This document shows, piece by piece, positions 1-64,000 of a DNA stretch of 64,000 nucleotides. Below the pieces are notes generated by a model. The model was not told the DNA's origin, did no database searches, and was given only the letters and a program-made list of their open reading frames with translations. The number at the start of each line of letters is the position of its first letter. Position 1 is the stretch's first letter. A program made the position numbers and the translations under genes. The stretch is taken from positions 132,850 through 196,849 of the forward strand of contig JBBQDM010000005.1 in the NCBI GenBank assembly GCA_038319675.1, in the 5' to 3' direction. The DNA comes from Vicinamibacterales bacterium (GTDB lineage: Bacteria; Acidobacteriota; Vicinamibacteria; Vicinamibacterales; SCN-69-37).

Positions 1-81
1 CTGCTGGTCGAACCGCCCACCCAGTCCGCGGCCGTCGCGCCGGTCAACGAGTCTTCCAACGCGACGTCCGATGCGCCGGTC

Positions 82-453
82 ATGATGGCCACCAGTGTGG
101 CACCTGCGACAACGGCGTCGGTGGTACCGCCGGGGTTGGACGAGGCCGCGGTGCGGGCGCTCATCCAGGGCGAGATCGCGTCCAGTGGTGTGGTGCGTGT
201 CGCCAGCACCGCACCGGGGTTCACCCCGGCGATGCGGCAGGCATTGCTCGAGCAGACCGAGGAACTGGTCTACAACCGGCACAAACAGCAGTGGGATCTC
301 ATGGGACAGTTCGCCACCCGTGTGCAGGGCGATCTGGCGCGTGAGCGGCAGGCCTCTCAAATCGAGCTGGGCAATCTGCGCGATCAGATTGCCGGCCTCC
401 AGCAAACAGTCAACTTTCTCGTGACGCAGCAGAGCGCGAGGGGACAACAGTGA
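82..453 (+). CDS. hypothetical coiled-coil protein (possibly 5'-truncated by window edge)
   Basis: ORF 82..453. The same frame stays open back to nt 1, so the true start may lie upstream of the window. C-terminal heptad-like 'ELGNLRDQIAGLQQTVNFL'. Stop overlaps the GTG start of the next gene (GTGA, 450-453). No family recognised. Confidence 0.4.
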   Translation: MMATSVAPATTASVVPPGLDEAAVRALIQGEIASSGVVRVASTAPGFTPAMRQALLEQTEELVYNRHKQQWDLMGQFATRVQGDLARERQASQIELGNLRDQIAGLQQTVNFLVTQQSARGQQ

Positions 454-1202
454 CGACGCAGAAGAGTACGACCCATAAGACGTGGTGTTGCCTGGTGATC
501 GGCGGGGTGCTCGTGGCGGGCCTCGGCGTGTCGGCACAGCAGGTGCGCACAGACGCGCTGTCTGCCGAGGCGCAGATTCAACAGCGTCGGTTCCAGTTTC
601 AGCTGATGGAAGGCGTGCTCGAGAACGCCGTGCGCCAGGGGGCCACCGAAGTCGCGATGCGCGCCCAGACGTCGATGCCGCTCGGCACCTTGTTCATGGG
701 CCGCCCAAAGGCCAAGGGTTTTCCGCTCGACGGCTATGGAGTCGTCTTTGACATCGAAATCCCGGTCATCCGCGAAAGCGCGGTCATCGCCAGCCAGATG
801 ATGGTGCCGCTGGCCCCTCCCGCGGCCGGTCCGCAGACGGTGGCTGGTCGTGCCACCGGTGCGCCGACGACACGCAGCACGGGCGTGGTGCCCGAGGATC
901 CCATGGCGCGATCGCCCATCGTGGACGATCCGTTCCTGGCCGAACCCAATCAGTTCTACCGCAACGCCGTGCGCGACAAGCTGGTCGATGCGATGCTCGA
1001 CTATTCACGATCGCTTGGCGTCCCCGAGGCGGAGTGGTTGTCGGTGGTGGCACGTGGCGAGGAGGATCCGATGCCGAACAGTCTGTATGACGACTCGCGC
1101 ACGTTGATTTTGCGGATCACCGGCGCGGACCTCGCCCTGTTTCACACCGGCAAGATCACGCGTGACGAGGTCAAGAAACGAATCATCGAGTCGCAGTTCT
1201 GA
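450..1202 (+). CDS. hypothetical membrane-anchored protein
   Basis: GTG start overlapping the upstream stop. N-terminal hydrophobic anchor 'WCCLVIGGVLVAGLGVSAQ'. GC-rich third codon positions like neighbouring genes. No family recognised. Confidence 0.5.
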   Translation: MTTQKSTTHKTWCCLVIGGVLVAGLGVSAQQVRTDALSAEAQIQQRRFQFQLMEGVLENAVRQGATEVAMRAQTSMPLGTLFMGRPKAKGFPLDGYGVVFDIEIPVIRESAVIASQMMVPLAPPAAGPQTVAGRATGAPTTRSTGVVPEDPMARSPIVDDPFLAEPNQFYRNAVRDKLVDAMLDYSRSLGVPEAEWLSVVARGEEDPMPNSLYDDSRTLILRITGADLALFHTGKITRDEVKKRIIESQF

Positions 1203-1219
1203 TCTACAATCGCCCCGAA

Positions 1220-1768
1220 ATGTTGAAGCCTGCACAACGTCTTCGCGCGCATCTGGCGCATGTCACCGCCGCGGTCCTGTTGACGCTGAGCGCGTTGGGC
1301 TGTGCCCAGGTGGATCTGACCACCGCGCTTGAGGTCGCCGAGATGTCGTCTGGCTTTTATGACGCCGGACTCACCGACCAGGGCCTGAATAAACTCGTGC
1401 CGAGCGTGACGTTCCGGGTCAAAAACACGTCTGGCGATCGACTGACGTCAGTCGACCTGGCGATCTTCTTCTGGGCCAACGGCCGTGACGGCGAGGAAAA
1501 CACCGAGCTCGACGACTTTATCGTCAAGATCGTGGGCAGCGGCAGTAACGGACTCGACAAGGACGGCGTCAGCGAGCCGGTCGTGATTCGCTCAAAGCAG
1601 GGCTACACCCTGCAGGACGCGCGTGCCGAACTCTTTAATCACCCGGCGTTCAGGGACGTGACCGCCAAGCTGTTTCTCAAGCGTGGCGGCAAGATGGTGC
1701 CGTTTGGTGAATTCGAAATCGAGCGACGCCTGTTACTGGCTGCGCCCACCGACGCCCTGTCGAAGTAA
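1220..1768 (+). CDS. hypothetical lipoprotein
   Basis: Signal peptide ending in lipobox-like 'LTLSALGC'. 182 aa. No family recognised. Confidence 0.55.
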   Translation: MLKPAQRLRAHLAHVTAAVLLTLSALGCAQVDLTTALEVAEMSSGFYDAGLTDQGLNKLVPSVTFRVKNTSGDRLTSVDLAIFFWANGRDGEENTELDDFIVKIVGSGSNGLDKDGVSEPVVIRSKQGYTLQDARAELFNHPAFRDVTAKLFLKRGGKMVPFGEFEIERRLLLAAPTDALSK

Positions 1769-1785
1769 CGCCGATCCGGAAGAGG

Positions 1786-1839
1786 GTTTCGGGTAGGGTT
1801 TTCGAACGAAAAGGGCGCGTCGAAAACCCTACCCGAAAC
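1786..1839. terminator. bidirectional hairpin between convergent genes
   Basis: Perfect 20-bp inverted repeat: gtttcgggtagggttttcga (1786-1805) / tcgaaaaccctacccgaaac (1820-1839), with a 14-nt loop. The right arm overlaps the TAG (1829-1831) of the minus-strand gene. No clean U-tract. Confidence 0.55.
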
Positions 1840-2212
1840 GCTTCCGCAGCAGCAGCACCAGCGTGACGAGCGCCAGCGTGCCATCCGTCGCTGCGAATAA
1901 CAGATACGAGGCCGGGCCAGCGTTCCAGACGTGCTCGGCGATGAAGACGGTCGCGCCCAGGCCCTTCAGCACAGGGCCAAACACCCACAGATACGCCCGA
2001 TGCCGCTCCGGGTCCCGCATGGGTTGCAGGTAGCCCAGGCCGACACAGACCAGGAGCAGGCCGCAGATGGTGACAAAAAGACGGGGTTCCGGAACCGGAA
2101 CCCCGAAGAGAGCGGCGAAGCGGTCGGTCGCCACGAGCAGCGCAAGGCCGATGGCGAGGTCATACGCGAACGAGATGCCCGCGACGACCGACAGCTGCCG
2201 CGATGGGCTCAC
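1829..2212 (-). CDS. small polytopic membrane protein, unknown function
   Basis: 127 aa, about 4 hydrophobic segments. GTG start (2212) overlaps the TGA of the upstream PEGA gene (GTGA). Confidence 0.5.
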   Translation of the reverse strand: MSPSRQLSVVAGISFAYDLAIGLALLVATDRFAALFGVPVPEPRLFVTICGLLLVCVGLGYLQPMRDPERHRAYLWVFGPVLKGLGATVFIAEHVWNAGPASYLLFAATDGTLALVTLVLLLRKRFG

Positions 2213-3210
2213 TGCTTCTTGAGCGATCCACGCACCGTGGTTGTGCGCCCCGCCGTGATTTCCACTTCCGGAACGAACGTCTGGTAGCCGTCAGCCTTGA
2301 TTTCAATCAGGGCTGCGCTGATAGGCACCTCGAGGTGGTTGGAGAGACCGCTGAAGTCGCTGACGATGCCGACAAGCGCGCCATTGAGGTACACCTGCGC
2401 CGACGCCGGTGAGACACGGAGGCGGACGGAGGCCATCGGCACATCCCCCTCGTCCTCGGGCGCTGAGGTGGTGGCGCCGTAGCCTGCGGTTCCATCACAG
2501 CGCCAGTACCCGACGTTGTAGCACCACGGGTCGTAGGGGTCGTACCAGGAGCCGTACCGGTAGATCGAATACCGTGAGACGCCGTATCGCCACGGGTCGT
2601 ACGACACGTACCCATAGCCATACCCGCCGTAGTACCAGGGATACCACCGACCCCAGGGGCCGAAGTTGTCGATCGGGACGTACAGGTTGTAGCCCGGAGC
2701 CAACCCCTCCGGGCGCTCCGTCGCCGCGCCGGTCACCGGTCGGTCGCCGCGGGCGCGCGAGCCGCCGTAGGTGGAGATACTGCCGCCAGTGGCGGCCGTC
2801 GGTGCGGAGCCGCGGGTGATCGCCGATCCCGTGCGAGAGCTACCCATGCCGATGTAATCGCCGCCTCCGCTGGTGCCGGACGTGCGGTCGCTGGAGCCCA
2901 AGGGGCGACCCGTCATTGTCGAGGAAGGCCGACTCGGCGCGTCGCTGCTGGACGTCGCGGAACCCGAACGCTGACGGGAATCCGTCGATGGCGACGGCGG
3001 CAGGCTGACCCGCGATGGCTCACGGGACGAACTGCTCGAAGATGTCGAATCACCGCCTCCACCGCCGGACGAGGTCCCGCCGCCTGACGACCCGGAAGAC
3101 GACGAACCGCCGCTGGTGCGCGGAATGGCGGTTTGAGCCGCCACGGTGGCCGGAACGGCCAACGCCGCGGCGACCGAAAGCACGATGAGCGAGCGGGAAT
3201 AACTGGTCAT
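2209..3210 (-). CDS. secreted PEGA-domain protein with Ser/Gly-rich and Tyr/Trp/Gly-rich low-complexity regions
   Basis: C-terminal 'VRLRVSPASAQVYLNGALVG...IEIKADGYQTFVPEVEITAGRTTTVRGSL' matches the PEGA beta-sandwich pattern. Signal peptide 'MTSYSRSLIVLSVAAALAVPATVAAQ'. I chose the ATG at 3210 (M7 of the ORF) because the AAGGAG lies 9 nt upstream. The ORF maximum is 3228. Confidence 0.65.
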   Translation of the reverse strand: MTSYSRSLIVLSVAAALAVPATVAAQTAIPRTSGGSSSSGSSGGGTSSGGGGGDSTSSSSSSREPSRVSLPPSPSTDSRQRSGSATSSSDAPSRPSSTMTGRPLGSSDRTSGTSGGGDYIGMGSSRTGSAITRGSAPTAATGGSISTYGGSRARGDRPVTGAATERPEGLAPGYNLYVPIDNFGPWGRWYPWYYGGYGYGYVSYDPWRYGVSRYSIYRYGSWYDPYDPWCYNVGYWRCDGTAGYGATTSAPEDEGDVPMASVRLRVSPASAQVYLNGALVGIVSDFSGLSNHLEVPISAALIEIKADGYQTFVPEVEITAGRTTTVRGSLKKQ

Positions 3211-3383
3211 GATCAGAGTCTCCTTCATGGCCCTTGGTCAGGGCTTCTCGCTGCGTGGTATTGCAACAATACTGCCAGACGGCCTGCGCCGCAATTGGGG
3301 GACTCCTGGCGGCTGTTTTCTGGGCACTGTCCTCATCAGGGGGCCGACCGGTGGCCTCTTTCGTATACGATCCAAGCTTGTCG

Positions 3384-3916
3384 ATGTCTGAGACCCACGC
3401 CACGACTGTGCTCGCCGTTCGCCACCAGGGTCAGGTCGTGATGGCCAGCGACGGCCAGGTCACGCTGGGACAAACGGTCGTCAAACACGGCGCCCGCAAA
3501 GTGCGCCGACTCTACCAGGATCGCGTGTTGGCAGGCTTCGCCGGCTCGGCCGCCGACGGGTTCGCGCTCTACGGGCGGTTTGAATCCAAGCTCGAGGCCC
3601 ACCGCGGCAATCTGGAGCGCGCCGCCGTCGAGTTGGCCAAGGACTGGCGGACCGACCGCATGTTGCGACGTCTGGAAGCCATGCTGCTTGTGGCCGACCA
3701 GGAGGGCATGTATCTGCTCTCGGGCACCGGCGATTTGATTGAACCTGACGACGGGATCATGGGCATTGGTTCGGGCGGCGCCTTCGCGATGGCGGCGGCT
3801 CGCGCGCTGGTACGGCACTCCTCCCTGCCCGCACGGGAGGTTGTGGAACACGCGATGGGCATTGCCGCAGACATCTGCGTGTACACCAACACACGCCTGA
3901 CGGTGGAAACACTCTG

Positions 3917-3917
<1 letters not shown>
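3384..3917 (+). CDS. hslV: ATP-dependent protease subunit HslV
   Basis: '[44 protein letters not shown]' parallels HslV/CodW (N-terminal 'HATT' catalytic Thr context). The ATG at 3384 gives 177 aa. The longer ORF start at 3234 is rejected. Confidence 0.9.
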
Positions 3918-5271
<1,354 letters not shown>

Positions 5272-5275
<4 letters not shown>

Positions 5276-6456
5276 AACGTCTGTGTGCGATTGCCGTGCT
5301 CGCGGTCCTGGCCGCCTGTGGTCAGAAGGGGCCGCCGCTGCCGCCGTTGCGCCCCCTGCCCGCCCCACCCACCGAGGTGACGGCGCGTCGTGTGTCCGAC
5401 CGCGTTGTGGTGAGTCTTGTCGTGCCGTCGGTGAATCAGGACCCGACTTCTCCGTTGTCGTTATCGCGTGTGGACATCTACGCACGCTCGCTGGGGTACG
5501 GCTCGGTCGCGCCGGTGATCACGCAGTTGCTCGATCGGGAGTTTCTGGTGGGGTCGATCGAGGTGCGCCCGGCGCCCGATGCGTCCGTGCCGCCGCCGGT
5601 GGTGTCTGACCCGTCTGCGCCGGTTGATTCGCGACCAGCCCCCGGTGAACGGGCCGTCTGGTCGGAATCGCTTCAGGGACTTGATGTGCGCCCCTTGAGT
5701 TTGACGCGCGAGCAACAGACAGCCGTCGCGGCCCGGCGTCCCTTCGCCCTGCCGTTGCCCCCCACCGGGGTGGCCGTGCCGTTCACGCCGATTGTGTTGC
5801 CGACGCGATACTACGTGGCCGTGGGTGTGTCGGCGCAGGGGCGCGCCGGCGCGACCTCCATGGTGGTCCCTGTGCCGTTGGGCGGCGCACCGGTCGCGCC
5901 GACCGACCCGATACTGGCCTACACCGAGACCACACTGACACTGACGTGGACCGCGCCGGTCGGCGCCCGCGTGCGGGTGTACGCCTCGTCGGCGGATGGT
6001 GTCGAGGCGGCATCACCCGTGCAGGCGGCACCCATTACGGCGGCCTCGTGGTCCGAGCCGGTGGTGTTTGGCCAGGGGCGCTGTTTCACGGTGCGGCAGG
6101 TGTTGGTGGCGGGTCCGGTCACGACCGAAAGTGCCCCTGCGGGACCGGTCTGCACAACACCCGTGGACACGTTCCCGCCGGCGGTCCCCGGTGACCTGCG
6201 TGGGTTGAGTGAACCGGGCCGCGTGATTCTTGAGTGGGCACCGGTCACCACTGCGGACGTCGCCGGGTACCACGTGTTGCGCGCTGAAGGGGCTGGTGCC
6301 ACACTGCAGGCGCTGACCACCGCGCCGGTGGTCTCTGTCGGGTACGTGGATCTGACGGCACAGGTGGACGTGGAATATCGCTATGTGGTGGTCGCCATCG
6401 ACCGGGCGGGCAATCTCAGCGCCCAGTCAAACATGATCACGGTGACAGGACGATAA
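5272..6456 (+). CDS. large lipoprotein with CGQKGP lipobox motif and C-terminal fibronectin-III-like domain
   Basis: '[19 protein letters not shown]' N-terminus. C-terminal '[24 protein letters not shown]...GYHVLRAEG...[15 protein letters not shown]' is Fn3-like. GTGA overlap with hslU. Confidence 0.6.
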
Positions 6457-6476
6457 AAACGAAAGAGCAGACTCGC

Positions 6477-7235
6477 ATGACACGACTGTATCGAATCGAG
6501 TACGAGGGGCAGCCACGCTACGCCGGGGAACGGGACGGCCAGTGGCGTCTGGTGGATGGGGATGTGTTCGGCACGTGGAGCCTGGGTGCCGAGATCGCCT
6601 CGACGGGCCATCGTCTGCTCGCGCCGGTGCAGCCTTCAAAGATTGTCTGCGTCGGGCTGAACTACAAGGACCACGCGGCAGAACAGAACAAGCCGCTGCC
6701 GGCAGAGCCCCTGCTCTTCATCAAGCCATCGACGACGGTGATCGGTCCGGGGGAGGCGATTCAGGCCCCGGCGTGGGCCGGGCGTATCGACCACGAAGCG
6801 GAACTCGGTCTGGTTATTGGCACGCGCGCGCACCGGGTGCCCCTCGACAAGGCCTACGACCACGTGCTCGGGCTCATCGCCGTGAACGACGTGACGGCGC
6901 GCGATTTGCAGAACAAGGACGGGCAGTACACCCGCTGCAAGGGGTTCGACACCTTTGCGCCGATCGGCCCCTGCATCGCGACCGGTCTTGACGGTCGTGA
7001 CCTCGCCGTGCGCGGCTACGTGAACGGTCACCTGCGGCAGGATTCACGCACGCGGGAGCTGATCTTTACCATCCCCGAACTCATCACCTTCATCACCTCC
7101 ATCATGACGTTGCTGCCGGGGGACATCATCTCCACCGGCACTCCGTCCGGCATCGGCCCGATTGTGCCGGGCGATTCCGTCACCGTGTCCATCGAAGGCG
7201 TCGGCGCCTTGACCAACTCCGTGGTGCTCCAATGA
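6477..7235 (+). CDS. fumarylacetoacetate hydrolase (FAH) family protein
   Basis: '[15 protein letters not shown]...[18 protein letters not shown]...[12 protein letters not shown]...NDVTARDLQ...[13 protein letters not shown]' is a typical FAH-fold (HpcE / oxaloacetate-decarboxylase-like) pattern. Confidence 0.85.
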
Positions 7236-7882
7236 AACTGTTTCTCGATACCGGCAACCTCAAGGAAATCCAGGCCATGATGCCGCTCGGCCTCGTGGAT
7301 GGTGTCACGACCAACCCGTCGCTCATGGCAAAGGAAGGCGGCGACCCGCGCGCGATCATCAAGTCCATCTGTGACGTGGTGCAGGGCCCGGTCAGTGCTG
7401 AAGTGGTCGCCACCGACTGGGAAGGCATGGTGAAGGAGGGCCGTGAGCTCGCCACCATCGATCCTCATGTGGTCGTGAAGGTGCCGTTCACGCGCGATGG
7501 CGTACGTGCCACCAAGATCCTCGCTGATGAGGGCACACGCGTGAACGTGACCCTTATCTTCAGCGCCGCCCAGGCCCTGCTGGCCGCCAAGGTCGGCGCG
7601 GCGTATGTCAGTCCGTTTGTCGGACGCCTGGATGACATCGCCTCGGACGGCATGGGGTTGATCCGGCAGATCGTCGAAATTTTCGACAGCTACCCGTTCA
7701 CCACGGAAATTCTGGTCGCCAGTGTCCGTGGCCCGATGCACATCGTGGAAGCGGCGCGCATGGGCGCGGATGTCTGCACGTGTCCGTCGTCGGTGATTGA
7801 GGCGTGCTTCAAACATCCCCTGACCGATATTGGCCTTGAGAAGTTTCTGGCAGACTGGGCGAAGGCGCAGGCGGGCAAATAA
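7232..7882 (+). CDS. short-type transaldolase / fructose-6-phosphate aldolase family
   Basis: '[14 protein letters not shown]...[12 protein letters not shown]...VVKVP...TLIFS...[14 protein letters not shown]'. 216 aa. ATGA overlap with the FAH gene. Confidence 0.85.
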
Positions 7883-9426
7883 TGTCGACGCCGCAGGAAC
7901 AACTCGCCGAGCTTGAGCGGCGGGCCGAACTCGGTGGCGGCGAAGACCGGCTGAAAAAGCAGCGCGACGCCGGAAAATTGACGGCGCGCGAACGCATCGA
8001 CCTGCTGTTTGATGCCGGCACGTTCGACGAGTTCGACAAACTGGTGACGCACCGGTGCCGTGACTTCGGCATGGAGAAGGAACTGGTGCCCGGGGACGGC
8101 GTGGTCGCGGGACAGGGCCTGGTGGATGGCCGGTCGGTCTTTGCGTTTGCGCAGGACTTCACCGTGTTCGGCGGTTCGCTCTCCGAAACCAATGCCGCGA
8201 AGATCGTCAAGGTGATGGACCTGGCGATGAAGATGGGCGCGCCGGTCGTCGGGCTGAATGACTCCGGCGGCGCGCGCATTCAGGAAGGCGTGTTGTCGCT
8301 GGCCGGGTACGCCGACATCTTTCTGCGCAACACGCTGGCGTCCGGCGTGATCCCGCAGATCTCCGCCATCATGGGGCCGTGTGCCGGTGGCGCCGTATAT
8401 TCACCGGCCATCACCGACTTCAACATCATGGTGGAAGGCACGAGCTATATGTTCGTGACCGGGCCGGATGTCATCAAGACGGTGACGCACGAAGACGTGA
8501 CGAAGGAAGAGCTCGGCGGGGCGATGACGCACAACGCCACGAGCGGTGTCGCGCATTTTGCCGTCCCCTCGGACCGCGAATGCATCCTGCTGATTCGCGA
8601 ACTGCTGGGCTACCTGCCGTCGAACAACCTGGATGATCCGCCTCGTGTGGCCACCAGTGATCCGGTGGATCGTGAAGACGACGCGCTCGATACCGTGGTG
8701 CCTGAGCAGCCCAACCAGCCGTATGACATGCACGACCTCATTCAGCTCGTGGTCGATGACGCGGCGTTTCTTGAAGTGCACCAGCACTACGCGCAGAACA
8801 TCATCACGGGATTTGCGCGACTGGGCGGCCGGTCGGTGGGCATCGTGGCGAATCAGCCGAAGGTGCTGGCGGGCTGCCTCGACATCAACGCGTCCGTGAA
8901 AGGCGCGCGGTTTGTGCGCTTCTGCGACGCGTTTAATATTCCCTTGATCACCTTTGAGGATGTGCCGGGCTTTCTGCCCGGCGTGCAACAGGAACACGCC
9001 GGCATCATTCGCGCCGGGGCAAAGCTGCTGTATGCGTACGCGGAAGCGACGGTGCCGAAGATCACCGTCATCACGCGCAAGGCCTACGGCGGCGCGTACT
9101 GCGTGATGGCCAGCAAACACATCCGCACCGACTTCAATTTTGCGTTCCCGACGGCCGAGATCGCCGTGATGGGGCCGGAAGGCGCGGTGAATGTGTTGTT
9201 CCGACGCGAACTGCAGACCGCTGAGGACCCCGTCGCACGGCGGGCCGAGCTGGTGGCCGAGTTCCGCGAAAAACTGGCCAATCCGTTTGTCGCGGCCTCG
9301 CGTGGTTTCATCGATGAAGTCATCCTGCCCCGCACCACACGCGCGCGCCTGATTGCCGCCCTCGGCAGTTGTGAGACCAAACGCGACAAAAACCCGCCGA
9401 AAAAACACGGCAATATTCCCCTGTGA
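7882..9426 (+). CDS. acyl-CoA carboxylase carboxyltransferase subunit (propionyl-CoA carboxylase beta / methylmalonyl-CoA carboxyltransferase family)
   Basis: '[21 protein letters not shown]...[32 protein letters not shown]...[13 protein letters not shown]...[13 protein letters not shown]'. 514 aa. Confidence 0.9.
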
Positions 9427-10949
9427 GCGTGGTGCCAAAAGTTCTCATCGCCAATCGCGGCGAAATTGCTGTTCGCGTCATTCGGGCCTGCCGGGAAATG
9501 GGGCTGGGCTCGGTTGCGGTGTACTCGGACCCCGACCGCACGGCGCTGCACGTGCGGCGCGCCGACGAGGCGTACCGGATCGGGGCCGGGCCGGCCAACG
9601 AGAGTTATCTGTGCATCGACAAGCTGATCGACGTGGCCCGCAAGAGCGGCGCCACACTCGTGCACCCGGGGTACGGCTTTCTCGCCGAGAATGAGGAGTT
9701 CGCGCAGGCGTGTGTGGATGCGGGGCTCACGTTTGTGGGGCCGTCGCCTGACGCCATTCGGCGCATGGGCAGCAAGACCGGCGCGCGGCAGGTCGCGATG
9801 GCCGCGGGCGTTCCCGTCGTGCCTGGCACCGAGTCGCCGTTTGCCGCCGATGCGTCGGATGAGGAAATCGTCGCGGCGGCACAAGCGATCGGATATCCGC
9901 TGATCGTCAAGGCCGTGTCAGGTGGTGGCGGCAAGGGCATGCGCACGGTGGCGGCACCGGCGGATTTGCTCGCGGCCGTCCGCACCGCACGGTCGGAGGC
10001 CGGATCAGCGTTCGGGGACTCCGCGGTGTATCTCGAGCGCAAGATCCTGAAGCCCCGGCATATCGAAGTGCAGTTGATGGGTGATCACGCCGGTACGGTG
10101 ATTCCATTTGTCGAGCGGGAGTGTTCGATTCAGCGGCGACACCAGAAGGTGGTGGAAGAATCACCCTCGCTCGCACTGGATTCGGCCACCCGCACCGCGA
10201 TGGCCGAGTGTGCGGCGGCTGTGGCCCGCACCGTCGGCTACACCAACGCCGGGACCATCGAGTTCCTGCTCGACGAAGACGGGCAGTTCTACTTCCTCGA
10301 AATGAACACCCGCCTGCAGGTGGAACACCCGGTCACGGAACTGGTCACCGGCATCGATCTGGTGCACTGGCAGCTTCGTGTCGCGATGGGTGAACCGCTG
10401 ACCATTGATCCGGTGCAGGCGTTGACACCGCGTGGTCACGCGATTGAGTGTCGCATCTATGCGGAGGACCCCGACCAGGGGTTCATGCCCTCGCCGGGAC
10501 TGGTGCGCGCCTTGAGTGTGCCGGGTGGTCCAGGCGTGCGCGACGATCGTGGCGTCTCTGCCGGGTTCGAGATTCCGTTGTTTTACGACTCGATGATTTC
10601 CAAACTGGTGGTCTGGGGTGAAGATCGGCCGCAGGCGATCGCCCGACTGCGCCGGGTGCTCGATGAGTACCGTGTCGCCGGTGTGCGCACCACGTTGCCG
10701 TTCTTTCGTTGGTTGGTGGCGCAGCCTGAGTTCAGTGCCGGCGACTTTGACACCACGTACCTGGACGGGTTGCTGGCCACGCGCAAGGGGCAGCCGTTTG
10801 TGAAGGCGTCCACCGAAGATGGTCAGGATGCCGTGATCATTGCCGCCGTGGCTGCGTGGTTTCGGGCCAATCAGGCGTCCGGTGCCGGTGCCGCCGCTGG
10901 CGACACCAGCGTGTGGCGTCGCACGGCCCGAACGGAGGGCTGCCGATGA
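9423..10949 (+). CDS. biotin carboxylase subunit of acyl-CoA carboxylase
   Basis: '[22 protein letters not shown]...[10 protein letters not shown]...GGGGKGMR...[14 protein letters not shown]'. GTGA overlap upstream, ATGA overlap downstream. Confidence 0.9.
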
Positions 10950-11446
10950 GACTCGACGTCGAACTCGACGGCCAGACGCGCACCGTGCAGGTGGAGCGCA
11001 GCCCGGATGGGCGCTTTCAGATCGCGGTTGATGGCGAGCCGCACACGGTGGATGTGCAGCAGACCGATGTCGGGCTGTCACTGGTTTTTGAAGATGGTCG
11101 CTCGCTGGAAGCCGCCGCCACACCGCAGACCGGGGGGGAGTGGCTGATTCAGTTGCCCCACGTCGACGTGGCCGTGGTGGTGGACGGGCAGCGGCACGGT
11201 CGTCGCGGGGTCGGCGGACCGTCTGGCGCCGGTGCGCAGCGGGTGATCGCCCCGATGCCCGGGCGCGTCCTTCGTGTGCTGGTGGCTGTCGGTGACGAGG
11301 TTGGCCATCGCCAGGGGTTGGTCGTGGTGGAAGCCATGAAGATGGAAAACGAACTCGGGGCCCCGAAGGCCGGGCGTGTCACCGAGATTGCGGTCATCGA
11401 AGGCGTGACGGTCGAAGCCGGGCGTCTGCTCATGGTGATTGAGTAA
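10946..11446 (+). CDS. biotin carboxyl carrier (biotin/lipoyl attachment) protein
   Basis: C-terminal 'VVVEAMKMENELGAPKAGRVTEI' biotinylation motif (E-A-M-K-M). The ATG at 10946 overlaps the accC-like TGA. The longer ORF start at 10856 is rejected. Confidence 0.8.
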   Translation: MRLDVELDGQTRTVQVERSPDGRFQIAVDGEPHTVDVQQTDVGLSLVFEDGRSLEAAATPQTGGEWLIQLPHVDVAVVVDGQRHGRRGVGGPSGAGAQRVIAPMPGRVLRVLVAVGDEVGHRQGLVVVEAMKMENELGAPKAGRVTEIAVIEGVTVEAGRLLMVIE

Positions 11447-11455
11447 AGTGAAGAT

Positions 11456-14400
11456 GTGAGTCACGAGGTTCCCGCGTCGGCGCCCCCGGCCGAGACTGTC
11501 TCGGCCCCGTCGCCGGGTGGCCGGTGGTGGGGATTCCGACGATGGACGCGGCGTACCGTGTACCTGGTGGCCGCCGCGGTGGCGGCCATTGTGGTGTCGA
11601 TGGTCACCATCGATCTCGGTCCGCAGTTGCGCGTGCGCGCGGAAGTGTTTGGTTCCGACTACCTCGAACGTCCGATGCACATCGGTGCCGTCCACGCGGA
11701 GTTGTGGTCGGGCCGCTTCGTGCTTGAGGATGTGCGCATCGAAGGGAAGACGCCGGACGCCGAGCCGTTTCTGACGGCGGACCGCCTGCTGGTCTCAATT
11801 CCCTGGTGGTCGCTGTTCCGCCGGGATCTGATTCTTGAGATCGAGATGGACGGATGGTCCATCCAGATCGAAAGCTGGGAGGGCAACGTCCACAGCCTGC
11901 CCCGGATCATGCCGCGCACTCGCTCGGATACGCCTGGTCTGGTCTCGACCACCGTGAATTTTGTGTTCGGCCGCGATGGCCGCTTCCGGTATATCGACCA
12001 TTACCAACCGTGGGATATCACCACGGAGAACCTCCACATCAACGTGGTGCGCGCGCGCAACCTCGGGGCCTACGTGGCCACGATCGGGTTCAACGGCGGC
12101 GTGGTCAACATCATGAACTACGAGCCGATGACACTCGGCGCGATGTCCACCAGGCTGACCATCGACGGTGGTGTGCTCCGTGTGCATCAGATGGATGTGA
12201 TCGCGGACGGTTCCCGGTCGCGCCTGCAGGGGACCGTCAACGTGGATCAGTGGCCGGTCCAGGAGTTTGCGATCGAGAGCGATCTGGATGTCGCCCGCCT
12301 CAAGGAGATCTTCTTTTTCGGGCAGGACTTCACGGCCAGTGGCCGTGGTGCGTTCCAGGGCACGTACACCAAGTTGCAGAATGGCGCCTACGAGGTGCAC
12401 GGCACGTTCACATCCAACGTGTTGCGGGTGAGCGGGTTGGACTTTCCGAATTTGTCTGGGCGCATGGTCTGGGTGCCCAACCGTTTGGAAGTCGTTGGCA
12501 CCGAGAGCACGTTTTACGGCGGCTCGATGCGACTGGCGTACGCGCTCGATTCCGGCGCCGGGCGCCAAAGCATTGCAGACCTCTCGATGACGTATCGCGG
12601 TGTGGATCTGATCGCGTTCGGTCGTGTGTGGGGGTGGGAAGGCATTGCGCTGGCGAGCCGCGCCAACGGCTGGCACGCGATGCAGTGGCCGAGTGGACGC
12701 TTCGCCGACATGGCGGGTGAAGGGGTGCTGCGGGCGATGCCGGCAGACGACCGCGCACTGGCTGATGCCGAACTGCCGGCGGTGGCGGTGTATGCGCCGC
12801 AGGAAGTGCCGTTCCTTAAGGACCGCGTGCTGGAACCCCAGGCGGTCGGCGGGGTGGTCACGTACCGCATGACGCCGACGCAGGTGACGTTTGAGGAGTC
12901 CTGGGCGGCGACGCCGGAGACCCATCTCAGTTTCAGCGGCATCACCGGATGGCGTGACAACGCTGAGATTCCGTTTCGTGTGGTCAGCACGGATTGGCTG
13001 GCGACTGACCGTCTGCTCGCCGGCGTGCTCACCGCCTTCGGGTCGAAGACCGGCGCGGTCGACGTCGGCGGTCGAGGCGTCTTCGACGGCGTGCTGACGC
13101 AGTGGTTTGCCACGCCGCATATCGAAGGCCACTTCATCGGCGACGGTATTCGTGCGTGGGATGTCGTGTGGGGGCGAGCGCGTGCGGATCTGGTGATCCA
13201 AAACAGCTACGTCACCGTGTCGAACAGCCTCGTCGGCGAGCGTGATGCCGAGGGCGTGGCGCGCATGGTCGCCAACGGCCGATACTCGCTGGGGTATCCC
13301 CGTGCCGACGGCGGCGAACAATTCGACGCGCGCATCCGCATCGACGATTGGCCGCTCGTGGATTTTCGCCACGCGTTTTTGCTCGACGACTGGCCCGTCA
13401 CCGGCACCGCGTTTGCGGACCTCCGGTTGTACGGCGACTACGAAGGCCCCGAAGGATTCGGCCTGATGCGGGTGTCGCCGGGCACCGCGTGGGAGGAGAC
13501 GTTTGACGCGTTCACGGCACGTGCGTCGTTTGAACGGGTGGGCATGCGCCTCGACGCCATCGAGGTGACCAAGAGCACCGGCGTCATCAGTGGTGCGGCG
13601 TATACGGGATGGCCGTCGCCGCAGAACAACGGCTTCGGCACCTATTCCTTCACGCTTGATGGTGAGCGGATTCCGGTGGAGTCACTCGTGAGTTTCACGG
13701 TGCCTGATGCCGATCTGACCGGTCTGTTGTCCTTCCGCATGTTCGGGAGCGGCAGCAATGAACGACCACGCTACGAGTGGGACGGTCGCATCGTGGACCT
13801 CTTCTGGGGCGATGAGGGGATCGGCCAAGCCACTGCCCACATGGTGGTGACTGACGAACTCATGATGATCGATCGCCTGGACGTGGCGTCCGACCGTCTG
13901 TCGATTTCCGGGTCTGGCCAGGTGGCACTCAATGACACCTACGACACCGAAGCCACCCTGCGCTTTTCAGAGACCTCCGTCGACCCCTTCCTGCGTTTTG
14001 CGGCGCCCGGCCTGTCGCCATACACGCGCGCCGTCGTGAGTGGCGCGGTGCGCCTGAGTGGTGAGTTGTCCAATCTGTCCCGGCTCGGGGTGGATCTCAC
14101 CATCGACAAGGCGGACCTGAACCTGCTCGACTTCACCCTGACCAACCCGATTGGCGCCGACGGCGCGCGCACGCCGCTGCGCCTGTCGTTTCTCGACGAC
14201 GTGCTCTCCATCCGCGCGTTCCGGTTGACGGGAGAGGCGACGAGCCTGACACTGGGCGGCACCGTGAGCCGTGCGACCGAAGCGCTGGATGTGTCGATCG
14301 AGGGCACCACCAACCTGGCCATCCTGCAGGGCGTCATCCAGGATGTGCGTGCCTCGGGCAACACGACAATCTCGGCCAGGATTGGCGGCACACTGACGAC

Positions 14401-15634
14401 GCCCACGTACGGCGGGCAGGCGACGATCACCGATGGGCGGCTGCGACACTACTCGTTCCCGCACAGTCTCGATGCCATCAGTGGCCGAGTCGTGTTTGAC
14501 GCCACGGGTCTTCGCCTCGACGGTCTGAGTGCGAGGATGGGCACAGGTGGCCGCAGCGGCTCCGGCGACATTCAGTTTGGCGGCACGATCGGCCTTGACG
14601 GGTTCCTGCCGGGAGAACTCAATCTCACTGCCCGCGGCGATGGTCTCGACTTGCGTTTTCCGGAAGGTTTCCGCTCCATCGTGGATGCCGACCTCGCCGT
14701 GACGGGTCAGGTGGACGATGCGCTGCTCTCAGGCCGTGTGACCGTGCGTCAGGCGCGATACACACGCCGGCTCTCGGGCAATGTCGGGTTGCTCGGGCTG
14801 GCCGCCGCCGGTGGGGACGGTGTCACGATGGCCCCGACCGCGCCGATCGATCTGCCGTTGAGGTTCGCCGTCGACCTGGTCGGTCAGCGACTCACGGTGA
14901 TCGACGATGCCGACGCCACGATTATGGTGTCGCCGGACCTGCGATTCACGGGCACGCTGGCTGAGCCGCAACTGGCCGGGCGTGTGGACATCGATCGCGG
15001 GGAGACGGAGTTCCTCGGCAATCGCTACACGATTGATGGGTACGTGGACTTCACCAATCCGAACGCCATCGAGCCGTTCTTCGATATCGAGGCACGCACG
15101 CAGATTCGTCAGCCCTCGCAGGAGTACCGCATTGACCTGCGCTTCACCGGGACCATGGCGCGGTTTTCCTATGACCTGAGCTCCGACCCGCCGCTGACCC
15201 AGATGGCGGTGTTGTCGCTGATGCTCGGACAGAGTCCCGATCTGCAGCAAATGGAACTGCGCGCGATCGGGTCGCCGCAGGAGGTCCAGAACCAGCTCAT
15301 GTCATCCCTGCTCGCCCAACTGGTGACCAGCCCGATCACCTCAGAGGTGGGGCGTGTGGTCGAACGCACATTCAACGTCGACACCTTCACGGTGACGCCG
15401 TTGCTTAGTGCGGATCAGGCCCTGCAGGAGTTGCCGAACGCCCGCATCACGGTGGGTAAGAAGATCTCGAACCGGGTGTTCCTGACGTATTCGCGGTCGC
15501 TGGACAACTCCACGAGCCTGGACTACGAATTGCTGTTGCTCGAGTACGCGCAAAACGAACGCATGTCCTGGGTGCTGTCGCGCAATCAGGACGGCACGTT
15601 CGCCCTCGATTTCCGGGTGAGGTACCGGTTCTGA
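11456..15634 (+). CDS. tamB: translocation and assembly module protein TamB (DUF490 family)
   Basis: 1392 aa. Single N-terminal anchor 'VYLVAAAVAAIVVSMVTI', then a long beta-rich body. DUF490-like C-terminus '...RVFLTYSRSLDNSTSLDYELLLLEYAQNERMSWVLSRNQDGTFALDFRVRYRF'. Confidence 0.75.
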   Translation: MSHEVPASAPPAETVSAPSPGGRWWGFRRWTRRTVYLVAAAVAAIVVSMVTIDLGPQLRVRAEVFGSDYLERPMHIGAVHAELWSGRFVLEDVRIEGKTPDAEPFLTADRLLVSIPWWSLFRRDLILEIEMDGWSIQIESWEGNVHSLPRIMPRTRSDTPGLVSTTVNFVFGRDGRFRYIDHYQPWDITTENLHINVVRARNLGAYVATIGFNGGVVNIMNYEPMTLGAMSTRLTIDGGVLRVHQMDVIADGSRSRLQGTVNVDQWPVQEFAIESDLDVARLKEIFFFGQDFTASGRGAFQGTYTKLQNGAYEVHGTFTSNVLRVSGLDFPNLSGRMVWVPNRLEVVGTESTFYGGSMRLAYALDSGAGRQSIADLSMTYRGVDLIAFGRVWGWEGIALASRANGWHAMQWPSGRFADMAGEGVLRAMPADDRALADAELPAVAVYAPQEVPFLKDRVLEPQAVGGVVTYRMTPTQVTFEESWAATPETHLSFSGITGWRDNAEIPFRVVSTDWLATDRLLAGVLTAFGSKTGAVDVGGRGVFDGVLTQWFATPHIEGHFIGDGIRAWDVVWGRARADLVIQNSYVTVSNSLVGERDAEGVARMVANGRYSLGYPRADGGEQFDARIRIDDWPLVDFRHAFLLDDWPVTGTAFADLRLYGDYEGPEGFGLMRVSPGTAWEETFDAFTARASFERVGMRLDAIEVTKSTGVISGAAYTGWPSPQNNGFGTYSFTLDGERIPVESLVSFTVPDADLTGLLSFRMFGSGSNERPRYEWDGRIVDLFWGDEGIGQATAHMVVTDELMMIDRLDVASDRLSISGSGQVALNDTYDTEATLRFSETSVDPFLRFAAPGLSPYTRAVVSGAVRLSGELSNLSRLGVDLTIDKADLNLLDFTLTNPIGADGARTPLRLSFLDDVLSIRAFRLTGEATSLTLGGTVSRATEALDVSIEGTTNLAILQGVIQDVRASGNTTISARIGGTLTTPTYGGQATITDGRLRHYSFPHSLDAISGRVVFDATGLRLDGLSARMGTGGRSGSGDIQFGGTIGLDGFLPGELNLTARGDGLDLRFPEGFRSIVDADLAVTGQVDDALLSGRVTVRQARYTRRLSGNVGLLGLAAAGGDGVTMAPTAPIDLPLRFAVDLVGQRLTVIDDADATIMVSPDLRFTGTLAEPQLAGRVDIDRGETEFLGNRYTIDGYVDFTNPNAIEPFFDIEARTQIRQPSQEYRIDLRFTGTMARFSYDLSSDPPLTQMAVLSLMLGQSPDLQQMELRAIGSPQEVQNQLMSSLLAQLVTSPITSEVGRVVERTFNVDTFTVTPLLSADQALQELPNARITVGKKISNRVFLTYSRSLDNSTSLDYELLLLEYAQNERMSWVLSRNQDGTFALDFRVRYRF

Positions 15635-18528
15635 TGCGTCGTCTCCTCCTGCTTGCGTGCGGCCTGAGTCTCTGGTGGGGAGGGCTGGTGCCGGCGTCCG
15701 CCCAGCCGCCCGGCGGTGTCGCCGCTCTGCTTGGCCGGACGGTGACGGCCATCGAGATCGAGGTCGAGGGCCGGTCGGATGATGATCCCATGGTGCGGGC
15801 CCTGCTGGAGGTGCGCCTCGGTGCCCCTCTTGACGCCGGCAGCATTCGCGAGAGTGTGGCCCACCTGTTCAGCCTTGGGCTGTATGAGGATGTCGAAGTG
15901 ATCGCGACGCCGGACGCCGACGGTGTGCGGGTGGTCGTCGCGCTCACCCCGCTCCATCCGATCGACCGCATCGAATTCCGGGGCAGCCTCGGTCTGGATC
16001 GCCGTGCGCTCGAACGTGGTGTCCTGGAGCAGTTTGGCGGTCGTGCCTCGGTGGCCCGTCTGGATGCGGCGCGGGAGGCGGTGATTCGTCTCCTGCTGGA
16101 CGAAGGATTCTCACGTCCGACCGTGACGCCGTCGCTGGAACAGACGCACGACGTGCATCGGTCGACACTGGTCATGACCGTGGAGGCCGGACCACGACTG
16201 CAAATCGGCACGGTACGCACTGTGGGTGTCCATCCGCTGACGCGCGCCGAGGTCACGACCTCGGTGGGTCTCTCACCCGGAGCGCCGTACCGACAGCTCG
16301 CCACAGAAGACGCGCTTCGTCGGGTGGCGGAACGCCTGCGCGGACTGCGGTACTACGAAGCTGCCGCCAGCCATTTCGTCACACCGGTGGGCGACGATCG
16401 CGTCGACGTGACCGTCACCATTGACACCGGTCCCCTCGTGGAGATTGTCGTGGCCGGGGATCCGCTGCCACCAGGCGGGCAGGACGAGTGGATCCCGATC
16501 CGGCGTGAAAACTCCGCCGATGAAGACCTGCTCGAGGATTCGGCGTTCCGCATTCGTCAGGCGTTGCAGCGTGACGGGTACTGGCAGGCGTCGGTGGAAC
16601 AGCGCCGCGTCGAAGACCCCGATGGGGAGCGGATGGTGGTGACGTTCACGGTCCGTCGAGGGCTGCGGTACCGGCTGCACTCGATCAGTGTGACCGGCCA
16701 GCGCCATTTCGACGAACGCGACATTCGCACGCTGCTCGCGGTGTCCGACGGTGACGTGTTTGTAGAGGCGCTGGTGGAATCGCGGCTTGGGGCCGTGTTG
16801 CAGGCGTATGCGTTCTCCGGATTCAACGCGACCATTCAGTACACGGCGGAGGCCCTGCCAGGGCCGGACGGGCGTGTCGCGGTCGCGATCACGATCGTGG
16901 AAGGGCCGCTGCGGGTCGTGTCTTCGGTGACCATCACCGGAGCGCAGCAGATCACCGAGGAGGCGGTGCGCCGTGTGGTCCGGTCACAGAGTGGACAACC
17001 ACTGCGGGATGCGCAGGTGCGCGAGGATCGGCAGGCGATCATGCAGCTGTACCTGGATCGAGGGTTTCAGTCGGTGGTCGTGTCGGCACGCCAGGCGGCG
17101 CAGGCGCCGTTCGACATCACGTTCGAGATCGTCGAAGGACCCCAGACCATGGTGGACCATCTGATCGTGATTGGAAACCGGCGCGTCAGCACCGAGACGA
17201 TTCTGTCAGAGGTGGTGCTGCGCCCCGGTGAGCCGTACGGGCAGGGCGCACGGCTGGAGAGTCAACGTCGTCTGGCCGACCTGGCCACGTTTCGGCGCAT
17301 CACGATTACCGAGGCCGGCTACGGGCGCGAACGTGGGCACGTGGATGTGATCGTGCAGGTCGAAGAGGCGCCGGCGACGACCGTCGGATACGGTGGCGGA
17401 TTGGAGTTCGGCCGCCGTCTGCGTACCGCCGTGGGTGGCGGGTCGGAGGATGCGTTCCGGTTCGCGCCGCGCGGGTTTGTGGAACTGGGACGCCGCAACC
17501 TGTTCGGCACGAACCGGTCGGCGACGTTGTTCGCACGCGTCAGTCTGGGGTCACGCAACGATCCCGAGGATCCGGATCGTGATGGCCGCGGAATCGCCTT
17601 CAGTGAATATCGGGTGACGGGCACGTACCGGGCACCGCGCGCGTTTGGGTCGCGCGTGGATGGCGTGTTGAGTGCCACCGCTGAACGGGCGATTCGGACG
17701 TCGTTCACATTTGTGCGCCGGGTCGTGAATGCCGAAGGCCTGCTGCGGCCCACCACACACACAAGCGTCTTCGGCCGCTACGCGCTCGACTCGACCGAAC
17801 TGTACGACACGAGAATTCCCGAAGACGACCAGCCGCTGATCGACCGGCTCTTTCCGCAAATTCGGTTGTCCTCGGTATCTGGTGGCCTGGTCTGGGACCG
17901 TCGCGACGATCTGCTCGATCCCACTGCGGGCGGCCTGATGAGCCTCGATGGGGAAGTGGCCGCTCGTTCGCTGGGCTCCGAAGTCGGTTTTGCGAAGGTG
18001 TTTGCGCAGGCGTTTGGGTTCCGACGAATCACTCGCGTCAATCGTGTGGTGCTCGGCGGCCGCGTCCAGGTGGGGATCGCGCGTGGCTTTACCCGCGAAG
18101 TCGATATTTCGGATGGTGACGGGCGCACGGAACTGGTCGCGGACCTGCCGGCCGGTCGGCGATTCTTCGCCGGCGGCAGCACGACGGTGAGAGGGTTCCA
18201 GCAGGATCGACTTGGTGTGCCCGGCGTCATCAATCAGGATGGCTTGTCGAGCGGTGGCAATGGCGTGATTGTCCTCAACGGCGAAGTGCGCACGCAGCTG
18301 TGGACCAACATTGCCGTGGTGGGTTTTCTGGACGGCGGCAACGTGTTTGCGCGAGCTGGCGACATGTCGTTGCGCGAGTTGCGAGGGGCCGCCGGGTTTG
18401 GCCTCCGTTATCGATCCCCACTCGGCCCGCTGCGACTGGATGTCGGCTTCAAGCTCGACCGTCGTCTTGTGAGCGGCAAACGGGAACGGGGGTGGGAGTT
18501 CCACCTGAGCATTGGTGAGGTCTTCTGA
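15634..18528 (+). CDS. bamA: Omp85-family outer membrane protein assembly factor (BamA-like, multi-POTRA)
   Basis: 964 aa with a signal peptide. Repeated POTRA-like units ('I..IEIEVEGR', 'IDRIEFRG', 'ISVTGQRHFDE', 'VTITGAQQITE', 'LIVIGNRRVSTE'). Barrel with 'GRRNLFGTNRS' and C-terminal '...GFGLRYRSPLGPLRLDVGFKL...HLSIGEVF'. TGATG overlap with tamB. Confidence 0.8.
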   Translation: MRRLLLLACGLSLWWGGLVPASAQPPGGVAALLGRTVTAIEIEVEGRSDDDPMVRALLEVRLGAPLDAGSIRESVAHLFSLGLYEDVEVIATPDADGVRVVVALTPLHPIDRIEFRGSLGLDRRALERGVLEQFGGRASVARLDAAREAVIRLLLDEGFSRPTVTPSLEQTHDVHRSTLVMTVEAGPRLQIGTVRTVGVHPLTRAEVTTSVGLSPGAPYRQLATEDALRRVAERLRGLRYYEAAASHFVTPVGDDRVDVTVTIDTGPLVEIVVAGDPLPPGGQDEWIPIRRENSADEDLLEDSAFRIRQALQRDGYWQASVEQRRVEDPDGERMVVTFTVRRGLRYRLHSISVTGQRHFDERDIRTLLAVSDGDVFVEALVESRLGAVLQAYAFSGFNATIQYTAEALPGPDGRVAVAITIVEGPLRVVSSVTITGAQQITEEAVRRVVRSQSGQPLRDAQVREDRQAIMQLYLDRGFQSVVVSARQAAQAPFDITFEIVEGPQTMVDHLIVIGNRRVSTETILSEVVLRPGEPYGQGARLESQRRLADLATFRRITITEAGYGRERGHVDVIVQVEEAPATTVGYGGGLEFGRRLRTAVGGGSEDAFRFAPRGFVELGRRNLFGTNRSATLFARVSLGSRNDPEDPDRDGRGIAFSEYRVTGTYRAPRAFGSRVDGVLSATAERAIRTSFTFVRRVVNAEGLLRPTTHTSVFGRYALDSTELYDTRIPEDDQPLIDRLFPQIRLSSVSGGLVWDRRDDLLDPTAGGLMSLDGEVAARSLGSEVGFAKVFAQAFGFRRITRVNRVVLGGRVQVGIARGFTREVDISDGDGRTELVADLPAGRRFFAGGSTTVRGFQQDRLGVPGVINQDGLSSGGNGVIVLNGEVRTQLWTNIAVVGFLDGGNVFARAGDMSLRELRGAAGFGLRYRSPLGPLRLDVGFKLDRRLVSGKRERGWEFHLSIGEVF

Positions 18529-19022
18529 TGGGCGTGCTCGCGGGTAGTCTTCTCGTGGTGTGCGCGTGGTCGGCGCAGGCGCAGGTGCCGGTGTCGACGA
18601 CCATGGACCGCATTGTGGCCGTGGTCAACAACGACATCATCACGCTGTCGGATGTTCGGTCGGCGCGGCTGCTGCAGTTGGTGCCCTCGACCGACACCGA
18701 CGACACGATCGTGCGGACACTGGTGGACCGTCGGTTGGTGTTGACCGAGATGCGCCGCTTCCAGGCGCCTGAGCCCGCGCGTGAGGTGGTGGCTGCCCGC
18801 GTTCAGGCCTGGGAGGCGACGTTGGGCGGCGCGGACCCGGCGGCACTCGCCACCTCTGCGGGCGTGTCGCTGACGTTTGTGGAACGATGGCTGGCCGACG
18901 ATCTGCGACGCGAGACGTACCTGCAGCAGCGGTTCGCCGCCCTGGATGGCGACCGGCGCGCAGAGGCGATTCGGGGCTGGATCGACGGCCTGCGCACTCG
19001 CGCGGATATCGTGTATCGCTAG
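18528..19022 (+). CDS. SurA N-terminal-domain-like periplasmic chaperone
   Basis: Signal peptide followed by 'MDRIVAVVNNDIITLSDVRSARLL', the typical SurA_N start. 164 aa with no parvulin domain. TGATG overlap with bamA. Confidence 0.5.
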   Translation: MGVLAGSLLVVCAWSAQAQVPVSTTMDRIVAVVNNDIITLSDVRSARLLQLVPSTDTDDTIVRTLVDRRLVLTEMRRFQAPEPAREVVAARVQAWEATLGGADPAALATSAGVSLTFVERWLADDLRRETYLQQRFAALDGDRRAEAIRGWIDGLRTRADIVYR

Positions 19023-19030
19023 GCCCGCGC

Positions 19031-19208
19031 GGGTTCCTAGTTCCTGGTTCCTGGTTCCGCGGTGCTGTTCTGGGTTCCTGGTGCCGGGTTCGTGGTTAGG
19101 GGTTCCAGGTCGTTGCTGGGTTCAGGGACGCAGGCACCAGAACACGGAACCCCGCACCCGAGAACCCAGAACAGCACCGCGGAACCATGAACCGATGAAC
19201 CATGAACC
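19031..19208. repeat. ~178-nt imperfect palindrome composed of degenerate GGTTCC(N) heptamers and their complement
   Basis: The left half has about 10 tandem units (gggttcc tagttcc tggttcc tggttcc ...). The right half has the complement (ggaacc / gaacc units). Perfect 25-bp core arms: ggttccgcggtgctgttctgggttc (19053-19077) / gaacccagaacagcaccgcggaacc (19162-19186). Flanks and interior pair imperfectly. It lies in the convergent spacer between the surA-like gene and the glyco-operon. Confidence 0.75.
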
Positions 19209-19221
19209 GCCCGGCCAGGCG

Positions 19222-21180
19222 CTACCGCTTTTGAATCCTGACGTACTCGAGCGCGGCCGCGAGGCGGCGACCGTCCGCGCCGCCCACATCGACCGGCCGC
19301 GTGTCACGACCAAACTGCAGGGTGAGGTGGTTGACGCCCGCGTGCCAGCTGTTCGCCTCCGTTGCGATCTCGAGCCGATGCCAACCGCTGGTGACCGGCA
19401 CCGTGGCAAGCGCGTGACCGTTGACCTCGACGGTCAGCGTCTGTGGTGCCAACCCTTCAGCCTCGAACGGCATCAGCTGAATCTGTAGCCAGAGCGGAGC
19501 CGCGTCGGCGAGGGGCAGCACCAGTGATGCGCGGGCTTCCACCCATCGGAACGTCGTCGCCCCCGCTCGTTCAGCACCATGCCAGCCGGTGCCGATGTAG
19601 TCGGTGTCATCAGCGCCGATGTCGATGCGGCCGTACGGTCGTGCCGGATCACCAAGAAAACGATTCGGACGCAGACGATCAAACCGATCCGGCGTCACGC
19701 CGTTGGCAATCGCCCAGATGATGTTCGCGGGAAATGACGGGACATGTCCCACCCAGCTATGCGCGATGGCAGCCTGACCGGCAGCGAGATCGCCGTAGGA
19801 CACGATCTGCCCGATGCGATACGCGCCGGAACGCGCCACACCCATCAACGTCACATTCCAGACAACGAGCACACCGAGTAGAGCGGCCGCAGTCAGACCA
19901 GGACGCCGCCGGACGGCCTCGGTGACGGCCATCGACAGCGCGGCAAAACCGGCGATGAGAAACGGGATCAGACTGTCGAATCGTCGCCCGCCATAACTGG
20001 CACCCGCCCACCAGTCCTCCACCGCGCCGTTGGTCCACGTCATGAGCACGAGCGTGAGCAGGCCGGTGAGTGCGAGCACGCGATGGCGTCGCCAAAGGCA
20101 AACGAGTCCGATTGCACCCGCATAGGCGGCTGGTGATGTGGCGAACAGGCCGCTGCGTGACGACCACAACACATCCACCCACTGCGCCTGCATCCACAAC
20201 AGACGCGGACTGACGGGAGGTTGCGTGATCCAGGCGCCGTACAACGCATGCCACGTCCAGAGCTGCGGCCACGTGCCGACAAAGACACCGGCCGCCAGGG
20301 CAGCGGCCAGTCGTGGCTGACGGAGCAGCCCGGCAGCTGGCACCAGGAGGATGACGGCGTTCTGCCACCGCATGATCACCATCACGCCGCCGAGTAGTCC
20401 GAGCAGAGCCCATGTGCGCCAGTCCGTGGACGTGCGCCACCGCAACCACGCCCACGTAAACGCGGCGACGGAGGCCATCGACACTGAATGGCTCATGGTG
20501 GGTTCGCGCACGAGATACCAGAGCACAAACGTGCCTCCGCCGATGGCCACCACTGCGAGGGTGGCGATCGACGCCGGCGCGATCAGGCGTGTGATGCGAT
20601 ACGACCACCACAGACCGAGCAGGCCGTAGAAGAGCCCCGCGAGGCACACCGCTTGTCGATACGGATACGACGTGCCGTCAGTGGAGACGTCCACTCCATT
20701 GCCAGCGAGCAGATGCGCGGCGATGTGGCCCACGCTGAAGAAAGGTGCCCACGCTAACGCGGGTCCGATGGCCCACGCACTCTGCGCGTACCCCGTGACG
20801 GTGGGTTCGAGCAAAAACTGGTGCTGCGCGTCGTCGATCCCCAACATCGCGTAGTCGTTGGTGAGGTTGAGGTCGCGGTCAAACCACATTGAGCGTGTAA
20901 ACGCGTAGTAGTAAAATCCGTCACTCTGCAGCCGCGCACCCAGTTGCAACTGGCCGGCGATTCCGGCTGCGTAGAGCGCGAGCAAGACGGCGGCTGTGCG
21001 TGCGCGTCGCGTGGCTCGGGCGATGACGAGGGCCGCACCCAGAACCGCCACAACAACCGCCCACCAGGGAGACAGGTCCGCTGCGGTGGTCACCCATTCA
21101 AGCAGCGATCGGCGCGCCAGTTGGCGCCCGACGAGGTCGCCGAGACCCAGTGTGATCGCGATCCAGCCGGCCCACATCAT
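19222..21180 (-). CDS. polytopic GT-C-like membrane protein with C-terminal beta-sandwich-like domain (paralog A)
   Basis: 652 aa, at least 10 hydrophobic segments. First-loop motif 'RLQSDGFYYYAFTRSMWFDRDLNLTNDY' is shared with 21177..23180 and 30648..31997. The soluble C-terminal ~150 aa ('GRIDIGADDTDYIGTGWHGAE...TFRWV...') is paralogous to the C-terminus of 21177..23180. Confidence 0.6.
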   Translation of the reverse strand: MMWAGWIAITLGLGDLVGRQLARRSLLEWVTTAADLSPWWAVVVAVLGAALVIARATRRARTAAVLLALYAAGIAGQLQLGARLQSDGFYYYAFTRSMWFDRDLNLTNDYAMLGIDDAQHQFLLEPTVTGYAQSAWAIGPALAWAPFFSVGHIAAHLLAGNGVDVSTDGTSYPYRQAVCLAGLFYGLLGLWWSYRITRLIAPASIATLAVVAIGGGTFVLWYLVREPTMSHSVSMASVAAFTWAWLRWRTSTDWRTWALLGLLGGVMVIMRWQNAVILLVPAAGLLRQPRLAAALAAGVFVGTWPQLWTWHALYGAWITQPPVSPRLLWMQAQWVDVLWSSRSGLFATSPAAYAGAIGLVCLWRRHRVLALTGLLTLVLMTWTNGAVEDWWAGASYGGRRFDSLIPFLIAGFAALSMAVTEAVRRRPGLTAAALLGVLVVWNVTLMGVARSGAYRIGQIVSYGDLAAGQAAIAHSWVGHVPSFPANIIWAIANGVTPDRFDRLRPNRFLGDPARPYGRIDIGADDTDYIGTGWHGAERAGATTFRWVEARASLVLPLADAAPLWLQIQLMPFEAEGLAPQTLTVEVNGHALATVPVTSGWHRLEIATEANSWHAGVNHLTLQFGRDTRPVDVGGADGRRLAAALEYVRIQKR

Positions 21181-23180
21181 CGGAGGGTCACCCTGAAGAC
21201 GTCGACGCCGGCCGCGAGTGCGCGCTCGTCACCGCCCAGGCCAACACTGGCGGGGGTGGTGGCGCGGGTGAACTCGAGCCTGACGCGATTGAGGCCCGTG
21301 CGCCAGGCGTCGGCAGGCGTCTGAAAGGTCACAACCTCCCAGTCGCCGGTCACGGGAAACGGACCGAAGCTGCCATGCGGTGTATGCACGAGCAGGTGTT
21401 GCATCGGCGCGTCCGGGTACATGAAGGCGCGCACGCGAATCTGAACTTCAAGGTTGCCCGTCTGTGCGAGTGGCACGAGCAGGTGGGCGTCACCGCCGGC
21501 CCAGCGGAACCGTGTGTTGCCGTCCTGCTCAGCGGCGAACCACCCGTCGCCAATCACCAGTGCATCCTCGCCGCCGATGTCGATGCGACCGGTGGGCTGC
21601 AGGGGGTCACCCAGAAACAAAGCGGGGCCAAGTTGGTCGTACATGGCCGGTGAGACGCCGTTGCGGAGCGCGAACCACAGGTTGGCTGGATAGGAGAAGG
21701 GATGACCGACCCAGCCGTGCCAGATGCGCGCCTGCTCGCCTGAGACCTGACCAAACGCGATGGCCTCACCCAATCGGACGGCGCCGCGTTGTGCCGCCGC
21801 CATCAGGGTCAGATTCCAGGCCACCATCGCCGCCGCGACACCTGCCATCACCCACTGCGGATGTGTGCTTACCCAGCGCCGCAGCGTTTCGACAGCGGCA
21901 GCCACGCCGAGCACAAGGATCGGAATGATGCCGTCGAACCGACGACCGCCGTACCCGTCCGAACCCCACCAGTCCTGAATGGAGGCGTTGAACCACACCA
22001 TCACGCCGATGGCGAGCAGCAGAGGCAGGCCAATCGCCGCGTGTTTCCGCGTGAAGCCCAGAAGGCCGAGCACACCCACATACAGAATCGGTGACATCGC
22101 GAGCAGGCCGTTGCGCGAGGAAAACAGCGTGAGTATTAACTGGGGATCGGTCCAACGAATCTTCGGTCCGACAGGTGACACCGCGAGATAGGTCCCGTAG
22201 ATGGCCTTCCACGCGAGCATCTGGGGCAGACACGCGACTGCAGCCACCGCCGTGAACACGGCACCGCCAATGAACAACTGCTGCGCACGGGCGCGATCTC
22301 CGGTGCGCCACGCAGACCACAGTCCCACGGCAACATCACACGCCGGGATGATCGCAAACAGCGCGTTCTGCCATCGGAGCAGGGTCATCAACCCCGCGAT
22401 GAGTCCGAGGATCACCCAACCAGCGATGGTTCGATTGTCGCGCGTGCGAATCCAGTAGAGCAGGAACCCCGCGACCGCCGCCATCGACGGCGCATGCGTC
22501 ATGGTCGGCTCCACCACCATGTACCAAAGCATGAAGGAGCCGCCGGCGACGAGGACGACCGCTGTGGCCGCTACGCGCGTGCGGAACCAGTGTTCACAGA
22601 ACAGCAGCGCAAGCCACCACCCGACCAGGGCGTAGACGAGTCCGGCAATCACGATCGACTGGCGATACGGAAACGAGGTGCCATCCACTGTCACGTCACG
22701 ACCCTGCGCGGCGAGTCGCGTGGCGACGACGTGACCGGTCGCGAAGAAGGGAGACCACACGAGCGCGGGGCCGACCGTCCAGGCCGAGTGCGCGTATCCC
22801 GTGGCCGTGGGTTCAAACAGATGTGGTTTGTCGCCGAGGCCGATCATCCGATAGTCGTTGGCCAGTGATACGTCGCCATCAAACGCGAGCGAGCGCAGGT
22901 AGGCGTAGTAATAAAACGCGTCGCTCTGCAGGCGCGCGCCGAACTGCAACTGCAGGGAGAGTCCACACGCCAGCGCCGTGCCGAACACCAGCAGGCGGAC
23001 GCGGTCACGTCGCACGGTCAAGCCCACGATGCCGGCGATCGCCGCGAGCAGCGCCAGGGTCGTCGCGTCTTCGGGCAGCCCGGGAATCAGGCGTATGCGG
23101 GCGAGCTGTCGGGCGACGACTTCCGTGACGACCAGCGTGAGGCCCAGCCACGCGAGACCACGCACGACTCGGGCCATCAT
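21177..23180 (-). CDS. polytopic GT-C-like membrane protein with C-terminal beta-sandwich-like domain (paralog B)
   Basis: 667 aa. 'RLQSDAFYYYAYLRSLAFDGDVSLANDY', 'GPALVWSPFFATGH', 'DGTSFPYRQS', 'LRWQNA'. C-terminus 'GRIDIGGEDALVIGDGWFAAEQDGNTRFRWA'. ATGA overlaps on both sides. Confidence 0.6.
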   Translation of the reverse strand: MMARVVRGLAWLGLTLVVTEVVARQLARIRLIPGLPEDATTLALLAAIAGIVGLTVRRDRVRLLVFGTALACGLSLQLQFGARLQSDAFYYYAYLRSLAFDGDVSLANDYRMIGLGDKPHLFEPTATGYAHSAWTVGPALVWSPFFATGHVVATRLAAQGRDVTVDGTSFPYRQSIVIAGLVYALVGWWLALLFCEHWFRTRVAATAVVLVAGGSFMLWYMVVEPTMTHAPSMAAVAGFLLYWIRTRDNRTIAGWVILGLIAGLMTLLRWQNALFAIIPACDVAVGLWSAWRTGDRARAQQLFIGGAVFTAVAAVACLPQMLAWKAIYGTYLAVSPVGPKIRWTDPQLILTLFSSRNGLLAMSPILYVGVLGLLGFTRKHAAIGLPLLLAIGVMVWFNASIQDWWGSDGYGGRRFDGIIPILVLGVAAAVETLRRWVSTHPQWVMAGVAAAMVAWNLTLMAAAQRGAVRLGEAIAFGQVSGEQARIWHGWVGHPFSYPANLWFALRNGVSPAMYDQLGPALFLGDPLQPTGRIDIGGEDALVIGDGWFAAEQDGNTRFRWAGGDAHLLVPLAQTGNLEVQIRVRAFMYPDAPMQHLLVHTPHGSFGPFPVTGDWEVVTFQTPADAWRTGLNRVRLEFTRATTPASVGLGGDERALAAGVDVFRVTLR

Positions 23181-24742
23181 TCCTGTCTGGGCACCCGGTG
23201 AATGCGCAGTTCCGGTCCCGGATGGGTGGCAGACGGCAAGAACGTGATGACATGTTCCGTGCGTCGGAAAAGGTCGCTGTAGCCGATCAGTGCGGCTTCT
23301 TCTGGCGGGTCCATGTAGAAGGCCACCCCAAAGGACTGCGACGAGGCAAGCAGATAGTCGTAGCCGCCCTCAAGGTAATGGTCCGTGGACCGAGCGATCA
23401 GTCGTCGTGGAAAGTCCATGTCGTACCGATCTGGCGGCAACAGCACTTCCCGCGTTTCGGTGGCGATGCGTGACCCCTCCGGAATGTTCGCCAGGATCCA
23501 GTCGTAGGCCTGTTTGTTGGTGCTCACTTTGGAGACGGTGGAGAGCCACCCCAGCGCGTTGGACGTCGGCGTGTATCCCAGCACCAGCAGCAGGGCGAGC
23601 GTTGTGGCGAGCGCGATGCCAGTCGGGCGCGGCCAGTGCCGCTGGTGCGCCAGACGCGTGACGGCCGTCACAAGCCACGCGACGGCACCGCCGGCGAGCA
23701 CACACAGGAAAGGCAACAGCGGCAACAGGTACCGACCCCAGACCAGGCGTTGGCCGGAGATCATGTAGTAGTACACCAGCGCAAACGTCGCGGTCAGCAC
23801 CCACGCGCGCGTCTCGGCCGCGCGCGGGGCACGCATCACCGCGCGCGCCGTCAGCAGCAGTCCCGCCCCAGCCGCTACCAGGGCGGGAATCGAGACGTTG
23901 TTGCGCAGGTGTTTGTAATACGTGAGCCACGCCGCTTCCGGCCGTGGCGGGCCGTCCGCATACATGTCGGCGAGATAGGCGAACGCGTTGAGGAACTCCG
24001 GAAGGGCAATCACTGTGTACGGCGCGCACAGCAGAAACATCACCGCAGCACCGAGGACGGAGAGCAACAAGGCGCGTACTCGCCATCGCCAGGATTCCGC
24101 GGAGAACGCCAGCGCAAGCACCGGAATCAGAAACGCCACGCCGCCGTTGTATTTGGTCGCCGCCGCTGCTCCCACAGCAAGACCCACCCACAGGAAGCCG
24201 CGCCGCTGCCGCCACTCGCCGGCGCTCAGGGTGAGCACCCAGGTCAGCGCCACAAAAAATGTCATCGGCACGTCGGTGAGCACGAAATGGGATTCGCGCA
24301 CGTGCAGGGATTGCACGGCGAAGAGGGCGGCGGCCAGCAGGCCCGTCAGTGGCGAAATGCGGCGTCCCGCCAGATAGACCAGCAGGATCGTCGCCGTGCC
24401 AAACGCGGCGGTCACGGCACGTCCCCAGAGATAGAACTCGGCCGGGGGGGCCTGGTTCAGGTTCGACCAGAGGCCACCAATACTGCCCACGACAAAACGC
24501 ACGCAGGCGACGAGGAACTGCAGGTAGATATACAGGCCGGGATAATCGAAGAAGTGCGGGTGCAGGTCACCCGTGTTCATCATCCGGACAGCGCGCTCCA
24601 TGATCTCCGGCTCGTCGATGCCGAGTGCATACGGAATGCCGTGGCCCAGTGCCGTGAAGCGGAGCACCGCCCCAATAGCGAGGATCAGCAGGAGTGCCGG
24701 CAGGTGCCAGCGTGTCTGGGCGTGCGCCATTCGGACAATCAT
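23177..24742 (-). CDS. GT39/ArnT-PMT-like phospholipid-carrier-dependent glycosyltransferase
   Basis: 'LLLILAIGAVLRFTALGHGIPYALGIDEPEIMERAVRMM..GDLHPHFFDYPGLYIYLQ' is the typical family-39/PMT_2 N-terminus with a DE motif in loop 1. About 11 TM segments. Start taken at ATG 24742 or 24730. The ORF start at 24973 is rejected because it overlaps the upstream GT4. Confidence 0.7.
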   Translation of the reverse strand: MIVRMAHAQTRWHLPALLLILAIGAVLRFTALGHGIPYALGIDEPEIMERAVRMMNTGDLHPHFFDYPGLYIYLQFLVACVRFVVGSIGGLWSNLNQAPPAEFYLWGRAVTAAFGTATILLVYLAGRRISPLTGLLAAALFAVQSLHVRESHFVLTDVPMTFFVALTWVLTLSAGEWRQRRGFLWVGLAVGAAAATKYNGGVAFLIPVLALAFSAESWRWRVRALLLSVLGAAVMFLLCAPYTVIALPEFLNAFAYLADMYADGPPRPEAAWLTYYKHLRNNVSIPALVAAGAGLLLTARAVMRAPRAAETRAWVLTATFALVYYYMISGQRLVWGRYLLPLLPFLCVLAGGAVAWLVTAVTRLAHQRHWPRPTGIALATTLALLLVLGYTPTSNALGWLSTVSKVSTNKQAYDWILANIPEGSRIATETREVLLPPDRYDMDFPRRLIARSTDHYLEGGYDYLLASSQSFGVAFYMDPPEEAALIGYSDLFRRTEHVITFLPSATHPGPELRIHRVPRQE

Positions 24743-24752
24743 TGTAGTCGGG

Positions 24753-26012
24753 TCAGGCGCGCAGGCGCCGATACACGTCCAGCAACTGATCCACGAGCAC
24801 GGGCCACGCGAAGTGAGATTCGACCAGGCGTCGCCCGGCGTGGCCGAATGTGGTGAGCCGGGCGGGAGTGGAAACCGCGTCGGTGATCGCCGCTGCGAGG
24901 CCCTCGACATCTTCAACGTCCACGAGCCAGCCGGTGCTGCCCGGCTGCACCTTGTCGGGAAGTCCACCGGCACGAGTGGCGATCACAGGGGTACGGTGCG
25001 CCATCGCTTCCAGGGTGACCAGCGAACTGCCCTCATAGCGCGTGGGATGTACAAAGACCGTCGCGGCTTCGTACCAGGCGTGCAGATCGGCGTCGGTCAC
25101 CCGACCGGCAAAGATGACGTGGGACGCCAGTCCGAGGCTGTTGACCAGCGACGTCAGTGTCTGCCGAAATGGGCCGGCACCCGCAATGACCCAGCGCCAG
25201 CCGTGGGTGTGGAGGGCACTGCCTGGCACCGCAGCCACCGCCAGCGCCCGCGCCATCAGATCAAACCCTTTGTTGTGTTCGAGCCGTCCGACGCTCAGGA
25301 AGACGGTTTCGCCCGCGCGGATCCCGTGCTGATGCCGGACAATCTGACCCTCGGCGGGTCCGGCCAGCGCACTGACCTCTGTCAGGTCGAGGCCATTGGG
25401 GATCGTGACCATCTGGCCGTCGCGAGGTGACAGATGCCGTTGCACGACGGGTTCGAGCGCATGGTCCGTGGCGAGGATCACCTGGGATCGTCGCGCGCAG
25501 GCCCGGACGGCGGCACGCAACGGCGCGTAGCCAACTCGTTTGCCGATTGATAACGTGTCGGCGCTGGCCCCGAATTCTTCGAGCCCCTGCGGATTGAGCA
25601 CCAGTGGCGGATCCGAGACGCGTCGGCCGAGCGCGTAGCCGAGCGCACTGGCGCCAAAGGCATGCACGATGTCGACCTGCCCCGCACGGGCCAGCGCCAA
25701 TGCCACACGGCCCGCCCGCCACCCGAACACCGGATAGGCAGTGCTCCGATCAAGGATCGTGGTGCCGCGACGGTTGGCGAGCGGAAACGTGACGTACGGC
25801 ACGTGGCGCACGTGAATGCGCGGAGAGGCGAACGGATCGCTCAGGCCGCGACGCCGGACGCTTGAGGGCGGAGGCGTGATGAGCGTCACGTCCACGTCGC
25901 GCATCGCGAGATGGCGCACGAGGTCGTGAACGGAGCGTTCGAGGCCCCCGTCACCGTGGAGGGGCCGCACCGCTCGGGCAATCACAGCGACGCGACAGAC
26001 AGGGGGCGTCAT
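24753..26012 (-). CDS. glycosyltransferase family 4 (GT-B, group 1)
   Basis: 'RVAVIARAVRPLHGDGGLERSVHDL' N-terminal domain. C-terminal 'HPTRYEGSSLVTLEAMAHRTPVIATRAGGLPD' (E-x7-E region). Confidence 0.85.
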   Translation of the reverse strand: MTPPVCRVAVIARAVRPLHGDGGLERSVHDLVRHLAMRDVDVTLITPPPSSVRRRGLSDPFASPRIHVRHVPYVTFPLANRRGTTILDRSTAYPVFGWRAGRVALALARAGQVDIVHAFGASALGYALGRRVSDPPLVLNPQGLEEFGASADTLSIGKRVGYAPLRAAVRACARRSQVILATDHALEPVVQRHLSPRDGQMVTIPNGLDLTEVSALAGPAEGQIVRHQHGIRAGETVFLSVGRLEHNKGFDLMARALAVAAVPGSALHTHGWRWVIAGAGPFRQTLTSLVNSLGLASHVIFAGRVTDADLHAWYEAATVFVHPTRYEGSSLVTLEAMAHRTPVIATRAGGLPDKVQPGSTGWLVDVEDVEGLAAAITDAVSTPARLTTFGHAGRRLVESHFAWPVLVDQLLDVYRRLRA

Positions 26013-27262
26013 GTGGACAGCACCTGGTGATACACGACTTCCACACGGGCGGCCACCTGCGACGCTTCGAACCGATCACGGGCGTGTCGAGCGGCGGCGG
26101 CCCCGAGCGCCCCGCGCAGAGCGGCGTCGCCGGCCAACCGCGCCAGGTCGTGTGCAAATCCTTTCGGCGTGTCTGACACAAGTCCAGTGACCTCGTGCTG
26201 CAGGATGTCGCGCGTGCCTCCGGTGTTCATCGCGGCGATGGGCACGCCCAAGGCGGACGCTTCGATCAACACGCGGCTCAGCGACTCCGGACCATACGAC
26301 GGAAACGCGAGCAACTGCGCGCGTCGCATCAGGTCGAGCACCTCGATACGGTCGCGCCACCCGAGCCACTGCACGGCGCGACCGCGACGCACGGCGTCGG
26401 CGGCCAGGGTCTCGCGCAGCGGCCCGTCACCCACCACCACGAGCGGCAACGTGATGCCGGCGGCATCGAGTGCCGGCAGCAGAAACTGCACGCCTTTGTT
26501 GATGGCGAGCTTGCCCGCATAGAGGACAAACGGTTCCCCTGACGGGCGCTCCGTCACGACGAGATCGTCCATGTTGACCGGATTGGGGATCGTGCTGACG
26601 CGCGCGGGATCCAACTCGGGCGCTCGGGCGATCAGGTCTGCGGTGATCACGGAGCTGACACCGATCACGGCATCGGCCTGCGCGAGCGTGCGCCGTTTGG
26701 TCGCGAGGTTCCTCCGCATGTACGGAATCAGCGCCCACGACAGTGGCCCCAGGCTGCCGGCGCGTCCCCGTGTGCACGTGCGCATGTGCGCGACGGTGCA
26801 GGAGGGGCAGAGCGATGACTGCGTCGCGTCGATGATCAGGTCGGACCAATAACAGACGGGCCAATAATCACGCACGGTCGCCACACTCGGGATGCCAAGC
26901 TGCTTCGCCGCCCGCACCGTCGGCACCGTTGTCATCGTATGTTGCGCGTGGAGCAGGTCCACGGGATCGGTGGAGCAACGCGTCACCAGATATCGCGTGA
27001 GGTGCGACCACAGGCGCTCGTTCTTCAATACGTTGCGCAGTGCCGGGACGTTGGGCACACGGATGCGGTATCTGGTCACCGCGATGGTGTCGTAGTGCGC
27101 GGATTCAATGTGTGTCGTGTCGCCGGGCACAACGTGGACGACCGACACCCGGTGCCCGCGGTGCTGGAGTTGCCGCGCCAGTTCGAAGGTGCTCCACCCC
27201 GACCCTCCGGAGCCAGGCGGAAACGAATCGGTCACGAGCAGAACGCTGAGTGGGGCCGCCAT
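26009..27262 (-). CDS. glycosyltransferase family 4 with Cys-rich insertion
   Basis: 'SVLLVTDSFPPGSGGSGWSTFELARQL', 'FPSYGPESLSRVLIEASALGVPIAAMNTGGTRD'. Insertion 'WPVCYW...SLCPSCTVAHMRTC'. Start at ATG 27262 (M37 of the ORF), 1 nt from the upstream stop. Confidence 0.85.
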   Translation of the reverse strand: MAAPLSVLLVTDSFPPGSGGSGWSTFELARQLQHRGHRVSVVHVVPGDTTHIESAHYDTIAVTRYRIRVPNVPALRNVLKNERLWSHLTRYLVTRCSTDPVDLLHAQHTMTTVPTVRAAKQLGIPSVATVRDYWPVCYWSDLIIDATQSSLCPSCTVAHMRTCTRGRAGSLGPLSWALIPYMRRNLATKRRTLAQADAVIGVSSVITADLIARAPELDPARVSTIPNPVNMDDLVVTERPSGEPFVLYAGKLAINKGVQFLLPALDAAGITLPLVVVGDGPLRETLAADAVRRGRAVQWLGWRDRIEVLDLMRRAQLLAFPSYGPESLSRVLIEASALGVPIAAMNTGGTRDILQHEVTGLVSDTPKGFAHDLARLAGDAALRGALGAAAARHARDRFEASQVAARVEVVYHQVLST

Positions 27263-27263
27263 G

Positions 27264-28421
27264 TCAGGCACGAGTGAGAGTACGCAAGCGTGCGTCGATG
27301 TCGGCACAGTGGGCCCGCCAGCTGTATTGCGCCACGGCGCGTGTGCGTGCCGCCTGGCCCAGCCGCGCACGCAACGTGGCGTCCGTCAACCGCACAAGCG
27401 CGGCGTCGAGTGTGCGGGGATCCATCGGATCGTAGAGCAACCCTTCGGATTCATCGCCGACAAGATGAGCGATGCGTGGCAGGCGTGGGGCGACGACCGG
27501 CAGGCCGGACGACATGTATTCGAAAATCTTCAGCGGCGACCAGTAGAAGCCGAGGGCGAGTGGTTTGTGTTTGCCGGGGTCAAACGGCGCAACGCCGATG
27601 TCGGCAGCGGCGAGGCACTGCGGCAGATCGCCGTGCGGCACGGCGCCGGTGAATGTGACGCCGGGCAGGTCGCGCGCGGCGTATTCGGCGTGCGCTCGTT
27701 CGGGCCCGTCGCCAATGAACACGGCACCCAGGCGGTGTTCGCCCCGCGCATGCAGACGAGCGAGTGAGGCGGAGAGTTGCACGACGCCGTGCCACGAGCG
27801 AAACGCACCGGCGAACACACAGAGCACGCGCTGTGGATCACGCGCGAAGGGGAGTGGTCCAGTGGCGTCCGGACGGAAGTGATCGACGTTGGCGCCCCAC
27901 TCGGCTTCCAGTATGCGTGCCGGTTCCACCCAGGATGGCAGGATGCCGCGATTCGGCGTGATGAACAGGTCGGTCTCGCGACACAACGCGTCGCGCCAAC
28001 GACGCATCGGCTCAACAATTAAGGCGCGATCGATCCGGCTCTTGAGTGAGCCCGGGTAGTCGATGATGGGCGCATTCACTTCGAGCACGGCGAGAATGCC
28101 GAGGCGCTTGGCCGCGCGAACCCCTTCGCCACCGAAGTTGTAGTACCGCTCCATGATGACGTTGGCGCCGACCTGCCGTGCCAACGCTTCCACCGCGCCG
28201 ACACGTGTCCACCGCAGTGCCGATTGTCCAAACGGGGGCGTCAGGTGGTGCCAATGCACGGGCGTAGTCCCGTCCGGAGCGGGCCAGGGGCCGCCTTGTC
28301 CGACCAGCACGTGCACGGTGTGGCCCAACGCGGCCAGGCCCTGCGCCACCGCCTGCACATGCACCGAGCCGCCGAGTGTGCCGGGCACACGCTGGTCGAG
28401 CGCGGCATAGACGATCGTCAC
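27264..28421 (-). CDS. glycosyltransferase family 4
   Basis: 'VTIVYAALDQRVPGTLGGSVHVQAVAQGLAALGHTVHVL', 'YWSPLKIFEYMSSGLPVVAPRLPRI'. GTG at 28421 overlaps the upstream TGA (GTGA). The ORF start at 28538 is rejected. Confidence 0.8.
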   Translation of the reverse strand: MTIVYAALDQRVPGTLGGSVHVQAVAQGLAALGHTVHVLVGQGGPWPAPDGTTPVHWHHLTPPFGQSALRWTRVGAVEALARQVGANVIMERYYNFGGEGVRAAKRLGILAVLEVNAPIIDYPGSLKSRIDRALIVEPMRRWRDALCRETDLFITPNRGILPSWVEPARILEAEWGANVDHFRPDATGPLPFARDPQRVLCVFAGAFRSWHGVVQLSASLARLHARGEHRLGAVFIGDGPERAHAEYAARDLPGVTFTGAVPHGDLPQCLAAADIGVAPFDPGKHKPLALGFYWSPLKIFEYMSSGLPVVAPRLPRIAHLVGDESEGLLYDPMDPRTLDAALVRLTDATLRARLGQAARTRAVAQYSWRAHCADIDARLRTLTRA

Positions 28422-29476
28422 GAGGGTGGTGCCTCCGTGGAGACTTTGCGCAGCCGCGCAAAAAATGGCCCGGAGCGGAAGCGGCCGAGGAGCAGCACAT
28501 CGAGGTACATGAGTGCGGAGAACCCGCGCAGCGCCCAATACATCGCGCCACCGGTCCGGAGTCGTGCCTTGGCGTCCTTGCGCGCCTCCCGCACAGCCGT
28601 GCCCTTGTCGTCGACCACACCACCGGCCCGGCGTCGCGCACGACGAGTGACCATCTGCTCGCCCATCCGCATCAGGATGTTTTCGACGAAGGCCCCGATG
28701 ATGGGTGTGTAGTACGTGATGCGGTCAACCGTGAAACCACACGCGGCCGCGACACGATGCAGGTCTTCGTGATCGGCGATTGGGTTGAGGTGATCCGACT
28801 TGCGGAGGCGTTCGGTCCGCAGGTCGAGCAGACCCAGGCGTTCAAGACCGTGGGCCAGCGTGTTCACCAGACGCACGCCGACCGCCATCGGGCCGTTCTT
28901 GCGCACGTGTGTGTAGACAAACAGCGCCCCGCCTGGCACGAGTACACGGTTGGCTTCCCGCAGCATGTCGTGTAGCGCCGGCGGTGACAGGTGTTCGAGC
29001 ACGTCGAGCGACCACCCCTTGGTGAACGCCGCGTCCGTCAGCGGCAGACGGCGCAAATCACCCAGCAGTAGGTCGGTGCCGTCGAGCGCTTCGCGCGAAA
29101 AAAATGGGCTGATGTCCACGCCTGTCATCGCCGCGCCGGTATCGCGGTTCCACAGCATCGCCCGCCCGCTGCCGCATCCCAGGTCCACGACACGATCCGC
29201 GGGTGAGAGGTCCAGAAACGCGCGCAGACGGTCGTTGCGAATCTTTGAACCCAGCAACGGCGGGGCGACGGTCTCGTGACGGGCATCAATGTGCAGCGCT
29301 TCATCGAGGTACTTCGTCTGTTCTTCGAACGCCGCCAGGGGGCGCAGGTCGAGATAACCCTGCGAGCCGTCAAACGCTCGCTGGCACGCGGCACACCGGG
29401 CGCCTGCCCCGGTAGGCGTGAGGGTGGTCTCGCACTCGGGGCAACGCACCACAGTGAACAGGGTTGGCGAAATCAT
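28418..29476 (-). CDS. class I SAM-dependent methyltransferase with N-terminal zinc-ribbon and C-terminal hydrophobic helix
   Basis: 'VVRCPECETTLTP..ARCAACQRAFDGSQGYLDLRP' (CxxC...CxxC). SAM motif I 'VVDLGCGSGR'. C-terminal 'AMYWALRGFSALMYLDVLLLGRF'. Confidence 0.8.
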   Translation of the reverse strand: MISPTLFTVVRCPECETTLTPTGAGARCAACQRAFDGSQGYLDLRPLAAFEEQTKYLDEALHIDARHETVAPPLLGSKIRNDRLRAFLDLSPADRVVDLGCGSGRAMLWNRDTGAAMTGVDISPFFSREALDGTDLLLGDLRRLPLTDAAFTKGWSLDVLEHLSPPALHDMLREANRVLVPGGALFVYTHVRKNGPMAVGVRLVNTLAHGLERLGLLDLRTERLRKSDHLNPIADHEDLHRVAAACGFTVDRITYYTPIIGAFVENILMRMGEQMVTRRARRRAGGVVDDKGTAVREARKDAKARLRTGGAMYWALRGFSALMYLDVLLLGRFRSGPFFARLRKVSTEAPPS

Positions 29477-30651
29477 GCGCGCACCGCCGCGGTCAACGCC
29501 AGTTCGAGTCGCTCGGCGCGCCGGTCCCAGGTGTACTGGGGCGCGAGTGCGCGTGCGGCCGCGCCAAGGCGACGACGCAATTGCGGGTCGGCTTGAAGCC
29601 GACCCAGCGCAGCAGCCAGTGCATCGGCGTCGCCGGCCGGCACCAGCAGGGCTGTGTGTTCGTGCGTCAACACTTCACGCAGGGAGGGGAGATCGGATGC
29701 CACGATGGCCTTGCCACGGGTGAGGTACTCGAAGAGTTTCAACGGGGAAGTATAGCGGTCCGAGATTGCGCTGTGTGTATTGGGCAGCACCAGTACGTCA
29801 GCCTCGTCGAGCGCGTGTGCCACCGCGTGCGGGGCGAGCAGGCCGGTCATCGTGACGCGCTCGGTCAGATGCAGATCCTGCAGCAGGCGTTGGATACGTC
29901 CAAGGTCGGCCTCACCCGGATGCCCGCCGACGATCACGCCGCGGACATCCGGTGTCTGGGCGAGCGCGTGCAGAAAAATGTCGATGCCTTTCCAGGGATA
30001 CAGGTGCCCGGCGTAGCCGACGCACAGCGGACCCGGCACCCAATCACGGGTCGAGACAGGTGAGGCGACCGCACCATCGGGCACCACGAACACCGCGTCT
30101 CGATGACCGTACCGTGCGGCGAGGTCGGTGGCGAGTGCCTGCGTAATCGTGACGTAGGCGTCCGCCGTGCGCCACACCAGCGATTCGCGTCGATCGAGCC
30201 GGCGCACCTTTGAGGAGCTTGGTGCCTGGTTGGGCTTGCCAAGCAGCCGCGGCATTTCCTCGGCCACGATCGGGGCAATGCCGTGTGACTCATAGACCAG
30301 CGCGGGACGCCGACTGGCAGGAAGACGCGCGAGCAACGAGGCGAGACCAAGGTCGCGCGTGAACACCACATCCACGCCGCCGGAGAGCGCACGGCGCACG
30401 CCAGTCCACAACATCTGAGCGCGCCGCAGGGGCGCGACGCCCGAGGTCGTGATGGGCTCGATGGTCAGCTGGGCGCAGGGCGGAAGTCCGTAGAAGGCGA
30501 ACGGATCCCGAGCCGGCACGGTGGTGTCGGGACGGACGAGGAGCGTCAGGGCATGCCCACGGGCTGCCAGCGCGTGGCAGGTGTGCATGGTCTGTACGCC
30601 ATTGGCCCGTTCAATCGGAAAGCGGGTGTCGGCAAACGAGAGAATGTTCAC
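29473..30651 (-). CDS. glycosyltransferase family 4
   Basis: 'MNILSFADTRFPIERANGVQTMHTCHALAARGHALTLLV', 'YTSPLKLFEYLTRGKAIVASDLPSLRE'. GTG start at 30651 in a GTGA overlap. Confidence 0.85.
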   Translation of the reverse strand: MNILSFADTRFPIERANGVQTMHTCHALAARGHALTLLVRPDTTVPARDPFAFYGLPPCAQLTIEPITTSGVAPLRRAQMLWTGVRRALSGGVDVVFTRDLGLASLLARLPASRRPALVYESHGIAPIVAEEMPRLLGKPNQAPSSSKVRRLDRRESLVWRTADAYVTITQALATDLAARYGHRDAVFVVPDGAVASPVSTRDWVPGPLCVGYAGHLYPWKGIDIFLHALAQTPDVRGVIVGGHPGEADLGRIQRLLQDLHLTERVTMTGLLAPHAVAHALDEADVLVLPNTHSAISDRYTSPLKLFEYLTRGKAIVASDLPSLREVLTHEHTALLVPAGDADALAAALGRLQADPQLRRRLGAAARALAPQYTWDRRAERLELALTAAVRA

Positions 30652-31997
30652 TGGCGTGACTGGCCGTAAAACGAGTCGCGGTCGGTCAGATACCGCCAGG
30701 CCAGTGCGGGCCCTTCACGCGGCAACTCCACAAACGTGACCCATGCATTGTCGCTCAAAGTCAGGCGCTGGCGATCCATGCGATGCGTGCCGAACTGCAC
30801 CAGCAGTCCCAGGTTCCACCAGACGCAGGCCAGCACGGCCGCCCAGGCCAGTCGCCGCGGTTGTTGGTCGGTCGAGAAGACCACAGCGAGCCCCAGCACA
30901 AGCAGGGGCGTGAGCTCCACAAAACGCCGCTGGCCGAAGGCGCCCGCCACGGTCCACGACTCCACGGCGCCGTTGATGTAGACCTGCAGCAGCACCATGA
31001 CGAGCGCACACGCGCCGATCCACGCGCCATCAGGCAGCAGGGTGCGCGTGCGGCCCAGGGCGAGCGCCACCAGACCCGCCAGTGCCAGGACGGCCAACGG
31101 CGTCCACGCAAACCATCCGTGCGCCGGGCTGATCAACACCTCGAAGAAATGCGGAGACGACCACGACATTTTGTTGCCCACCGACTCGTGGGGTCCGATG
31201 TACCCGTTAATCGCGTACGACGCGATCAGGTGCGGCGCAAACGCCGCGATGGCGCACAACGCTCCAACCCCGGCTCTGGTCATCGTCTCTCGCAGTGACT
31301 GGTGGCGCAGCGAGGATCGCAGAAAGTCGATGGCCGGCACGAGCAGAAACAGCACCGTCTGATCGCGCATGGTGCCCATCAACCCACCGGTCAGACCGAG
31401 CGCGACCACTCCCTGAAGCGTCCAGGTGGTGCGCTCGTGGAGCCAGACCCACAGGAACAACGCTACGGCGAATGTGGCGCACGCGTGTGAAAACGGCGGG
31501 GCCACGAACATGTAGAAAATCAGCGGCGTGCCCGCCCCAACCGCCAACGCCGGAGCCAGGCCACGACCGACGACCCGCTGCGCCATCAGCGCAGACAGGG
31601 CAATCGCCATCCACCCGTAGAACGCCGACCCGTAGGCCACAGCCGCGACGTACGGTGCGCTGTAGCCATCCTGCGGCGCACCGGTCAACCCCGCGATCAC
31701 GTGGCCCACCGCGTAAAACGGCGCCCACAATAGCGCCGGGCCAATCGTTCCAAAATTAATCCGGCGTCCCGCCGCCGTAAACCGTTCGGCGAGGAAGGTG
31801 TCGTGGAAGCCCGATCCACCGGCGCCGGCGTCGTGGAAGTGTTGGTACTCGTTCTGGAAACTGAGGTCGCCGTCAAAGGCGAGTGAGCGGAGGAAGGCGA
31901 AGTACTGCACTTCATCCGACGCATAGATACGCGTGGTGACAGCCGGCAACGTGACAAGCGCGAGCAGGGCGCACAGGACGATGGTTCGGCGCATCAC
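30648..31997 (-). CDS. polytopic GT-C-like membrane protein (paralog C, lacks the C-terminal soluble domain)
   Basis: 449 aa. 'IYASDEVQYFAFLRSLAFDGDLSFQNEY', 'GPALLWAPFYAVGH', 'DGYSAPY', 'MRDQT' align with paralogs A and B. Confidence 0.6.
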   Translation of the reverse strand: MMRRTIVLCALLALVTLPAVTTRIYASDEVQYFAFLRSLAFDGDLSFQNEYQHFHDAGAGGSGFHDTFLAERFTAAGRRINFGTIGPALLWAPFYAVGHVIAGLTGAPQDGYSAPYVAAVAYGSAFYGWMAIALSALMAQRVVGRGLAPALAVGAGTPLIFYMFVAPPFSHACATFAVALFLWVWLHERTTWTLQGVVALGLTGGLMGTMRDQTVLFLLVPAIDFLRSSLRHQSLRETMTRAGVGALCAIAAFAPHLIASYAINGYIGPHESVGNKMSWSSPHFFEVLISPAHGWFAWTPLAVLALAGLVALALGRTRTLLPDGAWIGACALVMVLLQVYINGAVESWTVAGAFGQRRFVELTPLLVLGLAVVFSTDQQPRRLAWAAVLACVWWNLGLLVQFGTHRMDRQRLTLSDNAWVTFVELPREGPALAWRYLTDRDSFYGQSRQ

Positions 31998-32764
31998 CGT
32001 GGTGGAACTCCGAGCGAGGTGGCCAGCACCTGCTGCAACACCATGGCGCCGTTGAAGCCCGCGTGGTTGGCCATACTGGCCGCCACCGACCGTCGCCAGA
32101 TGTACACCGCGCCCCAGCCCATCCCCATCAGGCCGATGGCAAGCGCGACGTCGTACCCCTGGTCAATGTGCAGAATGCCGAAGATCAGACCGAACACCAG
32201 GTTGCCGATCCAGGCACCGCCCAGCCCCTGGGCCGCGCGATGCAGGATGAAGCCGCGCTGCAACTCTTCGCGCACGCCACCGGCGAGCACCACGACGACC
32301 GCAAAGATCGCGGCATCAAACGGGTTTTGCATGAACGCGGCCAGGGGATTCTCGGGCACCGTGTGCAGCCACGGCGCGATCCAGCGCAATCCGGCCACCA
32401 GACCGGTGAGCGCGATGAACACCACCGGCACAAACAACAGGCCCCGAAATATCTCCGGCAGGATCGGCCGGGTGCCGAAAAAGACATCGTGCGACTTCTC
32501 GCCGCTGACCTTGAGGAACGTGAAGATCAGCAACGCCACCAGCGCGGTGTCAATGAAACTCACCGTGGCAATAAACTCGAGCGACAACCCAGCACTGCTA
32601 TACGGGGCCATGCCCAGAGCGACGATGAGGACGCCGGCGACCAGCAGTTGCGTGGGGAAGCCGGAGACCGCGATCACCTGCAGGAGTGTGAGGCCCCAAT
32701 GTGATGGTGGGGTGGGCGTGGTGACGACCGGCGAAACCGGAGTGTCGAGAGTTTCGCCAAGCAT
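31994..32764 (-). CDS. CPBP-family (CAAX-type) intramembrane glutamic protease
   Basis: Motifs 'GGVREELQRGF' (EExxxR), 'FGLIFGILH' (FxxxH) and 'ANHAGFNG' (HxxxN/D) in a 6-7 TM protein. First gene of the minus-strand operon. Confidence 0.8.
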   Translation of the reverse strand: MLGETLDTPVSPVVTTPTPPSHWGLTLLQVIAVSGFPTQLLVAGVLIVALGMAPYSSAGLSLEFIATVSFIDTALVALLIFTFLKVSGEKSHDVFFGTRPILPEIFRGLLFVPVVFIALTGLVAGLRWIAPWLHTVPENPLAAFMQNPFDAAIFAVVVVLAGGVREELQRGFILHRAAQGLGGAWIGNLVFGLIFGILHIDQGYDVALAIGLMGMGWGAVYIWRRSVAASMANHAGFNGAMVLQQVLATSLGVPPR

Positions 32765-32940
32765 CCGAGCAACAATATCAGTGCCCCGAGCCTCCCCTTT
32801 GTTTCGTGATATCTTCGCTTTTGTCGAAGGAGTCCGTTCGTCCAGTGACGACGTGTAACAGGCATGAAAAATAGGGCAGGTGAAAAAACGTCAGTACTGA
32901 CAGGGGTTCTCTCAAGATGTCGCGGCATCAGGCCGATAGA

Positions 32941-32957
32941 ACCACCATATGGTGTGG
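32941..32957. promoter_or_regulatory. NrdR-box-like palindrome upstream of nrdJ
   Basis: The perfect palindrome CACCATATGGTG (32943-32954) lies within accaccatatggtgtgg. Read as CAC-N8-GTG it matches about 11-12 of 16 positions of the NrdR box consensus as I remember it (acaCwAtATaTwGtgt). A possible -35 TTGACT (32966-32971) and -10 CATATT (32989-32994, 17-nt spacer) follow. There is no convincing second box. Confidence 0.3.
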
Positions 32958-33198
32958 GTTCTGCCTTGACTTCAACGCAGCACGGGCGCATATTCGTTCC
33001 CCGGCACCGCAACAGCCGATCCGAGGGTTCCCAGCTTCTCGGACGTGACTTTGCCTCCTCGCTTTCCACCGGAATGGTCCGGCGGGAATCCAGGAGGAGG
33101 GCCCTGTTGTTGGCGTCGCAGTTGAAGGGTCTTGGCGGGAACAAGGACCGTATCCGGGGCGGATGCGGCGCTATGTACGAAGGTATGAGGTCACAACG

Positions 33199-36000
33199 AT
33201 GCAAACAGCCCAGAGCGTAGGAACCACGGTGGCAGACACGACGACTCGAGAGACGGGACGGACCTTTGGTCCGGGCGCGTCGATAGCTGGACTCGAGTTT
33301 GAACGGTACTTCACTGGTGATGGCGTCGATCCGTTCGAGGAGGTCGAGTGGGAGTTGCGCTCGGCCGTGATTTCGAACGAACGCGGCGAGGTCGTGTTTG
33401 AGCAACGCGACGTCGAGTTTCCGAAGTTCTGGTCGCAGCAGGCGACCAACATCGTGGTGTCGAAGTATTTCCGCGGACAGCTGGGGGCTCCCGATCGTGA
33501 ACGGTCGGTGAAGCAGCTGGTGGGGCGCGTCGTGGACACGATCACCCGGTGGGCGCGTGAGCAGGGGTATTTCGCCTCGGAAGATGATCTGCAGGCGTTC
33601 AGCGACGACCTGAAGCACCTGCTGGTGTATCAGAAGGGCTCGTTCAACAGCCCCGTGTGGTTCAACTGCGGTTTCGAGAAGGCGCCGCAGTGTTCGGCGT
33701 GTTTCATCAACGCGGTGCAGGACACGATGGAGTCGATCCTCGGCCTGGCCAAGACCGAAGGCATGTTGTTCAAGTTCGGTTCTGGCACGGGCTCGAACCT
33801 GTCGGCCATCCGCTCCTCAAAGGAAGTGCTCGCCGGCGGCGGCACGGCCTCGGGTCCGGTGTCCTTCATGAAGGGATTCGACGCGTTTGCGGGCGTCATC
33901 AAGTCGGGCGGCAAGACGCGTCGCGCGGCCAAGATGGTGATTCTCAATGCGGAGCACCCCGACATCGAAGAGTTCATCAACTGCAAGGTCGAGGAAGAGA
34001 AGAAGGCCTGGGCACTCATTGACGCCGGCTACGATGGCTCCTTCACAGGCGTGGCCTACGGCTCGGTGTTTTTCCAGAACTCGAACAACTCCGTGCGTGT
34101 CACCGACGAGTTCATGCGCGCGGTGCTTGACGACTCCGAGTGGCAGACGCGGTCGGTCACGACCGGTGAGGTCGTGGACACGTACAAGGCGCGTGAGCTG
34201 ATGCGGCAGATCGCGCAGGGCACCTGGGTGTGCGGTGATCCCGGCATGCAGTACGACACGACGGTCAACGACTGGCACACGTGCCCGAACACGGCGCGTA
34301 TCAACGCCAGCAACCCGTGCTCGGAATACATGTTCCTCGACGACTCGGCCTGCAACCTCGCGTCGATCAATCTCATGAAGTTCGTGGATGACGCCGGCGA
34401 GTTTGATTTCGACGGCTTTGAAGCGGCGTGCAAGACGTTCATCACGGCACAGGAAATCCTGGTCGACAACTCGAGCTACCCGACGGCATCGATCGCGCGC
34501 AACAGTCACGCGTATCGTCCGCTCGGCCTCGGGTACGCCAACCTGGGTGCCCTGTTGATGTCGCGCGGCCTGCCGTATGACAGCGACGCCGGTCGCGACT
34601 ACGCGGCGGCCATTACCGCCATCATGCACGGCTCGGCGTATGCGCAGAGTGCGCGTGTGGCTCGTGATCACGGTGGTCCGTTCCCGGGTTACGAGAAGAA
34701 CCGCGAGCCGATGCTGCGCGTGATGAAAAAACATCGCGCCGCGCTCAAGGACATCGACAAGACGGCCGTGCCGAAGCCGATGTACAACAAGGCCCGCGAC
34801 ATCTGGAACGAGTGCGTGGAACTGGGCGAAGCCCATGGCTACCGCAACGCCCAGTCGACGGTGCTCGCGCCGACCGGCACAATCGGCTTCATGATGGACT
34901 GCGACACCACGGGCGTGGAGCCGGACATCGCGCTGGTCAAATACAAAAAACTCGTCGGCGGCGGCATGATGAAGATCGTCAACGGCACCGTGCCGATGGC
35001 GCTCACCAAACTGGGCTACACCCAGGCGCAGGTGACTGACATCCTCGCGCATATCGACGATCAGGAAACGATCGAAGGCGCCCCGCACCTCAAGGACGCG
35101 CACCTCGCGGTGTTTGACTGCGCGTTCAAACCGATGAAGGGCACACGCTCGATCCACTACATGGGCCACATCAAGATGATGGGCGCCGTGCAGCCGTTCA
35201 TCTCGGGCGCGATCAGCAAGACGGTGAACGTGCCGAGGGAAGCGACGGTCGAGGACATCGAACAGGCCTACATCGACTCGTGGCGTATTGGTGCCAAGGC
35301 GGTGTCGATCTACCGTGACGGCTCCAAGCGCACACAGCCGCTCAACACCTCGAAGGCCGCCATCCAGCGCGCCGGCGTGCTCGAGCAGGCGACCGAGGCG
35401 GCACCGATGCCGGCCCGGCACAAGCTGCCCGACGAACGTCAGTCGATCACGCACAAGTTCGACATCGCGGGCCACGAAGGCTACATCACCGTCGGGCTCT
35501 ACGAAGACGGCATGCCCGGCGAACTGTTCCTGACGATGGCCAAGGAGGGCTCGACGATTTCGGGTTTTGCCGACGCGTTCGCTCAGGCGATCAGCTACGC
35601 GCTGCAGTACGGTGTGCCGCTGCAGGATCTGGTGGACAAGTTCAGCCACGTCCGCTTCGAACCGGCCGGCATGACGAAAAACGCCGACATCCGCTTCGCC
35701 AAGTCCATCGTGGACTACATCTTCCGATGGATGGCCGCGAAGTTCCTGTCGCCCGAAGCGCAGTACCAGGCGGGCCTGAACGTGCCCGAGACGGTCACCA
35801 CGCCCGAGCAGTTGACGCTCGACGTGGCGGCCCTCGCCGAAGCGGCGCCAGCCGCGAAGGCGGGCCCGGTGGGCTCCAAGTTCGCGGCGATGCAGAACCA
35901 GTCCGACGCACCACCCTGTTCGACCTGCGGCTCGATCATGGTGCGCTCAGGCTCCTGCTACAAGTGCGCCAATTGCGGCACGACGAGCGGCTGCGCGTAA
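33199..36000 (+). CDS. nrdJ: class II (adenosylcobalamin-dependent) ribonucleotide reductase
   Basis: 'FWSQQATNIVVSKYFRG', 'SPVWFNCG', 'CSACFI', 'FKFGSGTGSNLSAIR', 'SNPCSEYMFLDDSACNLASINL', 'APTGTI', C-terminal Zn-ribbon 'CSTCGSIMVRSGSCYKCANCG'. Start at ATG 33199 (GAGG 8 nt upstream). The ORF maximum is 33163. Confidence 0.95.
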   Translation: MQTAQSVGTTVADTTTRETGRTFGPGASIAGLEFERYFTGDGVDPFEEVEWELRSAVISNERGEVVFEQRDVEFPKFWSQQATNIVVSKYFRGQLGAPDRERSVKQLVGRVVDTITRWAREQGYFASEDDLQAFSDDLKHLLVYQKGSFNSPVWFNCGFEKAPQCSACFINAVQDTMESILGLAKTEGMLFKFGSGTGSNLSAIRSSKEVLAGGGTASGPVSFMKGFDAFAGVIKSGGKTRRAAKMVILNAEHPDIEEFINCKVEEEKKAWALIDAGYDGSFTGVAYGSVFFQNSNNSVRVTDEFMRAVLDDSEWQTRSVTTGEVVDTYKARELMRQIAQGTWVCGDPGMQYDTTVNDWHTCPNTARINASNPCSEYMFLDDSACNLASINLMKFVDDAGEFDFDGFEAACKTFITAQEILVDNSSYPTASIARNSHAYRPLGLGYANLGALLMSRGLPYDSDAGRDYAAAITAIMHGSAYAQSARVARDHGGPFPGYEKNREPMLRVMKKHRAALKDIDKTAVPKPMYNKARDIWNECVELGEAHGYRNAQSTVLAPTGTIGFMMDCDTTGVEPDIALVKYKKLVGGGMMKIVNGTVPMALTKLGYTQAQVTDILAHIDDQETIEGAPHLKDAHLAVFDCAFKPMKGTRSIHYMGHIKMMGAVQPFISGAISKTVNVPREATVEDIEQAYIDSWRIGAKAVSIYRDGSKRTQPLNTSKAAIQRAGVLEQATEAAPMPARHKLPDERQSITHKFDIAGHEGYITVGLYEDGMPGELFLTMAKEGSTISGFADAFAQAISYALQYGVPLQDLVDKFSHVRFEPAGMTKNADIRFAKSIVDYIFRWMAAKFLSPEAQYQAGLNVPETVTTPEQLTLDVAALAEAAPAAKAGPVGSKFAAMQNQSDAPPCSTCGSIMVRSGSCYKCANCGTTSGCA

Positions 36001-36065
36001 ACGCAGCTTGCCCGCCGTAGCCTTGGCGAAGGCGGGTCCGCGGTCCGAAGTTCGGAGACAGATTA

Positions 36066-36100
36066 GGGCGGAGGGAGCAATCCTTCCGCCCCTTTTGTTT
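36066..36100 (+). terminator. intrinsic terminator of nrdJ
   Basis: 11-bp stem gggcggaggga / tccttccgccc (one G-U pair), loop gcaa, followed by cttttgttt. Confidence 0.7.
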
Positions 36101-36162
36101 GGCCACCCCTCGATGATCCCCTGTGCGGACCGCGGACTGCGTACTGCGTGTATGCTCTCGCA

Positions 36163-37791
36163 ATGACGCTGCTCCGACTTGCGCTCCTTACTGTCATCGT
36201 CACTCAGGCGACCCCGTCGTCGTCACCAATTCCGGCGCATGTGCGCACTGCGGCCGATGGAATTGTCGCCGAGCAGTTGGCACGTGACCTGGCGTTTCTG
36301 GCCTCCGACGACCTCCAGGGCCGAGCTACACCGTCACCAGGCTTCGACAAGGCCGCCGACTACATCGTCAATCGCCTGAAAAAGGCCGGCGTGACGCCGG
36401 CTGGTGACAACGGCACGTACCTGCAGACGTACGAGATGCACGAGTCTCGTGTAGATGCGGCAGGGGCATTCATTCAAATCGGTGAAACCGGACGGTTGCG
36501 CGCTGACACAGACTTCGTGCTCCGGTCGTTTGCCGGTGAACCGCTCAGCGGCACATGGCCGGTCGTGTACGTCGGTCACGGATGGGTGATCCCCGACAAG
36601 GGCATTGATCCGTATGCCGGCGTGGACGTGCGCGGCAAAGTGGTGCTGACGCACGGACCACGAGCGATGCCCAAAGACGTGACGATTCAGCAGTTCGGTC
36701 GCGTGACCGTCGGCGCGAGCAACGTAACGACCGAAGCGGCGCGCCGTGGCGCGGTGGCGGTTGTGATGATTCCGCAGACCAGTGCCCAGCCGGGCTGGTG
36801 GCAGCAACTGCAGGGGCAGAACATGGTGCGCCGGGAACTGCACCCGTGGGTGCCGTCCGCGTACGCCGCAGCGCAGGTGACATCCGCATTGCTGACGCGG
36901 GACGCCATCGACGCGCTCATGACAGGCGAGTCCTTCACTGCCGCCGACATCGTCGCGCGAGGCGACAACCAGGATTACCCGGCAAGTTTCGCGCTCTCCA
37001 AGACCATTACCTTCAGCATCCCCTCTACAAAGCAGGTGCACCGGCCCTACAACATCGTCGCGAAGATTGAAGGGCGTGATCCGGCGCTGCGAAACGAATA
37101 CATCACGGTGATGGCGCACCTGGATGGCGCGGTGGGCACCCGGACGGTTGATGGCGACAACATCTACAACTCGGCCGACGACAACGCGACAGGCAGCGCG
37201 ACGATGCTGTCGATCGTCGAGCAGATGATGACCATCGAGCGGCCGAAGCGGTCGATGATCTTCGTGTGGGACAGCGGGGAAGAAGTGGGGCTGTGGGGCA
37301 CGCGCCACTTTGTGGCGAATCCCCCTGTGCCGTTGTCGTCAGTGGTCGCGCACTTCAACATCGACATGGTTGGTGCCACACGGGCCCCTGGCACGGCCGA
37401 TGCGGACTCGCCCGATGCGACGGGGCCGAACGAGGTGTTTTTGATCGGTCCCGGTGTGCTGAGTGCCACCGCCAGCGCCTTCATCGAGCGCGTGAATGCG
37501 GGCTATCTGAACATGAGGCTGAACCGCAAGGACGACCGCTGGGACAGCGAGTTCTTCTACCCGCGCACCGATGCCGGTCCGTTTCTCGAGCGCGGCATCC
37601 TGACCATCGGCTGGACCACCGGTCTCCACCGGCGGTATCACCTGCCGGTCGACGAAGCGCAGTTCCTCGATCCGGTGAAGATGCAGGCGATTGGGCGCAC
37701 CGTTTTCGCCACGTTGTGGATGATGGCCGACGATGCCGCACGGCCGCGCATTGAGAACCCGATTCCGGTGTCGGTCCCTCGCCACAAATAG
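36163..37791 (+). CDS. M28-family metallo-aminopeptidase with PA domain
   Basis: Signal peptide 'MTLLRLALLTVIV'. 'MAHLDG...NSADDNATGSATMLSI', 'FVWDSGEEVGLWGTRHF', 'HRRYHLPVD' are M28 zinc-ligand contexts. Confidence 0.85.
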   Translation: MTLLRLALLTVIVTQATPSSSPIPAHVRTAADGIVAEQLARDLAFLASDDLQGRATPSPGFDKAADYIVNRLKKAGVTPAGDNGTYLQTYEMHESRVDAAGAFIQIGETGRLRADTDFVLRSFAGEPLSGTWPVVYVGHGWVIPDKGIDPYAGVDVRGKVVLTHGPRAMPKDVTIQQFGRVTVGASNVTTEAARRGAVAVVMIPQTSAQPGWWQQLQGQNMVRRELHPWVPSAYAAAQVTSALLTRDAIDALMTGESFTAADIVARGDNQDYPASFALSKTITFSIPSTKQVHRPYNIVAKIEGRDPALRNEYITVMAHLDGAVGTRTVDGDNIYNSADDNATGSATMLSIVEQMMTIERPKRSMIFVWDSGEEVGLWGTRHFVANPPVPLSSVVAHFNIDMVGATRAPGTADADSPDATGPNEVFLIGPGVLSATASAFIERVNAGYLNMRLNRKDDRWDSEFFYPRTDAGPFLERGILTIGWTTGLHRRYHLPVDEAQFLDPVKMQAIGRTVFATLWMMADDAARPRIENPIPVSVPRHK

Positions 37792-37819
37792 CCAAGTCGA
37801 TCCCCCTACAATAGGCCCC

Positions 37820-39454
37820 ATGAAACACATGGTGGCGGCAGCTCTCGTGCTGATGGTCTCTGGAACAGGCTGGCTGGCAGCACAGGCCCAGTCGAATACG
37901 CGGGTCGACGACGTGACGGTGCGAGCGCGCGAAGGCTATGTCACGCTGACGTGGCGACCGGTGCCTGGGGCGTCGTCATACGAAATCGAGCGTGCCGGCA
38001 CCGTTGTTGGTATCTGGCGTCCGAACCGCCAGGTGCGCTCCGAGACTCCCGTGTTTGCTGACGCTGGCTTTGTGCCCGGCGGCACCCTGACGTGGCGCGT
38101 GCGCGCGATGATCGGCGAGGCCGCGCAGGAATGGTCAGCGCCGGTGAGCGCCATGACGCTGGTCTCGCCTGGACCGACTGAGTTCCGAACGGGATTTGAG
38201 TCGCGCGACGGCGCCGAGTACACGACCTACGACGAAGAGAACGATTGGACCAGCCGCATCGTGGCCGCCAGTCCGCGTGTACGTGTGGTGCCGCTCGGCA
38301 CCACGCCGCAGGGCCGTACGATGAATCTCTTTGTGATCGGGCATCCTGCACCGAATGGTTCGGTGGCTGAGATCACCAACGGGCCGACCGCAGGCGCCAA
38401 CTGCAACGTGCACGGCAACGAGCCGTCCGGCCGCGAAGGCTGCTTTCTGATGATTCGCGAACTGGCGTTCTCGAACGAGCCGTGGGTGGTCGACATCCTG
38501 TCGAATGCCACCGTGCTCATCGTGCCGTCCTTTAACGCCGACGGACGCGCCAACAACACCCGCGGCAACTCTGCGGGACAGGATCTGAATCGTGACCATG
38601 CGCGCCTGACGCAGCCGGAGTCCCAGATCTTCGCGGCCTTTCTGCGCGACTACACGCCTGAAGTCATGGTGGATGGCCACGAGTACGGCAACGCGAATAC
38701 CTGCGACCTGCCGCTCCTCTGGCCGCGACACAGCAACACCGCACCGTCGGTGCACGACATGGCGAAGACCGGGTTGGTGGAGGGGCAGTTCTACGACGCG
38801 AGTGCCGAAGACGGCTGGTGGCCGTGTCCGTACCCGCCGCGCGGCATCGACGGCGCGCAAACGTTTACGCGCGTGACGGGCTTGAAGAACATGGTGACGA
38901 CGCTGGTGGAGGCGCGCTCGGGTGGTGGCCCCACTCGTCCGGCCGAAGCCGGCAACACGGCCGAGAACCGGCGTCGCAAGGCGTACTCGCAGCTGTGGGC
39001 GATTCGACAGGCGCTGACCTTTCATCGCGCTCATCGGCCCGCCATCGCGAAGGCGATCGCTGACGCCGTGGCCTTCCAGCGTTCGAACACCGGCCCCATC
39101 GTCTTTCATGGCGACTGGGATGTGCCGGCGTTTCCGGCTCCGCACCCGGGCGAGACGGCACCGCCCGGGGCGACGCCTGGAGCTGACCAGATGGTCACCC
39201 CGCCGCCCTGCGGCTACTTCATCACCGAGGCGCAGTACACGGCGAAGCTGACCGACAGCGGGAAGCTGCCCGAAGCGCTGTGGACGTCCATCGGTGATCG
39301 GCTGGCCGCACATGGTGTGACCGTCGAACAGCGCGAGGGTGGTTACTTCGTACCCCTGGCCCAGCCGCTGCGTGGACTCATCAACATTCTGCTCGATGAG
39401 CAGACGCCACCTGCACCGATCATGGCGGCTGAACGACGCATGAGCTGCAGTTGA
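37820..39454 (+). CDS. M14-family zinc carboxypeptidase with N-terminal Fn3-like domain
   Basis: Signal peptide 'MKHMVAAALVLMVSGTGWLAAQA'. 'YVTLTWRPVPGASSYEIER' (Fn3-like). 'NCNVHGNEPSGREGC' (HxxE), 'NADGR', 'VMVDGHEYG'. The ORF start at 37733 is rejected. Confidence 0.85.
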   Translation: MKHMVAAALVLMVSGTGWLAAQAQSNTRVDDVTVRAREGYVTLTWRPVPGASSYEIERAGTVVGIWRPNRQVRSETPVFADAGFVPGGTLTWRVRAMIGEAAQEWSAPVSAMTLVSPGPTEFRTGFESRDGAEYTTYDEENDWTSRIVAASPRVRVVPLGTTPQGRTMNLFVIGHPAPNGSVAEITNGPTAGANCNVHGNEPSGREGCFLMIRELAFSNEPWVVDILSNATVLIVPSFNADGRANNTRGNSAGQDLNRDHARLTQPESQIFAAFLRDYTPEVMVDGHEYGNANTCDLPLLWPRHSNTAPSVHDMAKTGLVEGQFYDASAEDGWWPCPYPPRGIDGAQTFTRVTGLKNMVTTLVEARSGGGPTRPAEAGNTAENRRRKAYSQLWAIRQALTFHRAHRPAIAKAIADAVAFQRSNTGPIVFHGDWDVPAFPAPHPGETAPPGATPGADQMVTPPPCGYFITEAQYTAKLTDSGKLPEALWTSIGDRLAAHGVTVEQREGGYFVPLAQPLRGLINILLDEQTPPAPIMAAERRMSCS

Positions 39455-39530
39455 TGCGGCTATACCGTGCGATTCAAGATGCCCCGGGGGCACCGGCGGA
39501 CCTCTCACGCATCGATGGAGTCACCGTCTA

Positions 39531-39548
39531 TTCGTCTTAAATGACGAA
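39531..39548. promoter_or_regulatory. putative HipB operator 1 (TTCGTC-N6-GACGAA)
   Basis: ttcgtc ttaaat gacgaa, in an AT-rich stretch 43 bp upstream of the hipB ATG. Overlaps a possible -35 (atgacg, 39541-39546). Confidence 0.6.
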
Positions 39549-39569
39549 ATAAAGCCATTTGATGCTAAT

Positions 39570-39589
39570 ATTCGTCATATACGACGAAT
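39570..39589. promoter_or_regulatory. putative HipB operator 2 (ATTCGTC-N6-GACGAAT)
   Basis: attcgtc atatac gacgaat, perfect 7-bp arms, ending 1 nt before the hipB ATG. Centre-to-centre distance to operator 1 is 40 bp. A possible -10 TAATAT lies at 39566-39571. Confidence 0.6.
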
Positions 39590-39590
39590 T

Positions 39591-39938
39591 ATGAAGATCA
39601 TCAGCGGTTTATCCGACGAAGCGATTCTCGCCGAAATTGGGCGCCGACTTGCGGCCACGAGGCTCGCCCGCAATCTCACGCAGGCCGATTTGGCGAAGCA
39701 GGCCGGCGTGTCGAAGCGCACGGTCGAGCGACTTGAGTCCGGGGAAGTGGCCGCGCGGCTTTCGGCGCTTGTGCGCGTCGGCCGGGTACTTGGCTTGGCT
39801 GATCAGTTCGATCGGCTCGTGCCCGCGCCCACGACGAGTCCAGTCGAACAACTGAAACTCACGAGGCGACGCCGGAAGCGGGCCTCGGGGGCTCGCGAGA
39901 CACCGGCGGCCGAGCCGTGGACCTGGGGGGATGAATGA
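39591..39938 (+). CDS. hipB: XRE-family HTH antitoxin HipB
   Basis: 'LARNLTQADLAKQAGVSKRTVERLESGE' HTH. 115 aa. ATGA overlap with hipA. Confidence 0.8.
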   Translation: MKIISGLSDEAILAEIGRRLAATRLARNLTQADLAKQAGVSKRTVERLESGEVAARLSALVRVGRVLGLADQFDRLVPAPTTSPVEQLKLTRRRRKRASGARETPAAEPWTWGDE

Positions 39939-41233
39939 TTGCGGAGGTGCGGCTCTGGGGACGCACCATCGGGGCTGTCTCAGAGGAGGTCGGTCGCGAT
40001 CACGTGGCATTCCAGTTCACGCCTGAGTTTGCCGCAAGCGGGATCGAAGTGGCTCCGATCGTGATGCCCCTCGACACGCGCGTGTACGAGTTTCCTGATC
40101 TGCCTCGGCGAACGTTTCAGGGCCTGCCGGGTCTGTTGGCAGACTCTCTCCCCGACCGCTTCGGCAACGCGCTGATCGACGCGTGGCTGGCCACCCAGGG
40201 CCGATCACCGGGCAGCTTCAGCGCCATTGAGCGACTCTGTTACACAGGCACGCGCGGCATGGGCGCGCTTGAATACGTCCCGACCATCGGGCCCGGCGCC
40301 GGCCGTTCCCGACAGCTCGACGTCGATGCGCTCGTCACGCTGGCCTCACACATCCTCACGACACACGACACACTGACGGGCGGCTTCGCCGACGAGGCGG
40401 CGCAGGAGACGCTTGTCGATATCCTGAGAGTCGGCACCTCTGCCGGTGGTGCACGCGCGAAGGCGGTGATCGCCTGGAATCCAGAGACCAACGAAGTGCG
40501 CTCGGGACAGGTCCCCGCCGGTCCGGGATTCAGCTACTGGCTGCTGAAGTTTGATGGCGTGGCTGGCAATCGCGACAAGGAGTTGGAAGACCCACAGGGG
40601 TACGGCGGCATCGAATACGCCTACTCGCGGATGGCGCGAGCGGCCGGAATCACCATGATGGAGTGCCGGCTCCTCACTGAGCACGGCCGCCGCCACTTCA
40701 TGACCAGGCGATTCGATCGGGATGACGATGGGCGGAAGCTGCATATGCAGACGCTGGGTGCGATGGCGCACCTCGACTACAACCAGGCGGGCGCGCACGG
40801 TTATGAGCAGGTCTTCGATGTGATGCGCCGCCTCGATCTCCCTCTGACGTCGATGGAAGAGCAGTTCCGACGGATGCTCTTTAATGTCGTCGCGCGCAAT
40901 CAGGACGACCACGTGAAGAACATCGCCTTCCTCATGGACAAGGCCGGGCAGTGGACGCTGGCGCCGGCGTATGACGTGACCTACAGCTACAACCCCTCAG
41001 GCGTGTGGACGTCAATGCATCAGATGACCATCAACGGCGCGCGAGACAGGTTCACCCGCGCCGATCTGCGCGCCGCCGCCAGAACCGCCGGCCTCAAACA
41101 GGGACGCGCCGACGCTCTGCTCGATGCCATGGTCGCCGTCGTCACTCGCTGGCCGGAGTATGCGGCCGAGGCCGCGATGCCCGGCGACGTTGTTGCCGGC
41201 ATTCAACGCGCCCATCGTCTTGACTGGCCTTAA
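39935..41233 (+). CDS. hipA: type II toxin HipA-family serine/threonine kinase
   Basis: N-terminal coupling domain 'VRLWGRTIGAVSEE...VAFQFTPEF'. 'LPGLLADSLPDRFGN', 'GTSAGGARAKAVI', catalytic region 'NQDDHVKNIAFLMD...WTLAPAYDVT'. Confidence 0.9.
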   Translation: MIAEVRLWGRTIGAVSEEVGRDHVAFQFTPEFAASGIEVAPIVMPLDTRVYEFPDLPRRTFQGLPGLLADSLPDRFGNALIDAWLATQGRSPGSFSAIERLCYTGTRGMGALEYVPTIGPGAGRSRQLDVDALVTLASHILTTHDTLTGGFADEAAQETLVDILRVGTSAGGARAKAVIAWNPETNEVRSGQVPAGPGFSYWLLKFDGVAGNRDKELEDPQGYGGIEYAYSRMARAAGITMMECRLLTEHGRRHFMTRRFDRDDDGRKLHMQTLGAMAHLDYNQAGAHGYEQVFDVMRRLDLPLTSMEEQFRRMLFNVVARNQDDHVKNIAFLMDKAGQWTLAPAYDVTYSYNPSGVWTSMHQMTINGARDRFTRADLRAAARTAGLKQGRADALLDAMVAVVTRWPEYAAEAAMPGDVVAGIQRAHRLDWP

Positions 41234-41404
41234 TCTTCGGCGGCCCGGCCCGAGCGCCACCATCGTCACCATCGCGTGTGACCACGGGCTTCAGGACCTC
41301 AGAACAGAGCTGTATCGATAACACGCCCATTTTTCAGCATTCGTCAGGCACTGGACGCCCTGTGATGACGGCGACGGAACAACATCCGGAGTCGATTCGA
41401 CAAT

Positions 41405-42760
41405 CTATTCTTCATATACGGAGATGGCCGGTTTCACTCGCACCCAGCCTTCGCCGGCCTTCCACACAAGGATGGCACCAGGCCCGTCTCGCTCAGGACA
41501 CGCCTCGCGCGTGTGGGCGATTCGCCCTTCGAGCTCGAGGCGGCCGTGCTCGTCCCAGTAGCGATCCGAATACCGCGCGCGGACGAAGCGCAGGGCGCGA
41601 TCGAACTCGTAGATCGCCGTGGCGCCGGTGGTTCCGCCTTCGGACTCGATCGTGGTCACTGTCACGCGATCATTGAGCAACGCCACTCCTGCGCGGTTGA
41701 AGGGGGCGGCCGTCACGCGATTCAGTTCGGAGCGCGCGAACGTCGCATAAAACAGCGGCGGCGTCGAGGGGCACGCCATGCAGGCGAAGGTCGTGCCCTC
41801 GGTGCCCGGCGCCTGGCCGGCGGCGGCGTTGGCGTCGAGCAGCGCGAACATCGCCTCGTCGCGCTGGTTGTTGAAGCCGCCGATCGCGAGACGGGCGTCG
41901 CCGACCCACAGCACGCTCTCGATCCAGCCCGGATTTACGAACGTGCTCAGACGGCGGCCGTCTCGATCGAGCACGGCCACCATGGCAGCCCACCAGGTAA
42001 AGTCGTGAGCCGCCACCGCGAATCGGGCGCCCGCGCCGGCCAGTCCCGACTGCCAGTCGGCCAGCACCCACGGGCCGTTGTGCGCTCCATCCCCGAAGGT
42101 CAACACGTCGTCAAACCCGAACCGCCAGCGAATGTCGCCGCGCGTCGAGAGACTGAGCAACTCGCCGCTCTGGACGGAGCGGTCGGTCTGATCCAGGTAG
42201 TAGGAAACGCCGACCAGCACGTCGGGAACCCCGTCGCCGTCGACGTCGCCGATCTGCGGCGGCCGCAGGCCCGCCGGTACGCCAGCGCGGGGCGCGAATC
42301 TGTGGATCATCCGCGACACACCTGACGCATCGGCCAGCGATACCCCGGTGTGCATGACGTCGACGCGCAGCGTGTCGGCGTCGGGAGGCGCCGGCACGCT
42401 GCGCATGACGATGGCGGCGGTCGCGAGCGTGAAGAGGAGCGCGACGGTCAAGGCCTTCGAGATGTGGCGGCGCGGGCGGGCTCCAGGGTGAATCGTGTTT
42501 TTAGGTTCGATCGGCGGTACGGTGGCGGATGGCTCGTCCAGCGTCTCCGGTTCCGGCTGGTCGCCGGCCATCCAGGCGTCGATTTCATCGGTGAACGCGA
42601 ACACCGACGTGCCCTTGCCGCCCGGCACCCGGTGCAGCGGCATGCCCTGCGCTTCCCAGCGCGTGGCGGTTCGGACATCGCGGCCGATGTAGTCAGCGAC
42701 CTCTTTCCAGGAATCAAGGCGCCGACGCTGTCCGGGACTGGGGATGTCCGCTAATGCCAT
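41405..42760 (-). CDS. membrane-anchored HTH protein with periplasmic FG-GAP/VCBS-like beta-propeller
   Basis: N-terminus 'RRLDSWKEVADYIGRDVRTATRWEAQGMPLHRV' (excisionase/MerR-type HTH). Single TM 'ALTVALLFTLATAAIVM'. Then 'IGDVDGDGVPDVLVGVSYY', W/G-rich repeats. Confidence 0.6.
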   Translation of the reverse strand: MALADIPSPGQRRRLDSWKEVADYIGRDVRTATRWEAQGMPLHRVPGGKGTSVFAFTDEIDAWMAGDQPEPETLDEPSATVPPIEPKNTIHPGARPRRHISKALTVALLFTLATAAIVMRSVPAPPDADTLRVDVMHTGVSLADASGVSRMIHRFAPRAGVPAGLRPPQIGDVDGDGVPDVLVGVSYYLDQTDRSVQSGELLSLSTRGDIRWRFGFDDVLTFGDGAHNGPWVLADWQSGLAGAGARFAVAAHDFTWWAAMVAVLDRDGRRLSTFVNPGWIESVLWVGDARLAIGGFNNQRDEAMFALLDANAAAGQAPGTEGTTFACMACPSTPPLFYATFARSELNRVTAAPFNRAGVALLNDRVTVTTIESEGGTTGATAIYEFDRALRFVRARYSDRYWDEHGRLELEGRIAHTREACPERDGPGAILVWKAGEGWVRVKPAISVYEE

Positions 42761-42838
42761 GCGTTGCCTGTTGCCGAGTCTACTCCAGCCGGCGCATGCT
42801 GCGGCGTCGGGGGCAGGTGCTCCCAGAAAGACTGCACC

Positions 42839-43477
42839 ATGATTCGTGTTTCCGGTAAGGCTCTCTTTCCTTGGATCGCGTTGCTTGTGGCGTCAGCCTG
42901 TGCGGCGAAGCCTGCGGACCGCCTCATCCAGGACCGGGCGCGGGGACCTGCCGAGCCGGTCGTGACAAAAAGGCCATGCCCGCCCGAACTTGCGGCGATC
43001 GACACGCGGTTGGCGGCTGTGGATCGCGCCCGCGGCGCCACGCGCGACCGGTTGCGCGCGACCGGCTTCGAGCGAACCGCTGCGGACCTGATCGGCGATG
43101 CGACGGCGCCGCCTGGTCTCGCCATCGACGCGGCGCGGTCGGCCGATGCGCTCGAACAACTCCTCGCGGGGCGCTCGCTGGCCTACCCGGCGCTCGCCAA
43201 CGAGGTCGACTGGATCGCCCTCAACTGGTTTGATTCGGTTCTGAAGCGTTGGACGCCGGGACACGTCCGCAGCCTGACGTCGATGACGGCGTCCGAATTC
43301 GGCGCGCTGAAGCAGGACACGGTGGCGCTTCGGCAATTAGTCTCCGACATCAGAGATCTTCGGACGCGCCGGGAAGTCCTGGCCGACTGTACCGGACGCG
43401 CATCCGCTGCGAGTGGCGGTGCGCACGCGGGAGATGCTCCAGTTAATCGCCGTACTCCAAGGAGGAATGCACCATGA
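42839..43477 (+). CDS. hypothetical lipoprotein
   Basis: 'MIRVSGKALFPWIALLVASAC' signal/lipobox. 212 aa, helical Arg/Ala-rich. ATGA overlap with the next gene. The ORF start at 42764 is rejected. Confidence 0.5.
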   Translation: MIRVSGKALFPWIALLVASACAAKPADRLIQDRARGPAEPVVTKRPCPPELAAIDTRLAAVDRARGATRDRLRATGFERTAADLIGDATAPPGLAIDAARSADALEQLLAGRSLAYPALANEVDWIALNWFDSVLKRWTPGHVRSLTSMTASEFGALKQDTVALRQLVSDIRDLRTRREVLADCTGRASAASGGAHAGDAPVNRRTPRRNAP

Positions 43478-44736
43478 CCTATGTTTCCGGTAAGGCTCTC
43501 GTTGCTTCAATCGCATTGGCGTGTCTGTTTGCGGGCGGTCCGTCTCCGGAGGCGTCGTCAGTTCCACTCGCCTGGCAGGCCGGCTGCGGGCAGTCGATGG
43601 ACGCGCTCAATCGCCTGAAGGCCGATCTTGGACTCGACCGCGCGCTCGCGGACCGCATGAACTCGCTGGCAGAAGCCGCGCGTGGAAGCGGCCAGCCGCC
43701 TCCAGCAAGCCAACTCGACTCGCTGGCTGAAGACGGCCTTGATGGGCTCACCGACGCCGGCGACCAGCTCGAACAGGCCGCCGAAGACATCGGCAGGCAA
43801 CTCGAGCAAATGCAGCTGACACGTCAGCACCTGGCCTGGAACCGCGGCGTCAGGCAGCTGCAGACCGCGCGCACGAATCTTCGTTACGTCACTCGGCCCG
43901 GATCGCTCGGCGCCGGTCGTGCGAGTGGATCGCTGTCGCCCACCGGTGTTGGCCCGCAGTGGATCGCGGAAGCGGCCGGGGCGGCGGGCGACGTCGGCTC
44001 CGCGGCGGAGAATCTGAACAGGATTGCGCTCGACGGCCAGTTCAATAATCTCGGGGGTGTCGGCATTCAGCAGGGCGCGCGGGACATGAACCCGCCGCCG
44101 AATCCCGCACCCAATCCGTGGGATGAGATGTGGAGGCGGCTGCAGGCGCAGCAGGCGCGCATTCGCAACAACGTCAAGGGGCTGAACGCCGCGCGGGCAC
44201 TGCAGGCGCGCGAGTTCCAGCAGGCGCAGCAGAATACCAACGACATGCGGCAGGCGGTGCAGCAGGCCCAGGACGTCGCCGATCAGCTCGGACAACTGGC
44301 CGCGTTGTGTAACCAGGCGCAGCAACAGCAGGCACAGAACGCTCAGCCGCAACCGGCGAACACGCCCCCGCCGGCGCAGGCGGCCGCCGCAGCGAAGGGC
44401 GGCATGGGCGCGGGCACACAAGCAGCGCTCGGCCTTGCCGCCGCGGGCGCCGCGGCCGGCGGCGTCGTGCTGTATCAAGTTGCGCAGGCGTGCAAAGAGC
44501 CGGACTACCAAAGCAGCTTCCAGGCTTGCGCGAGTGGCAGCTGCGGCGGCTGCGCCGCGATGATAGAAACTTTTCTTCCCTACTGCGATTGCGTAGAGCA
44601 GAAGCACGCCGAGGCCGCCGGTGTGGGAGCTTTATGCCGTCAGGCCCGGGACGTTATAAGAGAGGCAGAGTACCTCTACGGTTGCCTCGTCCCCAGACAG
44701 ATGACGCGGATCCCTGGTGCGGCGATCCGCCGATGA
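43474..44736 (+). CDS. hypothetical bitopic protein: signal peptide, Gln-rich coiled coil, TM, Cys-rich C-terminal domain
   Basis: Strong SD (aaggagg, 43458-43464). 'MTYVSGKALVASIALACLFAG'. 'QAQQQQAQNAQPQPANTPPPAQ'. Hydrophobic 'ALGLAAAGAAAGGVVLY'. Then 9 Cys in 'CKEPDY..FQACASGSCGGCAAMIETFLPYCDCVEQ...ALCRQ...YGC'. Confidence 0.5.
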   Translation: MTYVSGKALVASIALACLFAGGPSPEASSVPLAWQAGCGQSMDALNRLKADLGLDRALADRMNSLAEAARGSGQPPPASQLDSLAEDGLDGLTDAGDQLEQAAEDIGRQLEQMQLTRQHLAWNRGVRQLQTARTNLRYVTRPGSLGAGRASGSLSPTGVGPQWIAEAAGAAGDVGSAAENLNRIALDGQFNNLGGVGIQQGARDMNPPPNPAPNPWDEMWRRLQAQQARIRNNVKGLNAARALQAREFQQAQQNTNDMRQAVQQAQDVADQLGQLAALCNQAQQQQAQNAQPQPANTPPPAQAAAAAKGGMGAGTQAALGLAAAGAAAGGVVLYQVAQACKEPDYQSSFQACASGSCGGCAAMIETFLPYCDCVEQKHAEAAGVGALCRQARDVIREAEYLYGCLVPRQMTRIPGAAIRR

Positions 44737-47105
44737 CACGATGGTGCCGCGCGGCAGCGCGATGGGCGCTGTGTGGCGTGCTGATGGCTGTCGCGGGATG
44801 CGCGGCGCGTGCCGGCGTGCCGCATGCTGCCGGCAGTGCACCGCCCACGGACGCGCGGCCTTCTGCGAGCGAGGGCGATGAAGAGCTCACAGCGATCGAG
44901 GCGCGGCAGGCGCGCCTCGATCGTCCGCAGGCACCCGCGATTCCGCCGCCACCCGCCGGGTCGCCCGTCACATGTGACGCGCAGTCTTCGCCGGTGACAT
45001 GCGCGGCGGCGGTCGACGTCGTCGCGCCCGATGTGACGGCGTGGCTCCGCCCGCTCAACTCGGTTGAACTGAGCGCCGACGCGTTGACCGTAATCGGTCC
45101 AGACCCAGCAGACTGGATCGCCTTCGCGAGAAACAGCGCAGGGCCGGCTGTCGGCATCGAACGCGTCTACGTCGACGGCATGCCTGCGGCCGGAGCACTC
45201 ACCGCGGCGTCGATCAGCCGCGTGTCGGTCAACAGCGATCCCTTTTCGTCCGAGTACGCCGGCGCGGGGGAGATACGTGTCAACGTCGATCTGAGGCCCC
45301 CTGACCGCCGTTGGCGGCTCGGCGGGTCACTTCCCTCGGCCGGCGGCGGTGGCGGATCCCCGCTCGGTCCATCGGGCACGCCGGTGTCGCGCTCCTCTGG
45401 GTTGAGCGTGAGCGGGCCCCTGCCGCGGCTGCCGCTGACCTTCGCCGTGCATGCGACCCATCGGTTCGCGCGTCGTGGCGTGCTGTTCGTGGATCCGGCG
45501 TCGTCGGCGCTCGAGCCCGCCGATGGGGATCGCCGGCCAACCTCGCGAGGCGTCGGCCTCACCGCCGGGCTGAGCTTCGCTGCAGCTGGTGCCATCGTGC
45601 GGACGACGTTCATCGGAAGCAGCAATGAGGCGCGTCATGCGGGAATTGGAGGTACGAGGGGCCCGACGACTGGCCTGCGCCTCGAGTCCGCGTCGCGCGC
45701 GCTTCAGGCGACCTGGCGCATCGGCGCGGGCGCGCGTGTGCATCGGGGTGGGTGGTCGGTCACCCACCAGCGTCTCGACGCTGCTGCCGAGTCGCTCGAT
45801 GCCGCCGTCAGGATCGTCGGGCAACTGACAACCGGGGGCAATCCGCTCGCGGGTGAGGCTCGACGGGCCTCGGCGCTGAGCGTCAAGCACGTCGTCGAAG
45901 GAGGGTCGGGCCGATGGAAGCTCGGCGCGGAGGGCCACCACGACACTGTCTCGAACACGCGCGTCCCCAATGCCTTTGGACGCCTGCACGCCAGCACCTT
46001 GGACGCGGCGACCGGTACTTGGATCGTCACACGGGGCACGTCGACCGCGTCTGCCACAGCGACATCGGCCGCGCTGTTCGCAGAACGGGCCGCCGTCGAC
46101 ACGCCGCGCCTCAGCGCCCGTTGGGGAGTGAGAGCAGACTGGCAGAACGGCGACGGCACGTATGTGTCGCCGCGTGTGCTCGTCGCCGCGCGCGTGGCAG
46201 GGTTCCAGGTCTCCGGCGGCGCAGGGACATTCGTACAACGATGGTTTCCCGATCTCCTGATCGCCGCGGCGCACAGCGCGGCCGCGGGCAGCATCACCTA
46301 TGTGGCGCCTGATATTCCGATCGGCTCGGTGGAGGAGCGTGATCCCGCGATGGGCGTGGCAATGCGCACCGTGATGGGCGCGAACTTCGAGCGCCGGCGC
46401 GACCTGATCGTCCGCGGCGGCCTTCACCGCCGCGTGGGCGCCGTTCAGGCCGGCGTGGAACACACGTGGACGCGAGGCCAGTCATTGGCCGGAACGACGC
46501 GCGAGCGGCATGCGCTCGGCTTGCTGGACACGGTCGAGAGCAACCGCCGTCTGCGGCTGCATCAGACGCACGCGAGCGCGACGTTCAGGCTCGGCGCCGG
46601 TTCGGTCGCGGCCTATTACCAGCACGCGCGCGCCTTTGACGATGGTGGAGGGCTGCTGGCGGCGCCGGTACGCCGCGGGGACGTGGCGGCGGAATGGGGG
46701 AGAAGCTCCGGTGTGCCGCGACACGCCGCGGGCGTAACCGCCATGCTGCCCCTGCCCTGGCACGTCCGGATGTCGGTCTCCGCGCAGGGCCATGCCGGCA
46801 TACCCTTCACCGTCATCACCGGCCGCGATGCGGGCGATCTTGCGACGTTCTCCGATCGCGCGGGCCGGGCGCGAAACGACGGCGTGCTGCCGCCCTCCTT
46901 CAGAGCGTCAGTGTTTCTCGCGCGCACAGTGCGCATCCCTGGGCTCAATGGGCTGGCCTTCGACGTCGGCATTCGCGCCGACAACCTCACGGATCACCGT
47001 AACGTCACGAGCGTCGGGCCCGTCGCGGGCACGGGGATGTTCGGACGTCCGCTGGATGCCTCGCCAGGCCGTTCGGTCCAGTTCTGGGCCACGCTGGCGC
47101 GCTGA
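44733..47105 (+). CDS. outer-membrane beta-barrel protein, degenerate TonB-dependent-receptor-like
   Basis: Lipoprotein-like signal 'WALCGVLMAVAGCAARAG'. Plug-like segment 'IERVYVDGMPAAGALTAASISRVSVNSDPFSSEYAGAGEIRVNV' resembles the TBDR plug 'DG..........I....V...PfSAEYG'. Long alternating beta-strand-like body. ATGA overlap upstream. The ORF start at 44490 is rejected. Confidence 0.45.
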   Translation: MTRWCRAAARWALCGVLMAVAGCAARAGVPHAAGSAPPTDARPSASEGDEELTAIEARQARLDRPQAPAIPPPPAGSPVTCDAQSSPVTCAAAVDVVAPDVTAWLRPLNSVELSADALTVIGPDPADWIAFARNSAGPAVGIERVYVDGMPAAGALTAASISRVSVNSDPFSSEYAGAGEIRVNVDLRPPDRRWRLGGSLPSAGGGGGSPLGPSGTPVSRSSGLSVSGPLPRLPLTFAVHATHRFARRGVLFVDPASSALEPADGDRRPTSRGVGLTAGLSFAAAGAIVRTTFIGSSNEARHAGIGGTRGPTTGLRLESASRALQATWRIGAGARVHRGGWSVTHQRLDAAAESLDAAVRIVGQLTTGGNPLAGEARRASALSVKHVVEGGSGRWKLGAEGHHDTVSNTRVPNAFGRLHASTLDAATGTWIVTRGTSTASATATSAALFAERAAVDTPRLSARWGVRADWQNGDGTYVSPRVLVAARVAGFQVSGGAGTFVQRWFPDLLIAAAHSAAAGSITYVAPDIPIGSVEERDPAMGVAMRTVMGANFERRRDLIVRGGLHRRVGAVQAGVEHTWTRGQSLAGTTRERHALGLLDTVESNRRLRLHQTHASATFRLGAGSVAAYYQHARAFDDGGGLLAAPVRRGDVAAEWGRSSGVPRHAAGVTAMLPLPWHVRMSVSAQGHAGIPFTVITGRDAGDLATFSDRAGRARNDGVLPPSFRASVFLARTVRIPGLNGLAFDVGIRADNLTDHRNVTSVGPVAGTGMFGRPLDASPGRSVQFWATLAR

Positions 47106-47108
47106 ACG

Positions 47109-48308
47109 TCAGGCGGGCACTGGCAGCGCCTTGCCACAGGTGTCACACGTGCCGCCAGTGCCCTCACAAGGCACGCCGTCACCCTGCGAACACGCGCAAC
47201 GTCCCGTGCCAGTCCAGATGAGCGGCGACGTGGCCGTTTCTGTCACTGGCACCCTAGTGCGGATTTCCGCAGCAACCTGATCCGGCGACGGCACGATGCC
47301 GCCCGCCGTCCCATAAAACTCCACCGTACGCGTCCCTTCCGCCGCCGCGCGCACGTCCGACACCATCTGCCCCATGTTCATCTCCACGGTGAGCACCTTT
47401 CCCGCCCCAGTGACGCCATCCATGGCCCTGCGGCACGCAGCCACGGGGAACGGATTCAGCGTGATGGGACGAAACAACGCGACGCGCAGGCCTTTTTGTT
47501 TCAGCTCATCGATGGCGGTCTTGCAGATGCGCGCCATCGTGCCGAAGGCCACCACCAGCACGTCGTACGGGCCGTCCGCGCCGTACAACTCCGATCGCGC
47601 CTCGTCGCGATGAATGCGGTCGTATTTGTCCTTGAGGTGCACGTTGTGCGCGTGCAGCTGTTCGGGCGACAGGAAGAGGGAGTTCACGATCCGGCGCGGG
47701 CGATCTTTTGCGCCCGTCAGGGACCAGGTATTGGGCTTGAACGGTTCACCGCGCCCCTCGCTGTGGAACTCGACCGGCTCCATCATCTGACCGATCATCC
47801 CGTCGGCACACACCATCACCGGATTGCGGTACAACTCGGCCAGCTCAAACGCCAGCGTCATCAGGTCCACCGCCTCCTGCACGGATGCAGGCGCCAGGAC
47901 GATGAGCTGATAATCGCCGTGGCCATGCCCGCGCGTGGCCTGGAAGTAGTCACTCTGCGACGGCAGGATGCCCCCCAACCCGGGTCCCGCGCGCATGATG
48001 TTGATCACCACACATGGCAGCTCACACGCGGCGAGATAACTCATGCCCTCGGCCATCAGGCTGATGCCCGGTGACGAGGACGATGTCATGCACTTGAGTC
48101 CGACGCCGGCGGCGCCATAGACCATGTGAATGGCGGCGACCTCGGATTCCGCCTGAACGAATGCGCCCCCCACCTCGGGGAGCCGCTTCACCAGGTATTC
48201 CGGGACCTCAGTCTGCGGCGTAATAGGGTAGCCGAAGAAGTGCACACAGCCGGCGCGGATCGCCGCTTCGGCCAGCGCCTCGTTTCCCTTCATCAGGACC
48301 TTGGACAT
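47109..48308 (-). CDS. 2-oxoacid:ferredoxin oxidoreductase alpha subunit with Cys-rich C-terminal extension
   Basis: 'MSKVLMKGNEALAEAAIRAGCVHFFGYPITPQTE' is a typical Por/Vor/Kor alpha N-terminus. SD aaggag lies 5-6 nt upstream. The extra ~48-aa tail is 'VPVTETATSPLIWTGTGRCACSQGDGVPCEGTGGTCDTCGKALPVPA'. Confidence 0.85.
   Translation of the reverse strand: MSKVLMKGNEALAEAAIRAGCVHFFGYPITPQTEVPEYLVKRLPEVGGAFVQAESEVAAIHMVYGAAGVGLKCMTSSSSPGISLMAEGMSYLAACELPCVVINIMRAGPGLGGILPSQSDYFQATRGHGHGDYQLIVLAPASVQEAVDLMTLAFELAELYRNPVMVCADGMIGQMMEPVEFHSEGRGEPFKPNTWSLTGAKDRPRRIVNSLFLSPEQLHAHNVHLKDKYDRIHRDEARSELYGADGPYDVLVVAFGTMARICKTAIDELKQKGLRVALFRPITLNPFPVAACRRAMDGVTGAGKVLTVEMNMGQMVSDVRAAAEGTRTVEFYGTAGGIVPSPDQVAAEIRTRVPVTETATSPLIWTGTGRCACSQGDGVPCEGTGGTCDTCGKALPVPA
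47115..47163. terminator. hairpin inside the 3' tail of the OFOR alpha gene, 10 nt downstream of the convergent barrel gene
   Basis: Perfect 10-bp arms gggcactggc (47115-47124) / gccagtgccc (47154-47163) with a 29-nt loop. The two convergent stops are only 3 nt apart (47105 / 47109), so any terminator must lie within coding sequence. Confidence 0.35.
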
Positions 48309-48874
48309 ACCGTCTCCTTCCCGACCTTTACGCCCGCACGGAATGCGGCAACTGATGACGCCACGAATTTCTGCTTGTCGCCGGCGAACTCCTCTTCGAT
48401 CGCGCGTTCAATCGCGTCGGTCGGCACCGCCTCCGTGGCGCCGATATACGCGCCGAGCATCACGAAGTTGGCCGCCCGCATCGAGCCTGCCTCCTGGGCG
48501 AGCTCGCGCGCAGGCACCGTGATCACACAGCAATCCTCACGATGTGGATCACGATCAATCAATGACTGATTGACGACAATGACGCCGCCTGGCCGCACCT
48601 TCGGTGCAAACTTCTCCAGCGACGGCAGGTTCATGGCGATCAACGCCCGCGGGCGATCCACCAGTGGTGATCCGATTGGGCGCTCGGAGAGGCAGACGAC
48701 GACATTGGCCGTGCCGCCGCGCATTTCCGGACCGTAGGACGGCAGCCAGCTGACCTCCCGCCCCATATCCATGCTCGCCTGGGCGAGCACCTTGCCCGCG
48801 AGCAGTGTGCCCTGGCCGCCGAATCCGGCCATGAGCACTTCGGTGTCCGTCGTGTGTGTCGTGGATGCAGACAT
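48293..48874 (-). CDS. 2-oxoacid:ferredoxin oxidoreductase gamma subunit
   Basis: 'VLMAGFGGQGTLLAGKVLAQA...SYGPEMRGGTANVVV'. SD ggaggag upstream. 16-nt overlap with the alpha gene. Confidence 0.85.
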   Translation of the reverse strand: MSASTTHTTDTEVLMAGFGGQGTLLAGKVLAQASMDMGREVSWLPSYGPEMRGGTANVVVCLSERPIGSPLVDRPRALIAMNLPSLEKFAPKVRPGGVIVVNQSLIDRDPHREDCCVITVPARELAQEAGSMRAANFVMLGAYIGATEAVPTDAIERAIEEEFAGDKQKFVASSVAAFRAGVKVGKETVCPRS

Positions 48875-48892
48875 ACGCTACTCCTCCAGCGA

Positions 48893-49851
<959 letters not shown>

Positions 49852-49855
<4 letters not shown>

Positions 49856-50604
49856 GTGTGTGCTCCTTGGAGTCGTCCGAGAACGCGGGGCCGTGGCACG
49901 GCCCACGGCGGAGTCATGAGGCGCGTCATGCGCAGGATAGGGGCGTCAATCTCGGCCAGCTCCGGCGCGTCAGCCAGAGCGTCCATCACGGCCACAAGGC
50001 GGATGGGGACTCCGCTCTCGTCAGACACCGCTTGTCCCAACCGCCAGCCATCGAGGATCGTGGACGGCGTCGTCTCATCGATCAGGTGGGTATTGACAAG
50101 CCAGCCAGTCACGCGCCACCGGGAGGACGTTTCAATCTGGTGTCGCATGGCCAGACAGCCGGCGACCGTATCGGTGAAGGGGCGCTTGGCGTTGATCACC
50201 TGCCACAACTGGTAGTCGCCCTCCCGTACGCGCGGGCGCAGGGCCGCCAGTGCCCGCGCACCGACGTCGTCGCCGCCCACATCAAACAGCGAGATCGTGC
50301 CGTCCTTCGGATGCAGCATCCCGGCGATCTCCGGAAGGACGATCGGCAGGTCGGCAAACGCCTGGGCGCCCGGAGGCACGACCACACGGATGCCATGCGA
50401 CGACATCAGGTCGGCGGCTTCGCGACAGCGGAAGTAGGGGTTGACGAGGTCGAGATCGGCGATGTGGACGGTGGTGCCGAGGCGGGAGAGATACAGGGAC
50501 AGATTCACCGCGACTTCGGTTTTTCCGGAGCCGTAGTTCCCGACGATCGCGATCAGGCGATCGCCGGAGAGGACAAGGTCTTGGCGAACGACACCTGGGT
50601 CCAT
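49852..50604 (-). CDS. uncharacterised P-loop NTPase (MinD/ParA/CooC-like SIMIBI class)
   Basis: Deviant Walker A context 'IAIVGNYGSGKTEVAVNLSLYLSRLG', then 'VHIADLDLVNPYF' and 'LFDVGGDDVG'. 250 aa. First gene of the OFOR operon, in a GTGA overlap with the delta/beta gene. Confidence 0.6.
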
Positions 50605-50677
50605 ACCACCCTTCCGGCATCATACGCCTGTCGCCCTGTCGTTGCACGCCCGTTCAAGAACGTGTCGTTCTGAAACT

Positions 50678-50715
50678 CCGAAGGGCCCGGCCGCTGACGC
50701 GCCCGGGCCCTTCGG
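50678..50715 (-). terminator. hairpin downstream of the BON gene
   Basis: 13-bp perfect arms ccgaagggcccgg (50678-50690) / ccgggcccttcgg (50703-50715). On the minus strand it is followed by aguuuca. Confidence 0.55.
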
Positions 50716-50735
50716 CGTGTGATCTGGTCTGGGGA

Positions 50736-51365
50736 CTACGCGCCCGGCTTGATGACCAGCTGGTTCCTGACGTTCTTGACGCCATCGGTGGACGTGGCAA
50801 TCTCTCCGGCCTTTGTTTTTTCGGCCGCCGTCGCGACTGAACCGCGCAGGGTCACGACGTTGTTCTGAACGTCGACGTTCAAGCTGCCGCCTGGGAACTC
50901 ACCCTCCGAGAGCAGTCGACTGCGGATTTTTGTGTGAATCCACGCGTCATCCAGAGAATCGCCAATCGAGTCGGACGTCGTCACGGCACGCTCGCGCGCC
51001 TCGCGCGCCATCTCGTCCGTGTAGTCTGCACGCTCAACCTTGCCCGGGTCGACATCGATCTTGTCGGTAATCACCAGGCCGGGGTGAGCTGTCTTGGCTG
51101 CCTCAACCGCTCGCGTTCGCAGGCTTTGGGTCGGCACGTCGCCCGAGAGTGTCACCGTGTTGTTGTCCGCGTCCGCGTCCACATCGATGTCGTAGACCGC
51201 CAACGCGGCGTCACCGCTGATCTTTGCCGTCACCAGACGATCGAGCTCGTCGTTGCTCATTCTTGGCGCAGCCTCTGGTTCGGGCGGCGGGGTGGTACAC
51301 GCGGTCAGCCCCGTCACCAGCGCCAGCACACCAATCATTGAAAAGAAACGTCGCTTGCATTGCAT
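50736..51365 (-). CDS. BON-domain lipoprotein (OsmY-like, two BON domains)
   Basis: 'MQCKRRFFSMIGVLALVTGLTAC' lipobox. Two units ending 'NNTVTLSGDVPTQSLRTRAVEAAK' and 'NNVVTLRGSVATAAEKTKAGEIA...GVKNVRNQLVI'. The ATG at 51365 is preceded by gaggg. The ORF start at 51455 is rejected. Confidence 0.8.
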   Translation of the reverse strand: MQCKRRFFSMIGVLALVTGLTACTTPPPEPEAAPRMSNDELDRLVTAKISGDAALAVYDIDVDADADNNTVTLSGDVPTQSLRTRAVEAAKTAHPGLVITDKIDVDPGKVERADYTDEMAREARERAVTTSDSIGDSLDDAWIHTKIRSRLLSEGEFPGGSLNVDVQNNVVTLRGSVATAAEKTKAGEIATSTDGVKNVRNQLVIKPGA

Positions 51366-51613
51366 ATCGTTATCCCTCTGCATCTCACCGGCATGGATGC
51401 CGGATGTTCTTTGAGTGTAGGGAGTGCCCGGACGGGCGACTGTCTCAGAGTGCACAACAGCTGCGGCGCGGTAGTCGTTTTATTGGCGAAATCCGCACTT
51501 ACCTCCGAAAAAACCCTCGGCGGCGCCGAACTCATGCGACGCTAGATGCGCAGCCCGGCGGCGGAACCCGGCAGGATGCCCAGGTTCAACCACAGGCCAC
51601 GAATATACAAACG

Positions 51614-52468
51614 ATGAGCTCCGACGATCTCAAGACATTGCAGCACACCCCCGGCGTCGCCCCCTGGCGGCTCCGTCTCGCCGAACGGGTCGAGTCGGCT
51701 CCGGCGCAACGATTCATCATCGGTGCGATTCTCGTCAACGCGGTGGTTCTGGGTTTGTATATCGACCCAACCCTGTTCCCTGACAGCACCAGGCTGTTCC
51801 TCGCGATCGACCTGGTCTGTCTGGCCATCTTCGCCGTCGAGCTCGTGCTGAAGCTGGTGGCCTATCGGGCCGGCTTCTTCCGCAGCGGCTGGAACATCTT
51901 CGATTTCCTCGTGGTCTCCATCGCCCTTGTTCCAGGACAAGGCGTACTCTCGGTGCTCCGGACGCTGCGGGTGCTGCGGGTGTTGCGCCTGCTCACCGTG
52001 GTGCCCAGTCTGCGGAAGGTGGTCGCGGCCTTTATCCACTCCATCCCCGGACTTGGGGCCGTGGTCCTGGTGATGGCGATCTTCTTTTACGCCGCCGCCG
52101 TGATGGCCACGGGGTTCTTCGGCAGTGATTTTCCTGAGTGGTTCGGCAGTATTGGCAAGAGCCTCTACACCCTCTTCCAGGTCATGACCCTCGAGAGCTG
52201 GTCCATGGGCATCGTCCGCCCGGTGATGGCGTCGTATCCGCTCGCCTGGGCGTTCTTTGTGCCCTTCATCATCATCGCCACCTTCACGATCCTCAATCTC
52301 TTCATCGGCATCATCGTCTCGACGATGCAGGAACTCTCGGTCCTGCCAGACCAGGACGAGGCCAACCGCGAAACGCACGAAATACTCGAACGGATCGAGG
52401 GGGATCTCGCCTCCTTGCGGAAGCAGATTCGCGGCGGTGGCCTCAAGGCAGAAGACCTCCCCATGTGA
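51614..52468 (+). CDS. bacterial voltage-gated sodium channel (NaChBac/NavAb family, single 6-TM domain)
   Basis: S4 'LRTLRVLRVLRLLTVVPSLRKV'. Selectivity filter 'FQVMTLESWSMG'. C-terminal coiled-coil-like 'ETHEILERIEGDLASLRKQI'. 284 aa from ATG 51614. The ORF start at 51224 is rejected. Confidence 0.9.
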   Translation: MSSDDLKTLQHTPGVAPWRLRLAERVESAPAQRFIIGAILVNAVVLGLYIDPTLFPDSTRLFLAIDLVCLAIFAVELVLKLVAYRAGFFRSGWNIFDFLVVSIALVPGQGVLSVLRTLRVLRVLRLLTVVPSLRKVVAAFIHSIPGLGAVVLVMAIFFYAAAVMATGFFGSDFPEWFGSIGKSLYTLFQVMTLESWSMGIVRPVMASYPLAWAFFVPFIIIATFTILNLFIGIIVSTMQELSVLPDQDEANRETHEILERIEGDLASLRKQIRGGGLKAEDLPM

Positions 52469-52506
52469 TCGGTCGGGTCTGAGGTTCGGAGACTCCTGCC
52501 CGATCA
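52466..52506. terminator. imperfect hairpin spanning both stop codons of convergent genes
   Basis: gatcgg (52466-52471) pairs with ccgatc (52499-52504). An inner gggtct/agac-t-cc stem has one bulge. No U-tract. Confidence 0.3.
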
Positions 52507-55479
52507 GCGCCCCTCGTTCTTCTTGAGGAACGGCACGCCGTCCTTGAGCCACGGCGGGGCCTCGGCGCCACGCAGGTAGTGATCGAAGAACTCGAAGAAG
52601 CGCTTGGTCAGATCCTTGCGATTGGCGAGGCCGCGCAGGCCGTGGCCTTCCTCCGGATACGCAAGCAGCACGGCGTCCTTGTTGAAGAAGCGCAGCGCGT
52701 TGTAGTAGTTCAAGCCTTCGCTGAAGCCCACGGTGGGATCGGCCGTGCCGTGCATGATGAGCACCGGCGCCGTGACGTCCTTGACGTGCGAGATGCCCGA
52801 TTCATAGCGGTACACCTCGGGCTTGTCCCACGGCGTGAAGCCCCAGCGACCTTGACCGAACATGTAGTAGTCGTGGCCGTTGGCGCCACTGCCGCCGTTG
52901 ACCTGGTAGGACCAGCCCCAGCTTTGATTGAAGTCGGAGTACAGGTCGGTGACGCCGGCGCCCATGCCGACGGCTGCGAACATCTTTGAGCGCCCGGCAA
53001 TGAACGCCGCGCCTTCGCCGCCGTAGCTGTGACCAGTCACGCCAATCCTCGCCGGATCGGCGTAGCCGAGTTCGATGACCTTGCGGACCGCGGCCTCGAC
53101 ACACTCGAGCATGTCGGTGTGCGACGAGCCGGTGCGGAAGTGGATGTCCGGCAGCATCGTGATGTAGCCGCGGCTGACCGCTTCAATTGGTGACGCGCCC
53201 ATGCCCGTGAGATACGACGGCGCCGAGTACCGGTTGAGGTTCTGCGAGTTCTTCTCGTAGAACGTCACCAGCATCGGTCGCTTTTCGCCCTGCTTGTAGT
53301 CGTCAGGCAACGCCAGGATGCCCTGCAGGCGCACACCATCCTTGTTTTTGTAGTCGAACAACACGCGACGACCCCACAGGTATTCCGCCTGCTGCGGGTT
53401 GGCGTCAGAAATCTTGCGCGACTCGCCGAAGTTGGCGCCCGACACACGCAGGTCGGGGAACTCGATGAATGTCTGCCGCGTGAAGAGGTAGGTATCGGCC
53501 TTGGCCGCGCGTGACGGATTGCTGAACGACGCGTCCTCGAACACGATCGGCGTCAGTGTGCCGCCCTCGAGTCGGTAGAACCCCGCCTGCTTGGTGTATT
53601 CGCCGTACGCCGTGAGCGTGAGGGGTGTGGTCAGGTCGAACTTCTCACGCGCCGCGGCAATGCCGCCGGGGCCGTAGTCGGCTTGTGGATCGAGCGGTTC
53701 GGTACGCACGATGCGGAAACGCACCTCGCGCTTGGTGCCTTCACCATTGGTCAGGTTGCGACCGGCCGATCCATCGAGCGGCAGCGACCAGAGATCGAAT
53801 CGGTGCTGCACGATCACCGAGGTGCCGTCCGGTGTGTATCCCGCAACGCCATACGAGGGACGCGGACCAGGGCGGTCGAACTCCATGTCCACAAAACTCA
53901 CGGGCTTGGGACCCCCCAGTGTCTGTGTCGCGCCGGAGTCGAGGGCCCAGCTCTGGATGTTCTGATCCTTCCAATAGAGGAAACGTGTGCCGTCGGGAGA
54001 GATGCCGAATACGTGACTGCCGGTCAGCTGGCCCTTGAACATGAGCGTGCGCTCACCGGTGGTCACGTCCACCCGATAGAAGTCGGCTGCCGGACGCTGA
54101 TAGTCGTGAATGTAGGTACTTGAATCTCGGCCCACCGCCCATCGGCCCGTGAGCGGAAGCTCGATGTCGCGCATCTTCTCGTCCGTCAGCGGTACGAACG
54201 CGCGACGCTCGATGTGGAACGCCTGACGATACGTCGCATTCTGGTCCGTCGCTGCACGAATCATCTGCACCGACTGCACACGCTCATCACGGGTGTGCCA
54301 TACATCGACATCGGCGTCAGTATCGGCGTTGCGCCGCGGCGTCTCCACCACGGGAATCTGGGGTTTGCTGCTGAAGTACACCAGCCGCGCATCGTCGCTC
54401 CACGAGATCGCCGCCCGGTCGCTGATGACCCAGTCGGCGGGGAAGCCGGTCGCGGTGGAGGGATCGAAAGTGACCGGCTCGCCGGCCACGTCCGGATACA
54501 CCAGCAACACGTTCGGGCGCTCTCGCATCTTCTCGATATCCGCTCCACGCAGAACCGCCAGCCCGGAGCCACGGTTGTTCCACGTCAGCCGCGTGTACCG
54601 CGCGGCATGATTGTCGAGTGTGACCACTCGTCCCTCCGTCAGTTCGAGCAGAAACAGGCCGTTGCTGTCCTTGACGGCGGCATCCACGGTGTAGGCGAGT
54701 CGTTCTCCGCTCCGGTTAAATACGCTGTCGCCAACGCTGCCCAGCAGGAAGTCGCGACCGGTCGTCAGATTGTGGATGGTGACGTCCACGCCGCGAGGCG
54801 CGGGTGGGGCTCCGGCCGCTGGCGGCGCCGCCGCTGCACCTCCTCCAGCTCCACCAGTTTCACCACTGCCGCGTCCGCCGGCGCCGGCTGCCTGGACCGG
54901 TCGCCGCCGCAACAGCAGGTGGGTGGAGTTGCTTGAGAACTCGAAGCTCGCCACGTCCTGCCAGGCACGAACCGCACCGGTGGCCAGGTTGCGCAGCTCC
55001 ACACGACGGGGTTCGGCCGGTGGAGTGGCCGCAGCGCCGCGACCTTGTGGCGTCGTTGACGGCGGTTCCGTCGGGGGCGTGGTCGGAGGCGTGGTCGGCG
55101 TCGGCGTGTCCGGGGCTCCGCCACCGCGTGCCCCTCGGCCACCCGCGCGTCCTCCGCCTGACGGATCCACGGTGTACGCCAGCCACTTCCCATCGTCGGA
55201 GAAGGTGCCGCCTGTGGCATGGGCCACCGTGATCTCCTGACCGGTCGAGAGGTTCAGCAGCCGCAACTCGGGCTTGGCGTCCGCAGTCGCCGTGTTGGTG
55301 AACTGCAGGGTGTACGACACCCAGGTGCCATCACTCGAGAGCGCCTGACTGCCGATGCTGCGCCACTTCGGGTAATCGTCGAGCCCGAGCACCTTCTTGG
55401 TCTGGGCGAGGGGGAGGGCCGTGGCCGCGACAAACACGGCCACGAGGCACAGGAGACGGAGGCGGAGCGGTGACGTCAT
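52504..55479 (-). CDS. S9-family serine peptidase (prolyl oligopeptidase/DPP-like) with N-terminal beta-propeller and Gly/Arg/Pro/Thr-rich insertions
   Basis: Catalytic contexts 'VTGHSYGGEGAAF', 'IMHGTADPTV', 'YPEEGHGL'. Signal peptide. The N-terminal half has TolB/DPP-IV-like repeats ('SDDGKWLAYT', 'SPDGTRFLY', 'TPDGTSVIV'). Confidence 0.9.
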   Translation of the reverse strand: MTSPLRLRLLCLVAVFVAATALPLAQTKKVLGLDDYPKWRSIGSQALSSDGTWVSYTLQFTNTATADAKPELRLLNLSTGQEITVAHATGGTFSDDGKWLAYTVDPSGGGRAGGRGARGGGAPDTPTPTTPPTTPPTEPPSTTPQGRGAAATPPAEPRRVELRNLATGAVRAWQDVASFEFSSNSTHLLLRRRPVQAAGAGGRGSGETGGAGGGAAAAPPAAGAPPAPRGVDVTIHNLTTGRDFLLGSVGDSVFNRSGERLAYTVDAAVKDSNGLFLLELTEGRVVTLDNHAARYTRLTWNNRGSGLAVLRGADIEKMRERPNVLLVYPDVAGEPVTFDPSTATGFPADWVISDRAAISWSDDARLVYFSSKPQIPVVETPRRNADTDADVDVWHTRDERVQSVQMIRAATDQNATYRQAFHIERRAFVPLTDEKMRDIELPLTGRWAVGRDSSTYIHDYQRPAADFYRVDVTTGERTLMFKGQLTGSHVFGISPDGTRFLYWKDQNIQSWALDSGATQTLGGPKPVSFVDMEFDRPGPRPSYGVAGYTPDGTSVIVQHRFDLWSLPLDGSAGRNLTNGEGTKREVRFRIVRTEPLDPQADYGPGGIAAAREKFDLTTPLTLTAYGEYTKQAGFYRLEGGTLTPIVFEDASFSNPSRAAKADTYLFTRQTFIEFPDLRVSGANFGESRKISDANPQQAEYLWGRRVLFDYKNKDGVRLQGILALPDDYKQGEKRPMLVTFYEKNSQNLNRYSAPSYLTGMGASPIEAVSRGYITMLPDIHFRTGSSHTDMLECVEAAVRKVIELGYADPARIGVTGHSYGGEGAAFIAGRSKMFAAVGMGAGVTDLYSDFNQSWGWSYQVNGGSGANGHDYYMFGQGRWGFTPWDKPEVYRYESGISHVKDVTAPVLIMHGTADPTVGFSEGLNYYNALRFFNKDAVLLAYPEEGHGLRGLANRKDLTKRFFEFFDHYLRGAEAPPWLKDGVPFLKKNEGR

Positions 55480-55514
55480 GCGGGAAATACTACCTTTCTT
55501 GTAGACTCAACGAC

Positions 55515-56561
55515 ATGTTGAAGCGTCTTTCGTCCGTCTGTGTACTGGCCCTGGTCGTGACTGCCTGCGGCTCCACCCCTCCCGCCGCGCCCGGGCCCGA
55601 TGTCTGGGCCGTGGTCAACGGCACCGAAATTCGTCGCGACCGTGTGGAGCGGTTCTACGGCAGCATGGTCGCCACCAGCGAGGCGACGCCCTCCGAGGAA
55701 GAGGCCATCGGCGCCAAGTTGGGACTTGTGGACGAACTGATCACCGACGCCCTGCTGATCGCCAGAGCCACGGAGCTGAAGATTGTTCCGACCGCTGAAG
55801 AGATTGACGCTGCCATCGCCGAACGTCGCGGCACATTGAGCGATGCCGACTTCACCCGGGAACTCGAGGCCCGCAAGACCACGGTGGACGAATTCCGTAA
55901 CGAGGTGACCCTGGAAGTGACCAAGGCCAAGGTCATCGAGCAGGAAGTCACCAACAAGGTGACCGTCACCGATGACGAAGTGACCGCCTACTTCAACACC
56001 AATCGCGCGCAGTTTAATGTGCCGGAGCGCCAGTACCATCTCGCACAGATCGTCGTGTCTGCCACGCCGACGCAGGTCAACAATCAGCAGAATGACGATG
56101 CGCGGTCGCCGGCGGAGGCGCAGCGCAAGCTGGAGATGATTGCGGAACGGTTGAAGGCGGGTGAGAGTTTTGCGGCGTTGGCGGCGAACTTCTCGGAGGA
56201 TTCAGCCTCCGCGCCCAACGGCGGCGACCTCGGTCTTGTCGGTCAGTCACAGATCGACCAGGCCGCGCCCGCATTGCGGTCGGCCGTCATGCAGATGAAA
56301 CCAGGCGGGCTCAACTCTCTGGTCAACGGACCGACCACCACGCTCTTGGCGCTCATCAGAATCCTTGAGCCGGGACAGCGCGAGTTGAGCGATCCGGAAG
56401 TGAAGGACGGCATCAAAGGGGCGCTGCAGGAGCGTCGGGTGCAGTTGCTGCGCGGCGCGTATCTGGCTCGGCTGCGTGACGAAGCGACGATCGTGAACTA
56501 CCTCGCGCGTCAGGTCGTTGAGGCCCAGGGCAAGCTGCCGACCGTCGCCGCGGTCCGCTAG
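55515..56561 (+). CDS. SurA/PpiD-like peptidyl-prolyl isomerase (parvulin domain) lipoprotein
   Basis: 'MLKRLSSVCVLALVVTAC' lipobox. 'VWAVVNGTEIRRDRVE' (SurA_N-like). Parvulin signature 'FAALAANFSEDSASAPNGGDLGLV'. Confidence 0.8.
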   Translation: MLKRLSSVCVLALVVTACGSTPPAAPGPDVWAVVNGTEIRRDRVERFYGSMVATSEATPSEEEAIGAKLGLVDELITDALLIARATELKIVPTAEEIDAAIAERRGTLSDADFTRELEARKTTVDEFRNEVTLEVTKAKVIEQEVTNKVTVTDDEVTAYFNTNRAQFNVPERQYHLAQIVVSATPTQVNNQQNDDARSPAEAQRKLEMIAERLKAGESFAALAANFSEDSASAPNGGDLGLVGQSQIDQAAPALRSAVMQMKPGGLNSLVNGPTTTLLALIRILEPGQRELSDPEVKDGIKGALQERRVQLLRGAYLARLRDEATIVNYLARQVVEAQGKLPTVAAVR

Positions 56562-56573
56562 TTTTTCGCGCTC

Positions 56574-56611
56574 AAAAAAAACGGGGAGGCACGGCGTGTG
56601 CCTCCCCGTTC
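56574..56611. terminator. bidirectional intrinsic terminator
   Basis: 12-bp perfect stem acggggaggcac (56581-56592) / gtgcctccccgt (56598-56609), loop ggcgt. Flanked by aaaaaaa on the 5' side and tt on the 3' side, between convergent genes. Confidence 0.8.
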
Positions 56612-56631
56612 GTGTGTACGGCGTGCCGGTG

Positions 56632-58626
56632 TTACTGCTGGGCGGCCGCGAGGTCGTTGACCGCCGTGACGAGCATCCGCATCTTGGCCTGGTCGGCGGC
56701 TCCGGCCACCTGCCCATTCAACTGCGTGCCGAGGGCCTGCAGGGCCGTGCGGCGTGCCGCACTTGTGCCACCCTCCGCGGTCGTCAGTGCCGTTCGCGCG
56801 GCCGCGATGTTCTGCGCTGAGAGGCCGTTCGACCGTTCGAGCTGGTCGAGGAAGGCGCGCGCCATCGCAAAGGAGGGCGGCCAGGTCATGCGCTTCTGCT
56901 CCTGCGCGTTGGCTTCGTCGAACACCACCGTGCGCGCCGCATCAATCTCGTTCTGCGAGATGTGGGGCGTCGGCATCAGTTCGTAGACGTCAAGGCCGCG
57001 GGCGATCTCGGAGCTGTAGATCAACCCGTTGTACCAGTAGACCGACCACGAGCCGGCCGAGGTCAGCCGCCCATCCTCAAGCGGACCGCGATCGAAGTAC
57101 GCGAGTTCGAACGGCTTCTTCGGGTCGGTCCAATCGAAGACCGTGATGCCGCCCTGGTAGAAGCCCTGCACCATCACGTCGCGACCCGGGATCGGAATCA
57201 GCGATCCGTTGTGGGCGACGCAGTTCTCCCATTCGGTCTGCGCGGCAGGCATCTTGTAGTAGCTGTGGAACACGAGTTTTCCGCGTTCGACGGTGAAGAT
57301 TGCGTTGGCGCCCCACTCAAGGCGGTCTTCCGCACGGCAGCGCGGTGCACGACCGCCGCCCCATTCGTCGGAGAACAAGACCTTCGTGCCGTCGTTGTTG
57401 AACGTCGCGGAGTGCCAGAACGCCATGTTCGGGTCGCCCGCAAAGTCCATGCGCACCGGGTGCGCCACTTCACGAATGTCGAGCAGCAGGCCGTAGCCGC
57501 CACACGCGCCACCGGCGAGGCCGGCTTCCGGATACGTCGTAATGTCGTGGCACTGATTGGGACCCGTCGGGGGGCCGCCACGGCCGCCCGCACGACCGGC
57601 AGCGGCAGGCGCACCTGCGGCACCCGCCCGTCCGGCACCCGCTGCGGCTGCACCAGCCGCTGCGCCTGCATCACCGCCGCGTCCCGCGCCACCGGCACGG
57701 GCCGGTTCAGTGCGTCGGGGAGGCGGCGCCAGGTCGTTGAAGATGCGCGCGTAGTTGACGACTTCCGCCTTCTCGGGCGCCGCGAGCGGCACACGAATCA
57801 CTTCGACGCGGAACCGTGAGGTGTCGGGATTCTCGGCCATGTTGCCATCGGCGCACCCCGGCAGTTCTTCCGCCGACCGCACGCCGGACGACCCGGAGAT
57901 GTACACGTAGACGGCTTCCTTGTCATTCGGATCTTCGGCGACCGAGTGGGTGTGTGATCCACGGCAGGTCTGCACGTTGGAGACGTACTTCGGATTGCGG
58001 ATGTCCGAGATGTCGAAGATCCGGATCCCGCGGATCCGCTCCTTGCTCACCGGCTCGGGCACACCCTGCGTGCCGCAGTCGAGTCGGGCCTGCGTGCCTT
58101 CCGACGACACGAACAGCAGGTGCTTGAAGACCGACACGTCGTTCTGGGACGCGGGACACACATAGTCACGCACCAGCACCGGCGCGGCCGGATTCGAGAC
58201 ATCCCAGAACAGGATGCCGTGGTAGTTGCCCTGGATCACGTAGTTGCCCGTGAACGCGAGGTCGGAACTGGTGATGCCGCGGTACGCCTCGGGCGGCGGG
58301 GTGTTGGACACCAGCCGCATGTTCCAGGCGGTCTGGGCCGCATCCCAGTACCCGGCGCGCAATCCGATGCGCGGATCGGGTGAGGGCGCGGCGGCCGAGA
58401 CGATCGGCGTGACCGGCGCGGGCATGGTGGCGGGCAACGCCGGCACAGCGGGGGGCTGTGCGGCCGCGCCGCGACCGCCCGCCGGGGGCTGGCCGGCCGC
58501 CTGCCCTGTGGGTGGTGTCGCCTGAGCGGTGACGGCGGACGTGGTCACTGCCACGGTGCCGACAAAGGCCACCGCGCCGGCGGCGACGGTGGTGATGAAT
58601 CGGGTGGTCAATCGTGCCTGTCTCAT
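56632..58626 (-). CDS. secreted LVIVD-repeat-like beta-propeller protein with Gly/Ala/Arg-rich insertion and helical C-terminal tail
   Basis: 'NYVIQGNYHGILFWDVSNPAAPVLV', 'VSVFKHLLFVSSE', 'IRGIRIFDISDIRNPKYV', 'VYVYISGSS', 'GYGLLLDIREVAHPV' are LVIVD-like blades. The tail 'ARAFLDQLERSNGLSAQNIAAARTALTTAEGG...' is helical. Confidence 0.55.
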   Translation of the reverse strand: MRQARLTTRFITTVAAGAVAFVGTVAVTTSAVTAQATPPTGQAAGQPPAGGRGAAAQPPAVPALPATMPAPVTPIVSAAAPSPDPRIGLRAGYWDAAQTAWNMRLVSNTPPPEAYRGITSSDLAFTGNYVIQGNYHGILFWDVSNPAAPVLVRDYVCPASQNDVSVFKHLLFVSSEGTQARLDCGTQGVPEPVSKERIRGIRIFDISDIRNPKYVSNVQTCRGSHTHSVAEDPNDKEAVYVYISGSSGVRSAEELPGCADGNMAENPDTSRFRVEVIRVPLAAPEKAEVVNYARIFNDLAPPPRRTEPARAGGAGRGGDAGAAAGAAAAGAGRAGAAGAPAAAGRAGGRGGPPTGPNQCHDITTYPEAGLAGGACGGYGLLLDIREVAHPVRMDFAGDPNMAFWHSATFNNDGTKVLFSDEWGGGRAPRCRAEDRLEWGANAIFTVERGKLVFHSYYKMPAAQTEWENCVAHNGSLIPIPGRDVMVQGFYQGGITVFDWTDPKKPFELAYFDRGPLEDGRLTSAGSWSVYWYNGLIYSSEIARGLDVYELMPTPHISQNEIDAARTVVFDEANAQEQKRMTWPPSFAMARAFLDQLERSNGLSAQNIAAARTALTTAEGGTSAARRTALQALGTQLNGQVAGAADQAKMRMLVTAVNDLAAAQQ

Positions 58627-59264
58627 GAGTGCAAACCCCCTCCAAGGGCCTCGAGCATCAACTGCATACGTTCAATTTCTGCTGTCTGGTCGGCGAATAC
58701 GTCCGACGCAAACAGATAGATGTCATCGTCCATCGCCGCACCGTGCGCGGCGAACAGTTCGTCCACCATGGCGATCGCGCCTTCGTGGTGTTTGATCATG
58801 CCGACCAAGAACAGGCGGTCCCAGTCCTTGCTGCGGGCCTTCTTCAGCGCGGCCAGTTCCTGCTCCGTGAGCATGCCCGGCATGAGCATGTCGTGTTTCA
58901 TTCCGCCATGGTCCATCGTCATGTGGGTGGCGTCCGGGGCCGGCACGGTCTGCGCGCGGTCACGCAGCCAGGTGCGCATCATGGCGATTTCATCACGCTG
59001 GCTGATGCTCATGCGTTCACACAGCAACTGCACGTGGGCACTGGCACCGTTGGGCTGGGCCATGTTGCACATGACGAGCGCCTGTGCGTGATGCGGAATC
59101 ATGCCCTGCATGAACTTCACGTCCGCGGCGTTGTAGGGCTGACGGACCAGTTCAGGGCGCGGACGCGGGTCACCCGGCAACTGCGCGGCGGCGAGTGTGG
59201 GAACTACAAGTGTGGCGGCCAGCACGACGCCGGTCGCCATCGTCTGAAGAGTCTGACGGGTCAT
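58623..59264 (-). CDS. DUF305-family four-helix (His-rich, metal-related) protein
   Basis: Duplicated 'FMQGMIPHHAQALVMC' and 'FLVGMIKHHEGAIAMV' motifs. Signal peptide. ATGA overlap with the downstream LVIVD gene. The ORF start at 59348 is rejected. Confidence 0.8.
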   Translation of the reverse strand: MTRQTLQTMATGVVLAATLVVPTLAAAQLPGDPRPRPELVRQPYNAADVKFMQGMIPHHAQALVMCNMAQPNGASAHVQLLCERMSISQRDEIAMMRTWLRDRAQTVPAPDATHMTMDHGGMKHDMLMPGMLTEQELAALKKARSKDWDRLFLVGMIKHHEGAIAMVDELFAAHGAAMDDDIYLFASDVFADQTAEIERMQLMLEALGGGLHS

Positions 59265-59301
59265 ACGCAACAAAATACCTCCGGGGCACGGGCAGTGTAA
59301 G

Positions 59302-61005
59302 TCATTTTGGACCGGCCGCGCCCCCCGTCCACCGTGGCTCAGCCACACCGGATGTCAGGCCACCGGGGATGGTGTCGACTGCGTGGACGCGCCCAAAAAA
59401 TCCTGCAGGAGAGGGGACCAGCGTGAAGCCCCACGCCGTCAGCAGCGCACGATCGCCGGCCGACCACGCCGACAGCGGTCCTTCCTCGACGCGCAGTGTG
59501 CGTTCGGCATCCGGGTGGACGCGTGGGGCCAACATCGCCTCAGCGAGTGTCATTCGGTGATCCACCATCCGACTGATCACCTGGATGACCGCCGAGAGGA
59601 TGCGCGAGTCGCCCGCACCACCAAGCGCCACGACACGCCGCCCATCGGGAGCGATGACGATGGTCGGGGAGACGGTGGAGGTGGGTCGTGATCCGGGAAC
59701 GGTGCCGAGTCGCGTGGCAAACAGGAATCCCAGACCGGGCGCGACCAGACGCGTCCCCATGCTTGGCCCCAGCGACTGCGTGAGCGTGACCACACGGCCA
59801 TCTGCATCCGCGACCGACAGATGCGTCGTGGCTTCACGATCGTCCGGGGCTGAGACGAGTGTGCCTGGGGGAAACAGCAACCCTGCGCCCTGGAAAGGAG
59901 CGGCGTTGCGAAACGTGCCTGGGTCCACGCGCGGAGGCATGACCACGCGTGCGGCTCGGGCGGCGGCGTGGTCGAGCGACGTGAGAAAGGCGGCGCTCTG
60001 GGCTTCGGTGCCCCGGCGCATCGACCGATCAGTCAACGCCCAATGCATGGCCTGTCCGATCACGGCCGCCCATCGCGCATCGTCACCACGCGCCGGCACT
60101 TCGAGTCGTTCGAGTGTGTGCAGGGCCTGGACAACGGCCTGTCCTGCCGCAGGACGGAAGTTGGCGTGGATGTCATGGCCTCGATAGGTGCCGCGCACCG
60201 GCAGCGCAGGAAGAGCGCGATACGCGGCGAGATCCGCACGCCGCACGAACCCGCCATGGGCGCGCATGTCCGCGTCGATGGCGTCGGCGATCGCACCGCG
60301 ATAAAACGCGTCCACGCCGTCAGAGGCGAGTACACGCAGGGTGGCAGCCAACTGGGGATTGGCGACCCGCTCGCCGGCCCGCCAGACCGAGCCGTCGGCT
60401 TTGAGGTACGTGCCGCGCCCTCCGCCGAACGTCGCGAGTGGCTCACGCGCGGCCGCCCAGCGGTCGGCTTCTGCCGCGCCGAGGATGAATCCGTGTGTCG
60501 CCAGATCGATCGCCGGTTGCAACACTCGTGCGAGGGGCCACGTGCCGTGGGCGTCCAACACATGCGCCAGTGCGGCCGGTACGCCGGGAATCGTGGCGCG
60601 TTCGTACGGTTCGGGAATGCCCGACTTCTCCACGTAGATCGACGGCACCTGGTTCAGACCGTCGATGCCCACGATCGTGCCGTCCGGCTCACGCAGCAGA
60701 ATGCTGGCACGTCCGCCAAGCCCGGACATGCTGGGTTCGGTGACGGCCAGCGCAAATGCCGTGGCGACGGCGGCATCCACGGCATTGCCCCCCTGCGCCA
60801 GCACATGCGCGCCGACAGCCGTGGCCTCCACCGTGGCGCTGGCAACAACGCCACGGGCGGACTGGGCGATCTGGGCGGCAGGATGTGTAATCGCCGAGTC
60901 GGCCGCGACGGTTCTCTGCGTCCCGCTCGTCAGGGAGCCGGCACAACCAGAGGCCAACAGGCCCCCCAGCAGAAGCAACAGCGGGTGCCGAAGGCGGTGC
61001 AGCAT
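59302..61005 (-). CDS. ggt: gamma-glutamyltransferase
   Basis: 'GGNAVDAAVATAFALAVTEPSMSGLGGR', autoprocessing site 'DDREATTHLSVADADGRVVTLTQSLG', 'GGAGDSRI'. Lipobox 'LLGGLLASGC'. Start at ATG 61005. The ORF start at 61107 is rejected. Confidence 0.9.
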   Translation of the reverse strand: MLHRLRHPLLLLLGGLLASGCAGSLTSGTQRTVAADSAITHPAAQIAQSARGVVASATVEATAVGAHVLAQGGNAVDAAVATAFALAVTEPSMSGLGGRASILLREPDGTIVGIDGLNQVPSIYVEKSGIPEPYERATIPGVPAALAHVLDAHGTWPLARVLQPAIDLATHGFILGAAEADRWAAAREPLATFGGGRGTYLKADGSVWRAGERVANPQLAATLRVLASDGVDAFYRGAIADAIDADMRAHGGFVRRADLAAYRALPALPVRGTYRGHDIHANFRPAAGQAVVQALHTLERLEVPARGDDARWAAVIGQAMHWALTDRSMRRGTEAQSAAFLTSLDHAAARAARVVMPPRVDPGTFRNAAPFQGAGLLFPPGTLVSAPDDREATTHLSVADADGRVVTLTQSLGPSMGTRLVAPGLGFLFATRLGTVPGSRPTSTVSPTIVIAPDGRRVVALGGAGDSRILSAVIQVISRMVDHRMTLAEAMLAPRVHPDAERTLRVEEGPLSAWSAGDRALLTAWGFTLVPSPAGFFGRVHAVDTIPGGLTSGVAEPRWTGGAAGPK

Positions 61006-61040
61006 GCCGGCTATTCTACGGGCCCTCACGACGCTACAGT

Positions 61041-63230
61041 ATGGGCGTGAACAAACACCTGTGGCGGTTGAGCGTCGGTGTGGTGGCATGGCTGCTCGTG
61101 TCTGCACCGGTGTCTGTCGGGCAGTCAGACCCCGAGTTGTGGAGGCAGGTCGAAATCATTCGGACCGCCCACGGCGTGCCGCACATCCGGGCCGAGAATC
61201 TGCGGGCGGGCGGCTATGCGCTGGGATGGTTGCAGGTCGAAGACCACGGGGAGGCGACCCCTCTTCGGCTCTGGGCCACCCGCGGACAGACGGCCCGCAT
61301 CGATGGACGCTCCGGGCTCACCGCTGATTTCAACGCGTTGCGCGAGCGCGATCGTGCGATCGAAACATTGCATCTGCTCGAACCTGAGACGCGCGATCTG
61401 TACGATGGATTCGCCGCGGGTGTGAACCGCTACATCACCCTGCATCGCGACCAGTTTGCCGCACACATTCCGGCCGACTTCACCGGCTACGACGTGGCGA
61501 CGCTGCACATCGGTGATGGGCCTCCCGCTGCGCGTGTGCGGCGTGTGTTGCAGACAATTGAGGCTGGATCGGTGGCCGAGGAGTGGCTCGACGCCGATGT
61601 CGAGACACCACGGACCGATGAGGATGGATCAAACGCCTGGGCGCTGGCTCCGAGTCGCACCAGGTCGGGCAAGGCCATCCTGCTCCGTAATCCGCATCTG
61701 GCCTGGAGCGCGGGGTACTACGAAGCGCACCTCACCGTGCCGGGCGTCATGGATTTTTATGGCGACTTCCGCATCGGGGGACCGCTTGGCGTCATCGGCG
61801 GCTTCAACCGGTACCTCGGCTGGTCCACCACCAACAGCAATACCGGTGACCGTACCGAGATCTATGCCGTGCCTCTCGATCCTGAGCGTCCCGATCGTTA
61901 CAGGCTGGATGGTGCGAGCCTGCCCCTGACGCAGGTCACACGCACCGTGGAATACCTCGACGGGGGCGTGCTCGTGCCGGAGACGCGCGAGTTCTGGTCG
62001 ACGCCACTCGGGCCTGTCGTGCATCGAACGTCGGACACGGTGTACATCGCCCGCACCGCTGGAGATGGCGAGTTCCGCGCCGGCGAACAGTTTCTGCGTC
62101 TGATGCGTGCCACGTCCCTTGATCAGTGGATCTCGGTGATGCGGACGCGCGCACTCGTGTCGCAAAACTACACGTACGCCGATCGTGCCGGCAACATTCT
62201 GGTGTTGTGGAACGCCTCGTTGCCGCTGCTGCCGCACGAGATGGGTGGGGACACAGCGGTGCCGGCGACACGCCTGCGTGACATGTGGACCCAGTATCTG
62301 CCGTTTGAGGCACTGCCCCTCATGTTCAACCCGCGCGGCGGCTACGTGCACAACGAGAACGATTCCCCACACTTTGCCAACGTTCGGCAGCCGATCAACT
62401 TGGTGAACGCGTATCCCAACATGGAGCCGCCGATGCTCCGCCTCCGGAGCCAACTGGGGATTCAGCTGATCGATCACAACCGCAAGCTGAGCCTGGAAGA
62501 TGTCGTGCGGATCAAACACGACTACCGCATGTTGCTCGCCGATCGCGTGAAGCCGGATCTGCTGACGGCCTTGGCTGCGGTGCCTGTGACCGGAAGCGTG
62601 GCGGACGCGGCGCAGGTGCTGCGTCGCTGGAACAACACCGCCGCAGCCGAGAGCCGCGGAGCCGTGTTGTTCGACATCTGGTGGTCGCGGTACTCACAGG
62701 ACCGAAGCGAGGCCGAACAGTTCGCGCACCCCTGGTCCGAGACTGACCCGTTGACGACTCCGCGCGGACTCGCTGATCCGATACGTGCGGTCGAAGCGTT
62801 GACCTGGGCTGTTGCCGAAACGACACGCCGTCATGGTGCCGTGGACGTGGCGTGGGGGGATGTCCATCGCGTCCGCCGAGGCGCAGTGGACGTGCCAGTC
62901 GGTGGTTGCCCAGGCCGTCTCGGTTGCTTCCGCGTGCTCGGGTTCACGAGGCAGGACGATGGCAAGTATGCGGCGACGACCGGTGATGGATGGGTGCTGG
63001 CCGTGGAATTTGGCGACGAGCCGAAAGCGTACTCGGTGCTCGCCTACGGCCAAAGCGCGAAGCCCGACTCACCGTGGCACGCCGATCAGGCCGAGATGTT
63101 CGCGCGCGGCGAGATGAAACGTGTGGCTTTCAGTGCCCGCGATGTGGATCGCCAGGCAGTCGTTCGGTATCGCCCCGGCCAACACCCGGGCGTGTCTACC
63201 GTGGTGCCGCCAGCGTCAGTACGGCGCTGA
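61041..63230 (+). CDS. penicillin-acylase-family Ntn hydrolase (possible acyl-homoserine-lactone acylase)
   Basis: 'IIRTAHGVPHIRAENL', nucleophile context 'EDGSNAWALAPSRTRSGKAILLRNPHL', 'YEAHL', 'GGYVHNENDSP'. Confidence 0.85.
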   Translation: MGVNKHLWRLSVGVVAWLLVSAPVSVGQSDPELWRQVEIIRTAHGVPHIRAENLRAGGYALGWLQVEDHGEATPLRLWATRGQTARIDGRSGLTADFNALRERDRAIETLHLLEPETRDLYDGFAAGVNRYITLHRDQFAAHIPADFTGYDVATLHIGDGPPAARVRRVLQTIEAGSVAEEWLDADVETPRTDEDGSNAWALAPSRTRSGKAILLRNPHLAWSAGYYEAHLTVPGVMDFYGDFRIGGPLGVIGGFNRYLGWSTTNSNTGDRTEIYAVPLDPERPDRYRLDGASLPLTQVTRTVEYLDGGVLVPETREFWSTPLGPVVHRTSDTVYIARTAGDGEFRAGEQFLRLMRATSLDQWISVMRTRALVSQNYTYADRAGNILVLWNASLPLLPHEMGGDTAVPATRLRDMWTQYLPFEALPLMFNPRGGYVHNENDSPHFANVRQPINLVNAYPNMEPPMLRLRSQLGIQLIDHNRKLSLEDVVRIKHDYRMLLADRVKPDLLTALAAVPVTGSVADAAQVLRRWNNTAAAESRGAVLFDIWWSRYSQDRSEAEQFAHPWSETDPLTTPRGLADPIRAVEALTWAVAETTRRHGAVDVAWGDVHRVRRGAVDVPVGGCPGRLGCFRVLGFTRQDDGKYAATTGDGWVLAVEFGDEPKAYSVLAYGQSAKPDSPWHADQAEMFARGEMKRVAFSARDVDRQAVVRYRPGQHPGVSTVVPPASVRR

Positions 63231-63990
63231 CGGGGCGGTGATCGGACGCCACGGGCTCGTCGATGACGCGCACATGGCGCGCCTGCCATGAGGCGGCAGG
63301 TGCCGCGAAGATGAAATCGATCTCGCGCGTGGGCTCCGTCGATGAAAACGTGAACCGATCCGCTGCGGGTTTCGCCGCCTCGAGCGTTCGCGACTTGAAC
63401 AGCGCCAGCGTGCGTGACTCGGGCACGTCGTTGAAGTCGCCCAGCAGGATGTACGGCATCGTCAACGCATCGAGATACCGCGTCAGTGCCTCAGCCTGTG
63501 CGAACCGAAACGTGTCGTCGCGCACCCAATCGAAGTGCACGTTCACGATGGTGAGCCGGCGGCTGTCGGGCAGACGCACCTCCACGGCCAGGGCAATGCG
63601 AGGTTCGTTGCCGTCGGGCAGGCGCACGGATCGTGTGGATGTAATCGGATACCTGGTCAGGATTGCCATGCCGTACGCGCCGCCCTGGAAGTCCATGAAT
63701 CGCCCAAACGCGTGGTGCATGCCGAGCAGGTGACCCAGGCGTTCAGTCTGAGGAACGCCCCCGCTGCGTGTGGTCATGTCGTCTACTTCCTGCAGACCGA
63801 CGATGTCCGGCGTCAGGGCGCGAAGCACGTTGGCCGTGCGCTCGAGATCGACGACGTTGTCGTTGCCGCGGCCGTGTTTGATGTTGTAGCTGACCACGTG
63901 GAGGTCTGTGGCCTGGGTGGCCGGCAGCGCGGCCGTGGCCGCGACCGCAATCATGGAGACGAGCAGCGCTGTCGTCAGTCGCAGCATCAA
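63196..63990 (-). CDS. endonuclease/exonuclease/phosphatase (EEP) family protein
   Basis: 'LHVVSYNIKHGRG', 'PDIVGLQEVD', 'LTIVNVHFDW', 'ILLGDFN', 'IDFIF', 'ASDHRPV'. Signal peptide. Confidence 0.8.
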   Translation of the reverse strand: MMLRLTTALLVSMIAVAATAALPATQATDLHVVSYNIKHGRGNDNVVDLERTANVLRALTPDIVGLQEVDDMTTRSGGVPQTERLGHLLGMHHAFGRFMDFQGGAYGMAILTRYPITSTRSVRLPDGNEPRIALAVEVRLPDSRRLTIVNVHFDWVRDDTFRFAQAEALTRYLDALTMPYILLGDFNDVPESRTLALFKSRTLEAAKPAADRFTFSSTEPTREIDFIFAAPAASWQARHVRVIDEPVASDHRPVSAVLTLAAPR

Positions 63991-64000
63991 GGTGTTCTCC

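What the first reader, a model, noticed from the sequence alone, without database searches (positions are those of the whole stretch)
19031..19208. Large palindrome built from tandem GGTTCC-type heptamers and their complement
The spacer between two convergent operons is almost entirely one ~178-nt imperfect hairpin with a perfect 25-bp core (19053-19077 / 19162-19186). Each arm is also internally periodic. The left arm has about 10 degenerate 7-nt units (gGGTTCC, taGTTCC, tGGTTCC, tGGTTCC ...) and the right arm has the complementary (G)GAACC units (...cGGAACC atGAACC gatGAACC atGAACC). A palindrome made of short tandem repeats differs from a simple terminator and from classic REP or MITE architecture. 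It lacks a U-tract. It could be a genome-wide dispersed element, a protein-binding array such as a regulator or nucleoid-protein landing pad, or a structured RNA.
Basis: seen in the sequence. Interest (0 to 1): 0.6.

Follow-up and report, generated by a model that had tools for sequence, protein, structure and literature searches.

The report
Gene-less heptamer-armed hairpin repeat
The 178-base hairpin between two convergent operons is one of about 55 scattered copies of a repeat built from GGTTCAT-type 7-base words. Full-length relatives carry a small Avd-like "23S rRNA intervening-sequence" gene in the loop, so this copy looks like the empty shell of a little-understood insertable cassette, not a terminator or an RNA gene.

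Summary
Window 19031-19208 is a 178-nt imperfect hairpin (about -126 kcal/mol on either strand, z = -9) with a perfect 25-bp core and 7-nt periodic arms.

It is not unique. The 4.1-Mb genome (an Acidobacteriota/Vicinamibacteria MAG, per earlier notes) holds about 59 related loci. About 30 are full hairpins and the rest are single arms, mostly just after stop codons and enriched between convergent genes.

In relatives the two flanking genes overlap with no spacer, so the element is an insertion. I found no target-site duplication, no matching transposase and no reverse transcriptase. The genome's two RAYT genes carry other REPs.

The same arms bracket a PF05635 (Avd-like, 23S-rRNA-IVS-protein) gene in this genome and in five relatives. 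Only genomes with that gene's orthologue have the hairpin family. A cassette site filled in two relatives is empty (6-nt spacer) in this genome.

Across the bacterial family, 40 of 49 PF05635 genes have mirrored word-array flanks, against 1 of 394 control ORFs. The Xanthomonas GGGAATC repeats flank the PF05635 gene XCC0516 in the same way.

This scan has seen the gene-plus-arms module and gene-less hairpins before, in other genomes. How the element moves and what the protein does remain inferred.

The parts
19031..19208 (.). Whole element: a gene-less ('solo') GGTTCAT-family palindromic repeat of 178 nt
   Evidence: Sequence; fold z = -9.3; homologous to about 59 loci in the genome
19031..19117 (+). 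Left arm: about 12 degenerate 7-nt units (GGTTCCT, GGTGCTG, GGGTTCC ...)
   Evidence: TRF period 7, 19032-19097; fold; aligned with 23 other copies
19118..19123 (.). Apical loop of the predicted hairpin. In gene-bearing relatives a sigma-54-type promoter and a PF05635 gene sit at this position.
   Evidence: cassettes
19124..19208 (+). Right arm: complementary GAACC-type units ending in GAACCATGAACCGATGAACCATGAACC
   Evidence: TRF 19137-19172 and 19182-19208; fold
19053..19077 (+). Perfect 25-bp core, left half. It contains the non-repetitive signature CCGCGGTGCTGTTC shared by most copies.
19162..19186 (+). Perfect 25-bp core, right half
18528..19022 (+). Upstream 164-aa ORF (no Pfam hit; N-terminus resembles SurA-N by eye), last gene after the BamA-like gene 15634-18528. 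Its stop is 8 nt before the element.
   Evidence: Orthologues in 10 same-genus genomes. In G010 and G012 it overlaps the convergent gene by 13 nt with no spacer.
19222..21180 (-). Convergent 652-aa ORF, last gene of the glycan operon noted earlier. Its stop is 13 nt after the element.

Best explanation
The hairpin is a gene-less copy of a dispersed family of inverted 'word-array' elements. Full-length members carry a small Avd-like four-helix-bundle gene (PF05635, the '23S rRNA intervening-sequence protein' family) with its own sigma-54-type promoter in the loop. This copy was inserted into what had been a zero-length or overlapping junction between two convergent genes, and both genes gained new stop codons. 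It is non-coding. I read it as a non-autonomous selfish repeat, related to its gene-bearing cassette as REPINs are to RAYT genes or MITEs to IS elements, and tolerated only in 3' intergenic spacers.

Shown: the family and its copy number; insertion relative to relatives; the arms-gene link; co-occurrence of solo copies with the cognate gene across genomes; a filled versus empty site for the cassette; no target duplication.

Inferred: (a) that copies are made by a trans-acting machinery which needs the cognate PF05635 protein as the word-reading specificity factor (about 35% likely); (b) that, once transcribed from either operon, the long stem acts as an RNase III-type processing or end-protecting structure, as the stems of rRNA intervening sequences do (about 30% likely).
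For: The family:
- BLAST of the element against its own genome gives 59 merged loci, 35 of them at least 110 nt long. They share termini CGGTTCATGGTTC(A/C)T(C)GGTTCATGGTTCCGCGGTGCTGTTC and a conserved centre GGGTTCAGGGTCGGTGC.
- A word scan finds 100 GGTTC arrays, forming 30 hairpin pairs.

Position:
- 21 of 56 loci lie between convergent genes, against 18.7% of all intergenic gaps (p = 8e-4). Most lie 0-25 nt from a stop codon.

Insertion:
- In G010 and G012 the orthologous convergent genes overlap by 13 nt with no spacer.

Gene link:
- The G000 PF05635 gene at C30:8736-9152 lies between GGTTCAT elements.
- The element's BLAST hits in G009, G014 (two sites), G011 and G015 bracket PF05635 genes.
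- In G009:L047 and G014:L063 the layout is left arm, promoter, gene, right arm.

Co-occurrence:
- Orthologues at 61% identity or more occur only in G009, G011, G012, G014 and G015. The five genomes with 10 or more hairpin matches all have one, and none of 14 others does (Fisher p = 5e-4, but kin are not independent).
- A second vocabulary behaves the same way. GTGCGAA arrays number 412, 178 and 139 in G008, G010 and G012, which are exactly the genomes where a PF05635 gene has GTGCG arms.
- A third, GGGGTCC, mostly does so as well.

Cassette as an insert:
- The G014/G011 cassette site is empty in G000 (TGA-CGAGAC-TCA at C10:60650-60657).

Generality:
- 40 of 49 PF05635 loci in the GTDB family have inverted flank scores of 40 or more, against 1 of 394 control ORFs.
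- For 72 loci from about 25 phyla the median is 38, against 18.8 for shuffled flanks. These include Xanthomonas vasicola with GGGAATC arms.
- Rehm 2015, supplementary file 2, lists a GGGAATC repeat overlapping the start of XCC0516, the PF05635 protein of PDB entry 2GSC.
Against: - No movement was observed.
- Copies are old or fast-evolving: median pairwise identity is 73% and the maximum 90%.
- There is no target-site duplication (flank longest-common-substring 3.17 against 3.09 for permuted pairs).
- No enzyme is known or predicted. PF05635 is a small helical bundle with no known catalytic residues.
- No reverse transcriptase was found in the assembly, so a DGR-like route is not supported.
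- The most abundant heptamer vocabulary in this genome (CCGCAGT/CCGCGGT, 46 arrays) has no PF05635 partner.
- Four genomes hold GGGGTCC arrays without a detected partner. Three of those four assemblies are highly fragmented (260-660 contigs).
- The rpsB-tsf spacer holds a hairpin in six species but with three different vocabularies. This could mean that selection keeps a hairpin at that site, not that elements move freely.
- Arms and gene are inherited together, so part of the word-protein match is trivial.
Confidence: 0.6

Rival explanations
1. It is a cis-regulatory landing pad. The word arrays are binding sites for a sequence-specific multimeric protein (the PF05635 ring itself, a sigma-54 enhancer-binding protein or a nucleoid protein). 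The dispersed copies form a regulon that tunes termination or mRNA stability at operon ends. Spread is secondary.
For: - Arrays are periodic 7-nt words with 4-5 well-conserved outer units per arm.
- PDB entry 2GSC holds five chains of the PF05635 protein.
- PF05635 genes in this lineage carry a sigma-54-type promoter (strict motif in 18 of 52 loci, against 0.0025 expected per 140 nt).
- Aklujkar 2009 (PMC2700814) proposed that paired word arrays in Geobacter are binding sites for a global regulator.
- The same rpsB-tsf spacer keeps a hairpin across species.
Against: - Copies share 170 nt of homology, including non-word sequence and a conserved centre. That indicates copying, not convergence on a binding site.
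- Sites are not conserved between species: the window's site is empty in G010 and G012.
- No binding data exist.
- This rival overlaps with the best explanation and does not exclude it.
Confidence: 0.17
2. It is a REPIN-type element moved by a RAYT (IS200/IS605-like Y1 transposase) acting on the hairpin in single-stranded DNA.
For: - The genome has two Y1_Tnp genes (C5:217.5 kb and 223.1 kb).
- Lack of a target duplication fits Y1 transposition.
- The extragenic 3' location and hairpin shape resemble REPINs.
- The better-folding strand is biased to the C-rich strand, 22 to 9 (p = 0.03, copies not independent).
Against: - Both RAYT genes are flanked by their own, unrelated REP palindromes (AAAACCTTTCGGGTAGGTTTTTCC and GACGTCGGGTGTCTTTTC). 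No GGTTCAT arm lies near either.
- The arms are far longer than REPs and are made of tandem words.
- The gene actually bracketed by the arms is PF05635, not a RAYT.
Confidence: 0.08
3. It is a classical MITE: a deletion derivative of a DDE-transposase insertion sequence, moved in trans through its terminal inverted repeats.
For: It has long terminal inverted repeats, many copies and a patchy distribution within the genus.
Against: - There is no target-site duplication.
- No pair of arms brackets a transposase. The only wider bracketed ORFs are PF05635 and, between two separate hairpins, tsf.
- The arms are tandem arrays of variable unit number, unlike IS ends.
Confidence: 0.06
4. It is only an oversized bidirectional terminator or RNA-stabilising hairpin that arose and is kept locally. 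Family resemblance would come from gene conversion or slippage, not insertion.
For: - It sits exactly between two convergent operons and forms a very stable stem on both strands.
- The family is enriched at convergent junctions.
- The rpsB-tsf spacer has a hairpin in six species.
Against: - There is no U-tract or consensus terminator.
- In tandem contexts the sense strand is not the better-folding one: 7 of 19 copies, and 40 G.U pairs on the sense strand against 75 on the antisense.
- Homologous copies on more than 20 contigs share non-repetitive signatures.
- The relatives manage this junction with no spacer at all.
Confidence: 0.07

Closest known systems
Xanthomonas GGGAATC heptamer repeats, including 70-75 convergent (inverted) pairs per genome (Rehm et al. 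2015, PMC4692102)
   Same: - Both are tandem 7-nt words, dispersed and mainly intergenic.
- Both lie close to stop codons, are under-represented between divergent genes, and often occur as inverted pairs able to form stem-loops.
- Their repeat #15 abuts XCC0516, a PF05635 gene. The X. vasicola orthologue has GGGAATC arrays on both sides.
   Different: - The word here (GGTTCAT) has no G-triplets, so the G-quadruplex reading does not transfer.
- The arms here are about 85 nt long, with a conserved non-word core and centre, so whole copies are alignable homologues.
- The paper found no link to mobile elements and names no gene family.
Paired 'global regulator binding sites' of Geobacter metallireducens (Aklujkar et al. 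2009, PMC2700814)
   Same: They are dispersed pairs of sites on opposite strands. Each site is 3-5 tandem repeats of a 7-9-nt word, several vocabularies occur in one genome, and the sites are absent from the sister species.
   Different: They were interpreted as IHF/HU or unknown regulator sites, with no gene partner named. Sequence and lineage are unrelated to the element here.
ORF-bearing intervening sequences of 23S rRNA (Coxiella burnetii IVS with S23p; Leptospira) (Warrier et al. 2016, PMC4990558)
   Same: The gene-bearing relatives of this hairpin have the same build. A PF05635-family ORF sits in the loop of a long stem made by terminal inverted repeats. That paper regards the element as selfish, and cites an earlier proposal that the ORF served mobility.
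   Different: - This copy has no ORF and is not in rRNA. It lies between protein-coding operons.
- RNase III cutting is shown for the IVS but is untested here.
- No 23S gene is present in this assembly to compare.
REP/REPIN elements with their RAYT genes
   Same: The genetic logic matches. One or two protein genes per genome are flanked by the same inverted repeats that occur gene-less in dozens of extragenic copies. Different paralogues go with different repeats, and there is no target duplication.
   Different: The bracketed gene is a four-helix bundle, not a Y1 transposase. The arms are tandem word arrays, not 20-40-nt REPs. The real RAYTs of this genome have other REPs.
Cyanobacterial STRR heptanucleotide repeats and Beggiatoaceae TAACTGA repeats (MacGregor 2015, PMC4679880)
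   Same: They are abundant intergenic tandem heptamers of unknown function with a patchy phylogenetic spread.
   Different: They are mostly one-sided direct arrays, often upstream of start codons, and not long palindromes. The one-sided CCGCAGT and GGAGGAT arrays of this genome are closer to them than the element studied here.

Membership tests
Dispersed inverted heptamer-array repeats (Xanthomonas/Geobacter type) | Arms made of tandem 7-9-nt words | tested here: met
   TRF period 7 on both arms; units are visible in all copies
Dispersed inverted heptamer-array repeats (Xanthomonas/Geobacter type) | Many copies per genome, mainly intergenic, with two arrays in convergent orientation | tested here: met
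   59 loci and 30 hairpin pairs. 53 of 56 loci lie outside called genes, and convergent junctions are enriched.
Dispersed inverted heptamer-array repeats (Xanthomonas/Geobacter type) | G-quadruplex-forming G-tracts (at least GGG x 4), as claimed for GGGAATC | tested here: not met
   The outer word GGTTCAT has only GG. This is a feature of that paper's interpretation, not of the architecture.
PF05635 ('IVS-protein'/Avd-like) cassette with word-array arms | Arms homologous to those bracketing a PF05635 gene in the same genome | tested here: met
   C30:8569-8696 and 9157-9227 flank the PF05635 ORF 8736-9152. The same holds in G009, G011, G014 (two sites) and G015.
PF05635 ('IVS-protein'/Avd-like) cassette with word-array arms | PF05635 ORF present in the loop | tested here: not met
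   The loop of the window copy is 6 nt, and the whole element has no ORF of its own. It is therefore a gene-less derivative, not a cassette.
23S rRNA intervening sequence | Located in a 23S rRNA helix and excised by RNase III | tested here: not met
   It lies between protein-coding genes. No 23S gene is in the assembly. RNase III cutting cannot be tested with these tools.
REP/REPIN-RAYT | A RAYT gene flanked by the same repeat | tested here: not met
   The two Y1_Tnp genes are flanked by other palindromes
MITE | Target-site duplication | tested here: not met
   Longest common substring between flanks is 3.17, against 3.09 for permuted pairs (p = 0.29)
MITE | Related autonomous IS with the same terminal repeats | tested here: not met
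   No arm pair brackets a transposase in this draft assembly of 47 contigs
Intrinsic (Rho-independent) terminator | Short GC-rich stem followed by a U-tract | tested here: not met
   No terminator-like site in 18400-19800 on either strand
Known RNA family (Rfam 15) | Match to a covariance model | tested here: not met
   Only chance-level hits outside the element

The most novel reading that the evidence does not exclude
PF05635 (Avd-like, 23S-IVS) proteins are the sequence-reading partners of the short-word arrays that flank them. Each paralogue recognises its own 7-9-nt word and, with host enzymes, spreads or maintains gene-less word-array hairpins across the genome. This would be a RAYT/REPIN-like partnership built on a non-catalytic helical-bundle ring. 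One mechanism would then explain rRNA intervening sequences, Xanthomonas GGGAATC repeats, Geobacter 'regulator sites', perhaps cyanobacterial STRRs, and the hairpin studied here.
Probability: 0.3. Interest if true: 0.85.

Novelty: new variant of a known kind. Interest (0 to 1): 0.58.

Why it matters
Tandem heptamer repeats have been catalogued in print, with no agreed function or origin: paired word arrays in Geobacter (2009) and GGGAATC repeats in Xanthomonas (2015); cyanobacterial STRRs are older still by my recollection. The small ORF inside 23S rRNA intervening sequences has also long lacked a known function.

In this genus the dispersed hairpins and the ORF family are two forms of one element. 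The gene-bearing form inserts between genes, and each repeat vocabulary tends to occur only where a gene copy with matching arms is present.

This gives a direct test: does the PF05635 protein bind its own word array? It also gives annotators a rule for large "orphan" palindromes in soil metagenome genomes. For this window the practical message is that the spacer is selfish DNA sitting between the ends of an outer-membrane biogenesis operon and a glycan operon. It is not a gene or a classical terminator.

Tried and rejected
- **Rfam scan of the region:** nothing relevant.
- **RAYT hypothesis:** two Y1 transposase genes were found, but each has its own REPs.
- **Target-site duplication and palindromic flank extension:** no signal against permuted flanks.
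- **RNA-level selection:**
  - The sense strand does not fold better than the antisense strand.
  - RNAalifold on 24 copies found 24 invariant pairs and no compensatory change. The inner arms are too gappy to judge.
- **G.U polarity:**
  - It is real (199 against 47 once copies are oriented by homology).
  - It is partly inherited, for example the GCTGTTC/GAACGGC pair.
  - Its relation to gene direction (14 to 5, p = 0.06) and to GC skew (22 to 9, p = 0.03, copies clustered) is weak.
  - I could not tie the favoured strand to the sense strand of PF05635; alignment scores were mixed.
- **Retro-mobility through an Avd-RT pair:** no RVT_1 gene in the assembly.
- **Partner gene for the CCGCAGT arrays:** none found.
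- **Cross-phylum search with a 12-sequence PF05635 alignment:** It was replaced by a single-protein search with XCC0516.
- **Literature:** searches for PF05635, TIGR02436 and IVS protein plus repeats found no paper making the gene-array link.

Full report
**What is there.**
- The 25-nt stretch 19053-19077 is exactly complementary to 19162-19186, inside a 43-nt arm pair of 86% complementarity.
- Folded alone, 19020-19220 gives -126.3 kcal/mol on the + strand and -128.2 on the - strand. Dinucleotide shuffles give about -81 +/- 5 (z about -9.3; no shuffle of 200 folds as well).
- The apical loop is at 19118-19123.
- Tandem Repeats Finder confirms the 7-nt period on both arms.
- The element fills the 199-nt gap between two stop codons. 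One ends a 164-aa ORF that follows a BamA-like gene.
- There is no U-tract, no consensus terminator or promoter, and no Rfam match.

**It is a family, not a one-off.**
- The window lies in a 4.13-Mb, 47-contig, 64% GC genome. Earlier notes place it in Acidobacteriota, class Vicinamibacteria.
- BLAST of the element against this genome gives 59 merged loci on more than 20 contigs. Thirty-five are at least 110 nt long and fold as hairpins of about -0.64 kcal/mol per nt. The rest are single arms.
- A word scan finds 100 GGTTC arrays, 30 of them paired as hairpins.
- Copies share the outer arm CGGTTCATGGTTC(A/C)T(C)GGTTCATGGTTCCGCGGTGCTGTTC, including the non-repetitive CCGCGGTGCTGTTC, and a centre motif GGGTTCAGGGTCGGTGC. 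They are therefore homologues and not look-alikes.
- Median pairwise identity is 73% and the maximum 90%, so nothing suggests a recent burst.
- The window holds only this one copy.

**Where copies sit.**
- I used a crude GC3-based gene call (3112 genes). Under it, 21 of 56 loci lie between convergent genes, against 18.7% of all gaps (p = 8e-4). Twenty-seven lie between co-directional genes and 8 between divergent ones. Most are 0-25 nt from a stop codon.
- In G010 and G012 the orthologues of the two flanking genes overlap by 13 nt (...CGC GAT CAG CGT TTC TGA, with the other gene's TCA inside). The element is therefore an insertion in this lineage, and both genes now end in new TAG codons.

**What does not move it.**
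- Flanks show no target duplication and no palindromic extension beyond chance.
- No arm pair brackets a transposase.
- The genome has two RAYT-type Y1 transposase genes, but each is flanked by its own unrelated REP doublets.
- No reverse transcriptase was found.

**The gene link.** I tested this here.
- The genome has two PF05635 genes.
  - One, at C30:8736-9152, lies between a GGTTCAT hairpin (8569-8696) and a GGTTCAT right arm (9157-9227).
  - The other, on C32, lies between (GGGGGAT)n and (ATCCCCC)n arrays.
- In same-genus genomes, the BLAST hits of the window element bracket PF05635 genes at G009:C11:1370891, G014:C1:49510, G014:C1:57097, G011:C389:2619 and G015:C4:85798.
- In G009 and at the second G014 site the order is left arm, promoter-like motif, gene, right arm.
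- Orthologues of the C30 protein at 61% identity or more occur only in G009, G011, G012, G014 and G015. All five genomes with 10 or more hairpin matches (G000, G009, G011, G014, G015) have the gene or an orthologue, and none of 14 others does. Kin are not independent, so this is a pattern and not a statistical proof.

**The cassette is itself an insert.** The flanks of the G014 (L063) and G011 (L046) cassette match G000:C10:59991-60650 and 60657-61283. In G000 the two convergent genes are separated by only TGA-CGAGAC-TCA. In G014 about 680 bp of arms plus gene lie in that gap. This is the same kind of site as the window's.

**Generality.**
- Among 49 PF05635 loci with enough flank, drawn from the GTDB family, the local alignment score between the upstream flank and the reverse complement of the downstream flank has a median of 73, and 40 score at least 40. 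For 394 random small ORFs of this genome the median is 20 and one scores at least 40.
- The word differs with the protein subfamily (GGTTCAT, GTGCGAA, GGGTGCTC, GGGGTCCA, GGGTCCA, GGGGTTCC and others). Paralogues in one genome carry different words.
- Two further vocabularies track their gene.
  - GTGCGAA arrays number 412, 178 and 139 in G008, G010 and G012, and at most 34 elsewhere. Those three genomes hold the PF05635 genes with GTGCG arms.
  - GGGGTCC arrays follow their paralogue in most genomes, but four genomes have arrays without a detected gene. Three of those four assemblies are highly fragmented (260-660 contigs).
- The rule is not perfect. The commonest heptamer of this genome, CCGCAGT/CCGCGGT, has 46 mostly one-sided arrays and no partner gene.

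**Bridge to the literature.**
- The only solved structure matching the C30 protein is 2GSC, XCC0516 of Xanthomonas campestris. A review notes that PF05635 resembles the DGR accessory protein Avd (PMC10053308).
- Xanthomonas is the organism of the published GGGAATC heptamer repeats. Supplementary file 2 of that paper lists repeat #15 overlapping the start of XCC0516 (PMC4692102).
- A scan of species genomes with XCC0516 returned 80 loci from about 25 phyla. For the 72 with full flanks the inverted-flank score has a median of 38, against 18.8 for shuffled flanks and 20.5 for direct orientation. The X. vasicola orthologue has GGGAATC arrays on both sides.
- Geobacter metallireducens has dispersed pairs of 3-5 tandem 7-9-nt words that were read as regulator sites (PMC2700814).
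- The Coxiella 23S intervening sequence is a PF05635-family ORF in a stem of terminal inverted repeats cut by RNase III. It has been proposed to have been mobile (PMC4990558).
- I found no paper linking the gene family to the dispersed arrays.
- This scan has reported the module and gene-less hairpins several times in other genomes. Later checks put the 'mobile insert' reading at about 40-50%.

**How it may work.**
- Shown: it is an inserted, non-coding, gene-less member of a family whose full form carries PF05635.
- Inferred: spread needs a trans factor. The cognate PF05635 protein is the obvious candidate for reading the words, because arms and solo copies share vocabulary genome by genome. 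It has no known catalytic activity, and no movement was seen.
- A role at RNA level is possible but unsupported.
  - In co-directional contexts the mRNA-sense strand is not the better folder: 7 of 19 copies, with 40 G.U pairs on the sense strand against 75 on the antisense.
  - Conserved pairs show no compensatory changes.
- One oddity remains. When copies are oriented by homology, G.U wobbles fall on one strand (199 against 47; 30 copies against 2). This is partly inherited from the master sequence, and I could not tie it firmly to transcription, replication or the PF05635 sense strand.

**Limits.**
- Gene calls are my own crude ones.
- The genome is a draft.
- The genomes compared are related to one another.

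Noticed in passing
L030 (G000:C5:217346-218376) and L031 (G000:C5:222925-223955), 20-27 kb beyond the window's right end: Two RAYT-type Y1 transposase genes of about 230-245 aa. Each is flanked on both sides by its own REP-like palindromes: AAAACCTTTCGGGTAGGTTTTTCC for one, and GACGTCGGGTGTCTTTTC doublets for the other. These would be two separate REP/RAYT systems in an acidobacterium. Copy numbers of these REPs were not counted.
   Followed up: partly
Upstream of PF05635 genes, e.g. L043:1475-1491 (G000:C30), L047, L063, L064, L050, L071: A sigma-54-type -24/-12 element (TGGCAC-N5-xTGC[T/A]) lies 25-45 nt before the start codon. The strict motif occurs in 18 of 52 loci, against 0.0025 expected per 140 nt, and looser versions occur in most of the others. 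A TGCA-N6-TGCA-like palindrome often lies further upstream. This suggests enhancer-dependent expression of this gene family in Vicinamibacteria.
   Followed up: partly
G000:C11:36547-36685 and the rpsB-tsf spacers in L184-L188: The rpsB-tsf spacer holds a word-array hairpin in six species, but with different words. G000 has GGTTCAT, G009/G011/G014/G015 have GGCAATG, and G012 has GGGAAAT. G000 has a second GGTTCAT hairpin after tsf that the others lack.
   Followed up: partly
window 36122-36148: A short (GGACYGC)3-4 array just upstream of a gene start. It belongs to the commonest heptamer vocabulary of the genome (CCGCAGT/CCGCGGT, 46 arrays of at least 3 units). These arrays are mostly one-sided, and no PF05635 partner was found.
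   Followed up: partly
window 64000 onward (G000:C5:196849-196900): An (ATCC[C/T]CC)n array starts at the window's last base. It uses the same vocabulary as the arms around the second PF05635 gene (G000:C32:16694-17153). There are 13 such arrays in the genome.
   Followed up: partly
35 full copies genome-wide, e.g. G000:C9:29336-29471 and C14:59405-59552: Single copies are strongly one-sided in wobble pairs (10 against 0, 9 against 0, 0 against 10). After orientation by homology, 199 G.U pairs fall on one strand and 47 on the other. The left arm (about 95 nt) is much better conserved than the inner right arm.
   Followed up: yes
G014:C1 (L063, reverse-complemented, about 2007-2043) and G011 (L046): Directly outside the right arm of the PF05635 cassette lies a further short array, (GGTTCCA)3, in left-arm orientation. 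It may be the remnant of a neighbouring or nested element.
   Followed up: no

What the first reader, a model, noticed from the sequence alone, without database searches (positions are those of the whole stretch)
19222..32764. Ten-gene translationally coupled glycosylation operon rich in GT-C-type membrane enzymes and lacking canonical polysaccharide export or priming genes
All ten minus-strand genes are joined by 4-nt overlaps or gaps of at most 10 nt. The order is CPBP protease, GT-C-like paralog C, GT4, zinc-ribbon SAM methyltransferase, GT4, GT4, GT4, GT39-like, GT-C-like paralog B, GT-C-like paralog A.

There are four cytoplasmic GT-B (GT4) enzymes and four polytopic periplasm-facing candidates. 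There is no Wzx flippase, Wzy polymerase, Wzz/Wza, ABC exporter, priming phosphoglycosyltransferase or nucleotide-sugar synthesis gene inside the block.

The logic of cytosolic GT4 steps followed by several carrier-lipid-dependent GT-C steps recalls mycobacterial PIM/LM/LAM assembly (PimA/PimB are GT4; PimE, Mpt and Emb are GT-C) and protein O-mannosylation, rather than a classical EPS or O-antigen locus. In a diderm high-GC soil-type bacterium this would be an undescribed lipoglycan or protein-glycosylation pathway. That is an inference.
Basis: partly seen in the sequence, partly recalled or inferred. Interest (0 to 1): 0.75.

Follow-up and report, generated by a model that had tools for sequence, protein, structure and literature searches.

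The report
Conserved GT4 plus GT-C glycan operon
A tightly packed ten-gene operon, conserved across the soil acidobacterial class Vicinamibacteria, pairs four cytoplasmic sugar-adding enzymes and a methyltransferase with four membrane enzymes that add sugars outside the cytoplasm, so it probably builds an envelope glycoconjugate that nobody has yet described.

Summary
There are ten minus-strand genes at 19222-32764, in the stated order. Seven junctions are ATGA/GTGA 4-nt overlaps and two are gaps of 1 and 10 nt.

Pfam confirms a CPBP protease, four GT4 enzymes, a zinc-ribbon SAM methyltransferase and a PMT-like enzyme. The three Pfam-less paralogs are GT-C enzymes. AlphaFold models (pLDDT 85-88) match only GT-C structures (STT3, ArnT, ALG12, Emb, AglB). 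Acidic residues in the first periplasmic loop are invariant. The two long paralogs carry a C-terminal CBM-like beta-sandwich. They belong to a very large uncharacterised family (about 7,800 representative clusters) that is distantly related to PMT_2.

The core operon is syntenic in 46 Vicinamibacteria genomes and is at least as conserved as the neighbouring BamA-like and TamB genes. Paralog A is a recent tandem duplicate. The PMT-like gene was not detected in 11 of the 46 loci, including a six-locus subclade with a rearranged gene order. No export, priming or nucleotide-sugar gene occurs among the ORFs scanned across the 64-kb window.

The most likely function is a two-compartment assembly line for a lipid-linked glycan: cytoplasmic GT4 steps followed by periplasmic GT-C steps. 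The product, anchor and acceptor are unknown. The PIM/LAM analogy is one of logic only. This is a new variant of a known kind, of moderate interest.

The parts
31994..32764 (-). CPBP/Rce1-like intramembrane glutamic protease. It is the first gene of the operon.
   Evidence: Pfam PF02517 E 2e-14. Catalytic motifs REExQR, FGxxH and HAGFN are at least 90% conserved in 26 sequences. Several hydrophobic segments. GTGA overlap with the next gene.
30648..31997 (-). Short GT-C glycosyltransferase (paralog C, 449 aa). About 13 TM helices and no extra domain. It represents a large Pfam-less family.
   Evidence: AF2 pLDDT 84.7, pTM 0.89. The top 37 Foldseek PDB hits are all GT-C enzymes: STT3 E 1.5e-4, ArnT TMq 0.54, ALG12 TMq 0.55. 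D28, E29, D42 and D44 in the first periplasmic loop are invariant among close orthologs. Across distant relatives D42 is invariant and D28 and D44 nearly so. Profile-profile hit to the PMT-like gene, 77% probability, E 2e-5.
29473..30651 (-). GT4 glycosyltransferase a (GT-B fold, soluble)
   Evidence: Pfam Glycos_transf_1 8.8e-24 plus Glyco_trans_4_4. No TM segment. Only generic PDB relatives: Tll1590, MshA, PimA.
28418..29476 (-). SAM-dependent methyltransferase with an N-terminal CxxC...CxxC zinc ribbon. It is the most conserved protein of the operon.
   Evidence: Pfam Methyltransf_11 1.5e-15. Cysteines, the DLGCGSGR motif and a C-terminal SGPFFA motif are conserved in 47 sequences. Median 58% identity in distant genomes.
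27264..28421 (-). GT4 glycosyltransferase b. The start is taken at GTG 28421.
   Evidence: Pfam Glyco_trans_1_4 7e-20. GTGA overlap with the methyltransferase stop.
26009..27262 (-). GT4 glycosyltransferase c. The start is taken at ATG 27262.
   Evidence: Pfam Glycos_transf_1 3.6e-22 plus Glyco_transf_4 1.7e-19. 1-nt gap after GT4b.
24753..26012 (-). GT4 glycosyltransferase d
   Evidence: Pfam Glycos_transf_1 1.2e-35. PDB relatives are generic: Tll1590 3e-26, GlgM, PimB'.
23177..24742 (-). PMT/ArnT-type GT-C glycosyltransferase (521 aa). The start is taken at ATG 24742. It was not detected in 11 of the 46 core loci.
   Evidence: Pfam PMT 6e-12 (46 bits against a cut-off of 22.7) and PMT_2 6e-10. 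The DEPE motif in the first loop is at least 90% conserved in 46 sequences. Yeast Pmt1 is the only PDB sequence hit, E 9e-5. Detected in 35 of 46 core loci.
21177..23180 (-). Long GT-C glycosyltransferase (paralog B, 667 aa). It consists of two extra N-terminal TM helices, the GT-C core and a C-terminal CBM-like beta-sandwich (about residues 525-667).
   Evidence: AF2 pLDDT 87.8, pTM 0.83. Foldseek top hits are AglB, EmbA/B, STT3 and AftA for the membrane part, and CBM6/CBM35/CBM4 (TMt 0.5-0.63) for the C-terminus. Invariant residues include S86, D101 and D103; D87 is nearly invariant.
19222..21180 (-). Long GT-C glycosyltransferase (paralog A, 652 aa). It is a recent tandem duplicate of paralog B.
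   Evidence: 42% identical to B over the full length. Present in only 9 of 46 operon loci, nearly all of them among the loci closest to the window.

Best explanation
The operon encodes one two-compartment assembly line for an envelope glycoconjugate that is core to the class Vicinamibacteria.

Proposed steps:
1. On the cytoplasmic face of the inner membrane, four mutually divergent, soluble GT4 (GT-B) enzymes each add one sugar from a nucleotide sugar to a lipid-linked acceptor. The acceptor could be a membrane lipid or a polyprenyl (di)phosphate primed by an unlinked gene. The zinc-ribbon SAM methyltransferase methylates one residue.
2. An unlinked flippase moves the lipid-linked oligosaccharide to the periplasmic face.
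3. Two to four GT-C enzymes take over there: the short paralog C, the PMT-like enzyme and the long paralog(s) B/A. They extend or branch the glycan with polyprenyl-phosphate sugars, or one of them hands it to its final acceptor. The long paralogs hold the glycan with their C-terminal CBM-like domain.
4. The co-translated CPBP protease processes or scaffolds a membrane partner.

Shown here: gene content and order, translational coupling, the folds, conserved catalytic-type residues, and conservation across 46 genomes.

Inferred: that the GT4 product is the GT-C acceptor, the donor type, the direction of the pathway, the lipid anchor and the final product.
For: - Tight coupling of all ten genes. 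The same order recurs in 46 loci, down to about 42-58% protein identity.
- In 39 distant genomes the operon proteins (median 42-58% identity) are at least as conserved as the adjacent Omp85 (40.8%) and TamB (41.4%). This indicates a core function.
- GC content is the same as in the flanks, so there is no sign of an island.
- The GT4 proteins are soluble and at most 28% identical to each other, which suggests four different specificities.
- Paralogs B and C have a GT-C fold, and every significant structural neighbour is a GT-C enzyme. As general knowledge, not tested here, those enzymes use lipid-phosphate-linked donors and act outside the cytoplasm.
- Acidic residues in the first periplasmic loop and an FGxR loop are invariant even among relatives of 27-39% identity.
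- 21 of 40 distant family members hit Pfam PMT_2 and 27 of 40 hit the NCBIfam putative-glycosyltransferase model NF047440.
- One relative (P0373) is fused to an ArnC/PpgS/Dol-P-hexose-synthase-like GT2 domain. This hints at a polyprenyl-phosphate-sugar donor.
- The GT-C plus C-terminal CBM architecture has experimental precedent for binding a glycan acceptor in EmbC, AftD and GT136 ORF12 (PMC11127046).
Against: - There is no biochemical or genetic evidence of any kind.
- No polyprenyl-phosphate-sugar synthase, flippase, priming enzyme or nucleotide-sugar gene lies in the operon or in the 64-kb window. Three necessary functions therefore have to be assumed to lie elsewhere.
- The GT2 fusion is a single sequence from one contig.
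- Outside Vicinamibacteria, paralog-C-like genes are mostly orphan genes among housekeeping neighbours, so the family is not intrinsically tied to GT4 partners.
- The PMT-like gene was not detected in 11 of the 46 loci, so it may not be essential.
- Foldseek TM-scores are modest: 0.30-0.38 for B and 0.42-0.55 for C.
- The CBM assignment is at fold level only.
Confidence: 0.45

Rival explanations
1. Protein glycosylation by an ALG/Agl-like route. The GT4 enzymes and the methyltransferase build a lipid-linked oligosaccharide. Periplasmic GT-C enzymes extend it. One GT-C (an OST-like paralog or the PMT-like enzyme) then transfers sugar or glycan to envelope proteins. The CPBP protease matures the protein substrate.
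For: - The best E-values for both models are to the oligosaccharyltransferases STT3 and AglB.
- ALG12, ALG3 and ALG9 are also among the hits.
- One gene passes the Pfam threshold for the protein O-mannosyltransferase domain and keeps its DE motif.
- A protease gene is translationally coupled to the first GT-C gene.
- From general knowledge, archaeal Agl clusters likewise combine cytosolic glycosyltransferases, a methyltransferase (AglP) and a GT-C enzyme.
Against: - No WWDYG-type C-terminal domain was noted in the paralog sequences, and no MIR or PMT_4TMC domain was detected by Pfam.
- The extra domain of the long paralogs looks like a carbohydrate-binding module rather than a peptide-binding domain.
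- Several GT-C enzymes are conserved where one transferase would suffice.
- No candidate acceptor protein is encoded in the operon.
- Structural similarity to OSTs is at the general GT-C level, with TM 0.3-0.47.
Confidence: 0.2
2. The GT-C enzymes are post-assembly decorators of a polymer made elsewhere (LPS core or O-antigen, EPS, or a lipid such as lipid A). This would resemble ArnT, GtrC or GT136 three-component systems. The GT4 enzymes would make part of that polymer or its core. The block would then be one fragment of a larger dispersed pathway rather than a self-contained line.
For: - Priming, flippase, export and donor-synthase genes are absent from the operon and the window.
- The GT-C plus CBM architecture matches GT136 ORF12, which decorates a finished O-antigen.
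- ArnT is among the best structural matches (TMq 0.54).
- Extra long paralogs occur at unrelated sites in the same genomes. One lies directly downstream of psd and a CDP-alcohol phosphatidyltransferase gene in L045.
- Members of the family in other phyla are orphan genes.
Against: - Known three-component systems keep the GT2 synthase and the flippase next to the GT-C gene (PMC11127046). Neither is here.
- No WaaL, Wzy, GT9 or Lpx gene is nearby.
- The fixed, coupled order of GT4 and GT-C genes across 46 genomes argues for one pathway.
Confidence: 0.25
3. The genes are functionally unrelated neighbours held together by lineage-wide synteny.
For: Synteny in this class extends well beyond the operon, to acyl-CoA carboxylase, TamB and Omp85 on one side and ribonucleotide reductase on the other. 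Conserved adjacency alone is therefore weak evidence here.
Against: - Seven of nine junctions are 4-nt start/stop overlaps.
- All ten products are glycan or membrane enzymes.
- In the rearranged subclade the genes moved but stayed together.
Confidence: 0.05

Closest known systems
Mycobacterial/corynebacterial PIM -> LM/LAM pathway (PimA/PimB' GT4; PimE, MptA-C, EmbC and AftA-D GT-C)
   Same: - Cytoplasmic GT4 steps on a membrane lipid are followed by several periplasm-facing GT-C steps.
- Neither system uses a phosphoglycosyltransferase, Wzx, Wzy or an ABC exporter.
- Some of the GT-C enzymes carry C-terminal CBM domains (Emb, AftD). Emb and AftA are among the structural hits.
   Different: - There is no orthology. 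Hits to PimA/PimB' are as weak as hits to any other GT4. PimE is a poor match (E 0.08, TM 0.26).
- The host is a diderm acidobacterium.
- A phosphatidylinositol anchor is untested.
- The genes here form one coupled operon that also contains a methyltransferase and a CPBP protease.
Eukaryotic dolichol (ALG) pathway with OST, and archaeal Agl N-glycosylation
   Same: The order of enzyme classes is the same: cytosolic GT4-type steps (ALG2/ALG11, from general knowledge), flipping, luminal GT-C extension (ALG3/9/12), then GT-C transfer (STT3/AglB). ALG12, ALG3, ALG9, STT3 and AglB are all significant structural neighbours. Agl clusters also include a sugar methyltransferase (general knowledge).
   Different: No OST signature domain was noted in the sequences and no acceptor protein is known. 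The similarity is at fold level only, with 10-16% sequence identity.
Three-component periplasmic glycosylation systems (GtrABC; ArnC/ArnT; Citrobacter GT136 ORF12 system, PMC11127046)
   Same: A GT-C enzyme uses a polyprenyl-phosphate monosaccharide in the periplasm. ORF12 has the same GT-C plus C-terminal CBM layout as paralogs A and B. ArnT is a top structural match.
   Different: The GT2 donor synthase and the flippase that define these systems are absent from the operon and the window. Here there are two to four GT-C genes and four GT4 genes.
NCBIfam NF047440, LA_3751/LA_3752 family putative glycosyltransferase (Leptospira), and Pfam PMT_2 (PF13231)
   Same: These are the only sequence models that detect the paralog family. 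Paralog B hits NF047440 at 1.6e-7. Of 40 distant relatives, 27 hit NF047440 and 21 hit PMT_2.
   Different: All scores are far below the curated NCBIfam cut-off (30.6 bits against 200). The window proteins themselves do not reach any Pfam threshold. NF047440 is itself uncharacterised, and no paper was found for it.

Membership tests
GT-C glycosyltransferase superfamily (paralogs A, B, C) | Polytopic membrane domain (7-13 TM helices) structurally superimposable on solved GT-C enzymes | tested here: met
   AF2 models with pLDDT 87.8 and 84.7. All significant Foldseek hits to the membrane part are GT-C enzymes: the top 37 hits for paralog C and the top 6 for paralog B. TM-scores are moderate, 0.30-0.55.
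GT-C glycosyltransferase superfamily (paralogs A, B, C) | Extracytoplasmic loop after the first core TM helix, with short helices and conserved catalytic Asp/Glu | tested here: met
   In paralog C, helices 28-42, 48-56 and 64-69 follow TM1. D42 is invariant, and D28, Y32 and D44 are nearly invariant, across relatives of 27-39% identity. In paralog B, D101 and D103 are invariant and D87 is nearly invariant. The orientation is inferred from the positive-inside rule only.
GT-C glycosyltransferase superfamily (paralogs A, B, C) | Uses a polyprenyl-(di)phosphate-linked sugar donor | not testable with these tools
   There is only an indirect hint: one relative (P0373) is fused to an ArnC/PpgS-like GT2 domain, and it is a singleton.
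GT39 protein O-mannosyltransferase (gene 23177-24742) | PMT catalytic domain with the DE motif in loop 1 | tested here: met
   PF02366 46.1 bits against a cut-off of 22.7. DEPE is at least 90% conserved in 46 sequences. Yeast Pmt1 E 9e-5.
GT39 protein O-mannosyltransferase (gene 23177-24742) | C-terminal PMT_4TMC module (bacterial and eukaryotic) or MIR domain (eukaryotic) | tested here: not met
   No PF16192 or MIR hit at E 0.01 or better. The match covers only residues 169-326 of the longest ORF. It is best described as PMT/ArnT-type rather than as a GT39 member.
GT39 protein O-mannosyltransferase (gene 23177-24742) | Ser/Thr protein acceptor with a polyprenyl-P-mannose donor | not testable with these tools
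   No data.
GT4 retaining glycosyltransferases (four genes) | GT-B fold with Glyco_transf_4 N-domain and Glycos_transf_1 C-domain | tested here: met
   All four pass the Pfam thresholds for both halves. No NCBIfam equivalog threshold is reached, so no specific function can be assigned.
PIM/LM/LAM pathway | PimA/PimB' orthologs, a PimE-type GT-C and phosphatidylinositol synthesis | tested here: not met
   PimA/PimB' E-values of 1e-6 to 1e-17 are no better than those for unrelated GT4 enzymes. PimE E 0.08, TM 0.26. PI synthase and inositol genes could not be searched for outside the window.
Wzx/Wzy-, ABC- or synthase-dependent polysaccharide locus | Initiating phosphoglycosyltransferase plus flippase/polymerase, ABC exporter or synthase, and OPX/PCP export proteins | tested here: not met
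   None was found among the larger ORFs scanned across the 64-kb window. The rest of the genome is untested.
Three-component periplasmic glycosylation system | Adjacent polyprenyl-phosphate-sugar synthase, flippase and GT-C genes | tested here: not met
   Only the GT-C component is present.
CPBP (Rce1-like) glutamic intramembrane protease | Motifs EExxxR, FxxxH and HxxxN/D in TM helices | tested here: met
   PF02517 54 bits. REExQR, FGxxH and HAGFN are conserved.

The most novel reading that the evidence does not exclude
Vicinamibacteria, one of the most abundant soil bacterial lineages, make a major envelope glycoconjugate by a bacterial counterpart of the eukaryotic ALG/GPI or mycobacterial LAM logic. 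GT4 enzymes would build a methylated oligosaccharide on a lipid in the cytoplasm. A previously unrecognised GT-C family would then elongate it in the periplasm. One version would end with en-bloc transfer or protease-coupled attachment to protein. In a diderm this would be either a LAM-like lipoglycan or an ALG-like protein glycosylation pathway. It would also assign a first function to a family of about 7,800 sequence clusters that has no Pfam model.
Probability: 0.2. Interest if true: 0.8.

Novelty: new variant of a known kind. Interest (0 to 1): 0.52.

Why it matters
Acidobacterial subdivision 6 (Vicinamibacteria) is known to be widespread and abundant in soils, yet its envelope chemistry is essentially unknown. 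This operon is conserved across the class, is vertically inherited, and is under at least as much constraint as the neighbouring BamA-like gene. Its product is therefore probably a major envelope component.

The operon also gives a genomic anchor for a very large GT-C subfamily. That subfamily has about 7,800 clusters at 50% identity, no Pfam model, no solved relative detectable by sequence, and no literature in the library searched. Several GT-C enzymes coupled to GT4 enzymes are textbook for mycobacteria and for the eukaryotic ER, but I know of no such arrangement described for diderm bacteria. A defined product here would broaden that picture.

Tried and rejected
- **TamB/BamA link rejected.** The convergent TamB, Omp85 and small-protein cluster is always next to the operon. 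However, synteny in this class continues further, to biotin carboxylase and BCCP beyond TamB and to ribonucleotide reductase on the other side. The adjacency is therefore lineage synteny and not specific evidence.
- **PDB by sequence.** Profiles of paralog B (A1) and of the wider family (A3) found no solved relative.
- **Rfam.** A scan of the whole window found nothing at gathering thresholds.
- **Promoters and terminators.** The consensus scan found nothing above the shuffle expectation. A sigma-54 motif 7-22 nt upstream of the CPBP start is a 2-mismatch match and is not enriched (29 found, 31 expected).
- **Assigning GT4 specificity.** PDB and NCBIfam gave only generic sub-threshold hits.
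- **Context of distant paralog-C-like genes.** These were examined to find recurrent partners. Most are orphan genes among housekeeping neighbours. Peptidase_C39_2 recurs in two lineages but its role is unexplained.
- **GT2-GT-C fusion P0373.** It is real in the database but is a single sequence on one contig.
- **Reading beyond the window.** Exact look-ups of four window proteins near the edges all failed, so donor-synthase, flippase and priming genes could not be sought in the same genome.
- **Literature.** Searches on Vicinamibacter, GT-C with Acidobacteria, LA_3751, lipoglycan and CPBP with GT-C found no description of this locus or family.


Full report
**Observation**

Ten ORFs on the minus strand fill 19222-32764 with no room for other genes. 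Three starts are placed at the first codon that does not run into the upstream gene: GTG 28421, ATG 27262 and ATG 24742. With those starts, seven of the nine junctions are exact ATGA/GTGA 4-nt overlaps. The other two are gaps of 1 nt (GT4b>GT4c) and 10 nt (GT4d>PMT-like).

Codon-position GC is that of real high-GC genes (GC3 0.75-0.82, GC2 about 0.5). The long antisense ORFs lack this pattern. GC content of the block (0.65-0.67) equals that of its flanks.

**Gene identities**

Pfam gives, in order of transcription:

| Window coordinates | Product | Evidence |
|---|---|---|
| 31994-32764 | Rce1-like CPBP protease | PF02517, 2e-14 |
| 30648-31997 | paralog C | no Pfam hit |
| 29473-30651 | GT4a | Pfam GT4 domains |
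| 28418-29476 | SAM methyltransferase | Methyltransf_11, 1.5e-15 |
| 27264-28421 | GT4b | Pfam GT4 domains |
| 26009-27262 | GT4c | Pfam GT4 domains |
| 24753-26012 | GT4d | Pfam GT4 domains |
| 23177-24742 | PMT-like | PMT 6e-12, PMT_2 6e-10 |
| 21177-23180 | paralog B | no Pfam hit |
| 19222-21180 | paralog A | no Pfam hit |

- The CPBP catalytic motifs, the methyltransferase zinc-ribbon cysteines with the SAM motif, and the DEPE motif of the PMT-like protein are each at least 90% conserved among 26-47 sequences.
- The four GT4 proteins have no hydrophobic segments, apart from one borderline stretch in GT4c. They are at most 28% identical to one another, so they are old, distinct enzymes and not recent copies.
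- NCBIfam and PDB sequence searches give only generic, sub-threshold similarities: PEP-CTERM-associated GT4s, MshA, BshA, PimA/PimB', PglA/H/J and a sucrose-phosphate-synthase-like protein. No donor or acceptor can be assigned.

**The three unannotated membrane proteins are GT-C enzymes**

A and B are 42% identical over their full length. B and C are 32% identical over 390 residues.

- *Paralog B.* An AlphaFold model built on 30 sequences has pLDDT 87.8 and pTM 0.83. Its six significant PDB neighbours for the membrane part are AglB, EmbA/EmbB and yeast STT3, followed by AftA. The C-terminal roughly 140 residues form a beta-sandwich that matches CBM6, CBM35 and CBM4 modules (TM normalised to target 0.5-0.63).
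- *Paralog C.* Its model has pLDDT 84.7 and pTM 0.89. The first 37 hits are all GT-C enzymes: STT3, ArnT (TMq 0.54), ALG12 (TMq 0.55, rmsd 5.6), Emb, AglB, AftA, AftB, ALG3, ALG9, DPY19, Pmt4, PimE, PglB and AftD. Transporters appear only below them, at probabilities under 0.25.
- *Loop after TM1.* In paralog C, TM1 is followed by three short helices, as in the first extracytoplasmic loop of GT-C enzymes. This loop carries D28, E29, D42 and D44, which are invariant among close orthologs. Among 40 relatives of only 27-39% identity, D42 is invariant and D28, Y32 and D44 are nearly so. An FGxR motif in a low-confidence loop is also conserved.
- *Remote homology.* A profile-profile comparison links paralog C to the PMT-like gene (77% probability, E 2e-5).

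**Family**

- A profile of paralog C finds 7,818 representatives of 50%-identity clusters at E up to 1e-3, and 5,672 at E up to 1e-10.
- Of 40 diverse members, 27 hit the uncharacterised NCBIfam model NF047440 (LA_3751/LA_3752 putative glycosyltransferase) and 21 hit Pfam PMT_2.
- No solved structure is detectable by sequence. No paper was found.
- One member (P0373) has an N-terminal GT2 domain of the ArnC/PpgS/dolichyl-phosphate-hexose-synthase kind fused to the GT-C domain. This hints at a polyprenyl-phosphate-sugar donor, but it is a single sequence.
- In other lineages the short form is usually an orphan gene among housekeeping genes.

**Distribution and evolution**

All 77 related loci from species-representative genomes come from uncultured Acidobacteriota. 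Most are labelled Vicinamibacterales or Vicinamibacteria. A few carry other labels, which I take to be mislabelling.

- The order CPBP, C, GT4a, MT, GT4b, GT4c, GT4d, PMT-like, B recurs in most loci. 46 loci carry at least six of the seven core genes and 34 carry all seven.
- Paralog A is present in only 9 of the 46 loci, nearly all of them among the loci closest to the window. It is a recent tandem duplicate.
- A six-locus subclade has the order CPBP, C, GT4a, MT, B, GT4b, GT4c, GT4d and no detected PMT-like gene.
- Some genomes insert a second, reverse-strand methyltransferase before the PMT-like gene.
- In 39 distant genomes the operon proteins keep a median 42-58% identity to the window proteins. 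The adjacent Omp85 keeps 40.8% and TamB 41.4%. This argues for a core, vertically inherited function.
- Additional long (B/A-type) paralogs sit elsewhere in the same genomes in unrelated contexts.

**Surroundings**

On one side, transcribed convergently, lie TamB (11456-15634), a 964-aa POTRA-Omp85 protein (15634-18528) and a small secreted protein. On the other side, transcribed divergently, lies a class II ribonucleotide reductase.

The larger ORFs scanned in the rest of the window are housekeeping genes or have no family hit. None is a glycan export, priming, flippase or nucleotide-sugar gene. The adjacency to TamB and Omp85 is conserved, but so are genes further out on both sides. I do not count it as functional evidence.

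**Mechanism**

The evidence supports one pathway split between two compartments. Four soluble GT4 enzymes and a methyltransferase work on the cytoplasmic face. Two to four GT-C enzymes work on the periplasmic face. The long paralogs carry a CBM-like domain of the kind that binds the glycan acceptor in EmbC, AftD and GT136 ORF12 (PMC11127046). That the GT4 product is the GT-C acceptor is inferred from the translational coupling and the conserved order. It is not shown.

| Reading | Estimated probability |
|---|---|
| Lipid-linked glycan extended in the periplasm and retained in the envelope | 0.45 |
| Decoration of a polymer or lipid made elsewhere | 0.25 |
| Protein glycosylation of the ALG/Agl or PMT kind | 0.20 |
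| Unrelated neighbouring genes | 0.05 |

The role of the CPBP protease is unknown in all readings.

**Comparison with known systems**

The logic matches several known pathways about equally:
- Mycobacterial PIM/LM/LAM.
- The eukaryotic dolichol pathway, in which (from general knowledge) ALG2 and ALG11 are GT4 enzymes, ALG3/9/12 are GT-C enzymes and STT3 is a GT-C enzyme.
- Archaeal Agl N-glycosylation.

Membership of any of these fails where it could be tested:
- There are no PimA/PimE orthologs.
- No OST signature domain was noted in the sequences.
- Pfam detected no PMT_4TMC or MIR domain.
- The GT2 synthase and flippase of three-component systems are missing.
- There is no Wzx/Wzy/ABC machinery.

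**Verdict**

The operon is a new variant of a known kind: a conserved GT4-plus-multi-GT-C operon in a diderm, built around an uncharacterised GT-C family. The product, anchor, donors and acceptor all remain undetermined. The search for donor-synthase, flippase and priming genes could not be done because only 64 kb of the genome is available.

Noticed in passing
window 11456-19022 (+): TamB (1392 aa), then a 964-aa POTRA-Omp85 (BamA-like) protein, then a 164-aa secreted protein with no Pfam hit. The first two genes abut head to tail. The cluster converges on the glycosylation operon and is syntenic in about 40 related genomes. The small protein sits where skp/ompH often lies, but that was not tested.
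   Followed up: partly
L045:8247-11824: In another Vicinamibacterales genome, an extra long GT-C plus CBM paralog lies directly downstream of phosphatidylserine decarboxylase and a CDP-alcohol phosphatidyltransferase. The gene ends overlap or abut, which hints that some members of the family may act on phospholipids. In the distant locus L079 the same two lipid genes lie about 5 kb from a paralog-C-like gene.
   Followed up: partly
L078:6998-8209, L079:11424-12551, L080:11424-12551: In two distant lineages a Peptidase_C39_2 protein is encoded next to or near the paralog-C-like GT-C gene. In L078 that GT-C is the one fused to GT2, and it is followed by a TPR protein. The recurrence is unexplained.
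   Followed up: no
L053:3839-5344, L060:714-4071, L070:1086-4489; also L072:8507-9781, L074:673-2139, L047:5093-8155: In the rearranged subclade, an NtrC-like response regulator lies just upstream of the CPBP gene, with a histidine-kinase-like gene beside it in L060 and L070. These were judged from the N-terminal sequence and size only. Sigma-54 activators or kinases, confirmed by Pfam, also flank stand-alone long paralogs. The window itself has no such regulator and no convincing sigma-54 promoter.
   Followed up: partly
L040:7097-8353 and L012:7454-8230: Some genomes carry an extra reverse-strand SAM methyltransferase between GT4d and the PMT-like gene. In L040 there is also a small membrane protein that I judged to be DUF2062-like by eye; no family search was run on it.
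   Followed up: no
window 42000-48000: GC content rises to 0.68-0.70, against about 0.65 elsewhere. The stretch holds large ORFs with no Pfam hit (42764-43477, 43474-44736, and 44490-47105 at 871 aa), next to a 451-aa protein with weak FG-GAP and Nu1-like hits (41405-42760).
   Followed up: no
window 39935-41233 (+): A HipA-like kinase (HipA_C 5e-53, Couple_hipA 1e-16), presumably the toxin of a toxin-antitoxin pair. The partner gene was not sought.
   Followed up: no
window 33163-36000 (+) and 32765-33162: A class II (B12-dependent) ribonucleotide reductase with a TSCPD domain is transcribed divergently from the operon across a 398-bp intergenic region. No Rfam family, riboswitches included, reaches threshold anywhere in the window.
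   Followed up: partly

What the first reader, a model, noticed from the sequence alone, without database searches (positions are those of the whole stretch)
42839..47105. Uncharacterised three-gene envelope operon: lipoprotein, Q-rich/Cys-rich bitopic protein and a degenerate TonB-dependent-receptor-like barrel
The three genes are joined by ATGA overlaps.
- A 212-aa helical lipoprotein.
- A 420-aa protein with a signal peptide, a Gln-rich coiled coil ('QAQQQQAQNAQPQ'), a predicted TM and a 9-Cys C-terminal domain ('CASGSCGGCAAMIETFLPYCDCVEQ').
- A 790-aa outer-membrane barrel. Its plug-like segment is recognisable ('VDGMPAAG...ISRVSVNSDPFSSEYAGAGEIRVNV') but it has no obvious TonB box.

With the divergent HTH-TM-propeller gene, the layout loosely parallels cell-surface signalling systems (outer-membrane receptor, bitopic transducer, cytoplasmic regulator; FecA/FecR/FecI logic). 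The parts here are entirely different. I recognise no named family for the first two genes.
Basis: inference. Interest (0 to 1): 0.6.

Follow-up and report, generated by a model that had tools for sequence, protein, structure and literature searches.

The report
Rare outer-membrane transporter and partner module
A soil acidobacterium carries a rare gene cassette: a very diverged TonB-type outer-membrane barrel, an exported cysteine-rich helical partner with no known relatives, and a membrane-bound regulator; its function is unknown, and the "lipoprotein" gene is a split-off piece of the barrel.

Summary
The three ORFs and both ATGA overlaps are real. g2 and g3 are under purifying selection (dN/dS 0.28-0.36), and the antisense ORF is a shadow frame.

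- **g3:** it has a TonB-dependent-transporter fold (Foldseek E~1e-25) and is a remote member of the Oar-like PF25183 clade. It falls below Pfam thresholds, carries a lipobox and has a short plug. Relatives show an E-x-V-x-V-x-A TonB-box-like motif that is degenerate in this copy.
- **g2:** it is an orphan, with 29 clusters among 1.84 billion representatives. It has a signal peptide, a Cys-stapled helical domain, a Q/P spacer, a weakly hydrophobic Gly/Ala segment and an 8-Cys tail.
- **g1:** it is not a conserved third gene. It is a chimera of a duplicated g2 5' end, the barrel's optional N-terminal "X" domain (fused to g3 in relatives) and former g2 leader.

The recurrent unit is g2+g3. In this clade it always sits divergent from g0, a lambda-Nu1-like wHTH-TM-propeller regulator, across a conserved 74-83 bp spacer. 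One contig holds two complete tandem copies. The g2 tail type tracks the barrel's N-terminal type.

The best reading is a g0-regulated transporter with a dedicated periplasmic partner. Fec-like signalling remains possible but unproven. This is a new variant of a known kind.

The parts
41405..42760 (-). g0: membrane-bound one-component regulator. It has an N-terminal lambda-gpNu1/MerR-like winged HTH (about residues 14-70), one TM (about 100-122) and a ~320-aa periplasmic beta-propeller-like domain. The domain carries an FG-GAP-like DxDxDG motif and invariant C327-x2-C330 and C421.
   Evidence: Pfam gives Phage_Nu1 at 3.3e-5 and FG-GAP at 2.7e-4, both below cut-off. A profile of 34 homologues hits lambda terminase small-subunit DNA-binding domains in the PDB at E 2e-6, and designed/PQQ propellers weakly. 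The TM scores KD 1.98. g0 lies divergent from g2 in all clade loci.
42761..42838 (.). Conserved divergent control region. Proposed overlapping promoters are Pg2 (TTGCCG 42771-42776, 18-nt spacer, CATGCT 42795-42800) and Pg0 on the minus strand (-10 TAGACT = complement of 42777-42782; its -35 is degenerate in this copy). A GCATGC-centred imperfect dyad lies at about 42789-42806.
   Evidence: An alignment of 8 loci shows an invariant block TTGyCTGTTG..AGTcTAC..CATGCT.CGGCAA. It includes a g0 homologue that lacks g2/g3. The promoter assignment is my inference. The tool's sigma-70 scan found nothing at its 9/12 threshold.
42839..43477 (+). g1: 212-aa probable lipoprotein (Cys21 in LVASAC) carrying the orphan 'X' domain (residues about 43-184, nt 42965-43390, closed by C46 and C184). 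It is a chimera. Its first ~15 codons and its RBS region duplicate the g2 start. Its last ~14 codons (about 43433-43474) are the former g2 leader.
   Evidence: The X domain is 46-57% identical to the N-terminal extension fused to the barrel in P0005/6/7/10/11/14 and L004. The g1 tail matches the g0-g2 spacer of L011. The start is shared with g2. The orthologue in L015 is 82% identical; dN/dS is 0.39 for the X domain and 1.05 for the N-terminal 42 aa. The SD is weakened, AGAAAG against AGGAGG.
43474..44736 (+). g2: exported 420-aa orphan protein.
- Signal peptide: residues 1 to about 30.
- Helical domain: 38-290, bracketed by conserved C38 and C279.
- Q/P-rich spacer: 291 to about 312.
- Lys-flanked Gly/Ala-rich weakly hydrophobic segment: about 313-337, nt 44410-44484.
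- 8-Cys tail: 340-404, nt 44491-44685.
   Evidence: Twenty homologues by word search and 29 representative clusters in 1.84 billion proteins. AF2 gives mean pLDDT 71.6; the protein is helical and the spacer and Gly/Ala segment are disordered. No PDB fold match was found, best E 0.19. dN/dS is 0.18-0.30 in the helical domain. A strong SD (AGGAGG) lies 8 nt upstream.
44733..47105 (+). g3: 790-aa lipidated, far-diverged Oar-clade TonB-dependent-transporter-like barrel.
- Lipobox: VAGC, with Cys23.
- Disordered periplasmic N-extension: 24-105, with a remnant of the X-domain start (ELTAIEARQARLDR) and a Cys loop C81...C90.
- TonB-box-like strand: A92-A98 (AAVDVVA, nt 45006-45026).
- Short plug: about 106-200, nt 45048-45332.
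- Barrel: about 201-790.
- The C-terminus is ...ATLAR.
   Evidence: AF2 gives pLDDT 65.5 and pTM 0.65. Foldseek PDB top hits are all TBDTs: PirA 7.8e-25, FusA, PfeA, BtuB, with TM 0.55-0.70. hhalign against an own-genome PF25183 barrel gives 79% probability, E 1.6e-5. Three of 13 homologues hit PF25183 weakly. The A1 profile hits ~880-aa barrels that are themselves PF25183 members. No PF25183 hit falls at this locus in the genome-wide scan.

Best explanation
**What it is**
The locus is an accessory envelope cassette whose core is a two-gene unit.
- g3 is a lipid-anchored, strongly diverged Oar-type TonB-dependent transporter.
- g2 is its dedicated exported partner.
- g2 is made with a Sec signal peptide. 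It folds in the periplasm into a disulfide-stapled helical domain, followed by a Q/P spacer.
- g2 ends in a Gly/Ala-rich segment and a disulfide-knotted Cys tail.

**How it most likely works**
- I propose that the tail and Gly/Ala segment sit at the outer membrane, docked on the barrel's periplasmic N-terminal region. That region is a lipid anchor plus Cys loop, with or without the X domain, or a CarboxypepD_reg domain in the other subtype.
- The helical domain then projects into the periplasm.
- TonB (nine TonB_C proteins in this genome) would engage the E-x-V-x-V-x-A strand and gate the short plug, moving a substrate that is still unknown.
- In this genus-level clade the pair is controlled by g0, a ToxR-like-topology regulator. 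Its Nu1/MerR-type HTH would bind the conserved, overlapping divergent promoters. Its periplasmic propeller would sense the cue, possibly the state of g2 and the barrel. That last step is the Fec-like element.
- g1 is a lineage-specific fission product. It provides the barrel's X domain in trans as a separate lipoprotein.

**Shown versus inferred**
- Shown: fold, homology, gene linkage, domain fission, selection, promoter-region conservation.
- Inferred: topology of the g2 tail, g2-g3 contact, g0 binding, TonB dependence, direction of transport.
For: - **g3 is a TBDT:** fold and clade are shown.
- **g2+g3 recur together:** the pair is adjacent, mostly with 4-nt overlaps, in the window, L001, L004/5, L010, the P0011 locus and G518 (GTGA). 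It recurs across very different flanks.
- **Architecture outlasts sequence:** remote pairs keep the g2 architecture although sequence similarity is lost (L017, G518).
- **Tail tracks barrel type:** the 8-Cys tail goes with lipobox barrels (window, L001, L002 twice, L004/5, L010). The 6-Cys tail goes with CarboxypepD_reg barrels (L015, L016, G440).
- **Mosaic history:** dS is 0.57-0.62 in the helical domain, 1.1-2.1 in the tail and 0.7-1.0 in the barrel.
- **Periplasmic tail:** Cys counts are even (2+8 or 2+6), the tail-side flank is acidic or neutral, and the Gly/Ala segment has a median apparent insertion energy of +3.4 kcal/mol.
- **g0 linkage:** shown. The tandem duplicated triplet is 56-65% identical between copies. 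The spacer is conserved. The HTH type is shown.
- **X domain:** it is fused to the barrel in relatives and free here.
- **TonB supply:** nine TonB_C genes are present in the genome.
Against:
- The tail-barrel covariation can be explained by simple linkage. The g2 3' end abuts g3, so one recombination tract moves both.
- The Gly/Ala segment is Lys-flanked. In 2 of 33 members it is hydrophobic enough (about 0.1 kcal/mol) to be a true inner-membrane anchor. The tail would then be cytoplasmic and metal-binding.
- The window copy has lost the acidic and Thr residues of the TonB box.
- The barrel ends in Arg rather than an aromatic residue.
- g0 relatives occur without g2/g3, and g2/g3-like pairs occur without g0. 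Signalling between them is therefore not required for the pair.
- The sigma-70 scan found no promoter.
Confidence: 0.4

Rival explanations
1. This is true trans-envelope (cell-surface) signalling with new parts. Ligand binding at the barrel is passed through its periplasmic N-terminal extension (X domain or Cys loop) to g2. g2 is anchored in the inner membrane by the Gly/Ala segment, with a cytoplasmic Zn/Fe-binding Cys tail. From g2 the signal passes to g0, which switches on the divergent promoters. g2 would be a FecR analogue with inverted topology, and g0 a membrane-bound substitute for the ECF sigma.
For: - The N-terminal extension lies upstream of the TonB-box-like strand, in the same position as the STN signalling domain of transducers.
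- g0, g2 and g3 were co-duplicated in L002.
- g0 is adjacent in all clade loci.
- The g2 helical domain and g0 share a shallower divergence than the tail and barrel.
- The Gly/Ala segment is Lys-flanked, and the tail carries CxxC and CxC motifs.
Against: - Pairs exist without g0 (G518, L017).
- G440 combines a g0 orthologue with an unrelated g2 helical domain.
- The segment is too weakly hydrophobic for efficient stop-transfer in most members, and there is no positive-inside bias on the tail side.
- No STN domain, FecR domain or sigma factor was found.
Confidence: 0.22
2. This is an export or surface-display pair. As Myxococcus Oar is required for PopC secretion, g3 would move its co-encoded partner g2 outward. 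g2 would remain tethered, with the slim Gly/Ala segment in or at the barrel and the disulfide-knotted tail acting as a periplasmic stopper or dock.
For: - g3 belongs to the Oar-like clade. That clade contains the one TBDT shown to be needed for protein secretion (PMC6434023).
- The plug is short.
- The tail tracks the barrel.
- The linker is small-residue and uncharged.
- Cys counts are even.
Against: - The helical domain is the most conserved part (dN/dS about 0.2), unlike typical surface-exposed, diversifying proteins.
- Nothing shows that g2 leaves the periplasm.
- Translational coupling suggests matched amounts rather than cargo excess.
- The single Oar precedent has no tethered partner.
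Confidence: 0.15
3. This is an ordinary nutrient or metal importer, and g2 is only a loosely associated periplasmic or inner-membrane accessory (binding protein or chaperone). g0 is an unrelated neighbouring regulator, and g1 is a decaying remnant without function.
For: - Almost all characterised TBDTs are importers (established knowledge; Foldseek hits are importers).
- g1 has a weakened SD. Its dN/dS is 1.05 over the first 42 residues and 0.57 overall.
- g0 relatives pair with many other genes.
Against: - The g2-g3 coupling is strict and its architecture is conserved despite sequence loss.
- The triplet was duplicated as a whole.
- The X domain of g1 is still under purifying selection (0.39).
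Confidence: 0.18

Closest known systems
Oar-like TonB-dependent transporters (Pfam PF25183 OMP_b-brl_4 with CarboxypepD_reg N-terminal extension; M. xanthus Oar, PMC6434023)
   Same: - TBDT fold, meaning barrel plus plug.
- Remote but detectable homology to PF25183 barrels of the same genome and order.
- Subtype-B relatives carry the CarboxypepD_reg extension.
- The plug motif VDGxP...I.RI.VN.DPFSAEY and an E-x-V-x-V-x-A strand lie upstream of the plug.
   Different: - The window protein matches no Pfam model.
- The extension is replaced by a lipobox, a Cys loop and an optional orphan X domain.
- The plug is short, about 95 aa.
- The C-terminus ends in Arg.
- The barrel is always preceded by the g2-type partner, which canonical Oar-like genes lack.
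TonB-dependent transducer / cell-surface signalling systems (FecA-FecR-FecI and relatives)
   Same: - An outer-membrane TBDT with a periplasmic N-terminal extension placed before the TonB box.
- A co-encoded envelope partner.
- A dedicated transcription regulator next door.
   Different: - No STN domain, no FecR/anti-sigma domain and no ECF sigma.
- The regulator is itself membrane-bound and uses a Nu1/MerR-like HTH.
- The partner's orientation is inverted relative to FecR.
- The pair also exists without the regulator.
ToxR/ToxS, TcpP/TcpH and CadC-type membrane-bound one-component regulators
   Same: - g0 has a cytoplasmic N-terminal DNA-binding domain, one TM and a periplasmic sensor domain with conserved Cys.
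- It has a co-encoded periplasmic partner candidate (g2).
   Different: - The DNA-binding domain is lambda-gpNu1/excisionase/MerR-like, not OmpR-type.
- The ectodomain is a propeller-like ~320-aa domain.
- The N-module is massively expanded in this order, with many different ectodomains.
MerR-type divergent overlapping promoters (mer operon paradigm)
   Same: - A short spacer of 74-83 bp.
- The proposed -10 and -35 elements of the two divergent promoters interdigitate.
- An 18-nt spacer contains an imperfect GCATGC-centred dyad.
- The regulator's HTH belongs to the MerR-like superfamily.
   Different: - Promoter elements are weak matches, and the consensus scan did not call them.
- g0 lacks MerR's coiled-coil and effector domain.
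- Binding is untested.

Membership tests
TonB-dependent transporter (g3) | 22-stranded beta-barrel fold | tested here: met
   The AF2 model (pLDDT 65.5) has a long antiparallel strand array from about residue 219 to 789. All top Foldseek PDB hits are TBDTs, with E 8e-25 to 1e-17 and TM 0.55-0.71.
TonB-dependent transporter (g3) | N-terminal plug domain inside the barrel | tested here: inconclusive
   Residues about 106-200 form a small alpha/beta unit carrying the conserved VDGMP...ISRVSVNSDPFSSEY motif. Foldseek alignments span nearly whole targets. However, the unit is only about 95 aa, and the Pfam Plug model hits just 1 of 13 relatives, at E 0.076. I could not inspect coordinates.
TonB-dependent transporter (g3) | TonB box (acidic-T-hydrophobic-x-V-x-A/G strand before the plug) | tested here: inconclusive
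   Relatives have [RQ]E[TSA]V.V.[AG]. The window copy reads AAAVDVVA, which keeps the alternating V-x-V-x-A but lacks the E/T. The segment is disordered in the model, as expected for a TonB box. Binding is not testable here.
TonB-dependent transporter (g3) | Match to curated family HMMs (PF00593 / PF07715 / PF25183) above gathering score | tested here: not met
   P0003 has no Pfam or NCBIfam hit, and the genome-wide PF25183 scan has no hit at this locus. Only 3 of 13 relatives give weak PF25183 hits, best 3.8e-5. Homology is supported only by profile-profile comparison and transitive searches.
TonB-dependent transporter (g3) | C-terminal aromatic residue of the OMP beta-signal | tested here: not met
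   The family ends in ...FWA(x)LAR, and the window copy in ATLAR. The remote G518 copy ends in ...ASWF.
Cell-surface signalling (FecIRA-type) | STN signalling domain on the transducer, FecR-type anti-sigma, and ECF sigma factor | tested here: not met
   None of these domains was detected in g0-g3 or their relatives. The neighbours are hipBA and a 2-oxoacid oxidoreductase operon.
ToxR-like membrane-bound one-component regulator (g0) | Cytoplasmic N-terminal DNA-binding domain, single TM and periplasmic domain | tested here: met
   The Nu1-like wHTH matches at E 2e-6 against PDB 6hn7/1j9i. One hydrophobic segment spans 100-122, KD 1.98. A C-terminal ~320-aa domain gives FG-GAP and propeller hints.
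ToxR-like membrane-bound one-component regulator (g0) | OmpR/PhoB-type winged helix (Trans_reg_C) | tested here: not met
   There is no Trans_reg_C hit. The HTH is Phage_Nu1/HTH_17 type.
Bacterial lipoprotein (g3, g1) | Signal peptide ending in a lipobox [LVI][ASTVI][GAS]C | tested here: met
   g3 has VAGC at residues 20-23, and most full-length relatives have L/M-x-[AG]-C. g1 has LVASAC (Cys21), which fits only the looser PROSITE-style pattern that I recall from memory. Lipidation itself is not testable here.

The most novel reading that the evidence does not exclude
g2-type proteins define a previously unrecognised class of dedicated TonB-dependent-transporter partners. Each has a Cys-stapled helical periplasmic domain, a Q/P spacer, a glycine-zipper-like segment and a disulfide-knot tail that plugs into or docks on its cognate barrel. 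In this clade they couple the barrel to a membrane-embedded Nu1/MerR-type transcription factor. That would be a sigma-factor-independent form of cell-surface signalling, or alternatively a two-partner, TonB-powered surface-display system.
Probability: 0.2. Interest if true: 0.7.

Novelty: new variant of a known kind. Interest (0 to 1): 0.45.

Why it matters
TonB-dependent transporters are the main gateway for scarce nutrients in Gram-negative bacteria, and Acidobacteriota encode very many of the poorly understood Oar-like kind.

- **A new partner architecture.** This module pairs such a barrel with a partner unlike SusD, FecR, hemophores or TonB. The pairing persists even where the partner's sequence has diverged beyond recognition.
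- **A natural experiment.** The barrel's N-terminal extension occurs fused, absent, or split off as a separate lipoprotein. This can be used to ask what such extensions do.
- **An unstudied regulator class.** g0 belongs to a large family of membrane-bound regulators with a phage-Nu1-type HTH, expanded in Vicinamibacterales.
- **If the partner contacts the barrel.** The system would then give either a sigma-independent route for outer-membrane-to-DNA signalling or a second example of TBDT-dependent protein export.

The module is rare. It was found in 2 of 201 genomes of the order by g2 profile, plus one remote pair, and in about 29 clusters worldwide. Its ecological weight is therefore probably small.

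Tried and rejected
- **Named families for g1-g3:** Pfam and NCBIfam gave nothing.
- **PDB sequence-profile searches:** the barrel (A1) gave only chance 14-3-3 hits at E about 2. The X domain (A4) gave nothing meaningful.
- **Foldseek on the g2 model:** only generic or designed helical bundles, best E 0.19.
- **g2 relatives in 185,579 species genomes:** the pattern scan found none. The profile search found none in 400 phylum genomes, and only G440 in 200 genomes of the order.
- **Antisense ORF 43558-44607 as the real gene:** rejected. The sense frame has the lowest dN/dS in all three comparisons, and the sense product has a signal peptide and conserved Cys.
- **g2 as a lipoprotein:** rejected. 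The Cys in its signal peptide is preceded by L/F/M and is absent in two homologues.
- **Haem-binding tail:** rejected, because there is no CxxCH.
- **Sigma-54 promoter in the spacer:** considered because NtrC-type genes flank some loci. No GG-N10-GC arrangement is present (by eye).
- **Sigma-70 consensus scan:** no site called, so my promoter assignment rests on conservation only.
- **Intrinsic terminator after g3:** none found.
- **Widespread ~880-910-aa barrels as the same module:** these match only the last ~200 positions of the g3 profile. They have a different 320-347-aa upstream partner.
- **P0011 locus:** no DNA was available. It has a 660-aa gene in the g1 position.

Full report
**1. 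The observation**

Table-11 ORF listing and translation give four genes.
- g1: 42839-43477, 212 aa
- g2: 43474-44736, 420 aa
- g3: 44733-47105, 790 aa
- g0: 41405-42760, divergent, 451 aa

Both junctions are ATGA overlaps. A convergent 2-oxoacid oxidoreductase gene ends the unit 3 nt after g3. No intrinsic terminator is called there.

GC3 is only mildly elevated in g1 and g2 (0.72 and 0.755), against 0.77-0.83 in neighbouring genes. I therefore relied on comparative evidence for coding.

dN/dS values:

| Comparison | dN/dS |
|---|---|
| g2, sense frame, against three to four orthologues | 0.28-0.31 |
| g2, antisense shadow frame | 0.38-0.46 |
| g2, other frames | above 1 |
| g3 | 0.36 |
| g0 | 0.17 |
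| g1, overall | 0.57 |
| g1, central X domain | 0.39 |
| g1, first 42 residues | 1.05 |

No Pfam or NCBIfam model matches g1, g2 or g3.

**2. The barrel (g3)**

Only 13 homologues were found among 5.8 billion clustered proteins. With their alignment, AlphaFold2 gives a barrel model with pLDDT 65.5 and pTM 0.65. Residues 1-105 are disordered, and residues about 106-200 form a small alpha/beta unit.

Foldseek against the PDB returns only TonB-dependent transporters at the top: PirA at 7.8e-25, then FusA, PfeA, BtuB, YddB and others, with TM 0.55-0.71.

Sequence links to the Oar-like clade:
- The family is below Pfam thresholds. Three of 13 members give weak PF25183 (Oar-like barrel) hits, and one carries CarboxypepD_reg.
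- hhalign against a canonical PF25183 barrel of the same genome gives 79% probability and E 1.6e-5 over 382 columns.
- The family profile hits the C-terminal ~200 residues of ~880-910-aa barrels in 151 of 201 genomes of the order. One of those barrels hits PF25183 at 4e-33.
- The genome has about 18 canonical PF25183 barrels, none at this locus, and nine TonB_C proteins.

Unusual features:
- a canonical lipobox, VAGC with Cys23
- a conserved Cys loop, TC...V.C
- a short plug
- a C-terminal Arg

Just before the plug, relatives have [RQ]-E-[TSA]-V-x-V-x-[AG], which matches the TonB-box pattern known from BtuB, FepA and FhuA (my knowledge). The window copy reads AAAVDVVA.

**3. g1 is a split-off barrel domain**

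In the barrel alignment, six homologues carry a ~140-aa insertion between the lipobox and the Cys loop. This insertion is 46-57% identical to the core of g1, including the DWIA(L/A)NWFD motif and flanking invariant Cys. I call it the X domain.
- It has no PDB or Pfam relative.
- It was found in no other genome among 201 of the order.
- The window's g3 retains only the first ~14 residues of X.

The edges of g1 reveal how it arose.
- Its RBS region and first ~15 codons duplicate those of g2.
- Its last ~14 codons match the g0-g2 intergenic leader of a relative that lacks g1 (L011).

g1 is therefore a chimera of three parts: a duplicated g2 5' end, the lipobox and X domain from a barrel gene, and the old g2 leader read as a tail.

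A free g1 exists only here and in the closest metagenomic relative, L015 (82% identity). The window's g1 Shine-Dalgarno is weakened, AGAAAG against AGGAGG.

**4. The partner (g2)**

Twenty homologues were found by word search. An exhaustive HMM search found 29 representative clusters among 1.84 billion proteins, 18 of them at E below 1e-10.

Architecture:
- a signal-peptide-like N-terminus
- a helical domain with pLDDT above 90, bracketed by conserved C38 and C279
- a Q/P-rich spacer
- a Lys-flanked, uncharged Gly/Ala-rich 19-22-residue segment
- a tail with eight invariant Cys

There is no fold match in the PDB.

The Gly/Ala segment is only marginally hydrophobic.

| Segment | Measure | Value |
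|---|---|---|
| Gly/Ala, across the family | KD | 1.1-2.3 |
| Gly/Ala, window copy | Hessa-type sum | +4.2 kcal/mol |
| Gly/Ala, family median | Hessa-type sum | +3.4 kcal/mol |
| Gly/Ala, members at or below 1.5 | count | 2 of 33 |
| g0 TM | Hessa-type sum | +1.3 kcal/mol |

The tail-side flank is acidic or neutral. With even Cys counts in both parts, I lean about 60:40 towards a fully periplasmic, disulfide-bonded protein. The alternative is an inner-membrane anchor with a cytoplasmic metal-binding tail.

**5. What recurs**

The layout g0 (divergent), then g2, then g3 is found in these places:
- L001
- L002, as two complete tandem copies that are 56-65% identical gene for gene
- L003
- L004/L005
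- L010
- L011, which is cut by the contig end

The flanking genes differ in every case.

There are two subtypes.
- Type A is the window's type: an 8-Cys tail with a lipobox barrel, with or without X.
- Type B has a 6-Cys tail with a CarboxypepD_reg barrel. It occurs in L015, L016 and G440, a species of the window's own genus.

L015 combines a window-like g0, g1 and g2 helical domain (87% identity) with a type-B tail and barrel. The breakpoint therefore lies in the low-complexity spacer.

Synonymous divergence agrees with this mosaic history.

| Region | dS |
|---|---|
| g2 helical domain | 0.57-0.62 |
| g2 tail | 1.1-2.1 |
| barrel | 0.7-1.0 |

Remote pairs keep the g2 architecture next to a CarboxypepD_reg barrel, but have no detectable g2 sequence similarity and no g0. 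That architecture is a signal peptide, a Cys-bracketed helical domain, a poly-Q/P spacer, a Lys-flanked Gly/Ala segment and a Cys-rich tail. These pairs are L017 and G518; G518 has a GTGA overlap.

The ancient core is therefore g2-like plus barrel.

**6. The regulator (g0)**

A profile of 34 homologues matches the lambda gpNu1 winged-HTH DNA-binding domain at E 2e-6, and matches propeller proteins weakly. Pfam gives sub-threshold Phage_Nu1, HTH_17 and FG-GAP hits.

One homologue is named as coming from a Vicinamibacterales MAG.

Distribution of g0 relatives:
- The HTH+TM module is expanded across the order, with many different ectodomains.
- Full-length g0 relatives also sit next to unrelated secreted-protein genes: a Kelch propeller, an RCC1-collagen-like protein and a 203-aa protein.
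- Genomes with full-length g0 often lack g2.

The 74-83-bp g0-g2 spacer contains a strongly conserved block. The block is also present upstream of a g0 homologue that lacks g2/g3.

I read the block as two interdigitated divergent promoters with a GCATGC-centred dyad, resembling the mer paradigm. The consensus scanner calls nothing there, so this is inference.

**7. Distribution**

The g2 profile gave these results:
- 1 of 401 genomes of the phylum, the window's own
- 2 of 201 genomes of the order, both in the window's genus, where 2 of 8 sampled carry it
- none in a pattern scan of 185,579 species genomes

This is a rare, patchy, recombining accessory cassette. In the window it lies beside a hipBA module (note e1-3609054).

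**8. Interpretation**

The best-supported statement is that g3 is a TonB-type transporter of the Oar-like clade with a dedicated exported partner, g2. In this clade the pair is under the control of the membrane-bound regulator g0. g1 supplies the barrel's optional N-terminal extension in trans.

That the g2 tail docks on the barrel's periplasmic N-terminal region is suggested by the type A/B covariation. Physical linkage confounds this, because the g2 3' end abuts g3.

Fec-like signalling is possible. The extension sits where transducers carry their signalling domain, and the triplet was co-duplicated. It is weakened by pairs that lack g0 and by g0 relatives that have other neighbours.

Oar/PopC-like export (PMC6434023) is a further possibility.

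No substrate can be inferred.

The scan's earlier notes hold nothing similar on other DNA.

Noticed in passing
window 41405-42760, and 121 genomes of the order: The N-terminal Nu1-like wHTH+TM module of g0 is massively expanded in this order. There are up to nine hits per genome, in ORFs of 430-1270 aa with many different C-terminal ectodomains. This is an apparently unstudied class of membrane-bound one-component regulators.
   Followed up: partly
L013 5704-6987 (-) and L012 4710-6791 (-): g0 homologues that lack g2/g3 lie divergent from other secreted proteins. One combines RCC1-like repeats with a collagen-like GPx/GPM tract. Another is a 693-aa Kelch propeller. The L013 spacer keeps the same conserved promoter block.
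   Followed up: partly
L033, L037, L038 (G477, G383, G547): A widespread family of ~880-910-aa CarboxypepD_reg/PF25183 barrels is present in 151 of 201 genomes of the order. In the three loci read (L033, L037, L038) each barrel is preceded by a 317-347-aa signal-peptide protein; the one scanned (L033) has no Pfam match, and L033 and L038 have a histidine-kinase gene upstream. These are the nearest common relatives of g3.
   Followed up: partly
L031 3128-6867 (G518): A remote g2-like protein has a run of about 28 consecutive Gln, a P-rich spacer and a 6-Cys tail. It overlaps (GTGA) a CarboxypepD_reg barrel that ends in a canonical aromatic residue. No g0 is present; the upstream genes are a Tat-signal protein and a CHAT/TPR-like protein.
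   Followed up: partly
L002 6539-16382: Two complete g0-g2-g3 modules lie in tandem on one metagenomic contig. Their identities are 56% (g0), 57% (g2) and 65% (g3), which indicates an old whole-module duplication.
   Followed up: yes
P0170 (276 aa): The P-rich spacer, Gly/Ala segment and 8-Cys tail are attached to a completely different, non-helical N-terminal domain. The tail module therefore appears to be portable.
   Followed up: no
window 39591-41233: A hipB/hipA-like toxin-antitoxin pair lies immediately beyond g0.
   Followed up: no
L001, L011, L014 flanks: Several g0 loci share a gidA / xerC-like integrase / NtrC-type activator / PAS-HisKA neighbourhood. In L014 that neighbourhood holds g0 but no g2/g3. 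This suggests the g2-g3 cassette was inserted next to, or lost from beside, a pre-existing g0.
   Followed up: partly
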